Part shown: positions 1 to 64,000 of the stretch, piece after piece
How the letters are laid out: each line of letters opens with the position of its first letter
Position numbering within the stretch: the first letter of the stretch is position 1
Assembly (NCBI GenBank): GCA_964610055.1
Contig: CAZSUC010000002.1
Location: 82,283-146,282 of the forward strand
Direction of reading: 5' to 3'
Length of the DNA stretch: 64,000 nucleotides
Source of the DNA: an uncultured Candidatus Saccharibacteria bacterium
GTDB lineage: Bacteria > Patescibacteriota > Andersenbacteria > UBA10190
Position numbers and translations under genes: made by a program
Notes under the pieces: generated by a model
Database searches by the model: none
Seen by the model: only the letters and a program-made list of their open reading frames with translations
What the model was told of the DNA's origin: nothing

Positions 1-2300
1 GACAAGAGACAGCTGACCGATTAGGTCGGATGATTATTCAAAAATTAGAAGAGCAAGCAACGGTTGGTTTGGTTTCTGATGTTGAAAGAGTGCAAGACTT
101 GGTTGAGTTGGTTTTGATTGAAGAAGGGTTAGCTCGCACAGTGAAGTCATATATTTTGTATCGAGAAGAACATCGTCGAGTACGAGAAGCGCAAAAAGGA
201 ATTTTGGGCGGAAAAACAACAAAATTGCCCTTTTCTTTGAATGCTTTACAAGTGGTAGCGAAAAGGTATTTACGTCAGGATGAAAATGGGATTCCATCGG
301 AAACGCCGGAAGAGATGTTTCGACGGGTGGCTGATAGCTTGGCGCGAGTAGAGGAGCGATATGGGAAGAGCGGAGAAGAAATAGGGGAATGGTCAGACAG
401 ATTTTATGAAGCTCTGAGTCGTTTTGAGTTTACTCCGGCTGGTCGGACGGTAACGAATGCCGGAGCTGATACGCCAGTTGTGGCAAACTGTATCGTGTTG
501 CATTTTCAAGACAGCATGGAGGGGATTTTTGAGACTTTGAAAGAGGCGACTTTGTTACAGCAACAGGGATCTGGGTTAGGATTTGCGTTTCATTTGTTAC
601 GTCCCGCTGGGATTAGAGCAAAACGTACTCAGGGAAGAGCGTCAGGACCAGTGTCTTTCTTGCAAGTGTATAACACGGCTTTCGGTATTATTCAGCAGCA
701 AAATCGGCATGGAGCAAATATGGCAGTAATGCGAGTTGATCATCCGGATATTTTAGATTTCTTGCACTGTAAGGAGACAGAAGGAACATTGGTAAACTTT
801 AATATTTCGGTAGGGTTAACAGATCGGTTTATGGAGGCGGTGGAAAAGGATGCGAGTGAGCCGTGGATGTGTGAATGGAATGGAGTCAGAATGTATCCGC
901 GTCGGGTCAAAAGAAGTGCCCGGGGGGTGGTGGAGGAAATTATTGAAGAAAAAATGACAGCACGAGAATTATTTGATGAAATTATTTCTGCAGCTTGGAA
1001 TAACGGTGAACCGGGAGCAGTGTTCTTGGACGAAGTAAACCGAACTAACCCGGTGCCAGATTTGGGGCAGATTGAGACATGTAATCCGTGTGGCGAGCAG
1101 TTTTTGCACGATGGGGATGTGTGTAATTTAGGTTCGATTAATTTAGCGCAGTTTGCGGAAAGGGGAGAATTAAAAGAAGAGCGTTTGCGAGAAGTAACTC
1201 GATTAGCTGTGCGCATGTTGGATAATGTGATTGATTCTTATGGATTTGCGGTGGAGCGAGTGCAGCGTACAGCAACCGGTAACCGTCGTATTGGATTGGG
1301 CGTTATGGGATTTGCTGATTTGTTATATCAAATGAAGATTGGATATAATACGCCGGAAGGATTTGCGATGGCAGAAAGAGTAATGGGAATTATTCAAGAG
1401 GAGTCGCATCGGACTAGTCAAAAACTAGCGGAAGAAAAAGGAATATTTGCTAATTGGGACAAGTCGGTTTATGCCAAGCAGGGAGTTAAGATGCGTAATG
1501 CGGCTTTAACGACAGTTGCTCCGACAGGTACGATCTCAATGATGTTAGATGCTTCTGGTGGAGTTGAGCCGTTTTTTGCCTTGGCGTATCACTATAAAGG
1601 GATTCTGGGGGGGCATGTGAGCTTGAACTATGTTAATAAATATTTGGAACAAGAATTAAAAACGCGAGGACTGTACACAGAAGCATTGATTGAAAGAATT
1701 ATTGAAGAGGGTTCATTGCAGAATATTGATGAAATTCCAGCAGATATGAAGCGGGTGTATGTCACGGCGATGGATATTGCCGCTCAAGATCATATTAAGA
1801 TGCAAGCGGCGTTTCAACGACATGTTGATAATTCGATCTCTAAGACATGTAATTTTACATATGATGCGACTCATGAGGATGTGCGGGATGGTTATCTAAT
1901 GGCTTGGAGGCTAGGGTGCAAGGGGCTGACGGTTTATCGTGATGGTAGTCGTGAGGAGCAAGTGTTGAATTTGAACAAGACGAAGAAAAAAGAATTGCCG
2001 AGTGAGCCTGAAATGAAGCCAAGCGCGGAAAGTAGCGTAGTGGCGCCGCAACCACAACCAGTGATCATGCAAACTGAACCGCAGCCAGCGGTGCCGGTAG
2101 CTGCGGGTCAAACGATGATGGCGCAAGCACCAATGGTTGCCTCGACGGGAATAATGACTGCGACTTTGGAAAAAGCCAAAGAGATGTCCGCAAAGGAAAA
2201 GATAGCAGCCGGAATTTGTCCGGAATGTGACGGTACTTTAAGGCCAAGTGAAGGTTGTACGAGCTGTCCGAGTTGTGGGTGGGCATTATGTACTTTATAG
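1..2300 (+). CDS. nrdJ: Ribonucleotide reductase, class II (adenosylcobalamin-dependent) large subunit; 5' end lies outside the window
   Basis: The frame stays open to base 1, and the first residues (VERVQDLVELVLIEEGLARTVKSYILYREEHRR) look like the second half of an ATP-cone, so the true start is upstream. It carries the NPCGEQ active-site motif. The C-terminus has a P/Q-rich linker followed by a CPECDG...CTSCPSCG zinc ribbon, which is typical of NrdJ. Confidence 0.85.
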   Translation, partial: QETADRLGRMIIQKLEEQATVGLVSDVERVQDLVELVLIEEGLARTVKSYILYREEHRRVREAQKGILGGKTTKLPFSLNALQVVAKRYLRQDENGIPSETPEEMFRRVADSLARVEERYGKSGEEIGEWSDRFYEALSRFEFTPAGRTVTNAGADTPVVANCIVLHFQDSMEGIFETLKEATLLQQQGSGLGFAFHLLRPAGIRAKRTQGRASGPVSFLQVYNTAFGIIQQQNRHGANMAVMRVDHPDILDFLHCKETEGTLVNFNISVGLTDRFMEAVEKDASEPWMCEWNGVRMYPRRVKRSARGVVEEIIEEKMTARELFDEIISAAWNNGEPGAVFLDEVNRTNPVPDLGQIETCNPCGEQFLHDGDVCNLGSINLAQFAERGELKEERLREVTRLAVRMLDNVIDSYGFAVERVQRTATGNRRIGLGVMGFADLLYQMKIGYNTPEGFAMAERVMGIIQEESHRTSQKLAEEKGIFANWDKSVYAKQGVKMRNAALTTVAPTGTISMMLDASGGVEPFFALAYHYKGILGGHVSLNYVNKYLEQELKTRGLYTEALIERIIEEGSLQNIDEIPADMKRVYVTAMDIAAQDHIKMQAAFQRHVDNSISKTCNFTYDATHEDVRDGYLMAWRLGCKGLTVYRDGSREEQVLNLNKTKKKELPSEPEMKPSAESSVVAPQPQPVIMQTEPQPAVPVAAGQTMMAQAPMVASTGIMTATLEKAKEMSAKEKIAAGICPECDGTLRPSEGCTSCPSCGWALCTL

Positions 2301-2366
2301 GAATAACGGAAGCACGTATAATTTTAGAGTATGATTTGTGAACGGAAGGAGGTGGCGTAAGAACAT

Positions 2367-2582
2367 ATGGAAAAAAGTGATAGTTTGCATTTATGGGCGG
2401 CGGTATTGTTGCTGGTAGGAGGATTGGTACATTTAATTCCGAGTGTATATAACGCGTTAGCAGCTTTAACTGACGGAACTCCGTGGGTTCAGATTGTTGT
2501 CGGTGCGTTATCAGTTGTAGTGGCTCTAGTTATGTTTGCCGGTGACAAGCAAGAAGGAATAAAGAAATCAGAGCTAAAATAG
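2367..2582 (+). CDS. small hypothetical membrane protein (two predicted TM helices)
   Basis: 71-aa ORF with hydrophobic segments and an SD-like GGAGG upstream. No motif was recognised. Confidence 0.35.
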   Translation: MEKSDSLHLWAAVLLLVGGLVHLIPSVYNALAALTDGTPWVQIVVGALSVVVALVMFAGDKQEGIKKSELK

Positions 2583-2586
2583 TGGC

Positions 2587-3234
2587 ATGAATACAGAAGA
2601 ACTAAGCAATAATCAACATTCCTGGTCGGCGCGAGAGGAGTGGTGGCTAGGGTCAACATGGCATCGGTTTTTTGTGCGTCAGCGAGTATCGCGATTTTTA
2701 GAGTTGTGTCCAGAACCTTTTCGAGGAGAAGTTTTAGAAGTAGGGGCAGGGAAAGGTTGGACATCGCGACGTATTTTAGAGATATATCCGCAGGTAGAAC
2801 TAACTGCAACCGATATTAATGAAAAATCGGTAGAAGCGTTTCGAGATATGCGCAAGCAGTATGGTCGTCGATTATATGTAAAAAAAGCGGATGTGAGAAA
2901 GTTACCGTTTGATCGTTCGTCATTTGATATCGTGATTGCTGATCATGTGTTGCACTATGTGCAGGATTATAATCAAGCCTTGCAACAATTATTGCGTGTA
3001 TTACGGCCGGGTGGATTATTAGGAATAATTGGAAGTGAAAGACTGGGTGGAGCAAGTATGTCTCGTTGGTTGTGGCCGTCAGCAGGTAAATTGCCGCGGG
3101 CTGAATTGTTGAGCGATTTAACCCAAGAGAGTTGTACGATTTTGGCTGATAAAAAAAGAGGGCCGGAGTATTATTTATGGGTACGTAAATCATATCCGGT
3201 AGAAACTGAGGAAGAAAGATCGGGGCGAGCTTGA
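2587..3234 (+). CDS. class I SAM-dependent methyltransferase
   Basis: Motif I LEVGAGKGW, an acidic residue after beta-2 (TATDIN), and post-I VIADHVLHYV...LRPGGLL. This is the Methyltransf_11/12-type architecture. Confidence 0.8.
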   Translation: MNTEELSNNQHSWSAREEWWLGSTWHRFFVRQRVSRFLELCPEPFRGEVLEVGAGKGWTSRRILEIYPQVELTATDINEKSVEAFRDMRKQYGRRLYVKKADVRKLPFDRSSFDIVIADHVLHYVQDYNQALQQLLRVLRPGGLLGIIGSERLGGASMSRWLWPSAGKLPRAELLSDLTQESCTILADKKRGPEYYLWVRKSYPVETEEERSGRA

Positions 3235-3266
3235 CTGAGTTTGAAATCTGGGTACAGTGAAGGGCT

Positions 3267-4742
3267 ATGCAAATTAAGATTTTGCCAGTTAAGGCATCTT
3301 TGAAAGAGACTGAACTTAGTCTTTTTTTAATTAATATTGATCAAACACAGGGGCTAACGGAAGGATTGGAGATAAGAAAAGAACTAGCAAAATTAATTGA
3401 TCAATTACCAGATAAATTAACGGCTGGAGATAGTCACGTATTTTGGCAACAAAAAATCGGTGTAATCGGAGTAAATTGTAGCGATTCAGTAGTACGTCAG
3501 AATGAATGGGTGCGTAGAGGAATAGCTCAAGTGATCAGTCAGGTTCGCGCGTTTGGAATCCAAAAATTGACAATAGATTTGTCTGGTTGGAAAAGTGAGG
3601 ATGGCGCGAGGGTGGTAGCAGAAAGTTTGTGGTTGAGTCACTATACTTTTACGCAATTTTCAAATAAAGCACGAAAAGAGCATGAGAATCAGCGTATTAA
3701 AGAAGTGGGGATATATGTACCCGAGGATAAGGTATCTGCAGACCGAAAGAAGGTTAAAGAAGCGGAGAAAGTAATTAAAACGGTAGCCGAGGTACGTGAT
3801 TTGGTGAACTTGCCAGCAAATGAGATGTCTCCAAAAAAATTAGTACAGGTTGCACGAGAAATGGGGAAAAAGTATACCAATATCAAAGTTCAAATTTGGG
3901 ATAAAACAAGGATTAAGAAGGAAAAGATGCGCGCGTTTTTAGCGGTTTCGCAAGGTTCGGCTGAAGCGCCGTATGTGATTCGTTTGTCATATAAGCCAAA
4001 AGGAGCGCAGGTTAAATTAGCAGTTGTAGGGAAGGGCATTACTTTTGATTCAGGCGGATTAAGTATAAAACCAGCGGATTATATGCATGCTATGAAAATG
4101 GATATGGCGGGAGCGGCAGCCGTGATTGGTTTGTTTAAGATTTTAGGTGAAATGGGAGCGTTGATTGAGGTGCAAGGATACATTGCGGCGTGTGAGAATA
4201 TGCCGTCTGGAACGGCGTATCGACCAGGAGATGTAATTAAGAGTCGAAGCGGAAAAACAATTGAGATTAAAGATACGGACGCGGAAGGAAGAGTAACGTT
4301 AGCTGACATGCTGGATGTAGCGGTATCAGATCATCCGGATGCAATTATCGATATAGCAACTTTAACGGGAGCGTGTATGGTTGGTTTAGGTGAATCGGTA
4401 GCCGGCATGATGGGAAATGATTCAGGGTTGATGGAGCGAGTAGTGAAGGCATCTGAGCAAACAGGAGAACAAGTAGCGACATTGCCTTTGCCGTTAGAAT
4501 ATCGCAAGGATATTGAAAGTAAGGTGGCTGATATATGTAATTTATCAGCGGTAGCCTATGGCGGAGCGTTAACGGCAGGATTATTTTTACAGGAATTTGT
4601 TAAAGAGAAGCCATGGGTACATTTGGATATTGCGGGGCCAGCTTACATGGAGCGGGCAACATTGATTCCGTATTACACAGAAGGAGCGACAGGTTTTGGA
4701 ACGCGATTACTGTGGGAGGTTGTGCGAAGGTGGCGAAAATAA
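3267..4742 (+). CDS. pepA: leucyl aminopeptidase, M17 family
   Basis: VGKGITFDSGGLSIKP and NTDAEGRVTLAD signature motifs, and a length of 491 aa. Confidence 0.9.
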   Translation: MQIKILPVKASLKETELSLFLINIDQTQGLTEGLEIRKELAKLIDQLPDKLTAGDSHVFWQQKIGVIGVNCSDSVVRQNEWVRRGIAQVISQVRAFGIQKLTIDLSGWKSEDGARVVAESLWLSHYTFTQFSNKARKEHENQRIKEVGIYVPEDKVSADRKKVKEAEKVIKTVAEVRDLVNLPANEMSPKKLVQVAREMGKKYTNIKVQIWDKTRIKKEKMRAFLAVSQGSAEAPYVIRLSYKPKGAQVKLAVVGKGITFDSGGLSIKPADYMHAMKMDMAGAAAVIGLFKILGEMGALIEVQGYIAACENMPSGTAYRPGDVIKSRSGKTIEIKDTDAEGRVTLADMLDVAVSDHPDAIIDIATLTGACMVGLGESVAGMMGNDSGLMERVVKASEQTGEQVATLPLPLEYRKDIESKVADICNLSAVAYGGALTAGLFLQEFVKEKPWVHLDIAGPAYMERATLIPYYTEGATGFGTRLLWEVVRRWRK

Positions 4743-4755
4743 GGAAAAAGAGTTT

Positions 4756-5229
4756 CTAAATATTGTCGAGCAGTGAAGGAGTCCAAGTAGGGTAATCAGT
4801 TTGATCTTCATTGTCGTGATCAGTTTGATCGTAATAGAAAGACAAGTTGTTAGTTTCGTCAGCGGTGACAAGTGTGATCGAAACTTTTAGATCATGACCA
4901 GAGTCGGTTTCGGCGGGGATAATAGTGATTGTGTGTAGTTGATCGGATTTGGTGGCGTAATAGGAGCGCATAGGGATAATAAGAAGTCGGTTCAAATAGT
5001 CTTGGGTGGTGTCAATTTCTGAAGCAATACGAATATCGGGCTCAAGACCAAGATTTAAGCTTTGAGTAGGAGCGGGAGTAATAGCAGCCGGTAAGACTTT
5101 GTTGGTATTTAGGGAAGCAAGCTGGCCGGTTTGAAATAGTTTCCAGGTAATCCAAATAGCGGCGAGAGCAGCGATGAAAAAGCAGCACAGGGCGAGAGTA
5201 AAGAAAGAAATGAAACCATGACGAGACAT
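4756..5229 (-). CDS. hypothetical membrane-anchored protein
   Basis: N-terminal TM helix (FFTLALCCFFIAALAAIWITW). No recognised domain. Confidence 0.35.
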   Translation of the reverse strand: MSRHGFISFFTLALCCFFIAALAAIWITWKLFQTGQLASLNTNKVLPAAITPAPTQSLNLGLEPDIRIASEIDTTQDYLNRLLIIPMRSYYATKSDQLHTITIIPAETDSGHDLKVSITLVTADETNNLSFYYDQTDHDNEDQTDYPTWTPSLLDNI

Positions 5230-5238
5230 AGGCTGAAA

Positions 5239-6048
5239 TTAGTGATGGATAAGACGAAATAATCCAGAGAGAACAAAAAGAAAAGCAGATGTAAGAATAA
5301 TAGTGGGTCCAGAAGGAAGATTAAGAAAGGCACTGCAGATTAGACCAAATATAATAGCAATAATATTGACAATGACACTAATAACAAACATGCCAGCTAA
5401 ATTGCGAGAGAGGTTCTGAGCAGTGGCGGCTGGAATGATTAATAAAGCGGTAACTAAAATAATACCGACGAGTTTGATAGCAAGAGCGATGGTACCAGCT
5501 AAGGAAACTAAGAAGATGGTTTCATATAGATTAGCTCGTAATCCTTCGGCGCGAGCGAGGGATTCATCAAAACTAAGGGCAACCATTGGTTTGCCGATGA
5601 AGTATAAAATAATAAGGATCGCAAGAGATAAAATGGCGCTGAGGGTGACGTCGGTGGAAGTAATTGCCAAAATGTCACCGAATAGAAAGGCAATAAGATC
5701 GGATTGATAGCCGGGTGATAGTTGGACCAAAATAACTCCCAGAGCCATGGCAGTCGGGAAAGCGACGCCAAGGAGGGTATCGATTTGAATTTTTGAGCGG
5801 ATGCGTGCGGCGGAGATGAGGCCAGCAATAACTAAAGAGAAAGCAAAAGCCCCGAGGAAAGGATTAAAATTAAACAGAATACCTAGAGCGATACCGGTTA
5901 AAGCAGAATGACCAAGGGCATCCGAAAAGAAAGCCAGGCGACGTAAGACGACCAGAACGCCAAGAAAGGACATGGTTATACCGAGCATAAGTCCGGCTAG
6001 CAGAGCGCGTTGAAAAAAAGGCGATAAAATGAGATCAGTGATGGTCAT
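5239..6048 (-). CDS. znuB: metal (Zn/Mn) ABC transporter permease, ABC-3 family
   Basis: Polytopic membrane protein with ZnuB/MntB-like composition. Its start overlaps the stop of the upstream ATPase gene. Confidence 0.8.
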   Translation of the reverse strand: MTITDLILSPFFQRALLAGLMLGITMSFLGVLVVLRRLAFFSDALGHSALTGIALGILFNFNPFLGAFAFSLVIAGLISAARIRSKIQIDTLLGVAFPTAMALGVILVQLSPGYQSDLIAFLFGDILAITSTDVTLSAILSLAILIILYFIGKPMVALSFDESLARAEGLRANLYETIFLVSLAGTIALAIKLVGIILVTALLIIPAATAQNLSRNLAGMFVISVIVNIIAIIFGLICSAFLNLPSGPTIILTSAFLFVLSGLFRLIHH

Positions 6049-6796
6049 AGTGGTCGTGATTCATATGAACATGATGAGCGACAGGGGTGCCATACATTTG
6101 CTCTAAGACGTCATCGGACAGGACTTGATGGGGAGCCCCGGTGCAAAAAAGTTTTTGATTAAGACAAATGACTTGGGTGGCGAAACGAACAACAACATCA
6201 AGTTCATGACTAACTAAAACTAAAGTAAGATGATGTTCGGATTGGAGGCGAGCCAAGAGATTGTAGACGGTTTCTTGTCCTTGAACATCAACTCCGGAGA
6301 CGGGTTCATCCATAAGAATGAGACGTGGAGAATCCATTAAACTGTAAGCAATCAAGACGCGTTGTAACTGTCCGCCGGATAACGAGGATAAAGGAGCGGG
6401 AAGAAAATCAAGCATGGCCACCTCGTTCAGAAGATGTTTGGCTCGTGATAGTTCGTCTGGCTTAAGTCCGAGTCTGCGGCGTGATTTCAGGGAAAACAGA
6501 CCCTGAACGGTTAAGGGGAAATTATCCGGAAAATTCAGTCTTTGAGGGATGTAGGAGAGTAGAGGTGCAACAGCGGAAAAATTTTCATGGGGAATGCCAA
6601 AAATTTGAATCTTACCGGAGCGCTTAGGATTTAGCCGCAAGATGGTTTTTAAGAGGACTGATTTGCCGGCTCCGTTAGGGCCAATCACAGCAGCAGTTTC
6701 GCCAGTATTAACGGTTAAAGAAATATCGTTTAAGATCTGGTGGTTATTAAGAACCACTGAAAGCTGGTCGATAGATAGGGCGGGTGAGTTAGTCAT
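6035..6796 (-). CDS. znuC: metal ABC transporter ATP-binding protein
   Basis: Walker A GPNGAGKS, ABC signature LSGGQLQRV, and a His-rich C-terminal tail (HHVHMNHDHYDHH) typical of metal-sensing ZnuC/MntA. Confidence 0.85.
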   Translation of the reverse strand: MTNSPALSIDQLSVVLNNHQILNDISLTVNTGETAAVIGPNGAGKSVLLKTILRLNPKRSGKIQIFGIPHENFSAVAPLLSYIPQRLNFPDNFPLTVQGLFSLKSRRRLGLKPDELSRAKHLLNEVAMLDFLPAPLSSLSGGQLQRVLIAYSLMDSPRLILMDEPVSGVDVQGQETVYNLLARLQSEHHLTLVLVSHELDVVVRFATQVICLNQKLFCTGAPHQVLSDDVLEQMYGTPVAHHVHMNHDHYDHH

Positions 6797-6858
6797 TGGT
6801 TTTACTATATCTTTGAAAGGGGATAGTTTGCCAGAGGGTGTGATATAATAAAGTTCGT

Positions 6859-8586
6859 ATGGCTAACAATGAGGTAGTCCAGGTCGTAAAAGTACTGCTT
6901 GAAGCAGGCAGATTAAATGAAGAGCAAGCCAAAACGGCTGAGGCGGCAATTGGTGGTGGTCGAGGTGGGTATGACGTATTAGTCGGAGGGCAGTTGGTTG
7001 ATGAGGAGGCATACACTCAGGCTGTGGCACAAGTATTACAGGTACCATATATTTCGTTAAAAGGAGTTGCGATTTCTCGAGATGTGTTAAACGTGATTCC
7101 AGAATCAACTGCACGGGAACATTCAATTGTTGCTTATGAACAAGATGAAAGCAGCTTAAAAGTAGCAATGTTGGATCCGAGTGATCGTCAGATTGTGGAA
7201 TTTATACATAAAAAAGTAGATCAGCCAGTAACAGTAGCACTGGCAAGTGCTACGAGTATTAAGTGGGCGTTAGCTCAATATCGTGAAAGCTTAGAAGCGG
7301 AACTACAAAAGATACTGCAACAGTCTTCAGCTGGAATGGACGTAACGGATGATTTGAATAAAATTGCGGAAGATTTGCCGGTGGTGCGAACAGTTGACTT
7401 GATGTTGAGACACGCGATTTTACAGGGAGCGTCGGATATTCATATTGAGCCGTTAGAAGATAAGGTAGTAATTCGGTTTCGGGTGGATGGTTTGTTAAGG
7501 GATGTTCTATCGTTACCGAAAACATTTTTGGCGGGGTTGGTCGCTCGAATTAAAGTGTTAGCACATTTGAAGATTGACGAGCATCGTTTGCCTCAGGACG
7601 GCAGATTTAAAATCCAGTCTGATGATTATAAAGTGGCGTTTCGTGTGTCAGTGTTGCCAGTATACGACGGCGAAAAGTTAGTCATGCGTTTGTTGGATGA
7701 GTCGGGTAAAGGATTGGTGTTGGATTTATTAGGAATGAGACCAGATGTATTAGACGTATTTCGTCGTAATGTCCAAAAGCCTCACGGTATGATCTTAGTA
7801 ACAGGGCCAACTGGGTCTGGTAAAACTACGACTTTGTACGCCGCAATGAAGGAATTGAATGTGCCAGAGGTCAATATTAGTACGATTGAAGATCCAATTG
7901 AATATCGCATGCCAAGAGTTAACCAAACGCAGGTGAATCCTCAAATTGGATTAACTTTTGCATCGGGGTTACGAGCTTTAGTGCGTCAGGATCCGGACAT
8001 TATTATGGTTGGTGAAATTCGAGATGAAGAAACAGCCTCGTTAGCAATTAATGCTGCTTTAACAGGTCATTTGGTGCTATCTACTTTACACACTAATAGT
8101 GCATCTGGTGCATTACCGCGGTTGTTGGATATGGGGGTAGAAGCGTTCTTGGTGGCGTCGACGGCTAATTTATTGTTGGCCCAACGATTGGTGCGGCAAT
8201 TATGCAAGGATTGTCGGCAAGCAGCTAAAATTGATGAAAAAGTTTTGGCGGATGTTTTGAAGTTAGTCAGTGAAGAAAGATTAACAAGTGTTTTGCATCA
8301 GGAAGGCGTGTTAAAGGAAGGACAGAACTTGAAAGATATAGAAGTCTATCAGCCGGTGGGATGCAGTGTGTGTGGCGACGGGTATAAGGGGCGAGTTGGG
8401 ATATATGAAGTAATTGAAATGACAGATGAATTACGGGAGATGGTTTCAGAGAAAACAACTTCTCAGGATCTAGAAAACCTGGCCAAGACTCAACAGAAAA
8501 TGACCACGATGTTTGAAGATGGGTTTATAAAAGTGATGGCAGGTGAAACTTCGATTGCGGAAATCTTACGCGTAGCTAAGGAATAG
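6859..8586 (+). CDS. pilB: type IV pilus assembly ATPase (GspE/PilB family)
   Basis: N-terminal GSPII_E_N domain, Walker A GPTGSGKTTT, and a tetracysteine motif CKDC...CSVCGDG. Confidence 0.9.
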   Translation: MANNEVVQVVKVLLEAGRLNEEQAKTAEAAIGGGRGGYDVLVGGQLVDEEAYTQAVAQVLQVPYISLKGVAISRDVLNVIPESTAREHSIVAYEQDESSLKVAMLDPSDRQIVEFIHKKVDQPVTVALASATSIKWALAQYRESLEAELQKILQQSSAGMDVTDDLNKIAEDLPVVRTVDLMLRHAILQGASDIHIEPLEDKVVIRFRVDGLLRDVLSLPKTFLAGLVARIKVLAHLKIDEHRLPQDGRFKIQSDDYKVAFRVSVLPVYDGEKLVMRLLDESGKGLVLDLLGMRPDVLDVFRRNVQKPHGMILVTGPTGSGKTTTLYAAMKELNVPEVNISTIEDPIEYRMPRVNQTQVNPQIGLTFASGLRALVRQDPDIIMVGEIRDEETASLAINAALTGHLVLSTLHTNSASGALPRLLDMGVEAFLVASTANLLLAQRLVRQLCKDCRQAAKIDEKVLADVLKLVSEERLTSVLHQEGVLKEGQNLKDIEVYQPVGCSVCGDGYKGRVGIYEVIEMTDELREMVSEKTTSQDLENLAKTQQKMTTMFEDGFIKVMAGETSIAEILRVAKE

Positions 8587-8587
8587 T

Positions 8588-9805
8588 ATGTCCATTTTTG
8601 CATATCAGGGCAGAGATGAAAAAACAGGCGAGGTCGTATCGGGAATGCGAGAGGCGCCTAATCATGCGCAGCTAGGTCAAGATCTATTACAAGATGGGAT
8701 TTTATTAACTCGATATTCATTACAGAAAAAGCAGAGGCGCGGTGCGACTTTATGGGAATCGGTTTTTGAAAGAGTGCCATTGTTGGAGAAGATATTGTTT
8801 ACGCGATATTTTGCTTTGATGTTACGCGCCGGATTAGATGTTAAGCAGTCCTTACAAGCTTTGAGCGAGCAGACTAGGAATAAGTTTTTGAAAAAAGCAA
8901 TTGAGGGAATTATGCAGGCAGTTGATCGCGGGGTGGGGCTGTCAGATGCAATGAGAAATTATCCTATGTCGTTTTCTGATTTATTTATTAGTTTTGTGCG
9001 GGTAGGTGAGAGCACTGGTCGTTTGCAAGAGTCATTGTCAGTGTTATCGATTCAGATGCAGAAGGAGTATAACTTAAGGCGAGCGGTACGTGGTGGTTTG
9101 ATGTATCCCCTGGTAATTGTTGTTGTTTTAGTGGTGGTGGCGTTTGCGATGCTTGTATTTGTAGTACCGAAGTTGGCAGAAGTGTTTGAAGGGTTTGATG
9201 TAGAATTGCCATTAACAACAAGAATTTTAATAGCAGTTGGTGCTTTTTTTGAAGTGTATTGGTGGCTAGTGATTATTGGGGCAGTTATTTTAGGATCAAT
9301 TATCTGGATGTTAATGCTGGTGGATAAGGTTAAAGGCGGAGTGATGCATGCATTATTATTTATGCCAATTGTCGGTCCAATCATGAAACAAGTAAATTTA
9401 GCGCGATTCTCGCGTAATTTAAGCTCATTGCTACAGAGCGGAGTAAACTTTGTGGATGCTTTAGGAATTATGGGTGAGAATACGGCTCACCATAGTTATG
9501 CGCGAGTGTTATTAGGGGCGAGGGAGCATGTTCGGAAAGGTAAATCGTTGAGTGAATATCTGGCGGGACATGAGCGACTTTTTCCCCCGTTAGTTGTAAA
9601 TGTAGTTAAAGTTGGTGAGGAGACAGGGGCGTTAGATGAAGTGTTACGTGAGATTGCTTTGTTTTATGAAGAAGAAGTGGATCAGGTGATGAAGAATCTG
9701 ACGTCGGTAATGGAGCCAGTTTTGATGGTTGTGATTGGAATTGCAGTGGGGGCACTGGCGATTGCGGTTATCTCGCCGATTTATGGGTTGGTCAATGTTA
9801 TTTAA
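8588..9805 (+). CDS. pilC: type IV pilus platform protein (GspF/PilC family)
   Basis: Two T2SF domains and three TM segments. Its stop overlaps the start of the next gene (ATGTTATTTAA). Confidence 0.9.
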   Translation: MSIFAYQGRDEKTGEVVSGMREAPNHAQLGQDLLQDGILLTRYSLQKKQRRGATLWESVFERVPLLEKILFTRYFALMLRAGLDVKQSLQALSEQTRNKFLKKAIEGIMQAVDRGVGLSDAMRNYPMSFSDLFISFVRVGESTGRLQESLSVLSIQMQKEYNLRRAVRGGLMYPLVIVVVLVVVAFAMLVFVVPKLAEVFEGFDVELPLTTRILIAVGAFFEVYWWLVIIGAVILGSIIWMLMLVDKVKGGVMHALLFMPIVGPIMKQVNLARFSRNLSSLLQSGVNFVDALGIMGENTAHHSYARVLLGAREHVRKGKSLSEYLAGHERLFPPLVVNVVKVGEETGALDEVLREIALFYEEEVDQVMKNLTSVMEPVLMVVIGIAVGALAIAVISPIYGLVNVI

Positions 9806-11294
9806 TGAAAGTCGGACTAATGGGTTAACGCTGATCGAGGTTCTGTTAGCCACGGTTATTATTGGGATTATTGCGGTAGGAGCGTCAAATTTATTTTTGC
9901 TATCTATGCGGAGTTCACAGGAGGCGGAACGAAGAGTGGTGGCGATTGCGTTAGCAAATGAACGAATGGAAATGATTAGAAATTTGCCGTATGAGAACGT
10001 CGGTACGATAGGTGGGATACCGTCAGGCGCAATTGCGCAGGCAGAGACTATCACAAGAAACTCAATCAATTATGAAGTCAAAACAGAGGTGCGATATGTA
10101 GATGACGTATATGATGGTTCGGCGAGTGGGTCAACGGAAGAGGAGGATTTTATTATAATTTGTCATATTCCACCTGGACATCCGGAAAATCAGACGACAA
10201 TTAGAGTCGCAGCTTCAGCGTTGGATGCTCATTTAGCGCATGGTGATTACACGGGAGCCTGTGGCTCTGGCGGCGGTGATGGTACTGATGAAGGAGATGA
10301 TTATAACGGAGATTATAAATTGGCGCGGGTTGAGGTTGATTGGGCGAGCCAGTATGAGACTCAACCCGTACTTTTAATGACTTATATTGCACCAAAAGGA
10401 ATTGAGGGAGGTAGTCTAAGCGGAACATTAGACTTACAGATTGCATCAGCCGAAGGAGTGGGGATTGCGGAAGCAGATGTAGAGATTATTAGCGATCAAA
10501 CTGATCCGACAATTGATATTACAACCGAAACAAATGCGGAGGGGCGAGTAGTTATGCCTGGTTTTCCGGAAATGGCAGAAGCGTACCAAGTAATAGTGCA
10601 CAAGGACGGATATACGAGCGAACAAACTTATGCTGCAACTGATGATTTTTTACCTGATGCCGAACATACAAATTTGACGATGTTGGTGCAGCAAGTGACT
10701 TCTAAGTTGCTATTTATTGATTTGGTGGCACAAGTTGAATTAAAAACAGTTGACGCTGAGGGAGTAGTGATTGGAAATGTGCCGTATCATTGGCAAGGCG
10801 AGAAAACAATTGGACAAAATATTGATGAAGAGGGAAATACGACCGATGTGTATAAATTTGATCAAGATGGAACCACGGATCAGGCTGGCATAGCTTCTTT
10901 AGAAGACTTGGAGTGGGATACATATTCTATGTCCATTCCAGCCGAGAGTGGTTATATCGTAAAAGAATATTGGCCAGTGCATCCGTTTCAGATTGATCCG
11001 GGAACAGATACCGATGTAGAAGTAGTGTTAGTGCCGTATACGGATTATTCAGTGCAAGTAACAGTATTAGATTTGACGGGGGTGCCAGTGGATAATGCAA
11101 CGGTTCGTTTGGAAAAGGATGGCTTTAGCGAAGAGAATGGGACGGGTGTACGAGGTCAAGTTATATTTACTGATTTGCCTGAATTAGGAAACTATGACTT
11201 GTTTGTCGATGTGGGCAACTATGAGACTTATTCGCAAACAGTTCAAGTGTCAGGCAATGAAACGGTACAGGTATCATTAACTCCAGTAGTCTAA
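9795..11294 (+). CDS. large pilin-like protein with a class III (prepilin) signal peptide and CarboxypepD_reg/Ig-like beta domains
   Basis: Start chosen at the internal ATG (MLFNESRTNG|LTLIEVLLATVIIGI). Prepilin signature G/LTLIE with Glu+5. C-terminal repeats such as ATVRLEKDGF...GQVIFTDLPELGNYDL resemble carboxypeptidase-regulatory-like folds. Confidence 0.7.
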   Translation: MLFNESRTNGLTLIEVLLATVIIGIIAVGASNLFLLSMRSSQEAERRVVAIALANERMEMIRNLPYENVGTIGGIPSGAIAQAETITRNSINYEVKTEVRYVDDVYDGSASGSTEEEDFIIICHIPPGHPENQTTIRVAASALDAHLAHGDYTGACGSGGGDGTDEGDDYNGDYKLARVEVDWASQYETQPVLLMTYIAPKGIEGGSLSGTLDLQIASAEGVGIAEADVEIISDQTDPTIDITTETNAEGRVVMPGFPEMAEAYQVIVHKDGYTSEQTYAATDDFLPDAEHTNLTMLVQQVTSKLLFIDLVAQVELKTVDAEGVVIGNVPYHWQGEKTIGQNIDEEGNTTDVYKFDQDGTTDQAGIASLEDLEWDTYSMSIPAESGYIVKEYWPVHPFQIDPGTDTDVEVVLVPYTDYSVQVTVLDLTGVPVDNATVRLEKDGFSEENGTGVRGQVIFTDLPELGNYDLFVDVGNYETYSQTVQVSGNETVQVSLTPVV

Positions 11295-11297
11295 GGT

Positions 11298-11906
11298 ATG
11301 GAAAAAGGCTTTACAGTTATTGAAGTGGTGGTTGTTTTAGGTATTACTTCGGTTTTGATTACGGCCTTGTTGCGATTTGTAGCAGCTGGGTATCCTTTAT
11401 CGCGAGTGACATATTTGCAGCAGCGCTCAACTGAAACAGCGAGATTGCAATTAAAGCGGATCGCAAAAGCAATTAGAGAAGCGCGTCCATCGGATGCGGG
11501 TGCTTATCCGCTAGTAGAAATGGAGGATCAGAAATTAGTTTTTTATGCTGATGTTGATGACGACGGGGCGACAGAAATGGTGCGATATGAATTAGACGGG
11601 ACAGATTTAATTTATGGGATTATTGAGCCGTCCGGAGATCCGATTGAATATGACCCTGGGAGTGAAATTACGAGAATTGTGACTCATGATGTACGGAATG
11701 GATTTGATCCTATTTTTGTATATTACTCAGGTGATTATCCAGACGATCAAACTCCTCTAACTCCGGTTGATGTAACTGAGGTGAAATATATTCAGTTTGC
11801 ACTGGTAATTGATGTAAATCCGGATGTGGATCCGCAGCCGATTCAGGTTATTTCACAGGTTCAAATTCGAAACTTAAAAGATAATTTAGGCGACACAGTA
11901 GAATAG
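11298..11906 (+). CDS. pilin/pseudopilin with a prepilin-type N-terminal cleavage/methylation domain
   Basis: MEKG|FTVIEVVVVLGITSVL is a canonical class III signal with Glu+5. It is 202 aa long and has no Cys. Confidence 0.75.
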   Translation: MEKGFTVIEVVVVLGITSVLITALLRFVAAGYPLSRVTYLQQRSTETARLQLKRIAKAIREARPSDAGAYPLVEMEDQKLVFYADVDDDGATEMVRYELDGTDLIYGIIEPSGDPIEYDPGSEITRIVTHDVRNGFDPIFVYYSGDYPDDQTPLTPVDVTEVKYIQFALVIDVNPDVDPQPIQVISQVQIRNLKDNLGDTVE

Positions 11907-11952
11907 GTGAGCTCTTGTCAGGTGAGTTAAATGGCTTTTAAGATAGAGGGAT

Positions 11953-13320
11953 ATGAAAAAGCCTGATCAAATAATAATTGTGTTTCTGCTAGCGGTGGGG
12001 ATCTTGGTGCATTTTATTGGTTTGAAGTATCCGGACCAGGTTGTCTTTGATGAAGTCCATTTTGGTAAATTTGTCACTGCTTATTGTTGTACGCATCAAA
12101 ATTTTTTTGATATTCATCCACCGCATGCCAAGTTGCTAATTGCAGGGGCGGCTTGGTTGGGTGGCTATCGGGGTGGTTTTTCGTTTGATCATATTGGTCA
12201 GGAATATGCGGAAGTGCCAATTGAAGCGTTAAGATTTATCCCAGCTTTGGCGGGGTCGATTTTAGCAGCAATTATATATGGTTTGTTACGGAAATTAGGA
12301 GTAAGTCGACAATTAGCAGTAATTAGTGGGTTGGCGGTGGTATTAGAGAATGCCACGATAGTGCAGACAAGGATGATTTCGTTGGACGGAGTGTTGTTAG
12401 TCGCTATTTTTGGAAGTCTGAGCTGCTATTTGTCAGCTGAGAAAAATAGTGGTCGGAAGAAATATTACTGGCTAGTAGGGGCGGGCGCTTTAGCCGGCTT
12501 AGCAGTCGGGACTAAATTTACAGGGCTAACAATTGTGGGGTTATTAGGAGTAATGCTTGCGGTTGAGTGGATAAAGCGGATTTATCGAAGAGAAAATTGG
12601 CGCGAAACAATACGCTCAGGGGGAGTGATAGCGATAGCAGCGATCTTAGTTTATTTAACTGGCTGGGTAATTCATTTTAGTTTGTTAGATTTACCGGGTA
12701 GCGGTGACGCGTTTCATAAAACTGATTTTTCTGAGAATGTTGTGATTGATTTTTTCCGCGAAACATACGAATTACATAAGGTTATGCTGTCAGCTAATTA
12801 TGGCTTAAAAGCAACACATGATTATGCGAGTCAGTGGTGGCAGTGGCCAATTATGCAGAGATCGGTGTTTTATTGGCAGAGCGAGGGGCGAATGATTTAT
12901 TTCTTAGGTAACCCAGCTGTTTGGCTAGGCAGCGGTTTATTGTTAGCGGTGGCCATGATTAGTGCGTTGATTTTGTTTGGGCAGAAAATACAGTCTCGCT
13001 GGGTGCAGCAAGCAAAATCGGTCCGAATTTGGATTCCAGTGATTGGTTATTTGATTGGTTATATACCATTGATGCGAGTGCCTAGGTCTTTGTTTTTGTA
13101 TCATTATTTAACTCCCTTATTGTTTGGCATCTTAACAGGAACTATATGGTTAGAGATCGTGACTAAGGACAGTCGGGATAAAAGTTGGTATCAGATTGGA
13201 ACAGGAGTGATTTTTGGCCTAATAGTTTTAGGATTCGTATGGTGGTCACCGTTAACATATGGTTGGCTAGCGCCGGATAATTGGATGAGTAATTTATTTT
13301 GGGTGCCAAGTTGGCGATAA
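11953..13320 (+). CDS. PMT/GT39-family (dolichyl-phosphate-mannose-protein mannosyltransferase-like) polyprenyl-phosphate-sugar-dependent glycosyltransferase
   Basis: VVFDEVHFGKF...FDIHPPHAKLL matches the PMT loop-1 DE motif and HPPL(A)K(L/M)L. It is a polytopic membrane protein of 455 aa. Confidence 0.65.
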   Translation: MKKPDQIIIVFLLAVGILVHFIGLKYPDQVVFDEVHFGKFVTAYCCTHQNFFDIHPPHAKLLIAGAAWLGGYRGGFSFDHIGQEYAEVPIEALRFIPALAGSILAAIIYGLLRKLGVSRQLAVISGLAVVLENATIVQTRMISLDGVLLVAIFGSLSCYLSAEKNSGRKKYYWLVGAGALAGLAVGTKFTGLTIVGLLGVMLAVEWIKRIYRRENWRETIRSGGVIAIAAILVYLTGWVIHFSLLDLPGSGDAFHKTDFSENVVIDFFRETYELHKVMLSANYGLKATHDYASQWWQWPIMQRSVFYWQSEGRMIYFLGNPAVWLGSGLLLAVAMISALILFGQKIQSRWVQQAKSVRIWIPVIGYLIGYIPLMRVPRSLFLYHYLTPLLFGILTGTIWLEIVTKDSRDKSWYQIGTGVIFGLIVLGFVWWSPLTYGWLAPDNWMSNLFWVPSWR

Positions 13321-13343
13321 TTCGGTTGTGATACAATTTAAAT

Positions 13344-14735
13344 ATGGAGGATGTGAGTTGGCGGCTTAATTGGAAGCGACGCGGCAGTTTGTTAGTCATG
13401 ACACTGGTGTTTGTGTCGATGTTTGTTGTGGTCTTTATGGCGTTGGCAGGTATGGTAAATCGAACATATCATGAGAGTGTTTTACAGGCTCAAGATGAAA
13501 CGGCTTTCCAGGTGGCGGAGGCAGGGTTGAATTATGCTCGGTGGCGTTTGGCTCATGATCCTTCAAATTTTGAGGTTGAAACTAAAGAAGTCTCTGATCC
13601 ACAAGCAGGGGTGTTAGGAGAATATCATGTTGAATTTGCAGAACCGCAAGAGGGCAGCACGATCGTGATTATTACATCGGAAGGCACGACTTCAGCGCAG
13701 CCGTCTAGAACCGTAACGTTGCAGGTACGGTATGGAAAAGCATCATTAGCTCAATATGCTTCTATTACAAATGAAGATGTGTGGTATGGCAGTGAGATAA
13801 AAGGGGCAGTTCATTCGAATGGAGGTATTCGGATGGATGGTTATTCGGATGGATTAATGACTAGTGCGAAAGAGACTTATGCATGTCAAACCTATCACGG
13901 ATGTTCTTCTCCTTATGAGACTAAACCGGGTATTTGGGGAGAAGGCGAGCGGTCGGAATTGTGGGAGTTTCCAGTTGTAGCGGTGGATTATAACTCATTA
14001 ACAATGGATTTGCTGGCAATGAAGGAAGCGGCGGTAGAAGCGGATACTTATTATGGATCATCGTCTAAATATGGGTATCAAGTAGTTTTTAATAGTAATA
14101 ATACGATGACGATTAGCAAGGTGACGCGAAAAGGGCAGAATGTGTGGTCGAAAGCACCGGGGGAAAATTATGAATATAGTTCATATGATGTTGGGCAAAC
14201 TCAAGTAATCGAAACAAAAGAAGTAGAAAGTGGGAGTATTTATTTTTTTGAAGATGATGTGTGGGTGTATGGTGAGATTCGAAGTCGGGTGACTATAGCA
14301 GCGGGAGTGTTTCCAGATCGATCTAGTACGAATGCTAGTATTATCTTGAATGGAAATATTACATATGGCGATGTGCATGATGGGTCGCGTGTATTCGCGG
14401 CAGTGGCTCAAAAAGATATATTGATTCCTTGGTCAGGTGCTCCAGATGATATGGTGTTAGAAGGCGCATTCGTGGCGCAGAATGGAGCATTTTATCGGAG
14501 ATATTATTGCCCTGGGTCATGTGGAGCAGATGCACATCGAATTAAAAATAGTTTAACGCGTTATGGCATGATCGCGAGTAATGGCGTTCCGGCAACGGCT
14601 TGGGTGAGCGGAGAGACTTTGTTAAGTGGTTTTCGAGAAGGTTCGGCTGAATATGATCCTAATTTATTGTATGCTCCACCTCCTTATTTTCCGACGAGTG
14701 GAGAATACGAGTTTATTTCTTGGGAAGAAATGTAA
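13344..14735 (+). CDS. hypothetical secreted/anchored protein in the pilus locus, with a PilX-like N-terminal hydrophobic segment and a beta-rich C-terminal domain
   Basis: N-terminus RRGSLLVMTLVFVSMFVVVFMALAGMV resembles a PilX_N minor-pilin anchor. The rest is G/S/Y-rich. Confidence 0.4.
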   Translation: MEDVSWRLNWKRRGSLLVMTLVFVSMFVVVFMALAGMVNRTYHESVLQAQDETAFQVAEAGLNYARWRLAHDPSNFEVETKEVSDPQAGVLGEYHVEFAEPQEGSTIVIITSEGTTSAQPSRTVTLQVRYGKASLAQYASITNEDVWYGSEIKGAVHSNGGIRMDGYSDGLMTSAKETYACQTYHGCSSPYETKPGIWGEGERSELWEFPVVAVDYNSLTMDLLAMKEAAVEADTYYGSSSKYGYQVVFNSNNTMTISKVTRKGQNVWSKAPGENYEYSSYDVGQTQVIETKEVESGSIYFFEDDVWVYGEIRSRVTIAAGVFPDRSSTNASIILNGNITYGDVHDGSRVFAAVAQKDILIPWSGAPDDMVLEGAFVAQNGAFYRRYYCPGSCGADAHRIKNSLTRYGMIASNGVPATAWVSGETLLSGFREGSAEYDPNLLYAPPPYFPTSGEYEFISWEEM

Positions 14736-14766
14736 AAAGAGCGGAAATACAGTATGCTAAAGAAGT

Positions 14767-15792
14767 ATGTTGGGCGTAGACATATCTGAGCGTTCGATTA
14801 AAGTTGTACGTTTGAGTAACAGCAAACGACACAAGCTGTTGGCACGAGCGTGGTGTGAAATACCGGCGGAAGCAATTCAGCATGGAGTGATAACCGAGCC
14901 AGATGTAGTGGGTAAGGCTCTGCGTCAAACAATAGAAAAGTGTGGAGTGAGATCAACGCATCAAGATGTAGTGGTGGCGTCTATACCAGAATCAGAATCT
15001 TTTTTAAGTGTAGTAGAAATTCCAGCGATGGATGAACAGGAAGTGTCGGAGGCGGTGCAATGGGAAGTAGCCCAGCATATGCCGTTTGGATTAGAGAATG
15101 TGTATTTAGATTGGCAATGGGTCAGTCCAAAAGGATCCGTAAAAAAGGATCGTCAAGAAGTGCTGGTGGGAGCAGCTGAGAAAAAAGTAGTCGATCCTTT
15201 GGTGGGGTTGTTGAATCGGTTAGGGTATGACGTGGCGGCTTTGGAGTTGGAAAGTCAAGCGATTGTGCGAGCATTGATATCAGAGGATTTATTGGATAAA
15301 CAAGGGCTATTGATGGTTGATTTAGGCGCAACTGTTACTAATGTCGTGGTGCATGACAGAGGAGCGATTCGATTTTCAGCGACGTTGAAGCGGGGAGTGC
15401 AAGCAGCGATGGCAAATTTAAATCCAGAAGAAGAGGGTTTGGTTAAAGATCCATCAGCGAAAACAAGTGAGCAAATTAGTGCTCAGTTAGAAGAGAAATT
15501 ACGTTTTCCGTTAGAGGAAATAGTGGCTGAGGTGCATGGTATTTTGGAATATTACACTGGGTTATCGACCGAGCATCGAGTGAATGAAATCTTGTTGACT
15601 GGTGGTGGAGCAAATTTACCGGGCTTGGATCGGATTTTTCAAAGATTTTTTTCTGATGTTCATTTGAGTCGTGCAAATCCATGGATCAATATTCGTTCTG
15701 CTCAGCAAAATGCAGCTCCGCTGATGAGTTTGTCAGAGTCAGTACATTATTCCACAGCGTTGGGATTGGCGCTGCGGGACGTTGTTTTTTAA
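14767..15792 (+). CDS. pilM: type IV pilus assembly protein PilM (actin-like ATPase fold), copy 1
   Basis: MLGVDISERSIKVV start typical of PilM. It is followed by NLLP-motif and PilO-like genes. Confidence 0.8.
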   Translation: MLGVDISERSIKVVRLSNSKRHKLLARAWCEIPAEAIQHGVITEPDVVGKALRQTIEKCGVRSTHQDVVVASIPESESFLSVVEIPAMDEQEVSEAVQWEVAQHMPFGLENVYLDWQWVSPKGSVKKDRQEVLVGAAEKKVVDPLVGLLNRLGYDVAALELESQAIVRALISEDLLDKQGLLMVDLGATVTNVVVHDRGAIRFSATLKRGVQAAMANLNPEEEGLVKDPSAKTSEQISAQLEEKLRFPLEEIVAEVHGILEYYTGLSTEHRVNEILLTGGGANLPGLDRIFQRFFSDVHLSRANPWINIRSAQQNAAPLMSLSESVHYSTALGLALRDVVF

Positions 15793-15805
15793 AGCCGCAG
15801 GTGCT

Positions 15806-16342
15806 ATGAAAGACGAGATTAATTTATTACCGCCACGAGCAGTTGTTACTCGTCGAAAATTAGTAGTTACGAGAAGATTGGCAAAATTAATGCGACGAGT
15901 GTTGATGGGAGAAGCTGTTTTGGCAGTCATGATTATTATTGGCTTAAATGCAAATCAGACTTTAGGAAAGATTGTAGCGCAGCAGTTTTCTGAAAGCAGT
16001 TCGAAACAATCAGAGTTGCAAACTGAGGTGAAACAATTTAATGCGTTGATACGAGATGTAAATAAGTGGCGCTCAAAGTACTCCGCATGGTCGCCGATGA
16101 TCAAAGAAATTCTGAATGCATTGCCGGAAGGAGTGCAAATTAATAGTTTAGCAGCGGGAGAAACGGGACAAATTACGGTTCAAGGCGAGTTTGAAAACGC
16201 AGAACAAATTGTGAGCTATCAGCGTAAACTAGAGCAGATATCAGGGGTGGCAAGAGTAGAAGCGCCACTAAGTAATTACTCAACAGGCAGCAATCAGCAG
16301 TTTAAGTTAATTGTGGTGTCGCAATATGAAAACGAAAAATAA
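15806..16342 (+). CDS. pilN: PilN-like inner-membrane pilus alignment protein, copy 1
   Basis: INLLPPRAVVTRRK (NLLP motif) followed by a single TM helix. Start placed at the internal ATG, because the track's start codon is TTG. Confidence 0.7.
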   Translation: MKDEINLLPPRAVVTRRKLVVTRRLAKLMRRVLMGEAVLAVMIIIGLNANQTLGKIVAQQFSESSSKQSELQTEVKQFNALIRDVNKWRSKYSAWSPMIKEILNALPEGVQINSLAAGETGQITVQGEFENAEQIVSYQRKLEQISGVARVEAPLSNYSTGSNQQFKLIVVSQYENEK

Positions 16343-16961
16343 GCAGCAATTAAATAGTTGGGCCGGGATAACACTGGGATTAGAAGTGCTGTTGATACTG
16401 GTGCTGGGAGGAGGAATTTGGTGGGGGTATAGCCAGGTGCAAACGAATCGACAAGCATACGCCCTAGGGCGGTATAAGTTGGAGAATTTGCCCAATGATT
16501 TACAAGCATGGTCGAAAGCAAATGCTGAGTTGCATCAGTACGATAGTGATTGGGAGAAGTTGGAGGCTATGCTGATTCCGATTGATAAAGCGGGGGAAAT
16601 TGTGAAGGACTTACAGAATTTAGGAGCAAAACAGCAAATTCAAGTTCAAGTTCCTGAAATCCAAGAATATATTGAGACTGATGAGAATAAACATCAGCTT
16701 AATCAATATACTGGTATGCAGGAAGTGGAGATTTCGTTTAGCGCAGTGGGCAATCCAGATGATTTAATGTTGTATTTACATGATTTAGAAGCTTTGCCGT
16801 ATGCTTTGGCGGTTCGAGAATGGCAGTTGCAAACAGGAACTAATGCAGCACGTGGCACGGTACGCGCGGCACCGGAAGCGTTAGATGGGGATGATAAAGA
16901 GACGGTCCAGCAAACCAGTGTCTTGTCTGGGAAAATTATGGTGTTGTTTGAAGAGGAATAA
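16326..16961 (+). CDS. pilO: PilO-like protein, copy 1
   Basis: Single N-terminal TM helix plus a coiled-coil/periplasmic domain, positioned after pilN. Start placed at the internal ATG, because the track's start codon is TTG. Confidence 0.55.
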   Translation: MKTKNKQQLNSWAGITLGLEVLLILVLGGGIWWGYSQVQTNRQAYALGRYKLENLPNDLQAWSKANAELHQYDSDWEKLEAMLIPIDKAGEIVKDLQNLGAKQQIQVQVPEIQEYIETDENKHQLNQYTGMQEVEISFSAVGNPDDLMLYLHDLEALPYALAVREWQLQTGTNAARGTVRAAPEALDGDDKETVQQTSVLSGKIMVLFEEE

Positions 16962-16965
16962 ATAT

Positions 16966-17283
16966 ATGTCCAAGTCCAAAAAACTAAAATGGAATAAAAA
17001 GAAGATTATGAGCCTAACATCGTATCAAGGTTGGGCTTGGCTCTTAACCAAACAAATGACATGGTTTGAGATAGTGGTTTTAATAATCTTTTTGATGTTA
17101 GGTGGTTGGTTGTATATCAAGATGTTTGTGCTATTACCGCAAGTTAACACGGAAACTTCGCAATCTGTTACGAATGTTGATCAAGATGACTTAAAAGCTG
17201 TACAGGATTGGAGCGAGGTAAAAGCTGAACAAAGAGAAGCAGGGGCGGGATTGGTGCGGGGGAAATATTTTATTGGATCATGA
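16966..17283 (+). CDS. small single-TM protein (PilP-like position), copy 1
   Basis: ATG lies 5 nt after the pilO stop. One TM helix. Shares an EQREA motif with the ORF at 19485. Confidence 0.4.
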   Translation: MSKSKKLKWNKKKIMSLTSYQGWAWLLTKQMTWFEIVVLIIFLMLGGWLYIKMFVLLPQVNTETSQSVTNVDQDDLKAVQDWSEVKAEQREAGAGLVRGKYFIGS

Positions 17284-17297
17284 TGTAAGATGACATT

Positions 17298-18344
17298 ATG
17301 GTAGGGATTGATGTATCGGAAAAATCAATAAAAGTAGTTGAGGTTTCGGATGGCCAAAACCCATCTTTACATACCGTATGTTGGTCGGCCATTAGTAATG
17401 ACATGATCAAAAATGGAGTAGTGCAAGATAAAGAAGAAATGGCACAGGCTTTGTCTTTGGCATTAGGCAAGTGCACGCCTGTACCGGTGACAGGGAAAAG
17501 GGTTGTAGTTTCGATTCCGGAATCACAGTCGTTTGTGCGAGTTCTTGATTTACCACAGATGTCAGATGAAGAAACTGACGAAGCGGTACAGTGGGCTGTG
17601 CGACATCATATTCCGTTTGATTTAGAAAGAGTGTATATAGATTGGCAGCCAGTTGGCATAGGTGGTGCGGATAATAATCGACGACAGATTTTAGTGGGGG
17701 CAGCACAAAGAATCGTTGTGGATCCGTTGTTAGAGGTGCTGGATAGTTTAAAGTTGCAAGTTGAAGCCTTGGAGTTAGAGGCGCAAGCGATTGTGCGGAG
17801 TCTATTGCCTTTTCAGGCTCAGGATGTGCAAGGAGTTTTAATTGTAGATTTAGGAGCGGAAGCGACTAACGTAATTTATTTTGATCAGGGCGCAATGCGT
17901 TTTACTACTAGTATCCGCAAAGGCGGAGAATATCTAACAGAACAGTTGGCTCAAAACTTGCGTATTCAACCCGGTTCGGCGGCTGAGAAAAAAGCATTAG
18001 TAGGAATTACTAGCGCGAGTGCGGATGATGCACAGGTGGCGGCAGTATTGCGAGGAGCGTCATTGGAAATTGTGCAACAAATTGAGCAGGTTGTACGAGA
18101 AGTGGCAGTGCCGGGAGCAAGCGACAGTGGAGTGAGGGCGATAATTTTATCTGGAGGGTCAGCTAATATGCCGGGATTAGTATCGGTTTTTAATGAAGTG
18201 TTTGTGGGGGTACCAACGCAATTAAGTAATCCTCTGATTAATTTAACAAGCGAACGAGGAGCGGTTTTGTCGGGTAATGATGCTGTGCATTTTGCAACGG
18301 CAATTGGGTTGGCTTTGCGCGAAGCATGCGAGGAGGGAAGTTGA
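17298..18344 (+). CDS. pilM: PilM, copy 2 (paralog of 14767..15792)
   Basis: MVGIDVSEKSIKVV start. Clear paralogy runs across the whole length (SIPES(Q/E)SF, DEAVQW, VDLGA). Confidence 0.8.
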   Translation: MVGIDVSEKSIKVVEVSDGQNPSLHTVCWSAISNDMIKNGVVQDKEEMAQALSLALGKCTPVPVTGKRVVVSIPESQSFVRVLDLPQMSDEETDEAVQWAVRHHIPFDLERVYIDWQPVGIGGADNNRRQILVGAAQRIVVDPLLEVLDSLKLQVEALELEAQAIVRSLLPFQAQDVQGVLIVDLGAEATNVIYFDQGAMRFTTSIRKGGEYLTEQLAQNLRIQPGSAAEKKALVGITSASADDAQVAAVLRGASLEIVQQIEQVVREVAVPGASDSGVRAIILSGGSANMPGLVSVFNEVFVGVPTQLSNPLINLTSERGAVLSGNDAVHFATAIGLALREACEEGS

Positions 18345-18350
18345 TGTTAT

Positions 18351-18929
18351 ATGCGCCAGGTTAATTTATTACCACCAGATAGAAGAACGAGATTAAAGAG
18401 ATTGGAGCTTTGGAAACAGTTGGCTCAGTCGTTGAATAAAACGGGATTAGCACTGTGGTTTATGATGTTTGTAGGCATTATTTTATTGGTATCGTTATGG
18501 ATATTATCAGTGGCAGCGGAAAGCACGACGACAATTGAATTGCAGGCTGAGGTGGCAAATTATAAAAGCATTAGGAAGGAAGTGGCGCAGCAGCGAGCGT
18601 TGCTAGAACAAGTATATGGAGTAGCAGAAAACCGGGTGGTGTGGGCGGATGTTTTTGAGCAGTTATTAAAAACAGTGCCGAGCGGAGTGCAAATGACGGC
18701 ATTCACTGGTCAGTCAGAAATTAGTGATGATGAAACTATGGCGAGCTTAGTGATACGGGGTCAAGCAGTAACACGTAATGTGCTGAAGGCATTTGAAAGT
18801 CGTTTACAAAATATTGTTCTAGTGACAGGCATTGAATCTCCGACCAGTAATTTACTTGATCGGGAGAATCCGACTTTTGAATTAAAACTACTGATCCAAC
18901 CAGCAACAACGGAGGATAATGAAGTATGA
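18351..18929 (+). CDS. pilN: PilN-like, copy 2
   Basis: VNLLPPDRR motif plus a TM helix. Confidence 0.7.
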   Translation: MRQVNLLPPDRRTRLKRLELWKQLAQSLNKTGLALWFMMFVGIILLVSLWILSVAAESTTTIELQAEVANYKSIRKEVAQQRALLEQVYGVAENRVVWADVFEQLLKTVPSGVQMTAFTGQSEISDDETMASLVIRGQAVTRNVLKAFESRLQNIVLVTGIESPTSNLLDRENPTFELKLLIQPATTEDNEV

Positions 18930-19495
18930 AAAAAGTAACGTCAGAAAAACAGGTTTTTTGGTTAGCGCTAGCGGTAATGTTTGGTTTAGTAGTGGTGCAG
19001 GTGCCAATTTGGTATGGGGTCGGTGTATTTGCTCAAAAATTATTTGACAATCGAATGATAGAACAGCAGCTATGGGTAGTCAGGCAAAGAAATGAGAGTG
19101 CATGGGAGCAGTTAACAGCACAGACGAATTATTTATCTCAATTAGATATGGTGGTGCCGAATATTAGTACGTTGGCACAAGAGATTGAGCGCATGGAACG
19201 TTTAGCGGATGAGGCTGGGATTGTGCTAAATACTAATGAAATTAAGGAAGAGGATTTGGTGGGATCGCAAGCGGGGAGTTTGTTAAAAGTGGCGAATGTG
19301 ACATTGGACTTGGTGGGTGATCCAGAGCAGCTGTTGGTTTTTCTCGGCCAATTAGAGCATTTACAAGAGTTAACTGAAGTAACAGAAATTTCATTGCGAC
19401 AATGGACGAGCGAAGCGCAAGTGACTGAAGATGGACGACAGGCTTATATTTTATCAGTACGAGTTAAGTTTTATATGCAAAATAATGGCGAATAA
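18926..19495 (+). CDS. pilO: PilO-like, copy 2
   Basis: N-terminal TM helix and coiled coil. Its start overlaps the pilN2 stop. Confidence 0.55.
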   Translation: MKKVTSEKQVFWLALAVMFGLVVVQVPIWYGVGVFAQKLFDNRMIEQQLWVVRQRNESAWEQLTAQTNYLSQLDMVVPNISTLAQEIERMERLADEAGIVLNTNEIKEEDLVGSQAGSLLKVANVTLDLVGDPEQLLVFLGQLEHLQELTEVTEISLRQWTSEAQVTEDGRQAYILSVRVKFYMQNNGE

Positions 19496-19802
19496 AGCAA
19501 AAATTAGCTGGAAGGGTTTATCCTGGCAAATGGTTGCGGATCAGGCGCAGGCCTGGGTGACGATAGTGGTGACTGCGCGCGTAACGACTATATTAGTATG
19601 GGGAATAGTTGTGATGGTAGTGATATATTTAGCGTATATGCAGGTGTGGCGTATATTAACTGGAGATTTAACATTGCCAGCAGGCGTGGTTCCGACTCAG
19701 TTAAGTGTGGATGCAGACATTTTGCAACAGATTCATGAGCAACGTGAGGCGAGAGAAGACTACATTGTGCCGGCTTTTAGAGTAGAAAATATATTACCGT
19801 AA
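19485..19802 (+). CDS. small single-TM protein (PilP-like position), copy 2
   Basis: MANKAKISW start, one TM helix, and EQREA motif. Paralog of the ORF at 16966. Confidence 0.4.
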   Translation: MANKAKISWKGLSWQMVADQAQAWVTIVVTARVTTILVWGIVVMVVIYLAYMQVWRILTGDLTLPAGVVPTQLSVDADILQQIHEQREAREDYIVPAFRVENILP

Positions 19803-20227
19803 TGAACACACAAGGGGGAAAACGAGTGTTGTTGTTTGGGACATTTGATCCAATACACGAAGGACATAGGCAGATGTTGCAAGAGGCGCGTAAATACGGT
19901 GACTGGATAATAGTGGTGGTAACGGCGGATGAAGTAGTGAAGCGACAAAAGAAACACGAACCATATCAACCAGAAGCAGAACGATGTGCGGTCGTGCGAG
20001 AAAATGGAGCAGATGAGGTGGTAGTCGGAGATCAACAGCCAGAAAAGTACCAACTTTTGCGTGAATTGGAGTATGATGTTTTGGCGTTAGGTTATGATCA
20101 GCCAGTGTCTCTAAAAGAAGCAAAATCTTTGTTAATGGAATGTGATCATTCAATGGTACAGGTAGTGCGGTTAACTGCTTTTGAACCAGAAAAATATAAA
20201 TCAAGTTTAATACGAGGGTTGAGTTAA
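19802..20227 (+). CDS. cytidylyltransferase-like nucleotidyltransferase (RibL/TagD/PPAT-like)
   Basis: LFGTFDPIHEGH (HxGH nucleotidyltransferase motif), 141 aa. Confidence 0.65.
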   Translation: MNTQGGKRVLLFGTFDPIHEGHRQMLQEARKYGDWIIVVVTADEVVKRQKKHEPYQPEAERCAVVRENGADEVVVGDQQPEKYQLLRELEYDVLALGYDQPVSLKEAKSLLMECDHSMVQVVRLTAFEPEKYKSSLIRGLS

Positions 20228-20263
20228 TTGCATAAGCAGCCGAACAAGCGATAGGATGAAAGA

Positions 20264-20941
20264 GTGAGTAAATATCCTTCGCAAAACGGATGGGGGTTAG
20301 CGGTAGCGATTTTGATGATCGGAAGCGTAGTGGCGGGTGGGTTATATATTTTAAAGGCACCGCGCGCGGAAGTGCAGAATAGTGTCGGGGAGCAAGGGCA
20401 GGTGGCGGGTGAAGTATTCTCAAATGAAGATCAGACTGAACCGCAAGAAGGTTCAGTGACGGCGCCGGTAAAAATAGTGCTGTATACCGATTTGGATTGT
20501 GATTTTTGTCGTCATTTTTATCAATCGGTGTGGCAGCCGGCTCGGGATCAGTATTTTGAAACCGGAAAAGTGCAAGCTGTTGTGCGAGTTTTTCCGTTGG
20601 GAAAACTGTATAATCAGGAGAATGATGTGGCGGAATTAGCGTATTGTGCCTATCAACAGGGTGAATTTTTTGAAATTATGAACGCGGTTTTTGAAGGGGA
20701 GAAATATATGCCGACCGAGCAAATTAAAGAAATAATTAATACTTATGTTGATAAAGTGGCGTTAGATAATTGTCAGCAGTCAGGTATAGGAAGAATGATG
20801 TTGGGGCAAGCATCGCAGCAGGCTTTAGAAGTGGGGGTGACGTCGGTGCCGGCTATAGAAATCAATGGACAGGTTTATGAAAATGTAACGACCTTCGCGC
20901 AGCTACAAGAAATTTTAGCGCAGGTTTTAGAAGAAGTATGA
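20264..20941 (+). CDS. DsbA-like thioredoxin-fold thiol:disulfide oxidoreductase
   Basis: N-terminal TM/signal segment, CDFC (CxxC) motif, and a DSBA-like domain. GTG start. Confidence 0.65.
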   Translation: MSKYPSQNGWGLAVAILMIGSVVAGGLYILKAPRAEVQNSVGEQGQVAGEVFSNEDQTEPQEGSVTAPVKIVLYTDLDCDFCRHFYQSVWQPARDQYFETGKVQAVVRVFPLGKLYNQENDVAELAYCAYQQGEFFEIMNAVFEGEKYMPTEQIKEIINTYVDKVALDNCQQSGIGRMMLGQASQQALEVGVTSVPAIEINGQVYENVTTFAQLQEILAQVLEEV

Positions 20942-21867
20942 ATGAAGTAGTTACATTGCCACCCGGAGTGTCGATTGGAATTTTAGCGTTTTTGCTGAGC
21001 TTGTTACCGGCGGGTTTATTTTTGTGGGTGTGGTATTTGCGACGTCATGATCGACCAGTCCCGGTATCAGTAGTAGTACGAGGCATGATAATTGGGATGT
21101 TGTTAGTTGGGCCAGCGTTTGTGCTGGAATCATGGGCGCCAAAACTCTGGACGGCTTTATCGCCGGGCACAGTTCATTATTTTGACAGTGCCGTGTTACC
21201 GTTAGAAACTTTTGGCGATATATTTTGGCCAGCAGTCGGTACTTTTGGAATAGTGGCTTTAATTGAAGAAGGATTGCGATTTTTAAGTTTGAGTTGGTGG
21301 TTTCGTAAAAGTCCCGTGATTGATCAAGTGTTTGACGGATTAGTTGTGGGGTTAGCAGTTGGTTTAGGATTTGCCACGTTAGAAAATACGTTATATTTTT
21401 TCCAACTGTTTTGGCAGGGTAATTTTGATACTTTAGTATTTGTGTTTTTCTTGCGCTTTATAGTGTCGACGATGGCGCATGTAAGTTTTGGCGGTATCAT
21501 GGGCGTGTTATTAGTGCGAGGATATTTTACCTGGTATCGACGTCGGTATTATTTAGCGCAAGCGTTTATAGTGCCGTGGTTAATGCATGGGGCATACGAT
21601 TGGATGTTGGGTGTTAATCAAACAGCATATGCAATCGTAATGTTGTCAGTGCCCCTAGTTTTGTTGGTGACTTGGAGTAATAGAAGAGAATTTTTTGCAG
21701 TTAATCGGGAAGGGGCGCAAAACTTGATTACACCAAAACCACCGCATGGATATGAAGACTTGCAGCTCAAGACAACAAAATGGCAGCCAACTGGTACGTG
21801 GAATAAAGAAGCGCAATGGTTACGTTATCGGCGCTTAACAAAAAGACCTAATTCGTTAGATAATTAA
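20938..21867 (+). CDS. PrsW-family intramembrane metalloprotease
   Basis: EEGLRF, FATLEN and HVSFGGIMG motifs (EExxK/R, FxxxE, HxxxxG), in a polytopic protein. Confidence 0.6.
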   Translation: MNEVVTLPPGVSIGILAFLLSLLPAGLFLWVWYLRRHDRPVPVSVVVRGMIIGMLLVGPAFVLESWAPKLWTALSPGTVHYFDSAVLPLETFGDIFWPAVGTFGIVALIEEGLRFLSLSWWFRKSPVIDQVFDGLVVGLAVGLGFATLENTLYFFQLFWQGNFDTLVFVFFLRFIVSTMAHVSFGGIMGVLLVRGYFTWYRRRYYLAQAFIVPWLMHGAYDWMLGVNQTAYAIVMLSVPLVLLVTWSNRREFFAVNREGAQNLITPKPPHGYEDLQLKTTKWQPTGTWNKEAQWLRYRRLTKRPNSLDN

Positions 21868-21870
21868 AGT

Positions 21871-22281
21871 ATGACACGTTTTGCTTTAGCAGTTACAATG
21901 TTGTTTGTCATTGTAGGACTGTTGGCGGTGTTGGTGTTGTCGGCTCAAGTAGGTGGCGTAATGATGCGCAATAATGTGGTGCGGGGAGAGTATTTAGAGT
22001 TAGGAGTATTAGAACCAGTTGTGCCGGGTGTTCCCGTAACAGTGCGGTGGGAGAAAATAGACAGTATGCCAGCAGCGGAGGTGAAATTATGGTGGCGCAC
22101 AACTAAGCAAGAAGAACAAATAGGTACCGGGAATTTAGAAAATAATTCTGCTCAGGCAGTATGGCCGTGTGATAATCAAGCGCAACAAGGCACGCTGGAG
22201 ATTGCAGATGCGGAATCGGGGCAGGTATTTGGTTACCAAGAGATTACGGTGCAGGCGGCTGGACCAGAGTGTTTACCTTAA
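21871..22281 (+). CDS. hypothetical secreted/anchored protein
   Basis: N-terminal TM/signal segment. No recognised domain. Confidence 0.3.
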
Positions 22282-23210
22282 CTAAGTTCGGAGCGGAAAT
22301 ACTCGATTGTGGAAGTGAGGCCGTCGGCTAGGGAAATAGATGGTTCCCAGTTTAGGTATTGGCGAGCGCGAGAAATGTTGGGCTGGCGTTGATGGGGGTC
22401 ATCTTGTGGTAAATCCCGAAATTCGATTTTTGACTGAGATTTGGTGGCGGCAATAATTTGCTCGGCCATTTCTTTAATAGTTAGTTCTTGAGGATTACCA
22501 AGATTAAGTGGGCCGATAGTCTCGTCTTGATTCATCATTTTAATCATGCCGTCAATTAAATCGTCAACATAACAGAATGAACGGGTTTGCGAGCCATCGC
22601 CGTAAATAGTGATAGGCTCATTACGGAGCGCCTGAACGATAAAATTACTAACGACACGACCATCTTGAGGATGCATGCGTGGTCCGTAAGTATTGAAAAT
22701 ACGAATAATGCGAATGTCGACATCGTTTTGGCGATGATAGTCCATACATAAAGTTTCGGCGACACGTTTGCCTTCGTCGTAACAAGAACGAGGGCCGATT
22801 GGATTAACATTGCCCCAGTATTCTTCAGTTTGAGGATGGATTTCGGGGTCGCCGTAAATTTCAGAGGTTGATGCCTGTAAAAGACGAGCGTGAACACGTT
22901 TGGCAAGGCCAAGCATGTTAACCATGCCAACAGTAGAAGTTTTAATGGTTTTAATCGGATTGTGTTGGTAATGAATCGGAGAAGCGGGGCAAGCAAGGTT
23001 ATAAATCTGATTGACTTCGACGACTAAAGGCTCGGTAATATCGTGGCGTAGGAGTTCAAATTTAGGATGGCTGAGTAAGTGTTCAATGTTTTTTTTGCGG
23101 CCAGTAAAAAAGTTATCAGCGCAGATAATAGTATGACCCTCGTTGATAAGGCGATCGCAAAGGTGGCTGCCGAGAAATCCAGCGCCACCGGTAACTAAGA
23201 TGGTACTCAT
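22278..23210 (-). CDS. uxs: UDP-glucuronate decarboxylase (UDP-xylose synthase)
   Basis: Start placed at the internal ATG ([16 protein letters not shown]). It aligns across its full length with eukaryotic UXS1 ([26 protein letters not shown](V/I)HPQ, GPR(A/S)[15 protein letters not shown](S/A)F). Confidence 0.9.
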
Positions 23211-23237
23211 ACGCTTAAGCCTAGTATAGTAAAAGAT

Positions 23238-23603
23238 ATGAAACAACTGTGGTGGTGGGGATTAGTGCTGGTTTGGATGGGAATGATTTGGTATCTATCC
23301 GATCAACCAAATTTGTCATCTGGATTAGAGGCGGATTGGTGGTTAAGAAAAGGCGCGCACATAACAGAGTATGCAATTTTAACATGGTTGTGGTGGCAAG
23401 CTGCAGGCCGGAGAGGACTGTGGTGGGTGATATGGGGAGTGATAGCTTACGCTGTGAGCGATGAAATACACCAATCTTTCGTAGTTGGGCGGCACGGAAG
23501 CGCATTAGATGTTGTGATTGATAGTACCGGTGCAGTAATAATGACCGGTTTGATAAAATGGGCGCGTAAATTTAACCGTAACCCTATTTTGAAACTTCTT
23601 TGA
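23238..23603 (+). CDS. VanZ-family membrane protein
   Basis: The [24 protein letters not shown] motif is characteristic of VanZ. Confidence 0.6.
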
Positions 23604-23931
23604 CGACAGCGGCGAAAGATTCAGGCTGTTTGATGGCAAGTTCAGCTAAAGCTTTGCGATCTAAAATTATACCTTTGCCTTTAATGAGGCTCATAAATTG
23701 AGAGTAAGACAAATCAAAGGGACGAACAGCGGCATTGATGCGGGTTTGCCAAAGGGCGCGAAAATCTGATTTCTTTTGGCGACGGTGCGCGTAAGCATAC
23801 TGGCCGGCTTTCAAGACAGCTTCTTTGGCTAACTTGAAGTTGGTTTTGCGGCGGCCGCGATAACCCTTGGCTCGGTCAAGCCACTTACGGTGTCGTTTGC
23901 GTTTAGGAACGCTGCGGGATGCTTTAGGCAT
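23584..23931 (-). CDS. rplT: 50S ribosomal protein L20
   Basis: RKRHRKWLDRAKGYRGRRK... canonical L20 sequence. Confidence 0.95.
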   Translation of the reverse strand: MPKASRSVPKRKRHRKWLDRAKGYRGRRKTNFKLAKEAVLKAGQYAYAHRRQKKSDFRALWQTRINAAVRPFDLSYSQFMSLIKGKGIILDRKALAELAIKQPESFAAVVKEVSK

Positions 23932-23939
23932 AGGTCAAA

Positions 23940-24140
23940 TTACTGCAGATTATAGGGAATAAGCTGATCAAGACGACCGCGATCACTGCCAGATAAGCCG
24001 CCGCGGACATGCTTTTGACGAGTTGTGTTGCCATCGGCACGGGAATTAAAATGAGCTTGGCCGATTGCGAGATGCTGGACTTTACCTTTGGCGGAAATAT
24101 GGAAGCGCTTTTGAGCGGCTTTTTTAGAACGTTGTTTCAT
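23940..24140 (-). CDS. rpmI: 50S ribosomal protein L35
   Basis: MKQRSKKAAQKRFHISAKGKV, 66 aa, lying between infC and rplT. Confidence 0.9.
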   Translation of the reverse strand: MKQRSKKAAQKRFHISAKGKVQHLAIGQAHFNSRADGNTTRQKHVRGGLSGSDRGRLDQLIPYNLQ

Positions 24141-24190
24141 ATAACTAGAGGTATACGGTAAATTAACGGGATAAAACTGTCAATATTAAC

Positions 24191-24745
24191 TTAATGCGAA
24201 GGGCGGACAAGAAGAGCGGAAATGTTATTAGCCGCTTGGGCGACATTGCCTTCAATCAGAGCGCCGTTGGGTACTTGCTGGGCAAAATCACGAATTTTTT
24301 GAACAGCCTGTTCGCGGCGGCTTTTTTCTCGGCCGCGTAAACGCATTTCAACTTTGACTTTATGACCTTCGGCTAAGAAGCCGTCAGTTTGTTTTAAGCG
24401 CATTTGTAGGTCATGTTCTCCAATCTTAAAACCGACGCGAACACCTTTAATCTCGCCACCTTTAGTTTTGGCTTTTTGTTTGGCTAACTTTTTACGTTTG
24501 TCATAAAGATGCTTGCCTAAATCCATTAGACGAACAACGGGAGGATTCGCGCTGGCCGAGACCATAACAAGATCAGTTTCTGATTCTTGGGCCATACTCT
24601 TGGCTTCGGCGAGAGGCACGACGCCTAATTGAGCGCCATCAAGGCCAATAAGGCGGATTTCGGGAGCGAGAATTTCTTCGTTAGCCGATGGTTTTTTAAT
24701 TTGTGGTTTGGGACGGGTACGGTACCGTCGACGGCGACTAGGCAT
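24191..24745 (-). CDS. infC: translation initiation factor IF-3
   Basis: NEEILAPEIRLIGLDGAQLGVV, and the conserved infC-rpmI-rplT gene order. Confidence 0.95.
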   Translation of the reverse strand: MPSRRRRYRTRPKPQIKKPSANEEILAPEIRLIGLDGAQLGVVPLAEAKSMAQESETDLVMVSASANPPVVRLMDLGKHLYDKRKKLAKQKAKTKGGEIKGVRVGFKIGEHDLQMRLKQTDGFLAEGHKVKVEMRLRGREKSRREQAVQKIRDFAQQVPNGALIEGNVAQAANNISALLVRPSH

Positions 24746-24816
24746 GAGGTCAAGTAAGAAAAACTAAAACATAGGATGCCAGGCATCCTGGTCTAAAATT
24801 AGCTTAAAAAGGGGAT

Positions 24817-25284
24817 TTGAGCAATACTCAAGGTATGAAAGATTTGGCGTACAATAAGCGGGCAGTGTTTGATTATGACTTGCTGGAAAAGTTTGAAGGC
24901 GGGTTAAAATTGATGGGAACAGAGGTAAAATCGGTGCGAGCAGGGAATGTGAGCCTTAAAGGCGCGTTTGTGACATTGAAAGACGGAGAAGTGTGGCTGA
25001 CAAATGCGACGATTTCGCCTTGGCAGCCAGCCAATGCACCGACTGATTATGACCCAACTCAGCCCCGGAAGGTGCTTTTGAGCCGAGCCGAGATTAAGAA
25101 ATTGATTGGAGCCAAGGAAGCAAAGGGATTGACAATAGTGCCTATTAAGATGTATAATAAACGTTCACGGATTAAGTTAGAATTGGCTTTGGCACGGGGA
25201 AAGCGGCAATACGAGAAGAAAGAACAAAAGAAAGAGCATGATATTAAGCGGGATATTGACCGAATGTTAAGAGGAAAGGAATAG
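24817..25284 (+). CDS. smpB: SsrA-binding protein SmpB
   Basis: NKRAVFDYDLLEKFEGGLKLMGTEVKSVR. The track's start is TTG; the true start may be the ATG at 24835. Confidence 0.95.
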   Translation: MSNTQGMKDLAYNKRAVFDYDLLEKFEGGLKLMGTEVKSVRAGNVSLKGAFVTLKDGEVWLTNATISPWQPANAPTDYDPTQPRKVLLSRAEIKKLIGAKEAKGLTIVPIKMYNKRSRIKLELALARGKRQYEKKEQKKEHDIKRDIDRMLRGKE

Positions 25285-25326
25285 CTGGCGAGCGCTTCGG
25301 ATTACGGATATAATCGGTAATCGGAA

Positions 25327-25731
25327 GGGCATGCTAGGCCTCGATAAGATGTAGCTTTGACAATATGCGTGTCGTGAGGGGATTAGCTCACGTAAATCCC
25401 ATAGTCCAACGTTCAAGTGCAAACGTATTTCAGCGCGTGAAGACAGCATTTGCTAACGCATTTGCTACCCCTTCTTTTGCGCCTGTTGTCGCTTAATCTC
25501 GACAGCCATCGCTTCTAATCAGCCGTTGGGTTAATAAGCGGTGTCATTTCAAACGGCTCTCAAGTGTGAGTTTTATTAGTGCTAACACTTGGAAAAGCAC
25601 CAACTGATAGGTGGCTAACAGGCTTTTCTGTTTTGTAGCTGGCTAGGTACCTAAAACTTTTTAAGACAGATACGCACGTAGATTATTGTCGAATCACATT
25701 TTACACGGCGGTTCAATTCCGCCCATGTCCA
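25327..25731 (+). ncRNA. ssrA: transfer-messenger RNA (tmRNA, SsrA)
   Basis: Immediately downstream of smpB. The 5' GGGCATG pairs with the 3' CATGTCC (with a G3-U wobble) plus a discriminator A. A T-arm GGCGG-TTCAATT-CCGCC precedes the acceptor 3' strand. A candidate tag ORF (...ANAFATPSFAPVVA*) ends with TAA at 25494-25496. The CCA is not encoded. Confidence 0.7.
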
Positions 25732-25894
25732 CTGTTGTAAACAAAGCAAAAATATACCAAAACAAGGTGAGACATTTGGAATACCTTGGCATTATTACTA
25801 TCATGTTCTACTATCGTTTGTTGAGATTGTAGCATGAGTGTCCTTTTAACCTGGCTGTATTAAGCAGCCAAAACCTCTCAGCGGAGAAAGTGAA

Positions 25895-26326
25895 ATGAGG
25901 AAACTGCTAAGCAAACAGATAGGTGTTCATTTCTTGTTCTGTGCGAGCCCGGTCACGATCGACAAGCGAGCGGAGTGGGGTGATAGCGCCGACAATCTTC
26001 AGCAGGCACCGAACGGCGCGTTTCTGAAAACGTCATCGCCGACGGAAATCAGCCATCTGGTACAGCCTAACGCCGACAAGACGGCACCTATCGGCTGGAT
26101 GCCTGGATCTGCTCCCGGCCTCTTTAACAAATTGCCGATCTGGGTTGATGATGAGTACCTTCTTCAAGTTGGTGAGGTCAAGAAGCTCGCTACGGCCGAT
26201 GGCGAAATCGAGTACACGGCTAAGGAGCTCTCGATGGTGTGCTATAACGACCTGAATGGCACCCCAAACGAAGCCGATGCCTGGGTACAGACGGTCGCCG
26301 CCGTCAAACAAAACTACGAACTGTAG
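25895..26326 (+). CDS. hypothetical protein; compositionally foreign ORF
   Basis: GC content visibly higher than the flanks (roughly 57% versus 45%) and GCC/GGC/CTC-rich codon usage unlike neighbouring genes. No recognisable motif. Confidence 0.4.
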   Translation: MRKLLSKQIGVHFLFCASPVTIDKRAEWGDSADNLQQAPNGAFLKTSSPTEISHLVQPNADKTAPIGWMPGSAPGLFNKLPIWVDDEYLLQVGEVKKLATADGEIEYTAKELSMVCYNDLNGTPNEADAWVQTVAAVKQNYEL

Positions 26327-26347
26327 ACGAGGCTCTCTCTACTTAAT

Positions 26348-26385
26348 CGAGGATGGTTAGTTTTAGTAACACCCTGTGCGTGATG
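26348..26385 (+). terminator. intrinsic terminator after the GC-rich ORF
   Basis: aacaccctg-N11-cggggtgtt hairpin followed by TTTTTCTTT. Confidence 0.55.
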
Positions 26386-26452
26386 TGCGGGGTGTTTTTC
26401 TTTACAAAGAAGTGATTTACGGCGCGCAAGGTGCATAGATGACTCTTTCTAC

Positions 26453-26481
26453 TTGACAATTATGAAATAAGGAGCTATCAT
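26453..26481 (+). promoter_or_regulatory. sigma70-type promoter, TTGACA-17-TATCAT
   Basis: Perfect -35 hexamer, 17-nt spacer and a 5/6 match to the -10 consensus, about 25 nt upstream of the ORF at 26507. Confidence 0.5.
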
Positions 26482-26506
26482 ATAGTTTGAAATTAAGGAT
26501 GGTTTT

Positions 26507-26797
26507 TTGAAAATTGAGAATTTTGAAAAAGGAGAGACCGATGCCTTTGTTGTTTGTGTTGTTTGTTTGGTTGCTGGGCTTTGTGGCGGGGTATTTTTCG
26601 CATTTCCCGTGCTTGTTGGGATTTCGATCCTTTGTTTCGTGATCGGAATCTGGCTGTGTGTTACGTGTAAGGAGGCGGAACAGCTGGTATCAATGCTGTT
26701 TGTTGGGATTGCGACGATCATTAATGTTGTAATGTGGATGACTTACTACATTACAACGGGGCAAACTTGGTTGGGAGATTTCTTCTTACGCAGGTAG
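26507..26797 (+). CDS. small Cys-rich membrane protein (three TM helices), hypothetical
   Basis: TTG start 8 nt after AAGGA. 96 aa, very hydrophobic. Flanked by its own promoter and terminator. Confidence 0.35.
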   Translation: MKIENFEKGETDAFVVCVVCLVAGLCGGVFFAFPVLVGISILCFVIGIWLCVTCKEAEQLVSMLFVGIATIINVVMWMTYYITTGQTWLGDFFLRR

Positions 26798-26827
26798 GCA
26801 GAATAATCCGCGTTGTCTCTTTCCGCA

Positions 26828-26866
26828 CCACCTCTTGAGTTGTTCTCTTGAGGTGGTTTTTTGTTT
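26828..26866 (+). terminator. intrinsic terminator
   Basis: ccacctcttgag-ttgtt-ctcttgaggtgg hairpin followed by TTTTTTGTTT. Confidence 0.7.
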
Positions 26867-26934
26867 AAGAACATGTTGTCAATGGCTATTAGTTGTGTTT
26901 CAAAATTGCCAAGCTATTAAACATTACGCCACTG

Positions 26935-26962
26935 TTGACAGTGTGACTAGAAATAATAAGAT
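26935..26962 (+). promoter_or_regulatory. sigma70-type promoter, TTGACA-16-TAAGAT
   Basis: Perfect -35 hexamer. The same TTGACA-N16-TAAGAT architecture recurs at 27655. Confidence 0.45.
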
Positions 26963-27002
26963 TACTGGTTCTAACCTGCTCTTTTCATAAGGAGAATATG
27001 TC

Positions 27003-27446
27003 GTGAAAACCAACATGAAAGACTGGATTAATCATGTAGAAACTGTGCGGCCAGTGATGGATGCCTTAATCAAACAGTTGGAATCGTATGGCGCTGTTGT
27101 GGCGGCTAAAAAAACTAGAGAAGTAGGTAGCTTACCTTACACGGTGACGTTCAGATGGTCACGAGAGAGGGCAATTACCACTATCGGCGTCACGCTGAAA
27201 GATCACCAAACAGAGTCGGACGTAGTCATTACCAACATGACCACTTTGCCTAGAGAAAAGCGCCGACTAGGTTTTGGGGGTCAAGCCGTACATCGGGTAA
27301 TAGCGTGGGCTAGAGAGTGCCGGTTCAATGAAGTTAGGGCTACTCAAGTGAGCGGAGCAGAATCATTCTGGCGCAATAATGGTTTTGTTCAATGCCCTCA
27401 ACCTAATCCGTGCAATGACTTTGTGTATCGTCTTAGCAGCTCATGA
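27003..27446 (+). CDS. GNAT-family N-acetyltransferase-like protein
   Basis: GTG start 9 nt after AAGGAGA. RRLGFGGQAV fits the GNAT motif A (R/Q-x-x-G-x-G/A), followed by FWRNNGF. Confidence 0.45.
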   Translation: MKTNMKDWINHVETVRPVMDALIKQLESYGAVVAAKKTREVGSLPYTVTFRWSRERAITTIGVTLKDHQTESDVVITNMTTLPREKRRLGFGGQAVHRVIAWARECRFNEVRATQVSGAESFWRNNGFVQCPQPNPCNDFVYRLSSS

Positions 27447-27472
27447 CCTGCAAGTGAGAATCGGTTTGCTAT

Positions 27473-27514
27473 AACCGCTGCGTTTCTTCGGAAATGTCAG
27501 CGGTTTTTCTTTTA
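27473..27514 (+). terminator. intrinsic terminator
   Basis: aaccgctg...cagcggtt stem with an inner tttc-[ttcg]-gaaa tetraloop, followed by TTTTTCTTTT. Confidence 0.7.
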
Positions 27515-27590
27515 CTATATCTGAAACCAACTCCAACTCCGGATCCGAGTTTAAGTCCGACACCGTAATACAGTAATTGTTCGGGGCAAG

Positions 27591-27627
27591 AAGCGCTATC
27601 AGGTTGATCTGATGGCGCTTTTATATT
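27591..27627 (+). terminator. second hairpin followed by a T-run (terminator-like)
   Basis: aagcgctatcag-gttgat-ctgatggcgctt followed by TTTATATT. Confidence 0.4.
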
Positions 27628-27654
27628 GGCGAATAATTATTACTTTTAGTCAAT

Positions 27655-27682
27655 GATAGGGCTATTGACAATTTAGATAGAA
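27655..27682 (+). promoter_or_regulatory. sigma70-type promoter, TTGACA-16-TAAGAT
   Basis: The -10 element ends only 8 nt before the first ATG of the SulP ORF, so the transcript would be leaderless or nearly so. Confidence 0.45.
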
Positions 27683-27690
27683 AACATAAG

Positions 27691-29112
27691 ATGGGCGCTG
27701 CGGTGAAACAAACCGCTTTTTTTTTATTGATTCTTTATAAAGTTATGCAGCAAGAAATGAATGTGAATCGGATTTTTCATAATGTAATGGCCGGTTTGAC
27801 GGTGAGTTTTGTGGCCTTAAGTTTAGGTGCGGCATTTGGATTATTGTCAGGAAGAGGGGCATTTGCGGGCATGATGTCAGCGGCAATTATTGCTAGCGTA
27901 ACGGCAGCTTTTGGTGGAACGCGTATTCAAACCTCAGGGCCAACAGGGCCAATGACGGCAGTAACGGCGGTGGCAGTAGCGGCGGCACATGATGGAATTA
28001 CTGCTGTCGGTACAAGTAACCCAGAACATTTTATTAATATAGTTGTGATATTGACCGGGGTGTGTTTATTGATAATGGGTGTGTTACGACTAGGTAAATT
28101 TATTACCTATGTACCAAATGTAGTTATATCTGGGTTTATGAATGGGATAGCTATTATTATTTGGATGGATCAGATAAAAAAGCTTTTTGGGTGGGGAGGA
28201 AAGGTTGCTTTTACAGGATCAGTGACAGTGAATGTCTGCGTGACGATCATAACTACAGTGTTAGTGTTTGGTTTGCCGGTGTTAGTACGACGATACTGGT
28301 CAAAAATGGCTAGTCTGTTATCTGGGACATTATTGGCGATTTTGATAATGACGGCTATAAGTGTGTGGTTGCATTTGCCAATTGAACATGTGTCTTTAAC
28401 TTCTTCCATTAAATCTTGGAATGATGCAGGGCAATTAATATTGTCCCAATGGCCACGAGATTGGTCTAAAGGTGTGTTGATGGCCGCTTTGCCATTTGCT
28501 TTACAATTGGCAGTGTTGGCATATTTAGACACTTTGTTAACGTCGTTAGTAATTGATAAAATGACTAGCGAACGGACTAGACAAAATAAAGAATTGATCG
28601 CGCAAGGATTTGGAGCGGCATTAGTAGGGTTAGTAGGAGGAATTCCTGGGGCGCAGGCAACAATCCGGTCAGTATTGATAGTAAAAGAAAAGGCGGATAT
28701 GCGTTTAGCTGGGATTATGGTAGGAGTCTTTGCTTTAGTTGAAATGTTGGCATTTCAGAATCTAATTAATTTAATTCCTCAGGCAGTGTTTGCAGGAGTG
28801 TTAATAAAAGTTGGTTATGATGTATTTGATTGGGTGCCAGTGAAACTGTATTTAAAAGAATTATTAAAAGGTAAAAGTGAGATGTGGCGTAATTTTTTAG
28901 CGCGGCATGATAGTAATCCAATATTTGTAACTAATCGAGAAATGTTAATGATTATTGGAACAACACTAGTGACAGTTTTGTTTGATTTAAATACGGCAGT
29001 TGGGGTGTTTACGGTGTTGTATTACGTATTAAATAAATGGTTAATGAAACAGAATCCAATGCGTGATTTGAAACCAGTCTTAGAGACTGAAGGAGTGGCA
29101 GACGAAGGGTAG
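27691..29112 (+). CDS. SulP-family inorganic anion transporter (no STAS domain evident)
   Basis: Sulfate_transp-like N-terminus (NVMAGLTVSFVALSLGAAFG..., GGTRIQTSGPTGPMTAVTA). Polytopic, 473 aa. The start is uncertain; downstream ATGs are possible. Confidence 0.75.
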   Translation: MGAAVKQTAFFLLILYKVMQQEMNVNRIFHNVMAGLTVSFVALSLGAAFGLLSGRGAFAGMMSAAIIASVTAAFGGTRIQTSGPTGPMTAVTAVAVAAAHDGITAVGTSNPEHFINIVVILTGVCLLIMGVLRLGKFITYVPNVVISGFMNGIAIIIWMDQIKKLFGWGGKVAFTGSVTVNVCVTIITTVLVFGLPVLVRRYWSKMASLLSGTLLAILIMTAISVWLHLPIEHVSLTSSIKSWNDAGQLILSQWPRDWSKGVLMAALPFALQLAVLAYLDTLLTSLVIDKMTSERTRQNKELIAQGFGAALVGLVGGIPGAQATIRSVLIVKEKADMRLAGIMVGVFALVEMLAFQNLINLIPQAVFAGVLIKVGYDVFDWVPVKLYLKELLKGKSEMWRNFLARHDSNPIFVTNREMLMIIGTTLVTVLFDLNTAVGVFTVLYYVLNKWLMKQNPMRDLKPVLETEGVADEG

Positions 29113-29169
29113 TTCTATGTAAGGGTGTGTAAGGGTGTGGTTCTTTGACAAGAAATAAAAGGGTTAACA

Positions 29170-29571
29170 ATGAGGAAGCAAGGTTCGTCGGTTGTTGTGA
29201 TTTGTGGTGACAATGCAATCGCGAGTGTTCGAGAGCAGATGGAAGAGCAGTTGTTTGGAGGGGTGCCGCACTATATTTGTGTGCCAGGTGGTCCTGTGCA
29301 GTTGTGTTTGGAGGAGTCCAGGGCAATTATTATGGATATGGTATTGTTTATGGTTGGTGCTAAAAAGGCAACGAGGGTTTTTTTAGTGATGCATGGTCCG
29401 AATTGTGGCATGGTGAATCATTGTTTGGGACATGCAGCTACTGCAGAAGAAGCTACTGAAGTGGCTCAGGATATTTTGCTTGCGTCTCGGAAGTATCTGA
29501 GTGGATTTTTGCCAGTTGGGGTAGACCTGCGAATACTGTATTTATCTCGTGGTCAGATTTGTGAGTTTTGA
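29170..29571 (+). CDS. hypothetical small Cys/His-rich protein
   Basis: 133 aa with conserved-looking VICGDNA, HYICVPGG and HGPNCGMVNHCLGH segments. No confident family assignment. Confidence 0.35.
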   Translation: MRKQGSSVVVICGDNAIASVREQMEEQLFGGVPHYICVPGGPVQLCLEESRAIIMDMVLFMVGAKKATRVFLVMHGPNCGMVNHCLGHAATAEEATEVAQDILLASRKYLSGFLPVGVDLRILYLSRGQICEF

Positions 29572-29618
29572 GTGATTTTGATGTGTAATACGATTACATG
29601 ATAATCAGAATCCTTGAT

Positions 29619-29642
29619 AGAGCGGTTTCATCCGCTCTTTTT
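29619..29642 (+). terminator. intrinsic terminator
   Basis: agagcgg-tttcat-ccgctct hairpin followed by TTTT. Confidence 0.6.
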
Positions 29643-29656
29643 GATATAATTAATAT

Positions 29657-29875
29657 ATGAGAATTGTAGTTACGGTAAAAACGAGAGCACGAGCGGAGAA
29701 GATTGAGAAAATAGATGACGGGCATTATCGCTTAGCGGTAAAAGCAGCGCCACAGGCAGGACAAGCAAACGAAGCGGTGTGTAAATTAGTTGCAAAATAT
29801 TTAAGAGTTGCGCCGAGTCGGGTGCATATTAAGTTGGGTAAAACAAGTAAAGAGAAGTTACTTGAAATAATTTAG
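29657..29875 (+). CDS. DUF167/YggU-family small protein
   Basis: MRIVVTVKTRARAEKIEKIDDGHYRLAVKAAPQAGQANEAV...HIKLG, 72 aa. Confidence 0.65.
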   Translation: MRIVVTVKTRARAEKIEKIDDGHYRLAVKAAPQAGQANEAVCKLVAKYLRVAPSRVHIKLGKTSKEKLLEII

Positions 29876-30816
29876 TGAAATGGTTAGATAATAGTATGCA
29901 AGAAATTGGTGTAGGTATAGATGCGGGGGGAACATGGATAAAAGCGGGAGTAGTGTCAGTTGCTGGAGAAGTATTAGGCATGGTGAAGGTTGAAAGCGGG
30001 GCGGCGCAGGGAAGAATTGAATATATTAAGAGTATTGATCGGGCAATACAAGAACTTACTGATCAGTATGTGGAAGCAAAATCAAAAAACATGCCGATTG
30101 GATTGGCTATACCGGCTTTGTTAACAACGGATCGACGAGCGATCAGGGCAATGGCAAATGTGAAAGGGTTAGAAAGTTTGGAGGCGCCTGTGAGCGTACG
30201 TGAACTATTAGCTGGAAGTGAGTGGGCAGAACGGGTGAAGATAGTGGAGAATGACGCTGGGGCAGCGGCGTGGGCGGAATGGAAAAAAGCTGGAAGCAAT
30301 ACGAACGAAAAAATGTTATTAGTCACTTGGGGAACTGGAATTGGTACGGCGTTAATATCAAATGGATGTAATCAGTCAGGATGGGAGGGTGGTCATATTC
30401 CGATTGAGAGTAGTAAAGGAGATGTTTTAGAGAAAAAAGTGGCAGTACCAGCGATTATAAAGCGAGTGGCAGACAGGATGAAAATAACAAACGATATGAA
30501 CGAAGCGCCTAAACAGATATTACAGGCAGCGATAAAAGGTGATCTGGTTTGTCGTGAAGAAATTTATCGGGCAGCGGAATGGCTAGCGTGGGGGATTCAA
30601 GTGTGGTCGGTGATCGCTTGTCCAGATATGGTGCGGTTAGGAGGAGCTTTCGTGGCAGATGATTGGATTGTTGAGGAAGTACGCGCGGCGTTGGATCGAG
30701 TTGATAATGATTTTATGCGTATGGTCATTAAGCCGGAAATGGTGCAGAAGGCGGCGTTAGGAAATCAAGCAGGTATAGTGGGAGCGGCACAATTGGCGTT
30801 AGGTTCGGGTGATTGA
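29875..30816 (+). CDS. ROK/BadF-type sugar kinase (glucokinase/N-acetylglucosamine-kinase-like)
   Basis: IGVGIDAGGTWIKAGVV N-terminal phosphate-1 motif of the ASKHA fold, and GTGIGTALI. No ROK zinc motif is present, so the subfamily is uncertain. Confidence 0.55.
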   Translation: MKWLDNSMQEIGVGIDAGGTWIKAGVVSVAGEVLGMVKVESGAAQGRIEYIKSIDRAIQELTDQYVEAKSKNMPIGLAIPALLTTDRRAIRAMANVKGLESLEAPVSVRELLAGSEWAERVKIVENDAGAAAWAEWKKAGSNTNEKMLLVTWGTGIGTALISNGCNQSGWEGGHIPIESSKGDVLEKKVAVPAIIKRVADRMKITNDMNEAPKQILQAAIKGDLVCREEIYRAAEWLAWGIQVWSVIACPDMVRLGGAFVADDWIVEEVRAALDRVDNDFMRMVIKPEMVQKAALGNQAGIVGAAQLALGSGD

Positions 30817-31562
30817 GTCGGTAATAAATCTTTGTCGATAGCTACTTGACTGGATAAGGCTTGCATGATTTCGGTGACAACAGCATGAACAGGCAGAACG
30901 TTTAAGACCTGAGGTGTAACTGCTTGGGAATGGAAAGGAGTGTCAACGGCGGAAGGGGCAATGCGATGAATTAATAATTTCTTTTGGCGCACTAAAGGAC
31001 TGTGGCGGTAACCCATAATAATTTTATCGAGGGCGGCTTTAGTGGCGATATAGTGCCAAGCGTGCAACCAAGGCGGGCAAGTCTCAGGTGTTAGTCGAGT
31101 AACAGCGGAGCTTAATGCAACAACATGGCCATGATCTTGAATGTGCCGCAGAAAATTGCGGCCAACATTCATAAAACCAGTGACGTAAAGACGAAAATCA
31201 TGTTCCATTTTTTCATTACTGATTTCATAAAGTGGAGTTGAGACCTCGTGTGTAAATCCGCCAGGTGGACAGGCGCCAACAGCGTAAATGACAGCTTGAA
31301 GGCGAGCGCCAGTGTAGGCGTGTCGAAGACGAATTTCTTTTTCGAGCTGAGTGAGGGAGTGTTGATTAAGAACATCAACTGTATAAGTGGTGAGACGACG
31401 ATTTAGTTCAGGGCGAGTATTAGTAAGATTTTGGCGTAGCTGGAGAAGATCATTTTCGGAGTTAGCGGCGACAATGGTGCGGTAGCCTTGCGCACATAAT
31501 TCATAAGTAATAGCTCGACCTAAAGATCCGGCGCCAAAGACGAGAACGTAATTATTAGACAT
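30765..31562 (-). CDS. short-chain dehydrogenase/reductase (SDR) family oxidoreductase
   Basis: Start placed at the internal ATG (MSNNYVLVFGAGSLGRA Rossmann motif). Catalytic S (ALSSAVT) and YIATK (YxxxK). It overlaps the 3' end of the kinase gene on the opposite strand. Confidence 0.65.
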   Translation of the reverse strand: MSNNYVLVFGAGSLGRAITYELCAQGYRTIVAANSENDLLQLRQNLTNTRPELNRRLTTYTVDVLNQHSLTQLEKEIRLRHAYTGARLQAVIYAVGACPPGGFTHEVSTPLYEISNEKMEHDFRLYVTGFMNVGRNFLRHIQDHGHVVALSSAVTRLTPETCPPWLHAWHYIATKAALDKIIMGYRHSPLVRQKKLLIHRIAPSAVDTPFHSQAVTPQVLNVLPVHAVVTEIMQALSSQVAIDKDLLPTQSPEPNANCAAPTIPA

Positions 31563-31740
31563 AAGATGTGTATAGATAATTGTCAGAAGATTATAACATT
31601 TTATGACATGTTGATATAAAATAGCAAAATCTTGATATTTAAGGGCTTGTTGGGCAAAATTAAGATGATGTTTGTTTATAAAAAATTTTGACAAAGTATA
31701 TAATTTTCCACAGGATGTTTGATTAGTGTAGGATAAAAGC

Positions 31741-33450
31741 ATGATTATTAACCTGAAAAAAGCTTTAACAGAGGATGTGACGCTGGGACTGAAGGCAGCG
31801 AATGAAAAGTATGGATGGAAAATTGATAAGACGGATTTGCCGACAGTAATTGTGACTCATTCACAAGGGGCGGGACGTGGTGATTATGCTTCGCCAGTGG
31901 CGTTGTCTTTAGCAAAGAAAACGGGATTAAATCCAATGGAGGTGGTGGAGAAGATTGCGGAGCAGATGTTGAAGAAAGAATATGTTGGGAAGTTAGAAGC
32001 AGCGGCGCCAGGGTTTTTGAATATTTGGATTAATCCAGGCTGGATGACGGCGCGCTTAGACGACATGATTGAACAGAATATGTGTGGATTGACGGGTGAA
32101 AGGCAGGCGAAGAGATATAATTTAGAATTTATCTCAGCAAATCCGACTGGTCCCATTACATTAGGCAATGCACGAACGGCGTTTAGCGTAGACACTTTAG
32201 GCAGAGTCTTAGAGTGTGCAGGGGATGTAGTAGTGCGTGAATATTATATCAATGATGGCGGGGAGCAGGTACGAAAGCTGGGTGAATCAGTGTTGCGGCG
32301 AATTTTGCAAGCGCAGGGGGAAAAAGTTGAGTATCCAGAAGAGATGTATCAAGGGGAATATATAAAAGATGTGGGAGCGGTGTTGGCGGAGCAACTGCGC
32401 GAGGATGAAGGAAAAGAATATGAGCCAGGTGATTTAGATAATGCCGAGGTGATTGGTTCAGTCGGTGACAAGGCGGCGGCGATGCTTATGAATAAGATTA
32501 AACAAATGATTACGGATGCGTTACGGATTAAGTTTGATGTATGGACAAGTGAGAAGACTTTACGGGCATCGGGTAAGGTAGATGCCGTGCGTAAATTATT
32601 GGAGGAAAAAGGTGCTTTGTATGAAAAAGAAGGGGCGGTGTACTTAAAGACCACGACCCAGGGTGATAGCGAAGATCGGATATTTGTAAAAAGTAACGGA
32701 GCGTATGCGTATATTGCGCCGGATGTGGCTTATCATGTTGATAAATATGAACGTGGTTTTGACGAAATCTTTACTTTTGTAGGAGCGGATCATCAAGGGC
32801 ATGGACCGAAGTTAGCAGCAGCTCTGAAGATGGCCGGGTTTGATACTAATAAATTACATGTAGTAGCGGCGCAGTGGATGCAGATGGTTCAAGGCGGCAA
32901 ATCGGTAAAGTTATCAAAACGTAAGGGAGTGTTGTACACACCGGCTGAACTAATTGATGAAGTTGGTTATGATGCGGCGCGATTTTTCATGGTTCAGCAT
33001 GCTTTAACAACGCATATGGAGTTCGATTTGGATTTAGCGAAAGAGCGGAGTGAGCGTAACCCGGTTTATTATGTTCAGTATGCGTATGTAAGGATACAGT
33101 CAATTTTACGGCGAGCCAAAGAAGGCGGGTTGGTGGAAGGAATAGGAGAAGGAGTGCGGCTTTCAAGTCATAGTAAATTAACCTATGAACATGAATTAGA
33201 AGTGTTGCGGCGGATGTATGAATTTAGAGAAGTGGTTGACGATATTGCGGAGACGTTAGAAGTGCATCGATTACCTTATTACGCCGTAGAGTTAGCGCGT
33301 TCAGTGCATGCTTTTTATCGGAATGTGCCGGTATTGGCGGAAGAGAATGAAGAAGTGCGGCGAGGCCGGTTACAATTGGTGCTAGGAGCACGCAAGGTCT
33401 TAGGGCAAACACTAGATTTACTAGGAATTAGCAAACCAGAAGTGATGTAA
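31741..33450 (+). CDS. argS: arginine--tRNA ligase
   Basis: SANPTGPITLGNARTA (HIGH-class motif of ArgRS), DALR-type C-terminus, 569 aa. Confidence 0.95.
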   Translation: MIINLKKALTEDVTLGLKAANEKYGWKIDKTDLPTVIVTHSQGAGRGDYASPVALSLAKKTGLNPMEVVEKIAEQMLKKEYVGKLEAAAPGFLNIWINPGWMTARLDDMIEQNMCGLTGERQAKRYNLEFISANPTGPITLGNARTAFSVDTLGRVLECAGDVVVREYYINDGGEQVRKLGESVLRRILQAQGEKVEYPEEMYQGEYIKDVGAVLAEQLREDEGKEYEPGDLDNAEVIGSVGDKAAAMLMNKIKQMITDALRIKFDVWTSEKTLRASGKVDAVRKLLEEKGALYEKEGAVYLKTTTQGDSEDRIFVKSNGAYAYIAPDVAYHVDKYERGFDEIFTFVGADHQGHGPKLAAALKMAGFDTNKLHVVAAQWMQMVQGGKSVKLSKRKGVLYTPAELIDEVGYDAARFFMVQHALTTHMEFDLDLAKERSERNPVYYVQYAYVRIQSILRRAKEGGLVEGIGEGVRLSSHSKLTYEHELEVLRRMYEFREVVDDIAETLEVHRLPYYAVELARSVHAFYRNVPVLAEENEEVRRGRLQLVLGARKVLGQTLDLLGISKPEVM

Positions 33451-33496
33451 GGGGGAAAAATTATGAAGCAACTATGAGGACGACCTGGTTTACGGG

Positions 33497-34258
33497 TTGG
33501 CTGAATTAGACTACGCTGGAGATATGAGGATTGGAATTGACGCGCATATTATTTTGCCGAAGCATAAGCGGTATAATCCTAAAATTGCGCGGTATACGGA
33601 AAATTTAATACGGAATCTGATAGACTCTGATACAAAACACGAACATACCTGGGTTCTGTTTTTTGACGAGAGAATGGATGACCAGCAGTATTTAGATAAG
33701 TTTAAACAACCGAATGTTGAGATTAGACGGTTTCCGTTTGTGCAATATCGTCGCTATTTGCCGGTTGTTTATTCTCACATGTTGATTTCGGCATTTTTGC
33801 GGTCGGCGCATCTGGATGTTTTTCATTCTCCAGAGGGTTTAATTCCTTTTCTGTATTCAGGGCACATTGTCGCGAGCTTCCATTATGTGCCGCGAGGAGC
33901 GATGGAAAGCAGCTTGTTTGCTCGGACATTTATGATGGGGGCGCGAGTGGCGTTTGCGCAGTTGTGTCGAAGAGCATGGCGCATTGTGGTGAATACGAGA
34001 AATGATAAAAAGTTGTTGGTGGAGCGACATCACTACCCTAAGGATCAGGTGGTTTTAATTGAAGAAGAGGACATGGAGAGAATTGATTGGCCGCGAAGAG
34101 TTAAGATTTTAATGAAGGTTTATAAGGAGGCGTTAAAGAAGGAAGTGCGAAAAACTAAGACTAAGCCTCAAAAAGAACCTAAGCCGGCTAAGAAAAAAGC
34201 ACGTAAGTCAGGACGAGCAAAAAAATCACAGTCAAAGAGTAAAAAACGGCGGAAATAA
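33497..34258 (+). CDS. hypothetical protein: GT4-like N-terminal half fused to a Lys-rich basic tail
   Basis: The MRIGIDAHIIL...DVFHSPEGLIPF start resembles the N-domain of group-1 glycosyltransferases. The C-terminal roughly 60 aa is K/R-rich (KTKTKPQKEPKPAKKKARKSGRAKKSQSKSKKRRK). Confidence 0.4.
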   Translation: MAELDYAGDMRIGIDAHIILPKHKRYNPKIARYTENLIRNLIDSDTKHEHTWVLFFDERMDDQQYLDKFKQPNVEIRRFPFVQYRRYLPVVYSHMLISAFLRSAHLDVFHSPEGLIPFLYSGHIVASFHYVPRGAMESSLFARTFMMGARVAFAQLCRRAWRIVVNTRNDKKLLVERHHYPKDQVVLIEEEDMERIDWPRRVKILMKVYKEALKKEVRKTKTKPQKEPKPAKKKARKSGRAKKSQSKSKKRRK

Positions 34259-34317
34259 AGGGGTGTTTGAATAAGGAGTCAGGTTGACCTACAGTAGGTT
34301 TACGAGGTTATTTTTTT

Positions 34318-37287
34318 ATGTCTAAAAAAGATTCACAATTTAATTTTCGAGACGTGCCAGCTTGGGTGGAGAGTGAGCAATTAGAGCAGGGCATATTGGA
34401 CTATTGGGATAAAGAGCAAATTTTTGCCAAAATTTTGCAGGCGACTGCTGAGAAAGAATTATTCTCTTTTTACGATGGCCCACCTTATGCAACTGGCAAG
34501 CCTCATTATGGGCATATTTTGCAGTCAGCGATTAAGGATACGGTCTTACGTTATAAGACGATGAGAGGATATTATGTTCCGCGGAGAGTAGGTTGGGATT
34601 GTCATGGTTTACCGGTTGAGACTTTGGTAGAAAAAGAATTGGAATTTAAGAGCAAGAAGGATATTGAGCAGTATGGTGTGGGGGAATTTAATCGTCGCTG
34701 TCGTGAGACTGTATTCCGGTATATTGATGATTTTACGCAAACATTGCAGCGAGTAGGACGATGGTCGCAGTATGACCAGGCTTACGCCACTTTGGATCAG
34801 AAATACATGGAAACAGAATGGTGGGTGTTTAAGCAGTTGTGGGAACAAGGACTGATTTATGAAGCGTTTCGAACTACGCCGTATTGTGTGCGCTGCGCGA
34901 CTCCGCTATCAAATTTTGAAGTTAGCATGGCGTATAAAGATAAGACGGACGTGGCGGTTTATGTGGCTTTTCCAGTAGTTGGAACAAATGATTTACACCT
35001 ATTAGTTTGGACAACAACGCCATGGACTTTGCCCGGCAATGCGGGAGTGGCGTATAACCCGGAGATCAAATATGTGATCGTGAAACAAGGAGAGCGGCGG
35101 TTTGTGGTAGCAGCTGATCGGGTCGGGGTCTTGTTTGGTGAGGAGGGTGAGATTGAGCGAGAGCTTAAAAATGAAGAATGGTCAGAGATGCGGTATCAGG
35201 CGCCATACGGAGAAACGTTAGAAAAGTTAGGAATTGATGCGAGTAAGGCATTCCGAGTTGTGCCGGGTGAACATGTGACTGCTCAAGATGGAACTGGTTT
35301 AGTGCATACCGCACCGGCATTTGGAGAAGAAGATGCTTTAGTGGGAGAAAAGGAAGGTTTACCAGTCGTGAAGACGGTGGATGGAGCAGGTAAGTTTTAC
35401 TCCGCAGTTCCTCAATGGGGTGGCCAATTTATTTTTAAAGCGAACGGAGCGATTGTATCGAATTTACAAGAGCGTAATTGGTTATGGAAATCAGAACCGC
35501 ATAAACATAGTTATCCGCACTGTTGGCGATGTGATCAGCCTTTGATTTATTACGCTTTGGATAGTTGGTTTGTGCGAGTACAGGAATTGAAAGATAAGAT
35601 GATTGCTTTGAACGAAGGAATTACTTGGATTCCAGAACATATTAAACACGGACGTTTTGGCAAAGGAATGGAGATGGCGCCGGATTGGGCAGTGTCGCGG
35701 AATAGATTTTGGAGCGTACCGTTGCCGGTTTGGAAGTGTGATAAATGTCAGGCAACGGAATGTACAGGGAGCATTGATGAGCTGAAAGTAAAAACCGGAT
35801 TAAATGAGATAGATGATCTGCACCGTCCAGGAGTAGATGCGTATACATGGACGTGTGATAAGTGCGGTGGGATGATGAAGCGTGTCAGTGAAGTATTAGA
35901 TGTTTGGTTTGATTCAGCTTGTATGCCGTATGCGCAATGGCATTATCCATTTGATAATCAAGAGGTAGTAAAGAAAACTTTTCCGGCTGATTTTATTGGC
36001 GAGGCAATTGATCAAACGCGAGCGTGGTTTTACGTTCTGCATGTGATTGCGACTGCTTTAACAAGAAAAGATCTTGGGCTAGGCAAGGACCATGCGGCTT
36101 ATAAAAATGTAATCGCTTCCGGATTGATTTTTGCGGAAGATGGACAAAAATTATCCAAGAAATTGAAAAATTACCCGGAGCCGGAGCCGACAATTGCGAA
36201 GTACGGAGCGGATACATTACGACTGTATTTGTTGACGAGCACGAGCTTAGGAGAGCCGTATCGATTTTCGGAAAAGGAATTACAACAATTAAAGCGCGGT
36301 ACGTTTGCAACTTTTTGGAATGTGTATAGTTTTTTTGTGAGATATGCTAACACGCATAAGTGGCAACCGGGGCAAGATCAAGTAAGCCAAGCGATGCTAG
36401 ATGTGTGGTTGAAAGCGCGGTTTAAGCAGCTTAAGGCAGGATTGTTAGAGAAGATGGATAAATATCAGTTAGACAGTGCGGCAAGAATGTTACCGGAATT
36501 TATTGATGATCTAAGTAATTGGTATGTGCGACGTTCTCGTAATAGATTCCAGCGTCCTAAAGATGCGACTATGCGCGAGGAGGCTTTTGGAACGTTGTAT
36601 CAAATTCTAACTGAATTAGTCGAAATTATGGCTCCGTTTATGCCGTTTGTAACTGAAGAAGTATATCGCAATTTAACTGGGGCAGAGTCGGTGCACATGG
36701 TAGAGATTAGTGACCAGAATTTAGAGTTAAACGAAGAAGAAAAGCATTTGTTGGATGAAATGCGTAAAGTTAGGACAGCAGTTTCGGAAGGATTAGCATT
36801 ACGTGCGCGGGCGGGAATTAAAGTGAGGCAACCTCTGGCTCGAATGTATGTTCAGGAAGAGATTAGTTCAGATGAATTACGAGAGATTATTAAAGAAGAA
36901 GTGAACGTTAAGGATGTTGTAACACAAGCAGTTTTACCGGATGACAAAAGTTTTGTTGTAAGTATAGAAGAGGCACGTGTAAAAGTTGCCTTAGATATTG
37001 ATATTACTTCAGAGCTAAAACAGGAAGGCTGGGCACGGGAATTAGTGCGGCATGGTCAGCAATTACGACGGCAAGCAGGATATGCGTTGAATGAGCGGAT
37101 CAGAGTGGCAATTGTAAGTGACAATGAAATGGTAACGGGAGTATTAGATAATTTTGGTGATTATATTGCTAACGCTTTACAGGCAGATGTGCTTGAACGC
37201 GAATTGTTAGATGTTAATGATGTTGATCGAGAGGTGCAATTAGAATCGGGCGTCAAAATTAAGCTAGCTGTTTGCCGCAAAAAATAA
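34318..37287 (+). CDS. ileS: isoleucine--tRNA ligase (type 2)
   Basis: PPYATGKPHYGHIL (HIGH), WDCHGLPVE, DWAVSRNRFWSVPLPVW and KLSKKLKN (KMSKS). 989 aa. Confidence 0.85.
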   Translation: MSKKDSQFNFRDVPAWVESEQLEQGILDYWDKEQIFAKILQATAEKELFSFYDGPPYATGKPHYGHILQSAIKDTVLRYKTMRGYYVPRRVGWDCHGLPVETLVEKELEFKSKKDIEQYGVGEFNRRCRETVFRYIDDFTQTLQRVGRWSQYDQAYATLDQKYMETEWWVFKQLWEQGLIYEAFRTTPYCVRCATPLSNFEVSMAYKDKTDVAVYVAFPVVGTNDLHLLVWTTTPWTLPGNAGVAYNPEIKYVIVKQGERRFVVAADRVGVLFGEEGEIERELKNEEWSEMRYQAPYGETLEKLGIDASKAFRVVPGEHVTAQDGTGLVHTAPAFGEEDALVGEKEGLPVVKTVDGAGKFYSAVPQWGGQFIFKANGAIVSNLQERNWLWKSEPHKHSYPHCWRCDQPLIYYALDSWFVRVQELKDKMIALNEGITWIPEHIKHGRFGKGMEMAPDWAVSRNRFWSVPLPVWKCDKCQATECTGSIDELKVKTGLNEIDDLHRPGVDAYTWTCDKCGGMMKRVSEVLDVWFDSACMPYAQWHYPFDNQEVVKKTFPADFIGEAIDQTRAWFYVLHVIATALTRKDLGLGKDHAAYKNVIASGLIFAEDGQKLSKKLKNYPEPEPTIAKYGADTLRLYLLTSTSLGEPYRFSEKELQQLKRGTFATFWNVYSFFVRYANTHKWQPGQDQVSQAMLDVWLKARFKQLKAGLLEKMDKYQLDSAARMLPEFIDDLSNWYVRRSRNRFQRPKDATMREEAFGTLYQILTELVEIMAPFMPFVTEEVYRNLTGAESVHMVEISDQNLELNEEEKHLLDEMRKVRTAVSEGLALRARAGIKVRQPLARMYVQEEISSDELREIIKEEVNVKDVVTQAVLPDDKSFVVSIEEARVKVALDIDITSELKQEGWARELVRHGQQLRRQAGYALNERIRVAIVSDNEMVTGVLDNFGDYIANALQADVLERELLDVNDVDREVQLESGVKIKLAVCRKK

Positions 37288-37312
37288 GAGTGGCGTGGTA
37301 TAATAAGGGGAT

Positions 37313-38059
37313 ATGCCAAGGATGGATAAAATCCACGCGTTAGTTCTTTCTCGACGTGACGTGGGGGAAGCTGATAGGATAGTGACTTTATTAGCGCGAG
37401 AAAAGGGTATAATTAAGGTGGTGGCCAAGGGAGTAAGGATGGTGCCTTCAAGACGAGGAGGTCATTTAGAACCGTTGACGCATGTATTGTGTGTCGTTAA
37501 TGGTTCTCGCGGACATTATTATTTGTCTGGAGTTGAAACGCTGGATTATTACGCTTCTTTGCATCATGATCCCATTGCTTTAGCACGCATACAAGGAGTG
37601 TTACGGGTAATGAGAAGTGTGATTGAGGAAGGAAGAGAGGAAGAAAGTATTTTTGATGCGGTGCATCAGGCGTGTGGCTTAATGCCAAAGTTGTCGTCCG
37701 GAAAACAGGATATGTTAGAGGCGGCTTTATTATTGTATTTATTGAAAGAAGCCGGGTTAATGCCGACTTTAGAAACGTGTCAAAGATGCGGACGGAGTCC
37801 GGTGGACACAGTTGTTTTGCAACCGCAAGAAGGCGGTTGGTTGTGTTTATCTTGTTGCCATTCTTTAGCTGAAGCAACCTGGTCAATCACGCCTCGATTG
37901 TTGAAAGTGGTGCGGTGGTTAAGTGTATACCCGGAACGAGCTCTAAAAGTTATGATTACAGAGGCAGAGAGTGAGCAATTAGTCCGAGTGGTGCGAGGTT
38001 ATGTGCAAGCAGTGGCAGAAAACATGGTGCCAGAGAAACGAATGAGTGTGTATCGTTAA
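37313..38059 (+). CDS. recO: DNA repair protein RecO
   Basis: MDKIHALVLSRRDVGEADRIVTLLAREKGIIKVVAKGVR OB-fold N-terminus, and a C-terminal Cys4 (CQRCG...CLSCC). Confidence 0.85.
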   Translation: MPRMDKIHALVLSRRDVGEADRIVTLLAREKGIIKVVAKGVRMVPSRRGGHLEPLTHVLCVVNGSRGHYYLSGVETLDYYASLHHDPIALARIQGVLRVMRSVIEEGREEESIFDAVHQACGLMPKLSSGKQDMLEAALLLYLLKEAGLMPTLETCQRCGRSPVDTVVLQPQEGGWLCLSCCHSLAEATWSITPRLLKVVRWLSVYPERALKVMITEAESEQLVRVVRGYVQAVAENMVPEKRMSVYR

Positions 38060-40052
38060 GAGAACTATGGAACAGACTAACAACAATTCAGGATCGAAAC
38101 AGGAGGATGAGCCGCGAATGATTCGGCGAGAATTGCCAAAGCTAGAAAAGCAATTATATGCGCGACAAGAGTCTGACGTGATTAAGCAAAGAGCCGAAGA
38201 AATTAGTCGTTTAGGGGCGCGAGAAAATCAGATAGCAGAAGAGTACCAAAATGCCCAAACAGCTCCACGAGTGTATCGAGATATTCAGAAAGAAAGAGCG
38301 CGGAAATGGCGCAAGGTGTTATTAATTGCGGGATTAGGGGTAGGGGTCGCAGGATTATTAGCGGCCGCAATTGGTGGGTTTGTTTGGTATCGTTTGCGCG
38401 TGAGTGTGAATGCAGAACAATTGCAAGTTGAAGTGCTGGCCGCTGAAGCAATTACATCGGGTGATCTAGTGACGTATACAGTGAAGTATGGCAACGATAG
38501 TTATGTAGATTGGTTAGATGTAGAGCTAGTTATTGAGGTGCCTTTAGGTTTTCAGGTGACCAGTGTTCCGGAAGGAGCAGAATTAAGTGGGCGGACATAC
38601 GTGGTAGCGATTGGGCAGTTAAATAAAGGAGAAAGCGGGGAAGTTGAGTTATCTGGCCGGTTAGTGGGGGAATTAAGTTCTTCAGCGAAAGCACAAGCGA
38701 CGCTATATGCTTCACCAGAAAACTATCAAAAGGTTCAGTTTGAAAAATCAGCAATTGTCTCAACGACCTTTATTGCGGTGCCCTTAGATTTAGCTTTAGA
38801 GGCTCCTAGTCGCATAGTGCCAGGAGAACAGATGCTGGTTAAAATTTCGGTAACAAATACGAGTGAAGATGCGATTGATAATAGCTATTTAAAACTAAGT
38901 ATTCCGGCGGGTATGCAAGCTGTGACTGAAGATCCGCAGTTTACGGATGATTTTTCAGTAGTGGATAGTCGTTGGATGTTACCAGCTTTAGAGCCGTATG
39001 AAACAGTGACTCGACAAGCTGTAATGTTGGTTGAGGGTCAGTCCGGAGATAAACGAATTTTAGAAGTGTCACTAGGGATTTTGAATGATGAAAATTCGTT
39101 TGTACAACAAACGCAATCAGTGATTGCGGTCTTAACATCGCCGGAATTACAAATTGAACAACAATATAATGGAAGTAGTGATTCGATTGTGGCAGCAGCA
39201 GGAGAGACGGTGAGCGGAGTAATTACTTATCGCAATGTCGGGCAAATCGCTTTGCAAGACGTGGTGGTGACAGCGCAGATTGAAGGTGATGCTTTTGATC
39301 CGGAGACATTAAAGTTAACCAGTGGGGCTTATGATATTGAGACTAAGAAAATTACTTGGACAGCGGCGTCAGTGTCGCAATTGGCAGTATTGCAACCGCA
39401 AGCGGAAGGGCAATTAGAATATTCATTCAAAATTAAGGAGATTGATAATTTTGCGACTGATGAATCATCGGAAAATAATGTGGTGGTAGTGACGGCGAAC
39501 GTTGATAGTCCGACGATTACCAATACGGGTCAGGAAGCAAGTGGAAGTGACCGGAAATTAATTTCGATTCGATCAGATATGACTTTGGATATAACGGCAT
39601 TTTACGATGACGGTCGGTTAGGGTTGGTGAGTAGTGGTCCATTACCGCCGGAGGTTGGGCAGGAGACGACATATACAGTGCGAGTGAGGGTAGGATCGGT
39701 GTTGAATACTTTGGGGGATGTGCGAGCAACGATTATATTAGCTGATGGAGTGAAATATACTGGGCAATCAGTTAAAACTGCGGGTGAGATCTCGTTTAAT
39801 GATAGAACAGGTGAGATGGTTTGGAATATTGCGCAGGTGGGAGCGGGAGCGGGCAGAATTGATCCGGCGGAGGAATTATATATTCAGGTAGCGGTGGTGC
39901 CGGCGGAGTATCAGCGAGGTAATACAATTCAATTAGTGAATAAAGTTGAGGCGTCCGGTCAGGATATCTTTACGGAAAGTAATTTAAGCGCTCAGTTGGA
40001 TAAATTGCCAACGACAGCGACAGCTTCGTCTCAGCAAGGCGTTGTGCAGTAG
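38046..40052 (+). CDS. membrane-anchored surface protein with about 4 DUF11 (conserved repeat) domains
   Basis: Charged N-terminus, TM helix (VLLIAGLGVGVAGLLAAAIGGFVWY), then repeats of the form ...Y.V.Y.N.G...A..V.V...P.G... (for example YTVKYGNDSYVDWLDVELVIEVPLGFQV). Confidence 0.5.
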   Translation: MCIVKRTMEQTNNNSGSKQEDEPRMIRRELPKLEKQLYARQESDVIKQRAEEISRLGARENQIAEEYQNAQTAPRVYRDIQKERARKWRKVLLIAGLGVGVAGLLAAAIGGFVWYRLRVSVNAEQLQVEVLAAEAITSGDLVTYTVKYGNDSYVDWLDVELVIEVPLGFQVTSVPEGAELSGRTYVVAIGQLNKGESGEVELSGRLVGELSSSAKAQATLYASPENYQKVQFEKSAIVSTTFIAVPLDLALEAPSRIVPGEQMLVKISVTNTSEDAIDNSYLKLSIPAGMQAVTEDPQFTDDFSVVDSRWMLPALEPYETVTRQAVMLVEGQSGDKRILEVSLGILNDENSFVQQTQSVIAVLTSPELQIEQQYNGSSDSIVAAAGETVSGVITYRNVGQIALQDVVVTAQIEGDAFDPETLKLTSGAYDIETKKITWTAASVSQLAVLQPQAEGQLEYSFKIKEIDNFATDESSENNVVVVTANVDSPTITNTGQEASGSDRKLISIRSDMTLDITAFYDDGRLGLVSSGPLPPEVGQETTYTVRVRVGSVLNTLGDVRATIILADGVKYTGQSVKTAGEISFNDRTGEMVWNIAQVGAGAGRIDPAEELYIQVAVVPAEYQRGNTIQLVNKVEASGQDIFTESNLSAQLDKLPTTATASSQQGVVQ

Positions 40053-40086
40053 CCAAAGGATGCAATTTTAGGTAGGATGCGCGCAT

Positions 40087-41253
40087 ATGGCAAAAAAGAA
40101 TGGTTTTAAATTTGAGATAGAAAGAAAATTGGGTCGAGCTCGACGCGGGCAGATAACAACGCCACATGGTCGAGTTGAAACGCCTTTTTTTCAATTTGTT
40201 GCAACTCAGGCGGCGATTAGAGGGCAAGTGTTTACGGAAGATTTGGAGGCATTAGGTGTGCAGGTGGTATTATCTAACACCTATCATTTACATTTGCGGC
40301 CAGGTGAGGATTTGGTGGCGGAGGCAGGCGGATTACACGGATTGATGCAATGGCCCGGAGTCATGACAACTGATTCAGGAGGATATCAAGTGTTTAGCTT
40401 AGGTAAAAATGTAACACGAGATGAAGAGGGGGTAACGTTTAGGTCGCCATTGGATGGAAAAGAATATCGGTTAACGCCTGAAAGCGTGATGAAAATCGAG
40501 GAAAAGTTAGGGGCTGATATGATTATGCCGCTTGATGTGTGCACGCCATATCGAGCGGAGCGCGAAGAAGTGGCGGCAGCAGTGCGAGTAACGCAGTTAT
40601 GGGCTAAACGTTGTTGCGATGAACACGCGCGTTTGCAAGCAGAGCGTTCTAATCAGCAAGCATTATACGGTATCTTGCAGGGCGGAGTGTATCCAGATTT
40701 ACGAGAAAAAGCCGCGGAAGGTTTGGCGGAGCTAGGATTTTTTGGGCATGCGGTTGGAGGTGAGTTACGAGACGGAGAAGAATCAGCCATGGGAATGCAG
40801 CTAGACTATATTGCTGATTTGTTACCATCAGATGGACCGAGATATGTTATGGGAGCGGGAGCTCCGGAAGATATTGTACGAGCGGTGCGGTCCGGTTTAG
40901 ATCAATTTGATACAGTTTTTCCGGTGCGGAATGCGCGTCATGGTCGAGTGTATCGCAACTTAAATGTTAATTATTTAGAAGAGGTTCTGATGGATCCGGA
41001 GCAGCCGGTTGAAGCTGATAGGTTGTACCAGGCAGTTAATGTCAAAAGAGCAGAGTTTGCTCGGGACTGGTCAGAGTTTTCGCCTGGAAATCCAGCGATA
41101 AAAAAACCATATACGGTTGCTTATGTGCATCATTTATTTCGAGCAGAAGCGCCGAGTGGTTTTCGATTAGCGGTGCTGCATAATATGCATTTTTATTTAG
41201 ACTTGATGCGATCTATCCGAGCAGCAATCGAAAAACGTGGCGAACAAGTTTAG
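40087..41253 (+). CDS. tgt: queuine tRNA-ribosyltransferase (tRNA-guanine transglycosylase)
   Basis: TPFFQFVATQAAIRG, TDSGGYQVFSL and LDVCTPY motifs. Confidence 0.9.
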   Translation: MAKKNGFKFEIERKLGRARRGQITTPHGRVETPFFQFVATQAAIRGQVFTEDLEALGVQVVLSNTYHLHLRPGEDLVAEAGGLHGLMQWPGVMTTDSGGYQVFSLGKNVTRDEEGVTFRSPLDGKEYRLTPESVMKIEEKLGADMIMPLDVCTPYRAEREEVAAAVRVTQLWAKRCCDEHARLQAERSNQQALYGILQGGVYPDLREKAAEGLAELGFFGHAVGGELRDGEESAMGMQLDYIADLLPSDGPRYVMGAGAPEDIVRAVRSGLDQFDTVFPVRNARHGRVYRNLNVNYLEEVLMDPEQPVEADRLYQAVNVKRAEFARDWSEFSPGNPAIKKPYTVAYVHHLFRAEAPSGFRLAVLHNMHFYLDLMRSIRAAIEKRGEQV

Positions 41254-41270
41254 CGTGATATAATAGAAGT

Positions 41271-41804
41271 ATGGATATTCATGGATTATTAAATCGTGAG
41301 CAAGCCGAGCGGAGGGAGAATGATACGTCTGGATTACAGGTGGCAAGTCATAATGATTCGTTAAATCGTGGTCTAGAAGGCGGCGACGAACCGATAGTGA
41401 AACAGCCGGATATGGCTGATGAAATTAGGAAGATGAGACAAGAGGTAAAAGGGAAATATAAGGTGGACAGAGAGCAATTGTCTCGAGAACATCGAAGGGA
41501 GAAGGTGGATTTTCGGCGAGATTGGAAGAAACGAGAAGATGAGATTAAGCAGGCGTTAAAGCAGGGCGGAGAGAAAAGACGAAAGTTATTACGGGCAGCC
41601 GGAGTATCTCAGTCTCGAGAGCATAGGTTAGATCCCGAGAAAGCAGATCGGATTGTATGGCAAGAGCACATGAAAGATAAAAATTTAGCGTATCGGCATT
41701 TAGAACGACAGAACAGTAAAAGCATACGGTCATTAGGCAGACAAAGAGATGAGAATATTAGTCGAGGAAGGACAGAGTTGCGTCGAGATGTTAGATTCAT
41801 GTAA
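41271..41804 (+). CDS. hypothetical highly charged (R/K/E-rich) soluble protein
   Basis: 177 aa with no TM helix and repetitive RREKVDFRRDWKKREDE-type segments. Confidence 0.35.
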   Translation: MDIHGLLNREQAERRENDTSGLQVASHNDSLNRGLEGGDEPIVKQPDMADEIRKMRQEVKGKYKVDREQLSREHRREKVDFRRDWKKREDEIKQALKQGGEKRRKLLRAAGVSQSREHRLDPEKADRIVWQEHMKDKNLAYRHLERQNSKSIRSLGRQRDENISRGRTELRRDVRFM

Positions 41805-41815
41805 GGTGAAACGTT

Positions 41816-43201
41816 ATGAGTGAAGTAAAAGCCAATACAGAGTTAGATAAGATAGTTGATTTGTGCAAGCGACGAGGATTTATTTTTCCGGGGTCGGAAA
41901 TTTATGGCGGTTTACGGAATAGTTGGGATTATGGACCGTTGGGGGTGCAATTAAAAAATAATTTACGGGATGAATGGTGGCGGCATTATGTGGAGAAACG
42001 GGCGGATATAGTTGGTTTGGATGCGGCGATTTTAATGAATCCGAGAGTATGGGAAGCGTCGGGACACGTCGCTGGTTTTACTGATCCGTTGGTAGAAGAT
42101 AAGGTGACACATAAGAGGTACCGAGCCGATCAGTTGGTGGCGGAAGTGACAGGCACAGAAGTGGATGGGTTAAGCTTAGAAGAATTAGCGCAGCTGATTA
42201 AAGAAAAAGGAATTAAAAGTCCGGATGGAAATGAACTGTCTGAGCCGCGGAAATTTAATTTATTATTTGAAACATCTTTAGGGACAGTGGAAGGGGAGAA
42301 ATCAGCAATTTACTTGCGAGGAGAGTTGGCACAATCAATGTTTGTGGATTTTAAGCGGATTTTAGAGACGACGCGGGCGCAAGTGCCGTTTGGCATCGCG
42401 CAGATTGGACGTGTATTCCGTAATGAAATTACGCCGGGCAATTTTACGTTTAGGACGTTGGAATTTGATTTGATGGAGTTTGAATATTTTGTTAGAGAGG
42501 AAGAATGGGAACAGTGGTTCAATTACTGGTTGGAAGATATGCAAGCGTGGGTGACAAAAGTAATCGGGATAACACCGGAGCGAATTCGAGTACGTGAACA
42601 TTCACCGGAAGAACTGTCACATTATTCGAAAAAGACAGCGGATTTGGAATATTTAACTTCTTTTGGGTGGAAAGAAATGTTTGGGATTGCATATCGGCCG
42701 CGCGATTTACAAAATCATGCGGAGCAAAGTGGAGAGGATTTGCGTTTTACTAATCCGCAGACGGGAGAAAAGTTTTTCCCGCAAACTATTGAGCCAACCT
42801 TTGGTCTGACGCGTTTAGTGCTGTTTGTTTTACTGGACGCATTTGCTGAAGAAGAAGTGCGAGGAGAAAAGAGAACTGTTTTACGCATTAAGCCGAGTTT
42901 GGCGCCGTATCAGGTGGCTGTTTTGCCATTATCAAAGAAGCAAGAATTGATGGAAGTTGCAGAGCCATTAGCGGAACGACTAAGAGAAAATTGGCGATGC
43001 GATTACGATGTAACTCAGTCAATTGGAAAGCGATACCGGCGACAAGATGAAATCGGAACGCCAATATGTATAACAGTTGATTTTGATACCTTAAAAGATG
43101 AAGCGGTGACAATTCGGCATCGAGATAGTATGGAGCAGGAACGAATACCCCTAGATAAATTAGAAGAGAGAATAAGGGAAGAATTGACAAAATCTTTTTA
43201 A
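41816..43201 (+). CDS. glyQS: glycine--tRNA ligase (alpha2 dimeric type)
   Basis: GYGPLGVQLKNNLRDEWW and class II motifs, 461 aa. Confidence 0.9.
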   Translation: MSEVKANTELDKIVDLCKRRGFIFPGSEIYGGLRNSWDYGPLGVQLKNNLRDEWWRHYVEKRADIVGLDAAILMNPRVWEASGHVAGFTDPLVEDKVTHKRYRADQLVAEVTGTEVDGLSLEELAQLIKEKGIKSPDGNELSEPRKFNLLFETSLGTVEGEKSAIYLRGELAQSMFVDFKRILETTRAQVPFGIAQIGRVFRNEITPGNFTFRTLEFDLMEFEYFVREEEWEQWFNYWLEDMQAWVTKVIGITPERIRVREHSPEELSHYSKKTADLEYLTSFGWKEMFGIAYRPRDLQNHAEQSGEDLRFTNPQTGEKFFPQTIEPTFGLTRLVLFVLLDAFAEEEVRGEKRTVLRIKPSLAPYQVAVLPLSKKQELMEVAEPLAERLRENWRCDYDVTQSIGKRYRRQDEIGTPICITVDFDTLKDEAVTIRHRDSMEQERIPLDKLEERIREELTKSF

Positions 43202-43264
43202 GGTGGTTTGACGCAGTTATATAGGTGTTGTGCGTAAGGCGAATTTACGATAGGCTAAGAGGCT

Positions 43265-44545
43265 ATGTCAAAATTTTCTATAACCAAAACAAAATTATCT
43301 AATGGAATTGATGTGGTTTTGATGCCACGACGGGAGAGTCAAACGGTGACTTTTCAAGTGCTATTAGGAGTGGGTTCACGATACGAGACGCCGAAACAGG
43401 CGGGGTTGTCACATTTTCTGGAACATATGTTTTTTAAAGGAACGAATAAGCGTCCGAGTTCCAAACAGATTGCCGAAGAGTTAGAAGCGTTAGGGGCAGA
43501 TTTTAATGCTTTTACAGGGGAAGAATACACGGGATATTACGTAAAAATTGCGGCGAAGTATTTGCAGCAAGGAGCAGAGGTAGTGAGTGATATCTTATTA
43601 GACCCGTTATTTGAAGAGGCAGAGATTGAGAAAGAACGAGGCGTGATTCAGGAAGAGATAAAAATGTATACCGATACACCCATGCGGCATATTTGGCATT
43701 TATGGAATCAAGGGCTATACGGATCACATGCCTTAGGCCGGCGCATTGACGGAACGCCGGAAACAGTTGATGCCTTTAAACGGAAGGATATTGCGGGGTA
43801 TGCCCGAAAGCATTATTTATCTGGTAATGCTGTGATTACTGTGGCGGGTCGGTTTCAGGAAAAGTCAGTCATGAAATATTTGGAAGATATGTTAGGGGTA
43901 TTGCCGCAAGGTGAAGCAACTCAGCCAAAACCAGCTCCCAAAAAACGACCAGCACAGAGAGTGGTGTTTCAGTCACGTCCATCTTTAGATCAGACCCATA
44001 TTATGGTCGGGGTGCCAGGGTGTGGCTTAAACGATAAGGAGCGATGGACAGCGGAAGTGTTAGCAACAATTTTAGGTCAAGGGATGAGTAGTCGTCTGTT
44101 TGAAGAGGTGCGGGAAAAACGAGGGTTGGCGTATTCAATTAAAACCTATGTCGATATGATGACGGATACAGGTGCCTTTGTGACCCAAGCCGGGGTGAGA
44201 ACGTCGGCGGCTGAAGAAGCGGTACGAGCCATTTTAGAGCAATATGATTTGCTGATAAAAGAACCGGTAGCAGATGCAGAGCTAGATAAAGCAAAACAGA
44301 TGATCAGAGGTAATCTTTTGATGGAATTAGAGGAAACAAGTGCGTTGGCTTTGTTTGCCGGGGCGCAAGAAGTTTTACAGGGCAAGATTATGACTCCGGA
44401 TGAAATGTTGGAAAAAGTAGAGGCAGTGACAGTAGGTGACGTACAGGCGTGGGCGCAGAAAGCATTGCAGCCTAAGTTGAGAATGGTAGCAGTCTTAGGG
44501 CCGCAAAGATCAGCGCGAGCGTTTGAGAAGCAACTTGGGGTATAA
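43265..44545 (+). CDS. M16-family (insulinase/pitrilysin-like) zinc peptidase
   Basis: HFLEHMFFKGT (inverted HxxEH zinc motif) and a downstream E for the third ligand. 426 aa. Confidence 0.8.
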   Translation: MSKFSITKTKLSNGIDVVLMPRRESQTVTFQVLLGVGSRYETPKQAGLSHFLEHMFFKGTNKRPSSKQIAEELEALGADFNAFTGEEYTGYYVKIAAKYLQQGAEVVSDILLDPLFEEAEIEKERGVIQEEIKMYTDTPMRHIWHLWNQGLYGSHALGRRIDGTPETVDAFKRKDIAGYARKHYLSGNAVITVAGRFQEKSVMKYLEDMLGVLPQGEATQPKPAPKKRPAQRVVFQSRPSLDQTHIMVGVPGCGLNDKERWTAEVLATILGQGMSSRLFEEVREKRGLAYSIKTYVDMMTDTGAFVTQAGVRTSAAEEAVRAILEQYDLLIKEPVADAELDKAKQMIRGNLLMELEETSALALFAGAQEVLQGKIMTPDEMLEKVEAVTVGDVQAWAQKALQPKLRMVAVLGPQRSARAFEKQLGV

Positions 44546-44552
44546 TAAAAGT

Positions 44553-45590
44553 ATGGATCGGGAAAATCGAATTAAAGTGGATATCTCAAGCGGGACTGTT
44601 TTTCGAATAGTCTTTATTATTCTGGGATTTGCGTTGTTATATTACATTGCTGATATTGTCATGATGTTGTTGGCGGCCGTGGTGTTGGCGGCGGCGATTG
44701 AACCAGTAGCAAATTATTTGCAAAAGTATCGTATCCCACGGGCAGTTTCGGTACTGGTGGTTTATGTGGCTATTTTGGCGGTGGTATCAGGTGCAGTAAC
44801 TTTAATGATTGAACCGTTAGCTGAGCAAACACAACAATTAGCGGTCGCGATTCCACGTTTGGCTAATAGCGTTGAGGAGTGGTTGCCTAACATTTTGCAT
44901 TATGATCAGGAAACTATTGCTGCGAATTTGCAAGGAGCGGTAGCAAAATTAGGGAGTGAGCTCGGTAATTTAAGCGCTAATATTTTTGTGCAGACTAGAA
45001 TGGTGTTGTCAGGAATTACGGCGGCGATTTTTGTGTTTGTGATCGCGTTTTATTTAGTCATTGAACAAGATGCGATGAAAAAATTTGTGCGGTTAGTGAC
45101 ACCAAAAGCACATGTGGCTTTTGTTGAACAGAGTGTGGATCAAGCGCAAAAGAAAGTAGGACGTTGGATTGTGGCTCAAATTACCCTAGGGGTAATTGTA
45201 GGGATTGTAGTGGGATTAGGATTGTGGGTACTGCGTATGCCGTATGCTTTGCCTTTAGCGGTGCTAGCGGGGATTTTGGAATTGCTGCCAGTAATTGGGC
45301 CGGTGATTGCAGCAGTGCCGGGGGTAATTGTAGGCTTTGCGCAGTCATGGTTAATTGGATTACTAGCTTTGGCGCTGTATATTATTGTGCAGCAATTAGA
45401 GAATAACGTGTTGGTGCCAGGGATTATGAGACGGGCAATTGGTTTGCATCCGTTAGTAACAATTATTGCAATTCTATTTGGAGCGCGCTTAGCTGGATTT
45501 ATGGGGGTTATTTTAGCAGTGCCGATTGCGACAATTATGGGAATTTTCCTAAGTGATGTTTTTGGAGAAGGGCGTGAGCAATCAGTTTAA
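44553..45590 (+). CDS. AI-2E family transporter (UPF0118/PerM-like)
   Basis: Polytopic membrane protein with the characteristic LxVIG/PVIAAVPGV region. Start placed at the ATG after the peptidase stop. Confidence 0.7.
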   Translation: MDRENRIKVDISSGTVFRIVFIILGFALLYYIADIVMMLLAAVVLAAAIEPVANYLQKYRIPRAVSVLVVYVAILAVVSGAVTLMIEPLAEQTQQLAVAIPRLANSVEEWLPNILHYDQETIAANLQGAVAKLGSELGNLSANIFVQTRMVLSGITAAIFVFVIAFYLVIEQDAMKKFVRLVTPKAHVAFVEQSVDQAQKKVGRWIVAQITLGVIVGIVVGLGLWVLRMPYALPLAVLAGILELLPVIGPVIAAVPGVIVGFAQSWLIGLLALALYIIVQQLENNVLVPGIMRRAIGLHPLVTIIAILFGARLAGFMGVILAVPIATIMGIFLSDVFGEGREQSV

Positions 45591-46045
45591 CGAGCTAGGA
45601 AAATCAAGGCGATAGTGATACAGAGGCTTTGAGGAATAAGGCCAAGGAAAACATTTTTTGTTTCCCATTGAATTTGGTTATGAAAGTTAATAAATGGTTT
45701 TAGCCAGGTTAATTTAGCTTTAATGCGTTCAGAAGAGAGATGCCAAAGACTATGGATGATGTCAGGTAAGTTGCCACCAAGAATGGCAAGTAAAATGGGC
45801 CAAGTGAAGAATTGTGATCCCAGTAAAAGCAAAGCAATAGCGGGTCCAAGACTGACATCTAAGGCAACTTGAAGATAAGGGAAGCTGGCATAGTCGGCAG
45901 GGTCAAAGTTCCAGTGATAAATAGTATCGGCAGTAAAGTGCCAGATAATAGTGCTAATGAAAATAAGGATGGGATTGTCAAACAAAAAAGCAAAAGGCAA
46001 ACTAGTGAGAGTGTGAGTGGTTGAGAGCATATTGTTAATATACAT
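45587..46045 (-). CDS. hypothetical polytopic membrane protein
   Basis: The ORF extends to 46216, but an internal ATG at 46045 avoids an antisense overlap with tatD, so the start is uncertain. Confidence 0.35.
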   Translation of the reverse strand: MYINNMLSTTHTLTSLPFAFLFDNPILIFISTIIWHFTADTIYHWNFDPADYASFPYLQVALDVSLGPAIALLLLGSQFFTWPILLAILGGNLPDIIHSLWHLSSERIKAKLTWLKPFINFHNQIQWETKNVFLGLIPQSLCITIALIFLAR

Positions 46046-46050
46046 ATCAT

Positions 46051-46842
46051 ATGATAGATGCGCACGCCCATTTAGGAAGTAGCCAATTTGATGAAGATCG
46101 AGCGGAAGTAATAAAACGCGCGCAGGCAGCGGGAGTTGGGGCTTGGATTGAGATTGGAGCGGATATGTCGAGCAGTCGGCAAGCAGCACAGATGGTTCAT
46201 CAATATCAACAAGCATGGGCGACAGTGGGGGTTCATCCGGATGATATTGAGGAATTATCAGAAACTAATTGGGAAGAATTAGCGGAATTAGCGCGAGATG
46301 AAAAAGTGGTAGGTATTGGGGAAGTTGGTTTTGATTATTTTCGAGGAGGTAAGAGGAGCGTACAAGAACCAGTCTTGCGAAGATTTTTGGAGCTAGCCGT
46401 GCAAGTGCATAAACCCGTAGTTTTACATATGCGTAGTAGTGAAACGCAAGATGCAAATGCGGATATGATAGCGTTGTGGTTGTCATTGCCAGAGTCAGCG
46501 CGTCCACAAGCGATATTGCATTCGTATAGCGGGTCGTTGATGCAGGCAAAACAGTTAGTGAAACTTGGTTTCTATTTAGGGATTTCGGGGATAGTGACGT
46601 TTAAGAATGCCGGGGAATTGTTACAGGTAGGGCGCGAAATTGCATTAGACCATTTATTAATTGAGACGGATTCACCATTTTTGGCACCTCATCCATATCG
46701 AGGTCAGCGTAATGAGCCGGCGTATGTGAGGTTAGTGGCGGAAAAGATAGCTGATTTAAAAGGAATTGATTTCGTAGAAGTAGTGTCTGCAACGGAAGCG
46801 AATACGGAAAAAGTTTTTGGAATCAAGATAGAACATGACTGA
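46051..46842 (+). CDS. tatD: TatD-family metal-dependent hydrolase (DNase)
   Basis: MIDAHAHLG start (HxH), and the conserved E, H and D of the TIM-barrel amidohydrolase fold. Confidence 0.85.
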   Translation: MIDAHAHLGSSQFDEDRAEVIKRAQAAGVGAWIEIGADMSSSRQAAQMVHQYQQAWATVGVHPDDIEELSETNWEELAELARDEKVVGIGEVGFDYFRGGKRSVQEPVLRRFLELAVQVHKPVVLHMRSSETQDANADMIALWLSLPESARPQAILHSYSGSLMQAKQLVKLGFYLGISGIVTFKNAGELLQVGREIALDHLLIETDSPFLAPHPYRGQRNEPAYVRLVAEKIADLKGIDFVEVVSATEANTEKVFGIKIEHD

Positions 46843-48109
46843 TATGTACGTGCCATTAGCAGCGCGCATGCGTCCTCGTAATTTAGATGAATTTGTTGGT
46901 CAAGAAGAAATAGTAGGTAAGCAGACGTCTTTGCGACAAGCGATTGAAAAAGGTGAGATAGGATCGTTGCTTTTATGGGGTCCTCCCGGTGCGGGAAAGA
47001 CAACTTTAGCACATTTGATCGCAGCTCAGTTAGATGCAGCCGTAGAGCGGGTGAGCGCAGTAACGGCAGGCGTGAAGGATTTGCGAGAAGTAATTGGCAG
47101 AGCACAAGAATGGCGAAAAATTAAAAAACGAACAGTGTTAATTGTGGATGAAATTCACCGGTTTAATAAGGCACAGCAAGATGTGCTTTTGCCGGTGGTG
47201 GAAGAAGGATTAGTAACATTGATTGGGGCGACAACCGAAAATCCGTATTTTGAGGTGGTAGCAGCGTTAGTTTCTCGAGCACAAGTAGTGCAATTGAAAG
47301 GCCACGCCGATGAGGATATTATCAAAATTTTAGAGCAAGCTCTCAGCGATTCAGAGCGGGGCGTTCAGGTGAAAATGCTAAAAGGGACGAAAGAGGCAGT
47401 GGCAAAATTATCTAACGGAGATGGGCGTCGGGCGCTAAATATATTAGAACAAGTTGCGCAACGTGCTAAGAGAAACGGCGTGACAATTAAAATGGTGGAA
47501 GAAGCGGCGCACAAAGCAGTGATTCAGTACGACAAAGCAGGAGATGCTCATTACGATACAATATCGGCGTTTATAAAAAGTATGCGCGGTTCAGATCCGG
47601 ATGCGGCCCTATTTTATTTGTTTCGCATGGTATTGGCCGGAGAAGACCCGAAATTTATTGTGCGGCGGATGATGATTTTTGCATCGGAAGATATTGGCAA
47701 TGCTGATCCGCATGCTTTGATGGTGGCAGTATCGACAGCACAAGTGATTGAGCGAGTAGGGATGCCAGAAGGAGAATTTGCGTTAGCTCATGCGGCAACG
47801 TATTTAGCGGCAGCGCCGAAAAGTAACAGTGTATACATCGCCAAGGAGCGGGCAAAAGAGGACGTGCGTTTACATGGAAATGATGTCCCGCCAGGTAATG
47901 TAGTTAATGCGCCGGTGGCTGCGCTGAAGTCTCACGGTAAAGGGGTAGGGTACAAATATCCGCATGATTTTGTCGGACATATTGTTCAGCAAGAATATCG
48001 GCCTAGAGCTATCCAGAATAATATATATTACGAACCGGGATCGGACGGGTTTGAGAAGGAAGTAAAACGGAGAGTAGATGAAGCGCGAAAGATATTAAGA
48101 GGAAAGTAA
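46835..48109 (+). CDS. rarA: replication-associated recombination protein A (AAA+ ATPase)
   Basis: [19 protein letters not shown] Walker [14 protein letters not shown] sensor region, and a MgsA C-terminal domain. Confidence 0.85.
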
Positions 48110-48150
48110 GTTGGCTTGTGTGTAAAGGGAAGTGACAGTAATGTGTATTT

Positions 48151-50565
48151 ATGACAGAAATATACGATTTTAAGAAAATAGAGCCGAAATGGCAGGCAAA
48201 GTGGGAGGAAGCGAGTATTTTTCAAGCGCATGATTTTACGGATAAACCAAAGAAATATGTTTTGGTAGAGTTTCCGTATCCTTCTGGAGACGGTTTACAT
48301 GTGGGGCATTGTCGAAGTTATACCGCGTTAGACATAGTTGCCCGCAAGGCGCGAATGTCTGGATTTAATGTGATGTATCCGATGGGATGGGATGCGTTTG
48401 GCTTGCCGACAGAAAACTATGCCATTAAAACCGGAGTGCACCCAGCAGTGGCGACCCGAAAGAACACGGATAATTTTAGACGGCAAATGAAATCATTAGG
48501 ATTTTCGTTTGATTGGTCACGAGAAATTAATACGACTGATCCGCAGTATTACAAATGGACACAGTGGATTTTCTTAAAGTTATTAGCGGCGGGGTTAGCA
48601 TATAAGGAGAAAATGCCGATTAATTGGTGTCCGTCGTGTAAAATTGGTTTGGCAAACGAAGAAGTAGTTAATGGTGCGTGTGAGCGATGTGGGGCAGAAG
48701 TGGAACAGCGCGAGATTGAGCAATGGATGCTTAAAATTACAGCGTATGCGGATAAATTACTGGAAGGTCTGGAACAGGTGGATTTCTTGGATCGGGTAAA
48801 GGAGCAACAGCGCAATTGGATTGGGAGATCAGAAGGAGCGGAGATTGATTTTGTGGTGGGGAGTGAAAAAGTAAGCGTATATACAACTCGAATTGATACG
48901 ATATTTGGGGTGACAGCGTTGGTTTTAGCGCCGGAACATGCATTGGTCAAACAATGGTTGGATAAAATTGAGAATCGTAAGGAAGTGGAGGAATATATTA
49001 ACCAGACACGCAAGAAATCAGAATTTGAGCGCAAAGAAACAATACAAGAGAAAACAGGAGTGGAGTTGAAAGGGATTCGGGCAATTAATCCGTTTACGCA
49101 AGATGAAGTGCCGGTTTGGATAGGTGATTACGTGATAGCAAGTTATGGATCGGGAGCAGTAATGATGGTGCCGGCGCATGATGAGCGGGACTTTGCATTT
49201 GCGCGCCAATATAATGTGCCGATTAAAATGGTAGTGAAATCAGAAAAACATTTAGATAATGAAGTGATGGATGCGGCTTTTACGGCGGATGGGGTGTTAG
49301 TTAATTCCGGAGAGTTCTCAGGGCAAAAAAGCCAAACTGCTCGAGACAATATGATAAACTGGGTTGAGCAAAATGGGTGTGGTCGGAAACGCATACAGTA
49401 TCATTTGCGTGACTGGGTGTTTTCTCGGCAACATTATTGGGGCGAGCCGATACCAGTAGTTTATTGTGAGCAATGCGGAATTGTGCCAGTTCCGGCAGCT
49501 GAATTACCGGTAACTTTACCAGAAGTGGAGAGATATGAGCCAACAGATACAGGAGAATCGCCGTTAGCGAGCATAGATGACTGGGTCAAGACGTCGTGTC
49601 CAAAGTGTGGTGGCGAGGCGAAACGAGAAACAGACACTATGCCGAACTGGGCAGGGTCAAGTTGGTATTTTTTACGATACATTGATCCGAAAAATGATGA
49701 GATGTTAGCGGATCCACAGAAATTAAAGTATTGGTTACCGGTTGATGTCTATAACGGAGGGATGGAGCATACTACTTTGCATTTACTGTATTCTCGTTTT
49801 TGGAATCAATTTTTATACGATCAGGGTATAGTGCCGGTCAGTGAGCCGTATGCTAAAAGAACTTCGCACGGTATGGTTTTAGGCGAAGGTGGGATTAAGA
49901 TGTCAAAATCGCGTGGTAATGTAATTAATCCGGATGATGTGGTGGCAGAGTACGGAGCTGATACATTAAGAACATATGAAATGTTTATGGGTCCATTTGA
50001 TGGGGCTAATGCGTGGAGTACGGACGGGATTGCAGGAGCGTCGCGATGGTTACGACGAGTTTGGGATTTAATAACAACAAGTGAGATTGGAACTGAAATG
50101 AACGAATCGTGGCAGTTGCGGATGCATGAAAGTATAAAACGAGTTACGGAGGCAATTGATCAGTTTAAATTTAACACGATAGTATCGGCTTTGATGGAAT
50201 GGTTGAATGCTTTAGAAAAACAAGAAGGCCAGAGCCGAGTAGAATTAGAGACATATGTTATTTTATTAGCACCATTGGCGCCTCATATTGCGGAAGAACT
50301 GTGGGAGTTTTTGGGGCATAAAGATTTAGTTGCAACGCAAGCTTGGCCAAAATATGAGGAGGAAATTTTAAAAAGCGGTTTAGTAACGCTAGCAATTCAG
50401 GTGAATGGTAAATTGCGTGGCAAATTAGAGTTAGAGCGTGGTGTCAAACAAGCAGACGTAGTGAAAGCAGCACAAGCCTTACCAAATGTAGCTAAATATT
50501 TAACGGGGGGGAAAGTAAAGAAAGAGATTTTTGTACCGGACAGGCTGATCAATTTTGTTGGTTAA
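48151..50565 (+). CDS. leuS: leucine--tRNA ligase
   Basis: HVGHCRSYT (HIGH), KMSKSRGNV and editing-domain motifs. 804 aa. Confidence 0.95.
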   Translation: MTEIYDFKKIEPKWQAKWEEASIFQAHDFTDKPKKYVLVEFPYPSGDGLHVGHCRSYTALDIVARKARMSGFNVMYPMGWDAFGLPTENYAIKTGVHPAVATRKNTDNFRRQMKSLGFSFDWSREINTTDPQYYKWTQWIFLKLLAAGLAYKEKMPINWCPSCKIGLANEEVVNGACERCGAEVEQREIEQWMLKITAYADKLLEGLEQVDFLDRVKEQQRNWIGRSEGAEIDFVVGSEKVSVYTTRIDTIFGVTALVLAPEHALVKQWLDKIENRKEVEEYINQTRKKSEFERKETIQEKTGVELKGIRAINPFTQDEVPVWIGDYVIASYGSGAVMMVPAHDERDFAFARQYNVPIKMVVKSEKHLDNEVMDAAFTADGVLVNSGEFSGQKSQTARDNMINWVEQNGCGRKRIQYHLRDWVFSRQHYWGEPIPVVYCEQCGIVPVPAAELPVTLPEVERYEPTDTGESPLASIDDWVKTSCPKCGGEAKRETDTMPNWAGSSWYFLRYIDPKNDEMLADPQKLKYWLPVDVYNGGMEHTTLHLLYSRFWNQFLYDQGIVPVSEPYAKRTSHGMVLGEGGIKMSKSRGNVINPDDVVAEYGADTLRTYEMFMGPFDGANAWSTDGIAGASRWLRRVWDLITTSEIGTEMNESWQLRMHESIKRVTEAIDQFKFNTIVSALMEWLNALEKQEGQSRVELETYVILLAPLAPHIAEELWEFLGHKDLVATQAWPKYEEEILKSGLVTLAIQVNGKLRGKLELERGVKQADVVKAAQALPNVAKYLTGGKVKKEIFVPDRLINFVG

Positions 50566-50587
50566 TAAGACCTGGTAAGATATAGGT

Positions 50588-53500
50588 ATGCCTACCTATA
50601 ATCGGCAAGCTTCGTTGCGACTACGATATCGAAGTAGTGGGTGGCGCGAAGTGTTGCCAAGTGTGCGTGGTTTAGCAACGATTATTTTAGTTGTGTCGTT
50701 AGTTGTAGGGGCGTGGCGATGGATTACTCAGCCGGCTGGGGTAGTAGCGTTACAGTTTACACCACATACGATTGGGAGCATGCCGGGATTGAGAGGAGTT
50801 TTGATTAAAGATGTTGATGGTGATGAACAGACAGATATTGTGACGGCAAGCCAGTACGGAGTTAAAGTTTGGCGTCAGACGGAGGCTTGGAAATTTGAGT
50901 GGACGCTAGTAACGGACAAGGATTCAGAACGAGTCTATGCTGATGATTTGGATGAAGATGGTGATGTTGATTTATTGATTACATATGCGAGTAGTACAAC
51001 CGGAGCGGAATGGTTTGAAAATTTGGGTGAGATGGAATTTACTGATCATCCTTTAACTGGTTGCGGAAAACAGGCAGTGGCAGCCATAGGAGATATTGAT
51101 GGAGATGGAAGTAAGGATATGGTTACAGCTGGTTCGTCGGGAGATAAACGAATATTAATACGATGGATCAATGACGGATCAGGCTCGTTTACAAAGACAC
51201 AATTAAGTGCCGACAGTGGAGTTAAGGCGGTCGCGATCGGAGATTTAGATGATGATGGATATAACGATATTGTGACTGGTGGCTCTCAGGGTTTGCAGCG
51301 CTGGGACACAGAAGATGGGTATAGCTGGACACGTAAGGATATTCAGGATGATCAAGAAGATCAGATTAGTTTAGATATTGCAAAAGATGAGTCGCAAGAA
51401 GATGTAGTGATTGGAGGAGTGGACGGAAGTGCGGTTAAATTATTTCGTTCAAATCAATATAATACGCAGACAATAAGTGAAGACGTAGACGGGAAAACTG
51501 TAGTGTTGGTGGATATGAATAATGACACTTATTTAGATGCAGTGGTGGCAGCACAAGATGATAATGAAGTTTATTGGTATCGAAATACGGGGGATGGAGA
51601 GTATGAGCGAGAGACCTTAGCTGCTGGGCTGCAGAGCGTATATGGAGTGGCCGTGGGGGATATTGATGGTGATGACGATTTGGATTTTGTGACAGGAGAT
51701 TTGTATGAGGGGGATATTCAAGTTTATGAGCGAACACGAACGGAGCCAGTGGCAGAAAAGCCCAGCAGTATTCAGCAAAGCACGAATGGATCCGGTTTAG
51801 TGACATTTGACGTAAAAGTGTCGGATGAAGATTATGATGAGACGCGCTTACGGGTACAATATTCAACTGATGGGGTTAGTTGGGATAAGCCTTGGATTAC
51901 AAAGATTAGTACTGATAATGGCGAAGCCGATATCATTAATCGAAATGGATTTCAAGTTGGAACAAGTGATGGGATTGATACAGATACAAATGATGACGTA
52001 ACGGTAACGTTTACATGGGATACAAAATCTATTCTGAATACAGGAGGCGCTTTAACCGGGGAATACACTAAGGTGTGGTTACGGGCTTTGCCCCGAGATG
52101 ATTACAGTACGGGAACGCATGCAGTGAGCGATGTTTTCGTGGTGGATAACCAGGCTCCCACCGGAGTGGGGGGATTAAAGATAGTATCTTTCACGAATGG
52201 CTCGGCAAGTATGAGTTGGAATAAACCGGCTGACAGTAGTAAGTATACTTATACAATTTATTACGGGACGGATAGTGCGGCAGTTTTAGATAAGGAATCG
52301 GATGTGTGGGATGGAGAAGACGATGAAAGAATGGATAAGACTGATACGTTGGATACGGTGATTACGGGATTGAAATCAAATACCGCGTATACGTTTAAGC
52401 TCTATGTAACGGATATCTATGGGAATGAAACAGCTGCTTCAAGTGTACGAGGAACTTCGCAAACGGTGACAGGTAGTGTTACACCAACACCGACCAGTAC
52501 AACTGCAACTGGAACGCCAACACCAACACCAAAAGAAACGACAGTACAGAGCGCGACACCGGCGGTAGAAGCAACGCCAACGTCAACCCCAGTGCCAACA
52601 TCGGTAAAATTACCAAGCACTTTGGAAGATAATCGAGCACCGGTGGCGGACGCGGGAACGGATCAAGTGGTGAATCCGAAAGCGTTAGTTGTATTAGATG
52701 GGTCAGCATCTTATGACCCGGATGTTGGCGATACTGGTTCATTAAGTTATCGTTGGCGTCAATTAAGTGGATCGGCGGTTAAATTACAATCAGCATCAAC
52801 TTCGCAAGCCTCTTTGGTGGCGGGGAGTGAAAATGATTCGTATGTATTCGCTTTGACGGTTAGCGATACGATGGGGGCTTCAGCGACTGATACGGTAACA
52901 GTGGCGGTAAGAGCTTTAGCAACTGAAAGCACAGTGCCGATTGCAGTGGGTGGTGAAACGTCGCCTGTACCAACGCAATTACCAGAGCCAGAAGAAACTG
53001 AACCGGCTTTTGTACGCCACGTGCTTAAGCCGGCGGATATTGTGTTGTTTATTCTGTCAGTATTATCAACTTTAGTGTTAGTAATTGAGCGTATTTTGCG
53101 ATCTTGGAATAGTCGAACTAATCGAGTTCCGCGTGCGGTGCTAGGGGGAGGTCGGGACAGTTTACAAGGGAAAGTGATTCATTATAAAACGGGAGAGCCA
53201 ATTGTAGGGGCACGCATAATGATTTATGACGGAGAGGGTAAATTGCGAGCAACAGAAGTAACAACTGATCAAGGTACGTTCCCAACATTTTTCCCGGCTG
53301 GACAATATACTTTAGGTGTTAAGATGACTGGATTTACATTTGCGCCGGCGGCAAAAGCCGTTGTGCCAGAAAATAGTATTGTTTATAGTGGCGGTAAGTT
53401 AACAGTGCAAGATCCGAATCAACCGCTTTCGATTGTGATTCCTATGAAGCCAACGGCGGGAGAAGTATCGTCAATGCGAGTACAAGTTTTGCATGCATGG

Positions 53501-53980
53501 CAATCGGTGCAGCGATGGGGAAGAATGTTGTCTTGGCCGTTATTCTTAGCTGGTTCATTGCTAAATACAGCCTTAATTTTTATTGTGCCATCGCTTTCAT
53601 ATTTGGCATTAGAAGGGTTGTATATAGGTTTGATTATTGCGAAGATTGCGTTAGAAGTGAGGATGCGTCCAGCGTATGGGTTAGTTAGAGACGCGATTAC
53701 GCATGTGTCATTAGATTTAGCAGTGGTACGATTATTAGAACAAAAAACAAATCGATTAGTGATGACGCGAGTAACAAATAGTCAGGGAAAGTTTTTTGCC
53801 TTACCGCCCGCAGGAGTATATCGAGTAACAGTAACAAAGCCGGGATATGCGAGTTTTAGTCGAGATGATGTTGAAATTAAATCGGAGCATGATACAACAT
53901 TGCAAATGACAGCTGATTTAATGCCGATTGCTCCGCAAACGACGCGAGGATTGGTAGGCGCGCGAGCAGCAGTGTTGTAA
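50588..53980 (+). CDS. giant polytopic surface protein: N-terminal anchor, FG-GAP beta-propeller, FN3, T/P-rich linker, PKD-like domain, then TM helices alternating with two CarboxypepD_reg-like domains
   Basis: Seven FG-GAP-like repeats (DVDGDEQTDIVTAS, DLDEDGDVDLLIT, GDIDGDGSKDMVTAG, GDLDDDGYNDIVTGG...). FN3-like segment APTGVGGLKIVSFTNGSASMSWNKP...YTFKLYVTDIYGNE. PKD-like segment ADAGTDQVVNP...LDGSASYDPDVG...SYRWRQLSG. TM helices near aa 820 and aa 985-1030. GKVIHYKTGEPIVGARIMIYD and NSQGKFFALPPAGVYRVTVTKPGY are CarboxypepD_reg-like. Confidence 0.55.
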   Translation: MPTYNRQASLRLRYRSSGWREVLPSVRGLATIILVVSLVVGAWRWITQPAGVVALQFTPHTIGSMPGLRGVLIKDVDGDEQTDIVTASQYGVKVWRQTEAWKFEWTLVTDKDSERVYADDLDEDGDVDLLITYASSTTGAEWFENLGEMEFTDHPLTGCGKQAVAAIGDIDGDGSKDMVTAGSSGDKRILIRWINDGSGSFTKTQLSADSGVKAVAIGDLDDDGYNDIVTGGSQGLQRWDTEDGYSWTRKDIQDDQEDQISLDIAKDESQEDVVIGGVDGSAVKLFRSNQYNTQTISEDVDGKTVVLVDMNNDTYLDAVVAAQDDNEVYWYRNTGDGEYERETLAAGLQSVYGVAVGDIDGDDDLDFVTGDLYEGDIQVYERTRTEPVAEKPSSIQQSTNGSGLVTFDVKVSDEDYDETRLRVQYSTDGVSWDKPWITKISTDNGEADIINRNGFQVGTSDGIDTDTNDDVTVTFTWDTKSILNTGGALTGEYTKVWLRALPRDDYSTGTHAVSDVFVVDNQAPTGVGGLKIVSFTNGSASMSWNKPADSSKYTYTIYYGTDSAAVLDKESDVWDGEDDERMDKTDTLDTVITGLKSNTAYTFKLYVTDIYGNETAASSVRGTSQTVTGSVTPTPTSTTATGTPTPTPKETTVQSATPAVEATPTSTPVPTSVKLPSTLEDNRAPVADAGTDQVVNPKALVVLDGSASYDPDVGDTGSLSYRWRQLSGSAVKLQSASTSQASLVAGSENDSYVFALTVSDTMGASATDTVTVAVRALATESTVPIAVGGETSPVPTQLPEPEETEPAFVRHVLKPADIVLFILSVLSTLVLVIERILRSWNSRTNRVPRAVLGGGRDSLQGKVIHYKTGEPIVGARIMIYDGEGKLRATEVTTDQGTFPTFFPAGQYTLGVKMTGFTFAPAAKAVVPENSIVYSGGKLTVQDPNQPLSIVIPMKPTAGEVSSMRVQVLHAWQSVQRWGRMLSWPLFLAGSLLNTALIFIVPSLSYLALEGLYIGLIIAKIALEVRMRPAYGLVRDAITHVSLDLAVVRLLEQKTNRLVMTRVTNSQGKFFALPPAGVYRVTVTKPGYASFSRDDVEIKSEHDTTLQMTADLMPIAPQTTRGLVGARAAVL

Positions 53981-54043
53981 TGGTCTGGACTTTAGGGGGA
54001 GAGTTAGTTTAACGTAATAACAAGATTAATAATCATACGATAT

Positions 54044-54730
54044 ATGAAAGCAGTTGTTTTAATGGCCGGGAAAGGCACGAGAATGGCTAAATATTATGAA
54101 GGTCCAAAGCAACTTTTGCCTGTGCAAGGTAAGCCGGTAGTTGAGCACGCCTTAGATATGTTGCCAGCAGAAATTGAGAGTCTTGTGTTTGTGGTGGGAG
54201 GACCACATGAACAAACGATTCGAGAGTATTTTAAAGCTGGTGAGTATGGTGGTCGTCCAATTGAATTTGTACAGCAAAAAGAACAATTAGGGTTAGCGCA
54301 TGCGTTTAAGACAGCTGCTCATTTATTGGAAGGACGTTGGTTGGGAATGGTTGGTGATGATATTTTTGGACCAGAGGGGATGAAGAGTTTGGTAAAAGAA
54401 CCTTTGTCAGTGTTAGCGTCACGAGTACCGAATCCACAGAATTTTGGTGTATTAGTAACGGATGAAAATGGTTATTTAGTGAAGTCAGTTGAAAAGCCCC
54501 AAGAGTTTATTTCTGATTTAGCTTGGAATGGGGCGATGGTGATGGATGAATCGTTTTTTGAATTAGAGGTAGCGCCGTCAGCGCGAGGTGAGTACGAAAC
54601 GCCAGATGTCTGGATGAAGATGATTACTGATAGAAAAGCGCAGATTAAAGTGGTGGAGGCTGATTTTTGGTTGCCAATCAATGATAAAGACCAGCTAGAA
54701 GAAGCAGAAAGAATTTTGGCGGAGAAATAG
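54044..54730 (+). CDS. sugar-phosphate nucleotidyltransferase (NTP_transferase family)
   Basis: MKAVVLMAGKGTRM (the G-x-G-T-R motif), 228 aa. Confidence 0.7.
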   Translation: MKAVVLMAGKGTRMAKYYEGPKQLLPVQGKPVVEHALDMLPAEIESLVFVVGGPHEQTIREYFKAGEYGGRPIEFVQQKEQLGLAHAFKTAAHLLEGRWLGMVGDDIFGPEGMKSLVKEPLSVLASRVPNPQNFGVLVTDENGYLVKSVEKPQEFISDLAWNGAMVMDESFFELEVAPSARGEYETPDVWMKMITDRKAQIKVVEADFWLPINDKDQLEEAERILAEK

Positions 54731-54746
54731 GTTGTAACGCTAGGGA

Positions 54747-56066
54747 TTAAGCGCGGCCAACAGAGTGATAAACAAAGCCGCGCTTTTCCATGTCGGTCGG
54801 ATCAAACATATTGCGGCCATCAACAATAATAGGGCTGGTTAACATTTGGCTAACTTTATCCCAGTCTGGTTCTTTGAATTCATCCCAGTCAGTGAGAATA
54901 ACAAGAGCGTCTGCGCCTTTAAGGGCATCATATTTATCAGTAACGTACGTGACTTGATCACCAATAACCTCTTGGGCAGTAACACGTGCTTCAGGATCGT
55001 AAGCTTGCAGCAAGGCGCCGTCGTGGTGGAGTTGTTTAACAATATCAATGGAGGGAGCATTGCGCATGTCATCGGTGTTGGCTTTGAAAGCTAGTCCCCA
55101 GATGGCAATGGTTTTGCCTTTAGTGACCCAAAGCGCTTGCTCGATTTTTTGCAGAAAGAGCTGTTTAGCTTGTTCATTGATTTGAGCAACTTCTTTTAAA
55201 AGGCCAAAGCCATAACCTAGTTCTTCGGAAATGGTAATAAAAGCAGAAACGTCTTTCGGAAAGCAGGAACCGCCATAACCAACTCCGGCTTTTAAGAAAT
55301 GAGAGCCAATACGTTTGTCGGAGCCCATACCGGCAACAACTTGATCAATGTTAGCGCCAGATAATTCACAGATTCGAGCCAAAGCATTAGCAAAAGAGAT
55401 CTTGGTGGCTAGAAATGAGTTGCTGGCATGTTTGATTATCTCGGCGCTTTTAACGTCAGTGACAATGAAGGGTGCGTTAATGGGAGCATAGATTTCGCGC
55501 ATAATTTTTTCGGCGCGAGGATTGTCGACGCCAACTACGACGCGATCTGGCTTGAGAAAATCTTCAATAGCCGAACCTTCGCGTAAGAATTCAGGGTTGC
55601 TAACAACGTCAAAATCAATGCCACGCTTGTTGTATCGAGCAATAGTTTCGCTAACACGTTCGCCGGTTTGGACTGGAACAGTGCTTTTGTCGACAACAAC
55701 TTTATAGCTATCAGCGACTTCAGCGATTTCACGTGCGGCTCCAGCAACGTAAGAAAGGTCAGCTCGGCCGTTGGCCTGAGGCGGAGTATTAACAGCAATG
55801 AAAATCACATCAGAAGCTGCAACAGCATCTTTAAGACTGGTAGTGAATGAAAGGCGTTTGGCTTTGACATTTTTTAGAACCAATTCTTTGAGTCCAGGCT
55901 CGTAAATTGGAATAGTGCCTTCTTTAAGACGGTCAATTTTTTGTTTGTTATTATCAACTAAAATGACAGTGTGGCCGATTTCGGCTAAACAAGTACCGGA
56001 TACGAGACCAACATAACCGGCGCCAATGAAGGCTAATTTGTGAGTGCGATGTGTTTGGTTTGACAT
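54747..56066 (-). CDS. ugd: UDP-glucose 6-dehydrogenase
   Basis: Start placed at the internal ATG (MSNQTHRTHKLAFIGAGYVGLVSG NAD-binding motif). Catalytic GGSCFPKD. 439 aa. Confidence 0.9.
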   Translation of the reverse strand: MSNQTHRTHKLAFIGAGYVGLVSGTCLAEIGHTVILVDNNKQKIDRLKEGTIPIYEPGLKELVLKNVKAKRLSFTTSLKDAVAASDVIFIAVNTPPQANGRADLSYVAGAAREIAEVADSYKVVVDKSTVPVQTGERVSETIARYNKRGIDFDVVSNPEFLREGSAIEDFLKPDRVVVGVDNPRAEKIMREIYAPINAPFIVTDVKSAEIIKHASNSFLATKISFANALARICELSGANIDQVVAGMGSDKRIGSHFLKAGVGYGGSCFPKDVSAFITISEELGYGFGLLKEVAQINEQAKQLFLQKIEQALWVTKGKTIAIWGLAFKANTDDMRNAPSIDIVKQLHHDGALLQAYDPEARVTAQEVIGDQVTYVTDKYDALKGADALVILTDWDEFKEPDWDKVSQMLTSPIIVDGRNMFDPTDMEKRGFVYHSVGRA

Positions 56067-56133
56067 AAGAGAAAAATAGTTGATGAATGTATAAAAGTCA
56101 AAATGGTTTTCTAAATACAGTATACTAAAGAGG

Positions 56134-57309
56134 ATGCATATGCACATCCAACCGGCACCGCGATTTTGGGGGTGCGCGTTTAGTTTAACGGCCAAGCGTC
56201 AAATTAGGGAATTATATGCCTTTTTGGCGATTTTTTCGTTGGCTTTGGCGATGATTACAGTTTTTGAGCCGATTTTTTTCTATCAACTTGGATTCTCAGT
56301 TAGCAAAATTTTAGGATATTATGCTTTGCACTATAGTGCATATGTTTTATTGATGCCGTGGGGAGCAAAGTTTGCGGCACGGTTTGGTTATGAAAAATCA
56401 TTAGTTGTTTCCACGCCAATTTTGGCAATTTATTTTTTAGTCTTAGCAAGTTTGCCAGCAAGACCCGAATTATTTTGGGTGGCGTTTGTATTGTTAGCAG
56501 CACATAAGTCATTTTATTGGCCGGCATATCATGCAACTTTCATGGCATATTCGGTAGACGGAAATCGAGGAACAGAGCAGGGATGGCAAAGATTAATTAT
56601 TTATGGGATCGGAATAATTGGTCCGTTAGCTGGTGGAGTTGTAATTACTTGGTTTGGATTTCCGGTGTTATTTGTGATTGTGGCAGGAACGTTGGCGTTG
56701 GCTGGTATACCTTTATTAAGAACACGAGAAAAGCAAAGTGGTCGGACGTTGTCTTATAATGCTGCGTGGGAAATAGCAAAACGTCCAAGTGAACGCCGAT
56801 TACGTTGGTCAACCATTGGATGGGCAGAACATTTAGTGCATACCGTGATATGGCCGATTTGGTTATTTATGGTGTTAGAGAGTGCAGATATGTTAGGTTT
56901 GGTAGTTTCGATTAGCGTGGCTATTATGACGGTGTGGGGGTTTGTGGTAGGAGAATTAGCGGACCGGCGGACGCCGAGACAGGTTTTGCAATGGGGAGCG
57001 GTTGGCTTGGCCGGGACTTATATAATCAGAGCTGTGTCAGGAACTCCAATTAGTGTCATTGGTGCCGACGTGCTGGCTCGTGTCGGGAACACGTCGATGG
57101 AAGTGCCGTTGTTAGCCAGATTATATAAGTTGGGCAAACAAAAAGGAGCTTTGAAATATGCCTTAACGTTCGAAACGTTGCTGGCAGTGGCGAAAGCGGC
57201 GATGGCGATTATATTGTTAGTAATGTTTTGGTGGTTGCCGTCGTCGACAGCATTTGTGATGGCATTTGCTTTAGCTGGGGTAGCTGCGTTGTTTTATCGC
57301 GCTTTATAA
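56134..57309 (+). CDS. MFS-type transporter
   Basis: About 12 predicted TM helices and an MFS-like loop (GAKFAARFGYEKS). It is divergent from ugd. Confidence 0.6.
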   Translation: MHMHIQPAPRFWGCAFSLTAKRQIRELYAFLAIFSLALAMITVFEPIFFYQLGFSVSKILGYYALHYSAYVLLMPWGAKFAARFGYEKSLVVSTPILAIYFLVLASLPARPELFWVAFVLLAAHKSFYWPAYHATFMAYSVDGNRGTEQGWQRLIIYGIGIIGPLAGGVVITWFGFPVLFVIVAGTLALAGIPLLRTREKQSGRTLSYNAAWEIAKRPSERRLRWSTIGWAEHLVHTVIWPIWLFMVLESADMLGLVVSISVAIMTVWGFVVGELADRRTPRQVLQWGAVGLAGTYIIRAVSGTPISVIGADVLARVGNTSMEVPLLARLYKLGKQKGALKYALTFETLLAVAKAAMAIILLVMFWWLPSSTAFVMAFALAGVAALFYRAL

Positions 57310-57365
57310 TAAAAGGAAGTTCGGTGGTATTGGTTGTAGTTCTTTAACAAGAAAGGAGGTAACAC

Positions 57366-57752
57366 GTGTTATTGACTAAGACGAATGTTGGGCGTGTGGC
57401 AGAGTTGTTACAGTTAGTGTTGGGAACTGACCCGTATGCCATGGTAGTGGGGGATGCGGGGTACGAAGAAGGCGAGTTGCAAGCGTTAACGGGCTTGCGT
57501 TTGGATGCAGGTGGGGCAATGGAAATCGTGCAGGAAGAGGGGGCAGTACGGCTGATTGTGCATGGAGTGCCATGGGAATGGAACTGCGCTACGAGGGCTG
57601 ATGATGATGGCCATGATGACTATGGATATGACTTGCCAGATTTTACATTTAGGGAGGGATGGGTGCTGGTCACGGATTGCAGCTCCGAAGGGAATAGGCG
57701 GTATACGGTCTTTGTGCCCGGAATTACTGCTTATGCAGAAGAATCGGAGTGA
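57366..57752 (+). CDS. hypothetical protein
   Basis: GTG start 7 nt after AAGGAGG. 128 aa, acidic, with no recognised domain. GC content is somewhat higher than the flanks. Confidence 0.3.
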   Translation: MLLTKTNVGRVAELLQLVLGTDPYAMVVGDAGYEEGELQALTGLRLDAGGAMEIVQEEGAVRLIVHGVPWEWNCATRADDDGHDDYGYDLPDFTFREGWVLVTDCSSEGNRRYTVFVPGITAYAEESE

Positions 57753-57791
57753 ACCCAAAAGGCTCTGCTGAACTATGTTTAGCAGAGCCTT
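57751..57791 (-). terminator. intrinsic terminator downstream of tRNA-Leu (minus strand)
   Basis: aaggctctgct-N11-agcagagcctt hairpin (11-bp stem). On the minus strand it is followed by TTTTGGGTT. Confidence 0.55.
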
Positions 57792-57804
57792 AATACTTAA
57801 TTAG

Positions 57805-57888
57805 TGCCGAAGGTGGGACTTGAACCCACATGAGTGTAAACTCACACGATTTTGAGTCGTGCGCGTCTGCCAGTTCCGCCACTTCGGC
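57805..57888 (-). tRNA. tRNA-Leu (anticodon CAA)
   Basis: The reverse complement gives GCCGAAGTGGCGGAACTGGCAGACGCGCACGACTCAAAATCGTG(long variable arm)GTGGGTTCAAGTCCCACCTTCGGCA. It has a 7-bp acceptor stem, GTTCAAGTC T-loop, anticodon loop CTCAAAA and a long variable arm, for 84 nt in total. Confidence 0.85.
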
Positions 57889-57988
57889 TCAATTTGACCC
57901 GTAGCATCAGGGTAAATGAAGTCTGGATTCCTGCCAAGGGTTGTAAAAATATGAAGGTTTCACGTACACTAGAACTAAATAAAGCAAT

Positions 57989-58753
57989 ATGCCTGAAGTT
58001 TTAGCAATCGTTAATCAAAAAGGGGGCGTAGGTAAAACTACGACGAGTGTTAATTTGGGCAGTTATTTAGCAGAAGCAGGTAAGCAAGTGGTGGTCATTG
58101 ATATGGATCCGCAAGGAAATGCTTCTTCTAGCTTAGGGGCTAAGTTAGGCGAAAATGATCCGTCGGTGTATGAGGTGTTGATTGGCCAGAAGACGGCAGC
58201 TGATGCTATTTATGAAACTAATCAAAAAAATCTGTATATTATTCCAGCTGTGCCGGATTTAGTTGGGGCTGGGATTGAATTGATGGATCAAACTTATCGC
58301 GAATATCGTTTACGACGAGCGGTGAAAACAATTTTGCCGCATTTTGATTTTGTTTTAATTGATTGTCCTCCGAGTTTAGGATTGTTGACTGTAAACGCGT
58401 TAGCAGCGGCGCACAAAGTGTTGATTCCTGTGCAGTGTGAATATTATGCCTTAGAAGGATTGCATCAGCTGCTCAATACAATTGAAATGGTGCGACAGCA
58501 TTTAAATCCGCAAATCCAGGTGTTGGGGGCAGTATTGACAATGTATGATCGCAGAACGGCTTTTTCTCGAAAAATTGTTAAGGAAGTGCGACGAACTTTT
58601 CCAGGATATGTCTTTGATAGTGTGATTCCGCGAAATACAGAATTAGCGGAAGCGCCGGCGAGCGGCAAAACTATTTTGGAATATGCTCGGCATTCACGCG
58701 GGGCGAGAGCGTATGAATATTTATCAGAAGAAATCTTAAACTTATATCTATGA
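57989..58753 (+). CDS. parA: chromosome partitioning ATPase ParA/Soj
   Basis: IVNQKGGVGKTTTSVNLG deviant Walker A. Confidence 0.9.
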   Translation: MPEVLAIVNQKGGVGKTTTSVNLGSYLAEAGKQVVVIDMDPQGNASSSLGAKLGENDPSVYEVLIGQKTAADAIYETNQKNLYIIPAVPDLVGAGIELMDQTYREYRLRRAVKTILPHFDFVLIDCPPSLGLLTVNALAAAHKVLIPVQCEYYALEGLHQLLNTIEMVRQHLNPQIQVLGAVLTMYDRRTAFSRKIVKEVRRTFPGYVFDSVIPRNTELAEAPASGKTILEYARHSRGARAYEYLSEEILNLYL

Positions 58754-60228
58754 CACCATTAGGAAGGGGGCTAGCGTCATTGATTCCGCGGCGGGAGCCG
58801 CAGGAGGCGGATGATATGCTGGCGCAAATTGATTCAGTGGAGGAATTTGAAGGGCAAGAGCCCAAGATTGTGACAGAGCTAAAAGAAAGAGAGGCAGCGC
58901 GAACAGAAGAAAAAGCAGAAGTTAATAAAGTAGAAGTTGAAGCGACCGTGCGAGCGGCGCGACCGAAGCGGTTAGATGTGGTTGAAGAAGAGGAAGCAGA
59001 TGTGATGGAAGCAGAAACAGAGAATGAGAATGAAGAGGAAGGCGACGATATTTTTGCTGAGATTGAACAGGACGAGATTGATGAAGAAGAGCAAGAAGAA
59101 CTGAAAGAAGATGATGAACTTAGTCATGTGGATGATGATGTATTGGAATTTGAAGTTATAGACGAAGAGGATGAAGACGAAGAAGAACCAGAAGAGGAAT
59201 CAAGTGAAGAAGTTGAAGAAGATGAGAGTGACGAAGAAGACGAAGATGATTCTGATTGGAATAATGATGAGAGTGAAGACGTTGAAGAAGAAAAGGAGAA
59301 TGTACGAGAAGAAATGGTGGCAGAAATGAAAGAAGGCGCGTTCACATCTGAACCAGAAGATGGAGTCAAGCATTTGTTAGGTGAGAAGGTGGAATATATT
59401 CCAGTCGGCAATATTGCTGTAAATCCTTTGCAACCTCGATATCGATTTGATGATCATGAATTAGAAGATTTGAAACGATCGATTGATCAGCACGGATTAT
59501 TGCAACCATTAGTAGTTAATGTGCGTGATGATGGGTCGTATCAATTAGTAGCAGGTGAGCGGCGGTTGCGCGCGGTTAAACAGTTGGGATGGAGAGAAGT
59601 TCCTTGTGTGATACGAAGTGATATTGCGGGTGATCGGAATCGTTTGGAATTGGCATTAATTGAAAATGTGCAGCGTTCTAATTTGAATCCGATTGAAGAG
59701 GCAATGGGATACCAGCGCTTGAATGAAGAGTATGGCATGACCCACGAAGAGATTGGAGAAAGAGTAGGACGCAGTCGAGTGGGTATAACAAATATTATTC
59801 GGGTATTGCAGTTACCGGCTGAGATTCAGCGTGGATTGATTGAGGGAAAAATTTCAATTGGGCATGCTCGGGCGATTTTAATGATTCCGGACGAGGAAAA
59901 GCAAATTAGATTTTATCATCATGTTGTTGATGAAGGATTGACTGTGCGCAAAGCGGAGAATCGGGCGCGTCGTATTCAGCGAACAATGAAATTGAATGAT
60001 CCGTTAAGGCAAAAGACTCGAGGGCGAGCGCCATTAGCGGTTAAGTATGACGGGCCGTTACAGGATAAGTTTGGTTATAACGCACGGATTAAGTTTGATA
60101 CCACGAAAAATCGTTATGAAATTGTTTTTCATGCGTTTAGTGAAAACGAAGCGGAAGACTTGATTAGTAAATTGTTATCAGGACAAGGACTGCCGGAAGA
60201 ATTAGACGAAGACGTGATTGAAGGGTAA
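58750..60228 (+). CDS. parB: chromosome partitioning protein ParB with an approximately 300-aa N-terminal extension that includes a long poly-acidic tract
   Basis: The C-terminal 200 aa has the ParB box (LLQPLVVNVRDDGSYQLVAGERRLRA), an HTH motif and a dimerisation domain. Residues roughly 60-200 are D/E-rich low complexity (EEDEDEEEPEEESSEEVEEDESDEEDEDDSDW). Confidence 0.85.
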   Translation: MTPLGRGLASLIPRREPQEADDMLAQIDSVEEFEGQEPKIVTELKEREAARTEEKAEVNKVEVEATVRAARPKRLDVVEEEEADVMEAETENENEEEGDDIFAEIEQDEIDEEEQEELKEDDELSHVDDDVLEFEVIDEEDEDEEEPEEESSEEVEEDESDEEDEDDSDWNNDESEDVEEEKENVREEMVAEMKEGAFTSEPEDGVKHLLGEKVEYIPVGNIAVNPLQPRYRFDDHELEDLKRSIDQHGLLQPLVVNVRDDGSYQLVAGERRLRAVKQLGWREVPCVIRSDIAGDRNRLELALIENVQRSNLNPIEEAMGYQRLNEEYGMTHEEIGERVGRSRVGITNIIRVLQLPAEIQRGLIEGKISIGHARAILMIPDEEKQIRFYHHVVDEGLTVRKAENRARRIQRTMKLNDPLRQKTRGRAPLAVKYDGPLQDKFGYNARIKFDTTKNRYEIVFHAFSENEAEDLISKLLSGQGLPEELDEDVIEG

Positions 60229-60236
60229 GTTTTGTG

Positions 60237-62447
60237 CTAATTTTCCGAGGTGGTTTTATAGCCGCATTCTTTGTTGGAGCATCTAATAGTGTTTTTGGCA
60301 CCAAGAACTAAGAGAGAGTTGCACTGTGGGCATTTGTCGCCTGTGGGTTTGCTCCAAAAAGCAGTTTTACAGTCTGGATAACGGTTACAAGCGTAGAAAG
60401 TCTTACCATGGCGGGATTTTTTCTCGATAATTTCTCCTTGGCCACAGGAGGGGCATTTAACGCCAGTACTTTTCTCGATCTTTTTGATTGTTTTGCATTC
60501 AGGGTATCCCGTACAGCCTAAGAATGGTCCGAAGCGGCCTCGTTTGAGAGCCATAGGGCGGCCGCAATTAGGGCAAGTTTCTTTGGAAGCCTCTTCCTCC
60601 ATCTTTTTTTCTTCGCCGATGGCTTCGGTATGTTTACAGGTGGGATAATTAGAGCAGGCTTTGAATTTGCCGAAGCGACCGAGTTTGATCACCATTTCGC
60701 TGCCGCAATCTGGGCAGGCTTCGCCGGTTTTTTCTTCGACTAAATCAGACTTTTTAATTTCTTTGTCTTTAGTTTGAATAGTGGCGTGAAAAGGAGTGTA
60801 AAAAGCCTTAATAACTGGTTGCCATTGTTTGTCGCCCGCAGCAATATCATCGAGAGATGTTTCCATGCTGGCGGTGAAATTAATATCGACAATATTAGGA
60901 AAATGCTCTTTGAGTAAGTTTGTGACAATGGTTCCTATTTCTGTAGGGGTAAACCGTTTATCTTCGTCTTTAGTCACATATTCGCGGCGTTGAATAGTGT
61001 CAATGGTGGGGGCATAAGTACTTGGACGACCAATACCGTGTTCTTCTAAAGCTTTGACAAGGGTGGCTTCAGAGTAGCGAGCAGGCGGTTGGGTAAAGTG
61101 TTGTTCGGGGAGAAGTTTAGATAAATCAATTTTGTCGCCGACGGTTAGTTCAGGCAAAATTGTTTCTTTAAGGTTCGCGTTAGATCCGTAAATTTTAAGG
61201 TAACCATCAAAAGCAACGGTGCTACCATTGGCGCGAAAGATATGATCAGCGGCGGTGACATCGACGCTAACTTGTTTGAGTTGTACCTCTGCCATTTGGC
61301 AGGCCAACATGCGTTGCCAGATCAGACGATAAAGTTTGTACTGACCAGGATCTAAATAATCTTTAATTTTTTCAGGAGAACGGGAAGGATCCGTGGGGCG
61401 AATAGCTTCATGAGCTTCTTGAGCGCCGCGAGATTTGGTCTTATAAAAACGCGGTTTAGGCAAGGTGTATTCAGGACCAAACTGGTATTCAATGGTGCGC
61501 GTAGCAAGAGCAACAGCTTCGGCGGCTAAATTAGTTGAGTCGGTACGCATGTAAGTGATTAATCCAGTCGGGCCTTCATCGCCAATATTGATACCCTCGT
61601 AAAGTTGTTGGGCCAACATCATAGTTTTCTTGGAAGAGAAGCCAAGAGAATTAAAGGCAGTTTGCTGTAAGGTGCTGGTAGTAAAAGGTGGAGGAGGGGT
61701 GCGTTTGCGATCTTTAGCTTCAAGATTTGTAACGGTATAAGTTGCTTTAGCGGTATCAGCGACAATTTGATCAATATCAGTTTTAGATTTTAGACTAAGT
61801 TTGGAAAGTTTTTTCCCGCGAACAGAGAAGAGCTGCGCAGTAAATTCTTCGGCATTTTTAAGAAGGTGAGCAGTAAGTGTCCAATATTCTTCAGGTTTGA
61901 AAGCATTAATTTCTTCTTCGCGTTCAACGATGAGACGAGTTGCAACAGACTGAACGCGACCGGCGGATAAACCACGTCGAACTTTGCGCCATAGTAAAGG
62001 TGATAATTCATATCCAACTAAACGATCTAGGACGCGGCGTGCTTGTTGGGCGTCAACTAGATTTTGGTCTAAGGCGCGTGGATGTTTGATAGCGTTTGTG
62101 ATGGCTGATTTAGTAATCTCGGCAAAAGTGATGCGCTGCATCTGGTCAGGTTTAGTACCGAGAATGTGTGCCAGGTGCCAAGCAATGGCTTCACCTTCGC
62201 GGTCTTCATCAGTAGCGAAGTAAATAGTATCAGCTTTAGCGGCAGCGGCTTTAAGGTCTTTAACGCGCGGGCGAGCTTTTGTGGGAATGAGATAACTAGG
62301 TTCAAAGTTATTTTCAACGTCAACGCCTAATTTACTTTTTGGTAAATCGCGGACGTGACCGTAACTGCTTTGGACTTTAAAACCTTTGCCCAAGTATTTT
62401 TGAATGGTCTTGGCTTTGGCTGGGGATTCGACGATAACAAGTTGCAT
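60237..62447 (-). CDS. topA: DNA topoisomerase I
   Basis: MQLVIVESPAKAKTIQKYLG Toprim start, and four C-terminal C4 zinc-ribbon repeats. 736 aa. Confidence 0.95.
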   Translation of the reverse strand: MQLVIVESPAKAKTIQKYLGKGFKVQSSYGHVRDLPKSKLGVDVENNFEPSYLIPTKARPRVKDLKAAAAKADTIYFATDEDREGEAIAWHLAHILGTKPDQMQRITFAEITKSAITNAIKHPRALDQNLVDAQQARRVLDRLVGYELSPLLWRKVRRGLSAGRVQSVATRLIVEREEEINAFKPEEYWTLTAHLLKNAEEFTAQLFSVRGKKLSKLSLKSKTDIDQIVADTAKATYTVTNLEAKDRKRTPPPPFTTSTLQQTAFNSLGFSSKKTMMLAQQLYEGINIGDEGPTGLITYMRTDSTNLAAEAVALATRTIEYQFGPEYTLPKPRFYKTKSRGAQEAHEAIRPTDPSRSPEKIKDYLDPGQYKLYRLIWQRMLACQMAEVQLKQVSVDVTAADHIFRANGSTVAFDGYLKIYGSNANLKETILPELTVGDKIDLSKLLPEQHFTQPPARYSEATLVKALEEHGIGRPSTYAPTIDTIQRREYVTKDEDKRFTPTEIGTIVTNLLKEHFPNIVDINFTASMETSLDDIAAGDKQWQPVIKAFYTPFHATIQTKDKEIKKSDLVEEKTGEACPDCGSEMVIKLGRFGKFKACSNYPTCKHTEAIGEEKKMEEEASKETCPNCGRPMALKRGRFGPFLGCTGYPECKTIKKIEKSTGVKCPSCGQGEIIEKKSRHGKTFYACNRYPDCKTAFWSKPTGDKCPQCNSLLVLGAKNTIRCSNKECGYKTTSEN

Positions 62448-62481
62448 ATGTTTTGGAGTAAAACGTTATTTAAAGATTGAG

Positions 62482-63354
62482 TCAAGTGTGGACATATTTG
62501 AGGTTGCCGAGATGACGAACGAGTTCGAGTAATTCTAACTCGATTAAGGCAGCAGATAAGTCGGCAGCGGATAGATTTGTGGCTTGAATAATATCATCAA
62601 TGTGTTGAGGTTCGGCGGTAAGAGCCGCCATGATTTTTGTTTGAACAGGAGAAAGATCGGTGACTGGTAGTGGCGCGGTTTCGTCTTGTTCAAGATGAAA
62701 AAGTTCGTAAATATCAGCCGGTTCAATGATAGGGTAGGCGCCGTCATGTAAAAGATGGTTAGGACCGTAGCTAAGAGGATCGGTGATGGGGCCGGGAATA
62801 ATAGCAACATCACGACCTTGTTCTAAGGCGAGGCGGGCAGTGATTAAAGAGCCGGATTTAGCGGCGGCTTGGACAACTAGAGTAACAGGACAGAGTCCGG
62901 AGATGATCCGATTGCGTTCCGGAAAAAAGTGAGGACGAGCAATAGTACCTGGAGAATGTTCGGTGATAAGGAGGCCGTGATTACCAAGGATTTCCTGGGC
63001 AAGCTTGAGGTGATTACGAGGATAGATAGACGCGTCATCAATACCGGAACCTAAAACAGCAATAGTAGGTTGACCGGCGGCGAGGCTAAAGCGATGAGCT
63101 AAAGCATCAATTCCAAAAGCTAGACCAGAGACGGTTATAAGTCCGCGACGGATAGCGGGAGGGAGAACATGTTGTAAACTTTGTTTGCCATAAGCGTTAG
63201 CTTTGCGGCTGCCAACAACGGCCAGAAGAAACGGATGAGTGAGAAGGTCGAGATTGCCACGGCAATATAATTGAGTCGGGGGTTGGGGAATGTGACGTAG
63301 TAAAGAAGGAAAGCCGGGGTTATCGGCGGAAAGGATGTGGATGTCGGAATCCAT
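62482..63354 (-). CDS. dprA: DNA processing protein DprA (Smf)
   Basis: LVVQAAAKSGSLITARLALEQGRDVAIIPG Rossmann-like DprA core. Confidence 0.85.
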   Translation of the reverse strand: MDSDIHILSADNPGFPSLLRHIPQPPTQLYCRGNLDLLTHPFLLAVVGSRKANAYGKQSLQHVLPPAIRRGLITVSGLAFGIDALAHRFSLAAGQPTIAVLGSGIDDASIYPRNHLKLAQEILGNHGLLITEHSPGTIARPHFFPERNRIISGLCPVTLVVQAAAKSGSLITARLALEQGRDVAIIPGPITDPLSYGPNHLLHDGAYPIIEPADIYELFHLEQDETAPLPVTDLSPVQTKIMAALTAEPQHIDDIIQATNLSAADLSAALIELELLELVRHLGNLKYVHT

Positions 63355-63370
63355 GTGGTTAATTGAACCA

Positions 63371-64000
63371 CTATTTTAAACAATCAACCAGCCGGTTAAT
63401 TAAGTTAGGGGTAATTTGGTCTACTCCTAAAGAGAGGGTTTGATTAGAGGCCTGCCAATTACCGAGAGAGCCAATTGTTTGTAAGAGTGCGACGGGATTT
63501 TTTACGGTTAGAATAAGTCGATAATATGGATCTTCATCCGAAGGAGTAATTTCTTGATACGTGAGGCGAGTAATGCCGTGAGTGACAGCGTGGTGCTGCA
63601 ATGTAAGGATTAAAATAAGCTGAATGGTTTCAGGCGGAAGGGGGCCGTATTTTTGAATAAGTTGATTAGTTTCTTGATTTAAGGAAGCGAGATCGCGGGC
63701 ACGAGCTAAACGTTGATAAGTATGAACTCGCAGAGTTGAGTCGGCAATGTAATGTTCAGGAATAGCGGTACTAAAAGGAACACTGATTTCAATATCGCGT
63801 CGAGAAGGTCCGGTGATTTGGTGGTGAACAAAATCTTGAACTAAATCAAGGTAGAACTGAATGCCGACAGCGTTAACACTGCCGGATTGCTCGGCGCCAA
63901 GTAAATTGCCAGCACCGCGGATTTCAAGGTCGCGTTGAGCTAACGACCAGCCTGAGCCAAGACGCGAGGCTTCTGTTAAAGCAGTGAGACGTTGGCGTTG
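63371..64000 (-). CDS. mfd: transcription-repair coupling factor Mfd, C-terminal part; continues beyond the window end
   Basis: The minus-strand frame stays open to base 64000. DLEIRGAGNLLGAEQSGSVNAVGIQFYLDL (end of helicase motif VI/TRG region) is followed by a TRCF C-terminal domain (...LIQKYGPLPPETIQL...). Confidence 0.6.
   Translation of the reverse strand, partial: QRQRLTALTEASRLGSGWSLAQRDLEIRGAGNLLGAEQSGSVNAVGIQFYLDLVQDFVHHQITGPSRRDIEISVPFSTAIPEHYIADSTLRVHTYQRLARARDLASLNQETNQLIQKYGPLPPETIQLILILTLQHHAVTHGITRLTYQEITPSDEDPYYRLILTVKNPVALLQTIGSLGNWQASNQTLSLGVDQITPNLINRLVDCLK

Follow-up and report, generated by a model that had tools for sequence, protein, structure and literature searches.

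The 64,000-nt stretch of DNA analysed here (the window) carries a type IV pilus locus with a duplicated alignment module, and this locus belongs to a Candidatus Andersenbacteria (CPR) organism. All 14 genes (14/14) reported by an earlier sequence-only reading were found at the coordinates it gave, on the + strand at 6859-19802, where they form a single tightly packed operon. The gene order is pilB, pilC, a 503-aa pilin, a 202-aa pilin, a PMT gene and a gene for a 463-aa protein, and then two M-N-O-S modules, see the list below.

6841..6849, + strand: perfect extended -10 promoter-like element TGATATAAT (sequence reading), ending 9 nt before the pilB ATG
6859..8586, + strand: pilB, assembly ATPase, 575 aa (PF00437, 1.5e-132; N-terminal MshEN PF05157, 9.5e-15)
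8588..9805, + strand: pilC, platform protein, 405 aa (PF00482, 4.1e-58, two repeats)
9783..11294, + strand: modular pilin, 503 aa (N_methyl, C-terminal CarboxypepD_reg/PEGA; class III signal TNG|LTLIEV by motif scan)
11298..11906, + strand: pilin-like protein, 202 aa (N_methyl, TIGR02532; class III signal MEKG|FTVIEV)
11953..13320, + strand: PMT-family membrane glycosyltransferase (GT39-like, GT-C), 455 aa (PF02366, 7e-45; PF16192, 3e-39)
13344..14735, + strand: ComZ/GspK-like tip pilin by predicted fold (AF2, Foldseek), 463 aa
14767..15792, + strand: pilM1, 341 aa (PF11104, 136 bits; TIGR01175, 167 bits)
15806..16342, + strand: pilN1, 178 aa (N-terminal MKDEINLLPP, one TM; PF05137, 21.8 bits)
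16326..16961, + strand: pilO1, 211 aa (orthologue matches, profiles)
16966..17283, + strand: S1, small bitopic protein, 105 aa (conserved fourth module gene)
17298..18344, + strand: pilM2, 348 aa (PF11104, 128 bits; TIGR01175, 141 bits)
18351..18929, + strand: pilN2, 192 aa (N-terminal MRQVNLLPPDRR motif, one TM; PF05137, 19.5 bits)
18926..19495, + strand: pilO2, 189 aa (AF2 model, Foldseek)
19485..19802, + strand: S2, small bitopic protein and S1 paralogue, 105 aa (BLAST and profiles)
19802..21867, + strand: conserved downstream genes for a cytidylyltransferase/FAD-synthetase-like protein (141 aa), a Thioredoxin_4/DsbA-like protein and a PrsW protease (Pfam)
62482-63354, - strand: dprA, adjoining topA

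Through the module block the intergenic gaps range from -17 to +31 nt, and in a consensus scan promoter-like and terminator-like sites were not commoner across the operon than in shuffled sequence. The -10-like element is a candidate operon promoter, and its closeness to the pilB ATG would imply a nearly leaderless transcript. The start of the 141-aa gene overlaps the stop of S2, and the downstream trio follows the module or modules in single- and double-module Andersenbacteria alike; these genes are probably co-transcribed with the pilus operon.

Apart from the tandem second alignment module, this is an ordinary secretin-less type IV pilus operon. A search of the window found no pilT, pilD, pilQ, major pilin or further class III pilin, which agrees with the earlier statement that pilQ, the prepilin peptidase and pilT are missing from it. 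The genes pilD and pilT are usually encoded away from such loci. PilQ is generally absent from CPR (PMC6744442). Missing pilT, pilD, pilQ and major pilin in the window is normal for CPR, and the earlier description of a CPR-type pilus locus (type IV) that lacks a secretin holds. The gene dprA, also mentioned before, is confirmed; however, its link to the pilus locus is weak, as it lies 43 kb away beside topA.

Orthologues of the 503-aa modular pilin occupy the same position throughout Patescibacteria, and the gene for the 202-aa protein, a probable minor pilin, is kept 3' of the big pilin in all related loci. What had been called a glycosyltransferase is one, and the Pfam matches (PMT 154 bits, PMT_4TMC 135 bits) refine it to a PMT (GT39-type) enzyme, which may act as a pilin O-glycosyltransferase. 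Its gene is found in all Andersenbacteria loci and is missing from the outgroup loci. The 463-aa gene is located directly 5' of pilM, a position conserved across Patescibacteria, and its product has no Pfam match and no PDB match by sequence. The AF2 model (pLDDT 90.7) contains a long N-terminal helix, which lacks Glu5, together with a pilin-like sheet and a beta-solenoid, and its best three Foldseek matches in the PDB are all ComZ 6qvi (E 7e-11 to 2e-9). By predicted fold the protein resembles the Thermus tip pilin ComZ. The previous label, PilX-like, is refined by this fold to a ComZ/GspK-type tip pilin with a beta-solenoid. Some orthologues carry the JGI name PilX.

The PilM scores listed above compare with cut-offs of 27 bits (PF11104) and 133 bits (TIGR01175), while both PilN scores are just under the PF05137 cut-off of 22.8 bits. 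The pilN1 motif is preserved among orthologues and the N-terminal motif of pilN2 is kept in 19/19 of them. For the window copies of PilO1 and PilO2 there is no Pfam match. Among the PilO1 orthologues 7/18 match PF04350 (best 1.2e-7) and five match T2SSM_b, and the PilO1 profile matches PilO 3jc8 (E 0.027). For PilO2, 3/17 orthologues match PF04350, and the AF2 model (pLDDT 91.3) shows two alpha-beta-beta units after a TM/coiled-coil helix, with PilO 3jc8_Oa (2e-6), 2rjz (1.5e-4) and 5uvr as top Foldseek matches in the PDB. The PilO copies thus owe their name to orthologues, profiles and a predicted structure. S is the conserved fourth module gene in all Patescibacteria loci. In S1 a basic N-terminus and one TM segment are followed by an external tail of ~50 residues with a conserved helix motif; the protein matches no Pfam or NCBIfam family, but its profile shows it to be related to S2 and to the S proteins of single-module genomes and of the outgroup. 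The likely starts are 15806 for N1, 16326 for O1, 16966 for S1 and 19485 for S2.

The two modules are related gene by gene. M1 and M2 are 40% identical (E 6e-80) and N1 and N2 21% (E 3e-10; profile-profile E 1.6e-26). O1 and O2 give no BLAST match, but their families match in profile-profile alignment (hhalign, E 7.5e-20), and S1 and S2 are related both by BLAST (E 0.008) and by profiles (E 2.4e-5). None of the cross-position comparisons (N/O, N/S, O/S) is significant. Every module 1 gene thus has its sole match at the same position of module 2, i.e., the whole four-gene unit was duplicated. This confirms the tandem paralogous pilM/pilN/pilO copies proposed by the sequence-only reading, and also its placing of a ~105-aa single-TM protein in the duplicated unit. 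Its quoted PilM motifs need correction, as M1 reads SEAVQW and not DEAVQW, and M2 reads IVDLGA and not (L/M)VDLGA. Of DNA similarity between the modules, only two remnants of 20-22 nt are left, at the INLLPP codons and spaced 2542-2554 nt apart.

Both modules are intact and equally constrained, with mean pairwise identities in module 1 and module 2 of 0.54 and 0.55 for M, 0.30 and 0.33 for N, and 0.24 and 0.27 for O. M1 and M2 have 56 invariant positions in common, including the DxS, VDLGA and GG(G/S)AN nucleotide-binding motifs. Both PilN families keep INLLP, but the N1 flank is acidic before the motif while N2 has RR two residues after it.

Among 24 informative species-level relatives, both modules with all eight genes in order are found in 19, while five have module 1 only (M1-N1-O1-S1) in the same genomic context. 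Module 1 is missing in none of the surveyed relatives, and in other Patescibacteria the M-N-O-S module occurs once. A partial module 2 is present in none of the 24, which suggests that its four proteins work together. In the five single-module genomes a collection scan, with the M2 motif VHFATAIGLA within its search pattern, gave one pilM locus each. In the PilM tree, a check proposed earlier, M1 and M2 from Andersenbacteria form one clade (96% bootstrap) with other Patescibacteria outside, and within it the M1 clade (100%) and the M2 clade (97%) are separately supported, in line with an ancient split. The tree places the tandem module duplication before the diversification of the sampled Andersenbacteria. 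The single-module genomes are nested within the M1 clade, beside double-module genomes; module 2 was later lost as a complete unit, probably twice.

We suggest, tentatively and with slightly less than even confidence, that module 2 provides an additional, accessory scaffold for the PilB/PilC motor that both modules share, and we weakly favour this over a mixed hetero-oligomeric ring. Each module would assemble with its own partners, M1 with N1, O1 and S1, and M2 with N2, O2 and S2. The cytoplasmic, actin-like PilM would clamp the INLLP peptide of its own PilN, and PilN and PilO, both bitopic, would dimerise outside the membrane. The PilC platform and the PilB motor would be common to both, with a scaffold of either module around them, so that the cell would make one machine in two versions. 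The ancestral, self-sufficient scaffold would be module 1, and module 2 a specialised accessory one, e.g. for a different pilin set, or for retraction and DNA uptake via the ComZ-like tip. The one-to-one positional homology of the four genes, the PilM tree and the equal constraint would speak for this, and the family-specific PilN flanks are compatible with cognate recognition. PilN/PilO and TadB/TadC are tandem paralogues that form heteromers, however, and that paralogues in one operon often become hetero-oligomers argues against a separate scaffold. A single mixed complex would agree at least equally well with co-transcription in a fixed stoichiometry and with a locus that has no second pilin set, pilB or pilC.

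In such a complex, which is possible but rather unlikely, M1 and M2 would share one cytoplasmic ring and N1-O1/N2-O2 (or crossed pairs) with S1 and S2 one extracytoplasmic cage, so that every machine would contain both modules around one PilC/PilB. The eight genes are closely spaced within a single operon that gives no hint of an internal promoter, most relatives keep S1 and M2 close together (from overlapping to about 140 nt apart), and pilB, pilC and the tip-pilin set are each present once at the locus. Evolutionary-rate correlations differ only slightly, cross-module values (about 0.53) nearly matching those within modules (about 0.63), and with no more than 5 fixed differences between them M1 and M2 may have kept compatible interfaces. 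However, the loss of module 2 as a whole, with module 1 always retained, means that module 1 is sufficient alone where this happened. The relatives show no mixed or partial arrangement, and at <=21% identity the N, O and S pairs are so diverged that their partner specificities would be expected to have separated.

It is improbable that module 2 serves a different motor or machine encoded elsewhere, such as an orphan pilB2/pilC2, a PilT-centred retraction system, ComEC-linked DNA uptake or a non-pilus machine. PilMNO homologues can be recruited by another machine, as in the H. pylori flagellar motor (PMC10823254), Saccharibacteria have two pilus systems with separate PilMNO sets (PMC12206443), and the Thermus counterpart of the predicted ComZ-like protein is a DNA receptor (PMC6561018). 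As pilT, pilD and the major pilin are missing from the window, other pilus genes must lie elsewhere. However, in 19 relatives module 2 is always inside the pilB-pilC operon and never beside another ATPase, and the collection scan found no extra pilM locus in the relatives' genomes. Flagella are generally missing in CPR bacteria, which are not known to have any.

That module 2 is a functionally redundant spare, kept by chance or dosage and on its way to loss, is very doubtful. It is gone in 5/24 relatives while the rest of the operon stays, but elsewhere it has stayed intact between lineages with no more than 25-55% identity among orthologues, and it is as constrained as module 1. M2 and N2 also carry family-specific conserved positions and motifs, and redundant copies would not persist so long in reduced CPR genomes (about 1 Mb). 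An artefact of assembly or binning, with the second module as a collapsed or chimeric repeat, has next to no probability, as a near-identical duplicate is ruled out by <=40% protein identity and only the two 20-22-nt DNA remnants, and the same arrangement recurs in two independent Logan assemblies, an NCBI contig and 19 other species-level genomes; the second module is an old, diverged paralogue, as first proposed.

Two functional readings were offered earlier, two pilus types or a hetero-oligomeric alignment complex. The first is weakened by the single pilB, pilC and tip-pilin set in the window, with no second pilin set, by Thermus, which makes two pili from a single PilMNO set (PMC7203116, PMC13039148), and by Saccharibacteria, where each of the two pili has a complete machinery at a locus of its own (PMC12206443).

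The locus can be compared with known systems. As in the T4aP PilMNOP(Q) of Pseudomonas and Myxococcus, PilM is actin-like, PilN has an INLLP N-terminus, PilO combines a TM and coiled coil with a double alpha-beta-beta fold (3jc8 and 2rjz are the best structural matches), and M-N-O is followed by a fourth small gene. However, the Andersenbacteria locus lacks the PilP lipoprotein and PilQ, its whole set is doubled, and no similarity of the 105-aa bitopic S to PilP or a Pfam or NCBIfam family is detectable. Thermus thermophilus (PMC6561018, PMC7203116, PMC13039148) also has a lineage-specific fourth gene after pilO (PilW there, S here), and a tip pilin with a beta-solenoid inserted in the pilin fold and no canonical prepilin signature; its pili are glycosylated, and the Andersenbacteria operon includes a PMT gene. 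It differs as a diderm with PilQ and one PilMNO set, its PilW (292 aa) has a GspC-like domain, and the 463-aa protein matches ComZ at fold level only, not in sequence. The PilM/PilN/PilO cage of the H. pylori flagellum (PMC10823254) shows that such a set can be an extra scaffold on which filament assembly does not strictly depend, but its genes lie outside a pilus operon and serve the flagellar motor.

The secretin-less CPR loci (Meheust et al. 2019, PMC6744442) also co-localise pilB, pilC, pilins and pilM/N/O without PilQ, with a DsbA/MdbA-like thioredoxin nearby. Moraniibacteria, Paceibacteria and other Parcubacteria share the order pilB-pilC-big pilin-pilin-463-aa protein-pilM-pilN-pilO-S, but these loci have one alignment module instead of two in tandem, and the PMT gene inside the operon is specific to Andersenbacteria. 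Experiments on Nanosynbacter lyticus TM7x (Saccharibacteria, PMC12206443), also a CPR bacterium with two pilM/pilN/pilO sets and a non-canonical pilin of the PilX type, show that CPR are able to produce two distinct pili. However, the sets of TM7x are at different loci, each accompanied by a pilB and a pilC, while those of Andersenbacteria are adjacent in one operon and have a single pilB-pilC. Judging from the PilM tree, which was built without TM7x sequences, the Andersenbacteria module duplication arose within its own lineage; it is conserved across that lineage and apparently undescribed so far.

The duplicated modules lie within an operon of 14 genes, which form an unbroken run on the plus strand with gaps of -17 to +46 nt. 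By their spacing, these genes are translationally coupled or nearly so. Gene calls and family models bear out the gene inventory and the coordinates that the sequence-only reading had given for the block. The features in and directly around the operon are:

6841-6849, perfect extended -10 (TGATATAAT) read from the sequence, ending 9 nt before the pilB ATG
6859-19802, plus strand, pilus operon
16966-17283, plus strand, S1, the fourth gene of module 1
19485-19802, plus strand, S2, the fourth gene of module 2
19802-20227, nucleotidyltransferase of 141 aa (CTP_transf_like 2e-19, FAD_syn 8e-6), starting on the S2 stop codon
20264-20941, Thioredoxin_4 protein (DsbA/MdbA-like), between the nucleotidyltransferase and PrsW

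The extended -10 sits in a divergent intergenic region of 62 nt with no obvious -35 element, and its position suggests that the pilB transcript may be leaderless or nearly so. In consensus scans, which included the DNA between the modules, promoter- and terminator-like sites were no commoner than in shuffled sequence.

The operon encodes a PilB-type assembly ATPase (PF00437, 442 bits, E 1.5e-132, with an MshEN N-domain) and a PilC-type platform protein (PF00482, 195 bits, E 4e-58). Both genes are single in the window, and likewise in every related locus. Two pilins have class III signals and N_methyl matches, a modular one of 503 aa (TNG/LTLIE) with C-terminal CarboxypepD_reg/PEGA domains and one of 202 aa (MEKG/FTVIE). 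Neither of them resembles a typical small major pilin, and a PDB sequence search with the 202-aa pilin gave nothing meaningful. The glycosyltransferase is a GT-C enzyme of the PMT/GT39 family, as both its PMT domain (PF02366, 153.9 bits, cut-off 22.7) and its PMT_4TMC domain (PF16192, 134.9 bits, cut-off 32.4) score above the cut-offs. Its gene is found within the operon in all Andersenbacteria loci and in none of the outgroup loci, and the product is a plausible candidate for a pilin O-glycosyltransferase.

The 64-kb window and the adjoining 7 kb on its upstream side contain neither pilT nor pilD. The same stretch contains no gene with a secretin domain (PilQ), no second pilB or pilC and no further class III pilin. 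The earlier claim that pilQ, pilD and pilT are missing from the window therefore holds, also when the upstream 7 kb are included. The absence of PilQ is expected at this locus, since bacteria of the candidate phyla radiation (CPR) generally lack it (PMC6744442), and this agrees with the suggestion that a missing pilQ fits a CPR-type envelope.

Each gene of module 1 (pilM1-pilN1-pilO1-S1) has a counterpart in module 2 (pilM2-pilN2-pilO2-S2), see the following comparisons of the proteins, here called M1, N1, O1 and S1, and M2, N2, O2 and S2. M1 and M2 are 40% identical (pairwise BLAST, E 6e-80), and N1 and N2 are 21% identical (BLAST E 3e-10, profile-profile E 1.6e-26). O1 and O2 give no match in pairwise BLAST and are matched at the profile-profile level (E about 7e-20), while S1 and S2 are matched by both methods (BLAST E 0.008, profile-profile E 2.4e-5). 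None of the N-O, N-S and O-S profile comparisons is significant, and the similarity is thus confined to genes at corresponding positions in the two modules. At the level of sequence, the duplicated unit is established as the complete four-gene alignment module. This confirms what had been read from the DNA, i.e., two consecutive pilM/N/O modules, each with a single-TM protein of about 105 aa, that are paralogous and diverged.

The DNA shared between the modules consists of only two remnants of 20-22 nt, 2542-2554 nt apart, one of which encodes INLLPP. Two Logan assemblies, independent of each other, and an NCBI contig also show the double-module arrangement. An assembly artefact is excluded, as there is no long shared DNA repeat and the arrangement recurs in independent assemblies and species; the proposal of an old duplication stands on the same grounds.

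To follow the spread of the arrangement, one genome per GTDB species was scanned, which gave 25 Andersenbacteria-type loci and nine loci from other Patescibacteria, and the 14 proteins of the window were mapped onto them. The order M1-N1-O1-S1-M2-N2-O2-S2 is found in 19 of the 25 Andersenbacteria-type loci. Five have M-N-O-S alone, followed by the downstream genes of the window (the cytidylyltransferase-like gene and PrsW), and one contig is too short to score the number of modules. Among the double-module genomes is GCA_016197005.1 (1.04 Mb in 5 contigs), and L019, L020 and L022 are among the single-module loci. In public metagenomes PilM1 has at least 378 matches, and those homologues for which a taxon is named bear the label Candidatus Andersenbacteria. 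The loci from Moraniibacteria, Paceibacteria, Spechtbacterales and other Parcubacteria contain a single module, and the gene order in the outgroup is pilB-pilC-big pilin-pilin-463-aa homologue-pilM-pilN-pilO-S. Two of the 19 double-module loci deviate in module 2. In L023 (12331-13962) pilM2 and pilN2 form a single ORF of 543 aa, to be explained by a GspL-like fusion or else by a frameshift in the metagenome-assembled genome (MAG), and in L024 (12460-15591) pilN2 is displaced past the cytidylyltransferase-like gene, giving the order M2-O2-S2-x-N2.

A phylogeny of the copies against homologues from other lineages had been proposed with the sequence-only reading. In a neighbour-joining (distance-based) PilM tree (340 columns, 100 bootstraps), M1 and M2 of Andersenbacteria form one group (96%) with the other Patescibacteria outside. 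Within it, M1 (100%) and M2 (97%) are reciprocally monophyletic with broadly congruent internal topologies, i.e., the split lies within Andersenbacteria and has produced two diverged clades. The five single-module genomes are found inside the M1 clade, where they occupy two separate positions in a subclade (96%) shared with three double-module genomes. Their S is nearer to S1 (3e-9) than to S2 (3e-5). The simplest history would be one duplication before the sampled Andersenbacteria diverged and a later loss of the entire module 2; if the topology holds, module 2 would have been lost twice. The collection scan found one locus per single-module genome, although an M2 motif elsewhere would have matched, and this argues for loss over relocation, within the limits of MAG completeness. 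The PilM tree also contains MAGs that are titled Candidatus Saccharibacteria and carry the Andersenbacteria-type double module (L004, L007, L008, L014, L016-L018, L021, L025-L027). These nest among the named Andersenbacteria, and their organism labels are probably wrong.

The assignment of the module genes is most direct for PilM. M1 and M2 score 136 and 128 bits against PF11104 (cut-off 27) and 167 and 141 bits against TIGR01175 (cut-off 133). D5, D185-G187 with T191, and G279-G280 are invariant across the M1 orthologues and M2; judging by these residues, the actin-like nucleotide-binding motifs are kept in both copies. N1 (178 aa) and N2 (192 aa) score 21.8 and 19.5 bits against PF05137, with a cut-off of 22.8. 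Their N-termini, MKDEINLLPP and MRQVNLLPP, contain the PilM-binding INLLP motif and are followed by one TM segment. The exact pattern [ILVM]N[LIF][LI]P is found in 14 of 20 N1 sequences, the remainder being near-matches (e.g., INLMP, INVLS), and in 19/19 N2 sequences.

The third genes are more diverged, and O1 (211 aa) and O2 (189 aa) of the window have no Pfam match, including PF04350. That model is matched by 7/18 O1 orthologues (best 1.2e-7) and 3/17 O2 orthologues (best 5.3e-6), while other PilO orthologues match T2SSM_b, the model of the type II secretion protein GspM. Searched against the PDB, the O1 and O2 family profiles find Myxococcus PilO (3jc8) at E 0.027 and 0.009. A word-indexed homologue search with PilO1 returned the query alone. 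An exhaustive phmmer search with PilO2 (101 cluster representatives) provided the alignment for an AF2 model of O2, built on 60 sequences. The model (pLDDT 91.3) has a TM/coiled-coil helix followed by two alpha-beta-beta (ferredoxin-like) units (H7-76, H80-96, E, E, H133-144, E, E), and its best Foldseek matches in the PDB are all PilO: 3jc8_Oa (2e-6), 2rjz (1.5e-4) and 5uvr. O1 aligns to the O2 family over 179 columns (hhalign, E 7.5e-20). We identify the third genes of both modules as PilO, O2 by its model and O1 by the profile link to O2.

S1 and S2, of 105 aa each, begin with a basic N-terminus, which is followed by one TM segment and a tail of about 50 residues; a conserved helix lies in the tail. 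Neither has a family match in Pfam or NCBIfam. In the Patescibacteria pilus loci examined, pilO is always trailed by a bitopic S of about 100 aa, including the nine outgroup loci (L028-L036), and the S families are related to each other in profile comparisons (E 1e-5 to 3e-9). S1 is also present in L018, L021, L023 and L027, where the pilM2 ORF calls run over-long. As S is found in both single- and double-module loci, it belongs to the module as a conserved fourth member throughout Patescibacteria, and the CPR alignment module apparently has in S a fourth component that has gone unannotated. A limited check of the open-access literature found no mention of S as a fourth module member in CPR papers.

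The mean pairwise identity among orthologues in module 1 and module 2 is 0.54 and 0.55 for M, 0.30 and 0.33 for N, and 0.24 and 0.27 for O. M1 and M2 have 56 invariant positions in common, among them those of the actin-fold nucleotide-binding motifs. The two differ in the fixed residue at only five positions; nine positions are conserved in M1 alone and eight in M2 alone. The N1 and N2 families both keep INLLP and have distinct conserved flanks. From these patterns, both module copies look functional. It is established that the two copies are kept and are expressed together with a single motor, and that module 1 is always retained and module 2 behaves as a dispensable unit.

According to McCallum 2016 and Sampaleanu 2009, as cited in PMC10823254, PilM clamps the N-terminus of PilN, and PilN dimerises with PilO outside the membrane. 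We tentatively favour a reading in which the two modules form parallel cognate sub-complexes on one PilB/PilC. Each PilM would clamp the N-terminus of its own PilN, and each PilN would dimerise with its own PilO outside the membrane. We favour it because module 2 has been lost as a whole, because module 1 alone suffices in the sister lineages, and because the divergence of N, O and S is large enough for distinct partner specificities.

Its main rival, which we hold to be somewhat unlikely, is one ring in which both modules are mixed. It is favoured by the strict co-transcription of the modules and by the conserved PilM surfaces, which are near-identical in M1 and M2; moreover, tandem paralogues generally tend to form heteromers. 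The rate correlation (mirror-tree, corrected by regression for the distance of the 463-aa protein) is only slightly higher within modules (about 0.63) than across them (about 0.53), and it favours neither of the two readings.

It can also be speculated, with more doubt, that there is one symmetry-broken basal body, whose cytoplasmic ring would contain M1 and M2 in alternation and whose external cage would be built likewise from N1-O1-S1 and N2-O2-S2. Different partners would then be addressed in turn by the two halves, for example PilB for extension and, for retraction, PilT or the DNA-uptake channel behind the ComZ-like tip. If true, it would be the first case of obligate two-fold subunit heterogeneity in an alignment complex of type IV pili, and would give a natural way into the question of ATPase selection by this ring. 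It is improbable that module 2 works for a motor or machine whose genes lie elsewhere in the genome.

The gene directly upstream of pilM1 encodes a protein of 463 aa with no family match among curated models, and its conservation is above that of PilM (52-67% identity over the best 120 hits). The AF2 model (pLDDT 90.7) has an N-terminal helix of 67 residues, a pilin-like sheet and a beta-solenoid. Its sole significant PDB matches in Foldseek are three ComZ chains of Thermus thermophilus (E 7e-11 to 2e-9, probability 1.0), with a TM-score of only 0.28, which is probably due to the domain orientation. The N-terminus, RRG/SLLVM, is without Glu5. A pilin-like helix and sheet, a large inserted beta-solenoid and no canonical Glu5 are the features of a ComZ/GspK-type fold. 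A sequence search of the PDB with the family profile (33 orthologues) does not reach any ComZ chain at E <= 1. We call the protein ComZ-like and not ComZ, because the match is at the fold level only and the TM-scores are low. The earlier label, PilX-like, is a fair approximation, as some orthologues are named PilX by JGI; by fold, however, the protein is ComZ-like. ComZ is a competence pilin that sits at the pilus tip and binds DNA; its pseudopilin fold carries an inserted beta-solenoid, and standard tools fail to recognise it as a prepilin (PMC6561018). The predicted fold of this conserved gene would fit DNA uptake by CPR pili, and we found no earlier description of ComZ in CPR in the open-access literature.

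In every Andersenbacteria locus, the pilus operon is followed by the 141-aa nucleotidyltransferase gene. In myxobacteria, ribF (FAD synthetase) is always linked to pilB (PMC6060248), and the linkage of such genes to pili may be a coincidence or a recurring link. The Thioredoxin_4 gene matches an oxidoreductase family that is enriched in CPR and was connected with the folding of pilins by Meheust et al. (PMC6744442), and it is absent from this position in the single-module relatives examined. Further features in the window are:

24817-25284, smpB, directly upstream of the tmRNA gene
25327-25734, tmRNA (RF00023, 114 bits), missed by ARAGORN
38046-40052, probable surface protein of 668 aa (DUF11, DUF7619)
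50588-53980, probable surface protein of 1130 aa (FG-GAP, PKD-like, CarboxypepD_reg)

The CarboxypepD_reg domain type is common to the 1130-aa protein and the C-terminus of the modular pilin. Genes parA-parB on the plus strand, followed by topA and dprA on the minus strand, occupy 57989-63354. The presence of dprA in the window (62482-63354, minus strand), noted earlier, is correct. The gene adjoins topA, 43 kb from the pilus operon, and is in the window through this pairing and not via the pilus operon.

The strand asymmetry of the window is extreme and constant. GC skew, (G-C)/(G+C), is 0.30 over 1-64000 (G 18251 vs C 9836), and the cumulative skew never turns. At third codon positions, the skew is +0.60 in plus-strand genes and -0.57 (coding strand) in minus-strand genes; the coding-strand skews have opposite signs, and the bias therefore follows the DNA strand and not the direction of transcription. 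Among the related loci, the skew is 0.22-0.35 in L003, L005, L007, L011 and L014-L016, and 0.01-0.13 in the others.

For host attachment, motility and DNA uptake in ultrasmall CPR bacteria, type IV pili are the leading candidates, and the role of the PilMNO alignment ring is among the less understood parts of the machine. To our knowledge, it is poorly understood by what means the ring selects either the extension or the retraction ATPase, and how the envelope is sensed by it. In Andersenbacteria, the whole ring module is present in two copies that have diverged and are co-expressed with a single motor, and there are sister lineages that have gone back to one copy; the lineage is thus a natural experiment on partner specificity in the alignment ring. 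We found no earlier description of a tandem alignment-module duplication behind a single pilB-pilC in the open-access literature. The locus belongs to the known class of secretin-less type IV pili of CPR, and it extends current models without adding a new principle or overturning one.

Compared with known systems, S1 and S2 have only the operon position in common with PilP/PilW. The latter are lipoproteins or bitopic proteins that bind the secretin through a C-terminal beta-domain (HR domain), whereas S1 and S2 do not have this organisation and there is no secretin to bind in the window. The sequence-only reading had suggested two pilus types. This idea is not required, since Thermus makes two pili with one PilMNO set (PMC7203116, PMC13039148) and Saccharibacteria have two complete machineries at separate loci (PMC12206443). 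The tandem modules described here differ from the Saccharibacteria arrangement: in the dual systems of TM7x, each PilMNO set has its own pilB and pilC, whereas in the window both sets share a single pilB and a single pilC.

Follow-up and report, generated by a model that had tools for sequence, protein, structure and literature searches.

The closest solved relatives of the enzyme considered here are the protein O-mannosyltransferases (PMTs) of fungi and animals (ScPmt1/Pmt2, ScPmt4, and CtPmt4; POMT1/2), proteins of ~750-820 residues that bear MIR domains in a large external loop and use dolichol as the donor lipid. Among bacteria, protein O-mannosylation has so far been studied in Actinobacteria only (PMC11727336), where the polyprenyl-phosphate-mannose donor is made by Ppm1 (PMC5882110). 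The actinobacterial Pmt proteins (Rv1002c/MtPMT of M. tuberculosis, Pmt of S. coelicolor, and the GT39 enzyme of C. glutamicum) have no MIR domains and favor proline-rich Ser/Thr acceptors, a preference reported for bacterial PMTs (PMC12331936). Residues D74, D176, R441, and Y444 of MtPMT and their ScPmt1 counterparts are essential, and an Rx4-6D motif containing the second essential Asp has been defined for external loop 2 of PMTs (PMC12331936).

Type IV pilins are O-glycosylated by enzymes of other families. TfpO/PilO and PglL act at the outer face of the inner membrane and move preassembled undecaprenyl-pyrophosphate-linked oligosaccharides en bloc; tfpO adjoins pilA on its downstream side, and in Neisseria the pglL and pilE genes are not linked. 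TfpW of P. aeruginosa group IV is a pilin D-arabinofuranosyltransferase that uses a polyprenyl-phosphate monosaccharide donor to modify pilin Ser/Thr residues (bioRxiv 10.1101/2020.04.19.049825). This polytopic, Emb-like GT-C enzyme (646 aa) has a C-terminal TPR domain, transfers D-Araf, and is encoded directly after the major pilin gene pilA.

In the 64-kb stretch of DNA analyzed here (the window), a PMT gene is located inside a type IV pilus locus (Table 1). Every gene from 6859 to 20227 is on the + strand, and the co-directional block runs pilB, pilC, two prepilin-type minor pilin genes, the PMT gene, a tip pilin gene, and two pilMNO sets, as the initial annotation had described for the immediate neighbors (two pilin-like genes before the PMT gene, one after it, and then pilM). 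The PilV-like minor pilin matched N_methyl (23.3 bits), TIGR02523 (PilV), TIGR02532, and CarboxypepD_reg (E 2.8e-16), and it combines two CarboxypepD_reg (Ig-like) domains with the class III signal motif G/LTLIEV. The second minor pilin (TIGR02532, 18.2 bits against a cut-off of 16.3; N_methyl, 20.9 bits) ends 46 nt before the PMT start, and the tip pilin gene begins 23 nt past the PMT stop. In the tip pilin, the N-terminal helix is hydrophobic and lacks Glu5, the pilin domain is accompanied by an inserted beta-solenoid, and the C-terminal part has the conserved motif PPP[YF]FP[TS][ST]G; its identity to ComZ of Thermus thermophilus and to the GspK/PilX class is just 12-15%. To our knowledge, ComZ is not encoded beside any glycosyltransferase. 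Both PilM paralogues, 39.5% identical to each other, matched PilM_2 (E 1.9e-39 for the first), and the PilN score in the first set (21.8 bits) was slightly below the cut-off. We found no major pilin in the window, and its two canonical prepilin motifs are both in large minor-pilin-like proteins.

Table 1. Positions in the window of the pilus locus genes and of the nucleotide-sugar genes discussed in the text.
Feature	Position	Strand	Evidence
PilB-type assembly ATPase (MshEN + T2SSE)	6859-8586	+	Pfam
PilC platform protein (T2SSF)	8588-9805	+	Pfam
PilV-like minor pilin, 503 aa from the called start (ORF opens at 9735)	9783-11294	+	class III signal, profiles
Minor pilin, 202 aa, short leader MEKG/FTVIEV	11298-11906	+	TIGR02532, N_methyl
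Predicted GT39 protein O-mannosyltransferase without MIR domains, 455 aa	11953-13320	+	Pfam, phmmer, AlphaFold2, Foldseek, conservation
ComZ/GspK-class tip minor pilin, 463 aa	13344-14735	+	
pilM, first set	14767-15792	+	
pilN-like, first set	15806-16342	+	
pilO-like, first set	16326-16961	+	
105-aa bitopic protein, first set	16966-17283	+	
pilM, second set	17298-18344	+	
pilN-like, second set	18351-18929	+	
pilO-like, second set	18926-19495	+	
105-aa protein, second set	19485-19802	+	
Generic NDP-sugar SDR	22278-23210		
AglF/RmlA-like sugar-1-phosphate nucleotidyltransferase	54044-54730		
UDP-glucose dehydrogenase	54747-56066		

The PMT gene is probably co-transcribed with the pil genes. A scan of positions 6000-22500 for promoters and terminators gave nothing above the expectation from shuffled sequence, and consensus terminator-like sites were not commoner there than in shuffled sequence. 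In five related loci the PMT gene overlaps one or both neighbors by 4-10 nt, and in three of these the stop of the gene orthologous to that of the 202-aa pilin overlaps the PMT start.

The PMT reading frame is complete from ATG to stop, and the initial annotation correctly quoted its two motifs, VVFDEVHFGKF (residues 30-40) and FDIHPPHAKLL (residues 52-62). The protein matched PMT (PF02366) over residues 11-233 (E 7.4e-45; 153.9 bits, cut-off 22.7) and PMT_4TMC (PF16192) over residues 267-454 (E 3.3e-39; 134.9 bits, cut-off 32.4), the same two Pfam domains found in the actinobacterial enzymes. Its significant sequence matches in the PDB, obtained with phmmer, were fungal PMT structures only (E 6e-53 to 4e-29), with 164-183 bits for Pmt1/Pmt4 and 105 for Pmt2. 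The AlphaFold2 model (pLDDT 92.5) aligned in Foldseek with ScPmt1 (TM 0.91), CtPmt4 (0.89; 30% identity), ScPmt4 (0.87), and ScPmt2 (0.86). Profiles, fungal matches, and fold thus agree with the earlier assignment to PMT/GT39.

The putative catalytic residues are D33-E34, R94, R140-x4-D145, and R378-x2-F381, and their conservation was assessed in 45 homologues with an overall identity of just 43-55%. D33-E34 align with ScPmt1 D77-E78 and are invariant in all 45 sequences and in all outgroup clades; D145 in external loop 2 aligns with ScPmt1 D189, and R378-S-L-F381 in external loop 5 aligns with ScPmt1 RQMF, both invariant in the 45 homologues. R94 is the equivalent of ScPmt1 R138. The window PMT has the same four essential residues as MtPMT, with D33, D145, R378, and F381 corresponding to D74, D176, R441, and Y444 of that enzyme and to D77, D189, R649, and F652 of ScPmt1. 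Fungal PMTs thus have the DE motif and the equivalents of R94, D145, and R378/F381 in common with the window PMT, but the latter is far shorter. Alignments to the fungal proteins split in two stretches, with ~200 residues of the chain skipped, and residues 285-320 of the model form only a short loop and a hairpin. The beta-hairpin (305-317) occupies the loop that bears the MIR domains in eukaryotic PMTs, and W298, Y307, W308, and Y316 in this region are invariant. No MIR motif was matched by Pfam in the window PMT, which sets it apart from the eukaryotic PMT1/PMT2/PMT4 types. The window PMT and the actinobacterial enzymes both have a beta-hairpin in the latter half of external loop 4. In contrast, the sequences of the two are distant; NF058602, the NCBIfam equivalog for actinobacterial Pmt, gave 29.8 bits against a cut-off of 800, with positions 221-530 matched in the C-terminal part only. 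On sequence and model evidence, the gene encodes a GT39 protein O-mannosyltransferase with a GT-C fold and an active site that appears catalytically intact, and transfer of mannose to Ser/Thr of proteins is its predicted activity. Our literature search found no characterized member of the short bacterial PMT clade and no experimental data for this lineage.

The placement of the PMT gene in a pilus operon extends across the Andersenbacteria-type lineage. The order PMT, tip pilin, pilM was found in ~14 of 15 distinct loci of this type, and in about the same number the PMT gene stands between minor-pilin genes. Direct adjacency upstream of the tip pilin gene was recorded in 15 loci, and 25 further PMT/tip-pilin pairs were each on contigs of equal size. 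In one locus (L106), tip pilin and pilM are present and the PMT gene is absent. The adjacency persists although the number of additional upstream genes varies from 0 to 5 and the second pilMNO set is lost. Synteny with pilin genes in relatives is therefore present, but it is restricted to this one clade, and the conserved block extends past the pil genes through PrsW, an SDR gene, rplT, rpmI, infC, and smpB. Because the block includes unrelated genes and spans housekeeping genes as far as infC and smpB, conserved order partly reflects relatedness, and gene order alone is weak evidence.

The initial annotation likened the position to that of TfpO/PglL-type genes. The PMT gene is indeed within a pilin gene cluster, but it adjoins minor and tip pilin genes rather than a major pilin gene, and pglL is itself not linked to its pilin gene. 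TfpO/PglL also belong to a different protein family. TfpW offers the best functional analogy, being likewise a polytopic GT-C enzyme whose gene belongs to a pilin gene cluster; no sequence relationship between TfpW and the window PMT was detected. Since the neighbors in the window are not major pilins, the analogy to TfpO and TfpW is loose.

Candidate acceptors were sought as Pro/Thr/Ser-rich linkers. In five relatives, extra pilin-like genes with GFTLIE-type signals are located just upstream of the PMT gene, one of them at 5169-6380 of L019; their Pro/Thr/Ser linkers span 25-108 residues and reach 14-19 S/T/P in 20. Among the other + strand ORFs of these loci, only one, a pilN-like ORF in L019, reached 13 S/T/P in 20. 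By analogy with the actinobacterial enzymes, such proline-rich sequences would suit the window PMT. Such extra genes are absent from the window's locus, and the window's own pilins have no Pro/Thr-rich linkers (at most 8-10 S/T/P in 20). Two large surface proteins had been proposed as further substrates on the basis of S/T/P-rich linkers. That of the 1130-aa protein at 50588, a Thr/Pro linker with 16 S/T/P in 20, is real and is the window's sole mucin-like linker, in a non-pilus surface protein, but in the 668-aa protein at 38046 the linker is weak (9 S/T/P in 20). The 1130-aa protein is a reasonable candidate substrate, and it would favor a general over a pilin-specific PMT.

The donors of GT-C enzymes are polyprenyl-phosphate sugars rather than nucleotide sugars. 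By analogy with the actinobacterial enzymes, polyprenyl-phosphate-mannose is the expected donor of the window PMT, and its lipid would be a bacterial polyprenol rather than dolichol. No GT2 polyprenyl-phosphate-mannose synthase (Ppm1/Dpm1-type) was found in the 64-kb window, within 8-10 kb of the PMT gene in eight relatives, or within ~10 kb of the L106 tip-pilin gene; the missing neighboring Ppm1 gene, the CPR host, and the pilus operon setting distinguish this system from the actinobacterial ones. The initial annotation had assembled UXS, Ugd, and a sugar nucleotidyltransferase into a dedicated glycosylation pathway. Dehydrogenase, NDP-sugar SDR, and nucleotidyltransferase genes do exist (Table 1), but they are generic genes scattered among housekeeping genes, and nucleotide sugars are the wrong donor type, so we rejected the pathway. 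The SDR scored under every equivalog cut-off, and the nucleotidyltransferase is not clearly ManC. The SDR gene is syntenic in relatives, but it is on the opposite strand, inside a long conserved housekeeping block.

We give an even chance to the following account, in which the enzyme is a pilus-operon PMT with pilin-like proteins as its most likely substrates and, possibly, Pro/Thr-linker surface proteins in addition. In the Andersenbacteria-type lineage, the PMT gene has been drawn into the type IV pilus operon, where it has minor-pilin genes on one side and the gene for the ComZ/GspK-like tip pilin on the other and would be co-transcribed with both. The N-terminus of the enzyme would be cytoplasmic and its active site, composed of D33/E34 in loop 1, D145 in loop 2, and R378/F381 in loop 5, would be on the outer side of the cytoplasmic membrane, where mannose would be moved from polyprenyl-phosphate-mannose to Ser/Thr of exported polypeptides. 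Because the PMT is co-encoded with pilin genes, the pilin-like proteins would be produced next to the enzyme, simultaneously with it, and in a shared membrane. Pilus-associated pilin-like proteins would accordingly be the most probable substrates, and other surface proteins with Pro/Thr-rich linkers may be modified as well. The analysis shows the enzyme family, the fold, the intact active site, the operon position, and the synteny across the clade; co-transcription, the donor lipid and its sugar, the acceptors, and any effect on pilus function are inferred. The presence of the PMT gene in a pilus operon suggests that pilus proteins may be mannosylated. A narrower version, in which the enzyme is dedicated to this CPR type IV pilus and O-mannosylates its ComZ-like tip pilin and its minor pilins with Pro/Thr linkers, seems to us unlikely.

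A quite possible alternative is a general housekeeping PMT that, like actinobacterial Pmt, mannosylates many exported proteins, for instance the 1130-aa surface protein, with its operon address a lineage-specific accident and pilins either not special among its substrates or not substrates at all. The pil-linked PMTs form a single clade. In most other CPR loci the orthologous gene is free-standing, flanked by trxB and sodA, and the closest outside clade, in Proteobacteria and Nitrospinota, likewise lacks pil genes; the trxB/sodA housekeeping setting points to an ancestral general role. No residue distinguished pil-linked from other PMTs at a 90%/20% contrast, and at 80%/35% only four conservative residues did, so nothing points to a changed acceptor specificity. 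In a search for a second PMT in Andersenbacteria, a weak test that used a sister-clade enzyme as the query, the matches were in MAGs from other phyla and no contig was shared; the window PMT may therefore be the sole one. The long reach of the synteny past the pil genes and the location of the window's best acceptor-like sequence in the non-pilus 1130-aa protein also favor a general enzyme. Against it, the gene is inside the minor-pilin block and not at its edge, its overlaps suggest translational coupling to pilin genes in several relatives, its adjacency to the tip pilin gene is kept while nearby content varies, and the flanking pilin-like genes of five relatives are rich in Pro/Thr/Ser linkers. 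Pilus glycosylation is thus plausible and new as a gene arrangement, and a general PMT that is in the operon by chance is nearly as likely.

Several observations were made outside the pil-linked clade. Distant PMT-like genes with 24-32% identity in the matched segments occur in MAGs labeled "Saccharibacteria" and in Eremiobacterota, and no pil genes were found near them. At L015, a single prepilin-like motif is ~4.5 kb from the PMT match. In the sister clade, the PMT is paired with a membrane protein of 621 aa, for which neither Pfam nor the PDB sequences gave a match.

It is improbable that the enzyme uses a PMT scaffold to modify something other than protein, such as a cell-wall polymer, a lipid, or a lipoglycan, as ArnT, Emb/Aft, and enzymes that glycosylate teichoic acids do. 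GT-C enzymes have a fold in common, weaker structural matches to AglB/STT3, AftA, ArnT, and ALG enzymes were obtained (TM 0.43-0.55), and the short bacterial clade has no characterized member to anchor its function. However, both PMT profiles are far over their cut-offs, and the peptide-groove elements are kept (loop-5 Rx2[FY] and the loop-4 beta-hairpin with its four invariant aromatic residues). An ArnT- or YfhO-type family, the counter-case raised in the initial annotation, failed on both profile and fold: no such Pfam or NCBIfam match was obtained, and the TM values of 0.86-0.91 to PMTs compare with 0.50-0.53 to ArnT (Foldseek E 2e-4 versus 1e-16 to 1e-24 for PMTs), 0.50-0.55 to AglB, and 0.43-0.45 to AftA. 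A non-catalytic structural or chaperone-like partner of the pilus assembly platform, recruited as a PMT scaffold, would fit the location of the gene immediately ahead of the tip pilin gene and pilMNO and the scaffold roles of some GT-C relatives, but it is hardly credible because every catalytic residue examined is invariant in the 45 divergent sequences, which indicates purifying selection on the active site and argues for catalysis.

Type IV pili are the main known means of host attachment and DNA uptake in CPR/Patescibacteria. In the one detailed genetic study of CPR pili, in Saccharibacteria, pilin O-glycosylation was predicted only, with no enzyme named (PMC11623550). A GT39 gene that an entire CPR lineage keeps within its pilus operon provides, for Andersenbacteria only, a concrete and testable candidate for a pilin-glycosylating enzyme. 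If the enzyme is simply a PMT of general function, the result is a modest one, in which a large annotated family gains a further member at an unusual address. If the predicted activity is true, protein O-mannosylation would extend to a second, very distant bacterial group. A pilus-dedicated enzyme would add a third route to pilin O-glycosylation, enzymatically independent of PglL/TfpO and TfpW, would give the widespread uncharacterized short PMTs outside Actinobacteria their first functional context, and would likely affect how these episymbiotic, ultrasmall bacteria attach to hosts, take up DNA, or evade phages.

The 455-aa PMT, encoded on the + strand at 11953-13320 (ATG through stop codon), carries both motifs quoted in the initial annotation, VVFDEVHFGKF (residues 30-40) and FDIHPPHAKLL (residues 52-62). 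Its N-terminal half matched Pfam PMT (PF02366; E 7.4e-45, 153.9 bits, cut-off 22.7) and its C-terminal half PMT_4TMC (PF16192; E 3.3e-39). Among proteins of solved structure, significant sequence matches were confined to fungal protein O-mannosyltransferases: Chaetomium Pmt4 (9i5k; E 6e-53), yeast Pmt1 (6p25_A; E 5e-47), yeast Pmt4 (9e61; E 5e-47), and yeast Pmt2 (E 4e-29). Every fungal alignment fell into two stretches with ∼200 residues of the fungal chain skipped between them; the skipped part is the MIR-domain loop, absent from the window PMT. The AlphaFold2 model (pLDDT 92.5, pTM 0.93; input of 45 homologues) was matched by Foldseek to ScPmt1 (TM 0.91), CtPmt4 (TM 0.89, 30% identity), ScPmt4 (TM 0.87), and ScPmt2 (TM 0.86), with E-values of 7e-24 to 3e-16, in agreement with the proposed PMT/GT39 assignment. 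Values for AglB (TM 0.50-0.55), yeast and human OST/STT3 (TM 0.45-0.50), and AftA (TM 0.43-0.45) were lower. An ArnT- or YfhO-like identity, the alternative named beforehand, was rejected, with ArnT reaching a TM of only 0.50-0.53 versus 0.86-0.91 for the PMTs.

Because the score against the actinobacterial Pmt equivalog model was remote (29.8 bits, cut-off 800), the protein is a GT39 member, yet no orthologue of the characterised bacterial enzymes. It agrees with GT39 in every sequence and fold feature except the eukaryote-specific MIR domains and this equivalog score, and the enzyme itself is unremarkable among the many members of its family. Single fungal Pmt1/Pmt4 sequences gave 164-183 bits versus 30 bits for the actinobacterial equivalog HMM, so the short bacterial PMTs of this clade may stand nearer to the eukaryotic PMTs than do the bacterial enzymes characterised so far. 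A 2025 mutational study found D74, D176, R441, and Y444 essential in the M. tuberculosis enzyme, equivalent to D77, D189, R649, and F652 of ScPmt1 (PMC12331936). HMMER alignments placed their window counterparts at D33, D145 (within R140-x4-D145), R378, and F381, and paired R94 with ScPmt1 R138. All five residues are invariant among 45 homologues of just 43-55% overall identity, and the active site is intact. The model also contains a β-hairpin (strands 305-310 and 313-317) in the second half of the large external loop, a hairpin tied to the binding of proline-rich acceptors (PMC12331936); W298, Y307, and W308 of this region are invariant, and Y316 is almost so.

The genes from 6859 to 20227 all lie on the + strand with short gaps, and we infer that the PMT is co-transcribed with its neighbours. 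A consensus scan of 6000-22500 counted no more promoter- or terminator-like sites than in shuffled sequence. The PMT gene is placed inside the minor-pilin (tip complex) block and not beside a major pilin; a prepilin motif search detected no major pilin in the 64-kb window. Searches of Pfam and of PDB sequences returned no match to the 463-aa tip pilin. Its structure model (pLDDT 91.9) predicts a GspK/PilX-class minor pilin carrying an inserted β-solenoid, the architecture of ComZ, a proposed pilus-tip cap (PMC6561018).

Coordinates of the pilus genes, PMT, and candidate substrates; the extra sets lie between the 202-aa pilin and PMT genes of related loci (L numbers)
Locus	Feature	Position	Strand	Remarks
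Window	PilB	6859-8586	+	
Window	PilC	8588-9805	+	
Window	PilV-like minor pilin, 503 aa	9783-11294	+	G|LTLIEV; two CarboxypepD_reg domains
Window	Minor pilin, 202 aa	11298-11906	+	MEKG|FTVIEV
Window	PMT	11953-13320	+	
Window	463-aa protein (tip pilin)	13344-14735	+	
Window	First pilM-pilN-pilO set and 105-aa gene	14767-17283	+	
Window	Second pilM-pilN-pilO set and 105-aa gene	17298-19802	+	
Window	Cytidylyltransferase-family gene, 141 aa	19802-20227	+	
Window	FG-GAP/PKD/CarboxypepD_reg surface protein, 1130 aa	50588-53980		Thr/Pro linker at residues about 620-680; internal hydrophobic segments
L016	Extra linker-bearing pilin-like set	4263-7974		
L018	Extra linker-bearing pilin-like set	4316-7940		
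L019	Extra linker-bearing pilin-like set	2348-7939		
L025	Extra linker-bearing pilin-like set	5032-7956		
L027	Extra linker-bearing pilin-like set	1339-2388 and 3592-5763		

Several other features of the region were recorded. The PilV-like pilin has a Cys-flanked insert, CHIPPGHPENQTTIRVAASALDAHLAHGDYTGAC (window 10209-10310; residues 143-176 of a 519-aa ORF), found only in this organism's copy among all loci fetched. The 105-aa protein that ends each tandem pilM-pilN-pilO module is bitopic, and the two PilM paralogues share 39.5% identity. Directly 3' of the pil cluster in all relatives with downstream flank is the 141-aa cytidylyltransferase-family gene, which is TagD- or RfaE-domain-II-like and scores under the equivalog cut-offs. 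At 24817-25734 and 62482-63354, smpB adjoins a full-length tmRNA (114 bits) and a DprA gene lies on the minus strand, the latter consistent with a pilus system in DNA uptake. Nearly all window genes are on the + strand, and GC skew is strongly positive across 1-64000 (+0.14 to +0.40 in 2-kb windows), with dips confined to minus-strand gene stretches (22-28, 52-56, and 60-62 kb).

The closest named homologues come from Candidatus Andersenbacteria MAGs (PMT 43-55%, tip pilin 52-67% identity), which makes an Andersenbacteria-type member of the CPR/Patescibacteria the most likely origin of the window. With one exception, all related loci with sufficient flank keep the order PMT, tip pilin, pilM (L001, L002, L016/L017, L018, L019, L025-L029, L053, L105, L107, L108, and L109); L105, L107, L108, and L109 were picked from tip-pilin homologues whose contig had no top-ranked PMT match. 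The exception is L106, which has no PMT at this place; its tip pilin and pilM are instead preceded by two small opposite-strand genes. Two loci (L030 and L082) stop within the PMT and have the 202-aa pilin homologue directly upstream, and 25 more pairs of PMT and tip-pilin matches come from contigs of identical length. In the related loci the gap on the upstream side of the PMT measures -4 to 61 nt and the one separating it from the tip pilin -10 to 108 nt, with overlaps at the PMT in L105, L108, L029, L030, and L082. The PMT/tip-pilin adjacency is maintained while 0-5 extra pilin-like genes vary upstream, and it is kept even in L105 and L107, which are missing the second pilMNO set. Gene order is conserved beyond the pil genes (small cytidylyltransferase-like gene, PrsW, 135-aa gene, opposite-strand SDR, rplT, rpmI, and infC), so part of this conservation reflects plain relatedness. 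That the enzyme is a general PMT whose place in the pilus operon is incidental is a real possibility, which we hold at somewhat below an even chance.

All pil-linked PMTs form one clade in a neighbour-joining tree of 96 PMTs. In most other CPR-type loci (PMT 33-40% identity) the PMT is a solitary gene flanked by a thioredoxin reductase gene on one side (divergent) and a superoxide dismutase gene on the other (convergent), with rpiB, rpe, a PfkB kinase, and fba as further neighbours. L050, L085, and L096 show this context in full, and the families of the neighbouring genes are found again in about 26-38 of 80 metagenome loci. The sister clade, whose named members are Deltaproteobacteria, Nitrospinales, Gallionellaceae, and Thiogranum MAGs, pairs the PMT with a ∼620-aa polytopic membrane protein (L032, L033, L034, L036, L038, L041, L043, L044, L047, and L087); Pfam and PDB sequence searches with this partner gave no matches. 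The expected synteny with pilin genes thus holds within the Andersenbacteria-type clade and fails in the other CPR-type loci and the sister clade. Since the pil-linked PMTs are one clade and the context differs outside it, pilus linkage is a derived trait of one lineage and not a property of the family. A strict contrast found no alignment positions splitting pil-linked from other PMTs, and a loose one found just four, all conservative.

GT-C enzymes use polyprenyl-phosphate sugars as donors. Such a donor would be expected from a synthase of the Ppm1/Dpm1-type GT2 kind (PMC5882110). None was found in the 64-kb window, in the 8-10 kb around the PMT of eight annotated related loci, or near the tip-pilin gene of L106. 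The three genes linked to the PMT in the initial annotation as a dedicated pathway (UXS, Ugd, and a nucleotidyltransferase) encode a generic NDP-sugar SDR under all equivalog cut-offs, a UDP-glucose dehydrogenase, and an AglF/RmlA-like enzyme, scattered 9-42 kb from the PMT amid tRNA synthetases and other housekeeping genes. Because they make no GT-C donor, a dedicated pathway in the window is unsupported. Overall, the initial observation stands, and the interpretation given with it finds partial support.

The window pilins are poor in acceptor-like sequence (at most 8-10 S/T/P per 20 residues); one might speculate that the conserved C-terminal segment of the tip pilin, PPP[YF]FP[TS][ST]G, is an acceptor. 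The sole mucin-like stretch in the window is the ∼55-residue linker of the 1130-aa surface protein (16/20 S/T/P), which would be a textbook-looking O-mannosylation target and has no pilus connection. The extra genes of the five relatives in the table encode Pro/Thr/Ser linkers of 25-108 residues (14-19 S/T/P per 20), and a GFTLIE-type prepilin signal or a PilX-like N-terminus is present in most of them; the set is absent from the window's own locus. Elsewhere on the + strand of those loci, only one ORF (pilN-like, L019) reached at least 13/20 S/T/P. The mycobacterial PMT prefers proline-rich Ser/Thr acceptor sequences (PMC12331936). These linker pilins are the most specific hint, albeit an indirect one, of pilus-protein substrates in the lineage, though not for the window's own locus.

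In the mechanism that we consider most likely, the PMT spans the cytoplasmic membrane, its N-terminus on the inner side and loop 1 exposed on the outer. The base for the acceptor hydroxyl would be D33, the lipid phosphate would be dealt with by D145 and R378, and mannose would be joined to Ser/Thr of polypeptides emerging at the outer face. Because the PMT gene is presumably transcribed as part of the pilus operon, pilin-like proteins anchored in the same membrane would be natural clients, with any effect on the pilus presumptive; other exported proteins with Pro/Thr linkers could be additional clients. We put the chance that pilus proteins are among the substrates at about even, regard a strictly pilus-dedicated enzyme as unlikely, and consider all readings other than these and the general PMT together quite improbable.

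In function, the closest parallel is the P. aeruginosa enzyme TfpW, which is likewise of GT-C type, draws on a lipid-phosphate monosaccharide donor, and has its gene within a pilin cluster; it differs from the window PMT in its GT-C family and in that its gene follows the major pilin gene. TfpO and PglL, which hand over oligosaccharides that are already assembled, are not related to the window PMT. A study of Saccharibacteria pili only predicted pilin O-glycosylation and named no enzyme (PMC11623550), and our full-text literature search found no paper linking a PMT/GT39 enzyme with type IV pili or CPR bacteria. What is new here is the conserved insertion of a PMT in a pilus operon, together with the adjoining Pro/Thr-linker pilins in relatives.

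Follow-up and report, generated by a model that had tools for sequence, protein, structure and literature searches.

A lineage-specific and probably horizontally acquired islet of three moron-like gene units at the 3′ end of ssrA in an Andersenbacteria-like genome

Results

Three small genes between ssrA and a SulP transporter gene

The window (the whole 64-kb stretch of DNA that was analyzed) holds three small genes between the tmRNA gene, ssrA, and a gene for a SulP-family transporter. The features of this region are as follows; the promoters and terminators of the islet are sequence predictions.

24817–25284, plus strand: smpB (Pfam SmpB, E = 6.5e-50), a context gene that directly precedes the tmRNA gene
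25129–25158, plus strand: consensus promoter TTGACA-N18-TATAAT within the 3′ end of smpB (consensus match 12/12)
25327–25734, plus strand: tmRNA gene (ssrA), full length (Rfam RF00023, 114.2 bits), left border of the islet
25786–25814, plus strand: promoter-like site of unit 1, TTGGCA-N17-TACTAT, weaker than those of units 2 and 3
25895–26326, plus strand: ORF1, a predicted 143-aa all-beta protein of an uncharacterized conserved family; compositionally foreign
26368–26405, plus strand: predicted intrinsic terminator of unit 1, a 12- to 13-bp stem (hairpin 26368–26396), then UUUUUCUUU
26453–26481, plus strand: promoter-like site of unit 2, TTGACA-N17-TATCAT (consensus match 11/12)
26507–26797, plus strand: ORF2, 96 aa with three hydrophobic segments, from a small conserved family (∼85–90 aa; motif N..MW.TYY..T.QTW)
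26827–26864, plus strand: predicted intrinsic terminator of unit 2, hairpin 26827–26857 (ACCACCUC...GAGGUGGU), then UUUUUUG; folding z-score −2.9
26935–26962, plus strand: promoter-like site of unit 3, TTGACA-N16-TAAGAT (pattern match)
27003–27446, plus strand: ORF3, a predicted 147-aa divergent GNAT acetyltransferase; compositionally foreign
27473–27515, plus strand: predicted intrinsic terminator of unit 3, a 14-bp hairpin (27473–27505) with a UUCG loop, then a U tract; z-score −3.3
27590–27621, plus strand: orphan hairpin of 13 bp, not preceded by a gene (−22.8 kcal/mol, z-score −4.4)
27665–27692, plus strand: promoter-like site preceding SulP, TTGACA-N16-TAAGAT, approximate right border of the islet
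27746–29112, plus strand: SulP-family transporter (Pfam Sulfate_transp, E = 1.8e-52), a context gene

Across the whole 64-kb window the median intergenic gap is 13.5 nt. Gaps of at least 100 nt number six of 62, and four of these six follow the tmRNA gene consecutively (160, 180, 205, and 299 nt), just as an earlier note on this DNA had described long noncoding gaps 3′ of ssrA. Matches to TTGACA-N16–18-TAnnnT are similarly concentrated: six occur in 64 kb on both strands, three of them within the islet spacers. The three TTGACA promoters previously proposed are present at 26453, 26935, and 27665 (the last had been placed at 27655), and the sites at 26935–26962 and 27665–27692 do have the identical layout claimed for them. 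The site before ORF1 aligns with TTGACA-N17-TATAAT and TTGACT-N16-TATAAT upstream of its homologues at loci L014 and L020. Stable hairpins with U tracts stand behind each ORF, although the coordinates first given for these terminators were slightly off. At the sequence level, the units have the layout of a moron, with a promoter and an intrinsic terminator of their own around a single gene. The orphan hairpin lies in the largest spacer and may once have terminated a cassette that was lost; six-frame translation around it gave no ORF or gene remnant. No riboswitch or small RNA family was found in the spacers, where the only hits were sub-threshold chance matches to L10_leader and Atu_C9.

The tmRNA gene, which ARAGORN did not report, was recovered by Rfam, and the islet starts at the next base past the Rfam match, 25735. 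The consensus promoter within smpB, 169 nt ahead of the 5′ end of the tmRNA, is likely that of ssrA. On the right, the SulP gene likely starts at 27746 or 27758, not at 27691: the Pfam Sulfate_transp match begins at residue 29 of the longer ORF, whose first 35 nt are overlapped by a promoter −10 element, a hairpin, and a T9 tract.

Collinearity with relatives stops at the end of ssrA

In the search for close relatives, SmpB reached at best 50–55% identity among the species genomes of GTDB and the metagenomes of JGI; looking up the exact proteins yielded nothing beyond 100% identical copies of this contig, all from one project. IF3 homologues led to two syntenic Andersenbacteria-like contigs, L036 and L037, which are 66–67% identical to the window in SmpB, 62–63% in IF3, and 73% in the epimerase. 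Both are collinear with the window across at least 12 genes, as far as smpB–ssrA, with smpB the final collinear gene. Similarity stops immediately past the tmRNA end (...CCATGTCCAC). Beyond it these contigs carry different content, including a GIY-YIG gene and a gene for 66 aa, and neither has a homologue of ORF1, ORF2, ORF3, or SulP. Nor are remnants of their post-ssrA genes present in the window. Rather than being conserved in place, the trio is missing from the closest relatives that were available. Given how distant these relatives are (∼62%–73% protein identity), this absence speaks to lineage specificity and not to the date of acquisition. Moreover, the post-ssrA genes of L037 have native skew, so the synteny break may be an old rearrangement and not a currently active hotspot.

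Composition marks ORF1 and ORF3 as foreign

The genome has an extreme strand asymmetry. At third codon positions, the plus-strand GC skew of 61 genes is +0.58 ± 0.14 regardless of the coding strand, and the three lowest values belong to ORF1 (0.02; binomial P = 1e-10), ORF3 (0.075; P = 6e-7), and ORF2 (0.36; P = 0.03). ORF1 and ORF3 are thus about 4 standard deviations off, and ORF2, marginally atypical, could be older or native. Skew is also near zero in spacers sp0 (25735–25894), sp2 (26798–27002), and sp3 (27447–27745), and it is native-like again in SulP (0.51) and in the genes beyond. GC3 likewise differs among the three genes, at 0.65 for ORF1, 0.49 for ORF2, and 0.45 for ORF3. The high GC content ascribed to ORF1 is real: its GC is 0.54 vs. 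0.44 for the window (z = +4), and no other 432-nt stretch of the 64 kb reaches this value. Part of this excess is intrinsic to the family, since ORF1 homologues elsewhere are somewhat GC-richer than their hosts (z = 0.7–1.5). Hence the composition of the region, as the earlier note anticipated, is not uniform in GC, GC3, or GC3 skew.

The relationships of ORF1 point the same way. It has 85% identity with a protein from Peribacteria, whereas the IF3 of the window shares only 62%–66% with its same-clade relatives (80% in one short contig), and no Peribacteria IF3 was among the top 120 IF3 matches. Only 51% of third-codon positions are identical between ORF1 and the Peribacteria copy, so the Peribacteria lineage is not a direct, recent donor. 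Judging from composition and similarity, the donor of ORF1 would be a higher-GC, unskewed genome and the closest labeled relative of ORF1 is from Peribacteria.

These data bear on whether the three genes could instead be native and vertically inherited, their wide spacing and strong signals serving high independent expression. Each ORF family does have homologues in candidate-phyla bacteria, and the composition of ORF2 is near native. However, the highly expressed native neighbors infC, rpmI, rplT, and smpB retain the genomic GC3 skew (0.42–0.60), from which ORF1 and ORF3 depart so strongly. The genes are missing from the syntenic relatives, and the similarity of ORF1 to a protein of another candidate phylum far exceeds that of housekeeping proteins to their counterparts in the same clade. 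We therefore regard native origin as very unlikely.

Marks of integration

The 3′ end of ssrA is a classical target of integrase-mediated islands and prophages, and the locus might accordingly hold the remnant of a single such element, from which the integrase, the distal att site, and most genes were later lost. The presence of ORF1 relatives on three contigs classed as viral in IMG/VR would fit this history, and the orphan hairpin and long spacers could be the debris of lost genes. The sequence around the islet is less accommodating. No integrase domain is encoded by the ORFs from 25.7 to 31.7 kb (as far as argS), where no ORF of at least 40 aa was left unexplained, and no phage genes occur in the islet neighborhood. 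The 21-mer at the tmRNA 3′ end is unique in the 64 kb at up to three mismatches, and the repeat finder returned no direct-repeat family that includes 25700–25740; the earlier failure to find an integrase or att repeat was borne out. In addition, the largest spacer is free of gene remnants in six-frame translation, and the strong differences among the units in GC3 and GC3 skew would be unexpected of a single donor. We judge a single-element remnant to be rather improbable.

ORF2 and ORF3

ORF2 has 47 representative homologues, 11 of them at E ≤ 1e-10, and no Pfam family. The sequence predicts a small membrane protein. It had been described as a Cys-rich mini-protein with three transmembrane segments; the three hydrophobic segments hold up, but the cysteines are not conserved across the family and probably reflect the G+T-rich strand.

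The GNAT-like character proposed for ORF3 is well founded. ORF3 itself falls under the Pfam PF00583 cutoff (17.9 vs. 20.7 bits), 17 of the 22 members of its family match PF00583, and the AlphaFold model (pLDDT 93.9) has 31 Foldseek PDB matches at E ≤ 1e-3; all 50 of the PDB matches listed are GNATs. The acetyl-CoA motif A (Q/R-x-x-G-x-G/A) reads RRLGFGGQA at residues 86–94, with G90 and G92 invariant in the family. On the strength of the model, ORF3 is predicted to be a compact acyltransferase of the GNAT type, with the corresponding activity. No ORF3 relatives were found on viral contigs. Its homologues lie in four differing contexts, none with a relative of ORF1 or ORF2, and without a conserved neighbor.

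ORF2 and ORF3 are adjacent on the same strand, and Foldseek matched the ORF3 model to the GNAT toxins AtaT, KacT, TacT, and GmvT, among other proteins. ORF3 might then be a GNAT toxin or modifying enzyme that works together with ORF2 as its membrane-bound immunity protein or partner, much as the earlier note suggested in speaking of a toxin/immunity-like module. However, the strong terminator at 26827–26864 and the separate promoter at 26935–26962 part the two genes, and the toxins match no better than spermidine, streptothricin, and N-terminal acetyltransferases (all at TM 0.40–0.53). The ORF2 alignment is too variable for a locus scan; the ORF2-family HMM had no match in the four ORF3-homologue loci or the other loci fetched. 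Furthermore, no RHH or DUF1778-type antitoxin adjoins ORF3, the upstream gene being a membrane protein, and PADLOC gave no significant match. We give the pairing hardly any credence.

ORF1 belongs to a conserved family that recurs beside NAD genes

ORF1 had been called an orphan, but it has at least 84 homologue clusters at 41%–86% identity, from candidate-phyla bacteria and the viral contigs mentioned above. Elsewhere, too, its homologues are solitary, with a near-consensus promoter and a terminator of their own, in unrelated contexts. The family has invariant Cys16, Trp28, Lys45, Trp68, and Asp102, a near-invariant His54, and a conserved SHLVQPN-D motif. The AlphaFold model (pLDDT 96.4) predicts a cytoplasmic all-beta protein. 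No Pfam, NCBIfam, PHROG, or PADLOC family was matched, a PDB profile search found nothing, and Foldseek against PDB gave no match above TM 0.2. Against BFVD, the search returned a single protein of 332 aa without a name (TM 0.50) and weak matches to PGDYG proteins, which were judged insignificant. Isolated phage genomes contained no match to the ORF1 of the window or to its L042 homologue, and a second viral scan with divergent family members added no further loci.

ORF1 relatives adjoin Nampt or Namat genes in three of seven distinct contexts (L017, L040, and L042). The L042 relative belongs to a five-gene, NARP1-like operon, where it lies downstream from a Prs-like gene, flanked by a 121-aa gene and a Namat-type gene and translationally coupled. 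Of 80 viral NAMPT loci, only one has an ORF1 relative. The window contains no NAMPT gene, and ORF1 is solitary, without a nearby NAD gene, both here and in two other bacterial contexts. In NAD+ reconstitution, NARP1 consists of Adps and Namat, NARP2 of Nampt and Nmnat, and NARP1-AP of NARP1 with a Macro-domain phosphatase, and NARP1 operons can hold additional accessory genes (bioRxiv 10.1101/2024.02.11.579819; 10.64898/2026.01.28.702374; PMC12774641). Identification of ORF1 as a RyR-domain (RyDEP) or Macro-domain (Adpp) accessory protein was considered and rejected, as the protein is all-beta in prediction and matches no Pfam family.

It is conceivable, although we hold this only tentatively, that the ORF1 family is a hitherto undescribed accessory to the nicotinamide-based salvage or reconstitution of NAD+, perhaps a factor in counterdefense or NAD homeostasis. 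As a cassette that brings its own expression signals, it would pass between phage-like elements and candidate-phyla bacteria, and the copy beside ssrA would be a captured example.

Discussion

The 1.9 kb from the tmRNA gene to the SulP promoter is probably best explained as a lineage-specific, horizontally acquired islet of three moron-like units that form no functional module. Each unit would be self-contained and unrelated to the others, with a sigma-70-type promoter, a Shine-Dalgarno sequence, one small gene, and an intrinsic terminator, and the three would sit exactly at the ssrA 3′ end, where collinearity with relatives stops. The differing composition of the units suggests piecemeal accretion and not one event. 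Since mobility genes and an att duplication are lacking, the islet is now fixed cargo. Of the decayed or cargo-only island first proposed, what survives is a foreign, lineage-specific accessory islet without integrase or att; the orphan gene and the module do not.

The islet may be relevant in several ways. First, it suggests that accessory genes turn over at the ssrA 3′ flank also in a minimal-genome, uncultivated Andersenbacteria-like lineage, and that genes can reach this flank as whole promoter–gene–terminator units without a visible integrase. Second, the extreme strand skew of this genome makes foreign DNA unusually easy to spot, and it could serve to map horizontal transfer in the Andersenbacteria-like group. 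Finally, ORF1 is a testable lead worth more than the islet itself, being a member of a structurally unassigned family found repeatedly beside Nampt or Namat. The depletion and reconstitution of NAD+ is a very active front in the conflict between phages and bacteria, and only recently have NARP operons extended by further enzymes been described.

It is useful to compare the islet and its genes with known systems. ORF1 relatives resemble components of NARP operons in their adjacency to Nampt or Namat, the coupling in L042, and the carriage of accessory genes by such operons, but ORF1 is not Adps, Namat, Nmnat, a Macro-domain phosphatase, or a RyR-domain protein. ORF3 has in common with GNAT acetyltransferases (PF00583), including the toxins AtaT, TacT, and KacT, the predicted fold and an R-x-x-G-x-G-type motif. 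It differs in a divergent N-terminal half that opens with one long helix and in a family-specific C-terminal PNPCNDF motif, and, unlike AtaT–AtaR, TacT–TacA, and KacT–KacA, it has no cotranscribed antitoxin partner.

With ssrA-adjacent islands and prophages, the islet shares the tmRNA 3′-end site, atypical composition, accessory cargo, and absence from relatives. In contrast to them, it lacks a tyrosine integrase and a duplicated ssrA 3′ end, and it comprises 1.9 kb and three genes of heterogeneous composition in an Andersenbacteria-like candidate-phyla host. Phage morons, as reportedly described by Hendrix and colleagues, are autonomous promoter–gene–terminator units inserted between conserved genes. 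The islet units are like them in having one gene each, a sigma-70-type promoter, a factor-independent terminator, and a composition unlike that of their neighbors, and in other genomes, too, ORF1 homologues come with a promoter and a terminator of their own. They differ in lying outside a recognizable prophage, three in tandem on a bacterial chromosome. Overall, as an accessory element the islet is of an ordinary kind, and its interest lies in one gene family.

Gene layout and predicted transcription signals

The 1.9 kb between the tmRNA (ssrA) gene and the SulP promoter, here called the islet, is best accounted for as a small, fixed, horizontally acquired insertion next to the ssrA 3′ end. 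The genome is Andersenbacteria-like; the best relatives of the IF3 protein carry the label Candidatus Andersenbacteria (Parcubacteria group), and contigs assembled from three sequencing runs of a single project match the window at 100% identity. The features concerned are as follows.

24817-25284: smpB
25327-25734, plus strand: tmRNA (ssrA), full-length (Rfam, 114 bits)
25895-26326: ORF1, 143 aa
26507-26797: ORF2, 96 aa
27003-27446: ORF3, 147 aa
26453, 26935, 27665: TTGACA-N16-18-TAnnnT sites in islet spacers
26368-26396, 26827-26857, 27473-27505: predicted stable terminator hairpins with U tracts, 3′ of ORF1, ORF2, and ORF3, respectively

The tmRNA, absent from the ARAGORN output, starts 42 nt after the end of smpB, and a SulP-family transporter gene is next after ORF3. 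Intergenic gaps have a median of 13.5 nt across the window; 6 of 62 are at least 100 nt, and four of these are consecutive at 25735-27745 (160, 180, 205, and 299 nt). Counting the two strands of the window together, the TTGACA-N16-18-TAnnnT motif has six matches, half of them in islet spacers, and the sites at 26935 and 27665 share a TTGACA-N16-TAAGAT layout. ORF1 has a weaker predicted promoter (TTGGCA-N17-TACTAT, 25786-25814). All islet promoters and terminators are sequence predictions. The layout described in the earlier note, with long gaps, TTGACA promoters, and terminators behind all three ORFs, is quantitatively correct; its three TTGACA sites stand, with the last moved from 27655 to 27665.

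Several observations concern the flanks. The 3′ end of smpB contains a perfect TTGACA-N18-TATAAT match (25129-25158), located 169 nt before the 5′ end of mature tmRNA. This match is probably the promoter of ssrA; if so, the tmRNA would have a long precursor leader. Read from the likely resume codon, the tmRNA open frame (25418-25496) gives ANVFQRVKTAFANAFATPSFAPVVA*, a tag of ∼25 aa, which is unusually long; the tag of L037, an Andersenbacteria-like contig, is 15 nt (5 codons) shorter. The long SulP ORF starts at 27691, a position inside the −10 element of the promoter predicted for it, and contains a GCGGT...ACCGC hairpin with a T9 tract (27700-27725). Translation probably begins at one of two ATG codons, at 27746 or 27758. 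The hairpin could act as a weak attenuator in the leader, although its fold does not reach significance (z-score −0.7). Besides the islet and the tRNA-Leu flank, the sole long noncoding gap in the window is at 2301-2586 (286 nt).

Composition and synteny of the islet

Base composition sets the islet apart. GC skew is ∼+0.30 in each 2-kb block of the window, an extreme and uniform asymmetry; third-codon-position skew on the plus strand, which holds about 50 of the 61 genes, is +0.58 ± 0.14 irrespective of coding strand. The lowest third-position skews in the window are those of ORF1 (0.02), ORF3 (0.075), and ORF2 (0.36); with the pooled genomic G3 fraction (0.81) as reference, the binomial P values are 1e-10, 6e-7, and 0.03, respectively. 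GC content, too, peaks in ORF1 (0.54 vs. 0.44 for the window, z = +4; GC3 0.65 vs. 0.40 ± 0.05). Of the four spacers, three have skew near zero: sp0 (25735-25894), sp2 (26798-27002), and sp3 (27447-27745). Since the highly expressed neighbors infC, rpmI, rplT, and smpB retain the genomic skew, expression level does not account for this anomaly. SulP and the genes past it are native-like. Composition is therefore not uniform here; uniformity would have counted against the earlier reading.

Close relatives were not found among GTDB species genomes and JGI metagenomes, where the best SmpB match is 50%-55% identical. IF3 homologs led to two Andersenbacteria-like contigs, L036 and L037 (identity to the window: SmpB 66%-67%, IF3 62%-63%, epimerase 73%). 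Both share the gene order of the window through pilM-like genes, CTP-transferase, thioredoxin, PrsW, epimerase, VanZ, rplT, rpmI, infC, and the divergently transcribed smpB-ssrA at the end of the stretch. The tmRNAs align well, and homology ends right after ...CCATGTCCAC. Beyond this point gene content differs in each genome, with GIY-YIG and 66-aa genes common to L036 and L037. Up to 9 kb from ssrA, neither contig has homologs of ORF1, ORF2, ORF3, or SulP, so that the trio is not conserved in these flanks and SulP does not directly follow ssrA there, a question raised in the earlier note. Conversely, the window holds no remnants of their post-ssrA genes. Because those of L037 have native skew, the synteny break seen with L037 may be old. 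Strand skew overall is similar to that of the window in L037 and not in L036.

The small GIY-YIG endonuclease-domain gene lies directly after the tmRNA in both contigs (L036 8338-8592, L037 7856-8134; mutual identity 72%), and L037 has a second copy near pilM. These genes may be mobile, homing-endonuclease-like elements marking the same variable spot. In three distant relatives (L001, L022, L023) smpB likewise lies near argS, ileS, infC, and rplT; thus, the smpB neighborhood is old and rearranged.

Pattern, repeat, and domain searches agree with the earlier statement that integrase and att repeat are lacking. Allowing for up to three mismatches, the window has a single copy of the final 21 nt of the tmRNA; no direct repeats involve the tmRNA end, and no integrase domain was found as far as argS. 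We propose that the islet comprises three autonomous, moron-like (promoter-gene-terminator) cassettes; the compositional differences among the units favor piecemeal gain. Of the decayed or cargo-only island suggested earlier, acquired and fixed cargo remains; a decayed single island is the less likely alternative. An orphan hairpin at 27590-27621 may be the trace of a lost unit. With 13 perfect base pairs (−22.8 kcal/mol, z-score −4.4), this hairpin occupies part of the 299-nt spacer before a U/A-rich tail, with no gene upstream and a lone, sub-threshold Rfam match on the opposite strand. It may represent a small RNA or the terminator left behind by a lost cassette.

The three encoded proteins

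ORF1, an all-beta protein first taken for an orphan, has homologs in 84 clusters at 41%-86% identity. Many polar and aromatic residues are invariant (C16, W28, Q36, K45, W68, K79, and D102, with the motif SHLVQPN-D). The Candidatus Peribacteria protein MSR86637.1, which comes from another candidate phylum, is 85% identical to ORF1, whereas IF3 is 80% identical to one short contig and 62%-66% to clade relatives, with no Peribacteria IF3 among its best 120 matches. Together with composition, this contrast indicates transfer of ORF1 from a higher-GC, unskewed donor. The lineage of MSR86637.1 is not the recent donor, since third-codon positions are just 51% identical. In three further bacterial contexts with unrelated neighborhoods, the gene is solitary and keeps its own predicted near-consensus promoter (∼100 nt upstream) and terminator, which suggests that it behaves as a self-contained cassette.

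ORF2 belongs to a family of ∼85- to 90-aa proteins (47 representatives) with no Pfam match, three hydrophobic segments, and a conserved C-terminal motif, N..MW.TYY..T.QTW.G.F...LR. The earlier Cys-rich, three-TM description is right about the segments; the cysteines are not conserved in the family and fit an origin from the G+T-rich coding strand. A 33-codon ORF in an alternative frame within ORF2 (26541-26642; MPLLFVLFVWLLGF...) has a perfect AAGGAG-N6-ATG ribosome-binding context. Because homologs back the 96-aa frame, it is probably a by-product of G+T-rich sequence.

ORF3 is a divergent GNAT, as had been supposed: PF00583 is hit by 17 of the 22 proteins in its family, RRLGFGGQA is a conserved motif, AlphaFold gives a high-confidence model (pLDDT 93.9), and every one of the 50 Foldseek PDB matches listed is a GNAT. 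GNAT toxins are among these, with scores no better than those of polyamine, streptothricin, and N-terminal acetyltransferases. A toxin/immunity-like module of ORF2 and ORF3 is not supported, since a predicted terminator and promoter separate them and the genes do not co-occur: in four independent contexts (L034, L035, L038, L039), ORF3 homologs have no ORF2- or ORF1-family gene nearby and no conserved neighbor. In L039 (10375-12234), a more distant Patescibacteria contig, the ORF3-family GNAT lies ∼4.5 kb from an smpB-(ssrA)-infC-rpmI-rplT cluster, probably by coincidence.

Linkage of some ORF1 relatives to NAD genes

In three of the seven distinct contexts examined, a nicotinamide phosphoribosyltransferase-family gene lies within about 2 kb of an ORF1 relative. 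Gene orders are as follows.

L017: Nampt, weak cytidylyltransferase-like (possible NMNAT), NadE, ORF1 homolog
L040 (161-kb contig, viral per IMG/VR): Nudix-domain, Nampt, HNH, ORF1 homolog
L042 (77-kb contig, viral per IMG/VR), 6001-9919: Prs-like, Metallophos (calcineurin-like phosphoesterase), 121-aa, ORF1 homolog, NAMPT-like

The L042 operon is tight, its ORF1 homolog having ATGA overlaps at both ends. Against the solved structures of phage Namat, 9W5X and 9W5W (PMC12774641), its NAMPT-like enzyme scores E = 6e-138, compared with ∼1e-62 for canonical Nampt, and its Prs-like protein matches ribose-phosphate pyrophosphokinases. A NAD-related role for the ORF1 family is a tentative possibility, a lead rather than a finding, because the linkage is asymmetric: just one of the 80 top-ranking viral loci with NAMPT has an ORF1 homolog, isolated phage genomes have none, and the window has no NAMPT gene. 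In L041 (118-kb contig, viral per IMG/VR), 3135-6341, an ORF1-family gene adjoins a ribonucleotide reductase large-subunit gene with a LAGLIDADG-domain intein.

Overall, the islet is a known kind of element: its units, with their predicted promoters and terminators, resemble morons as autonomous single-gene cassettes. Its main value is the lead on the ORF1 family. The L042 operon shares its makeup, a Prs-like protein with a Namat-type enzyme, with the phage NAD+ reconstitution operon NARP1 (bioRxiv 10.1101/2024.02.11.579819). One report describes NARP1 operons extended by further accessory genes (bioRxiv 10.64898/2026.01.28.702374), and the five-gene L042 operon looks like an undescribed extended variant of NARP1.
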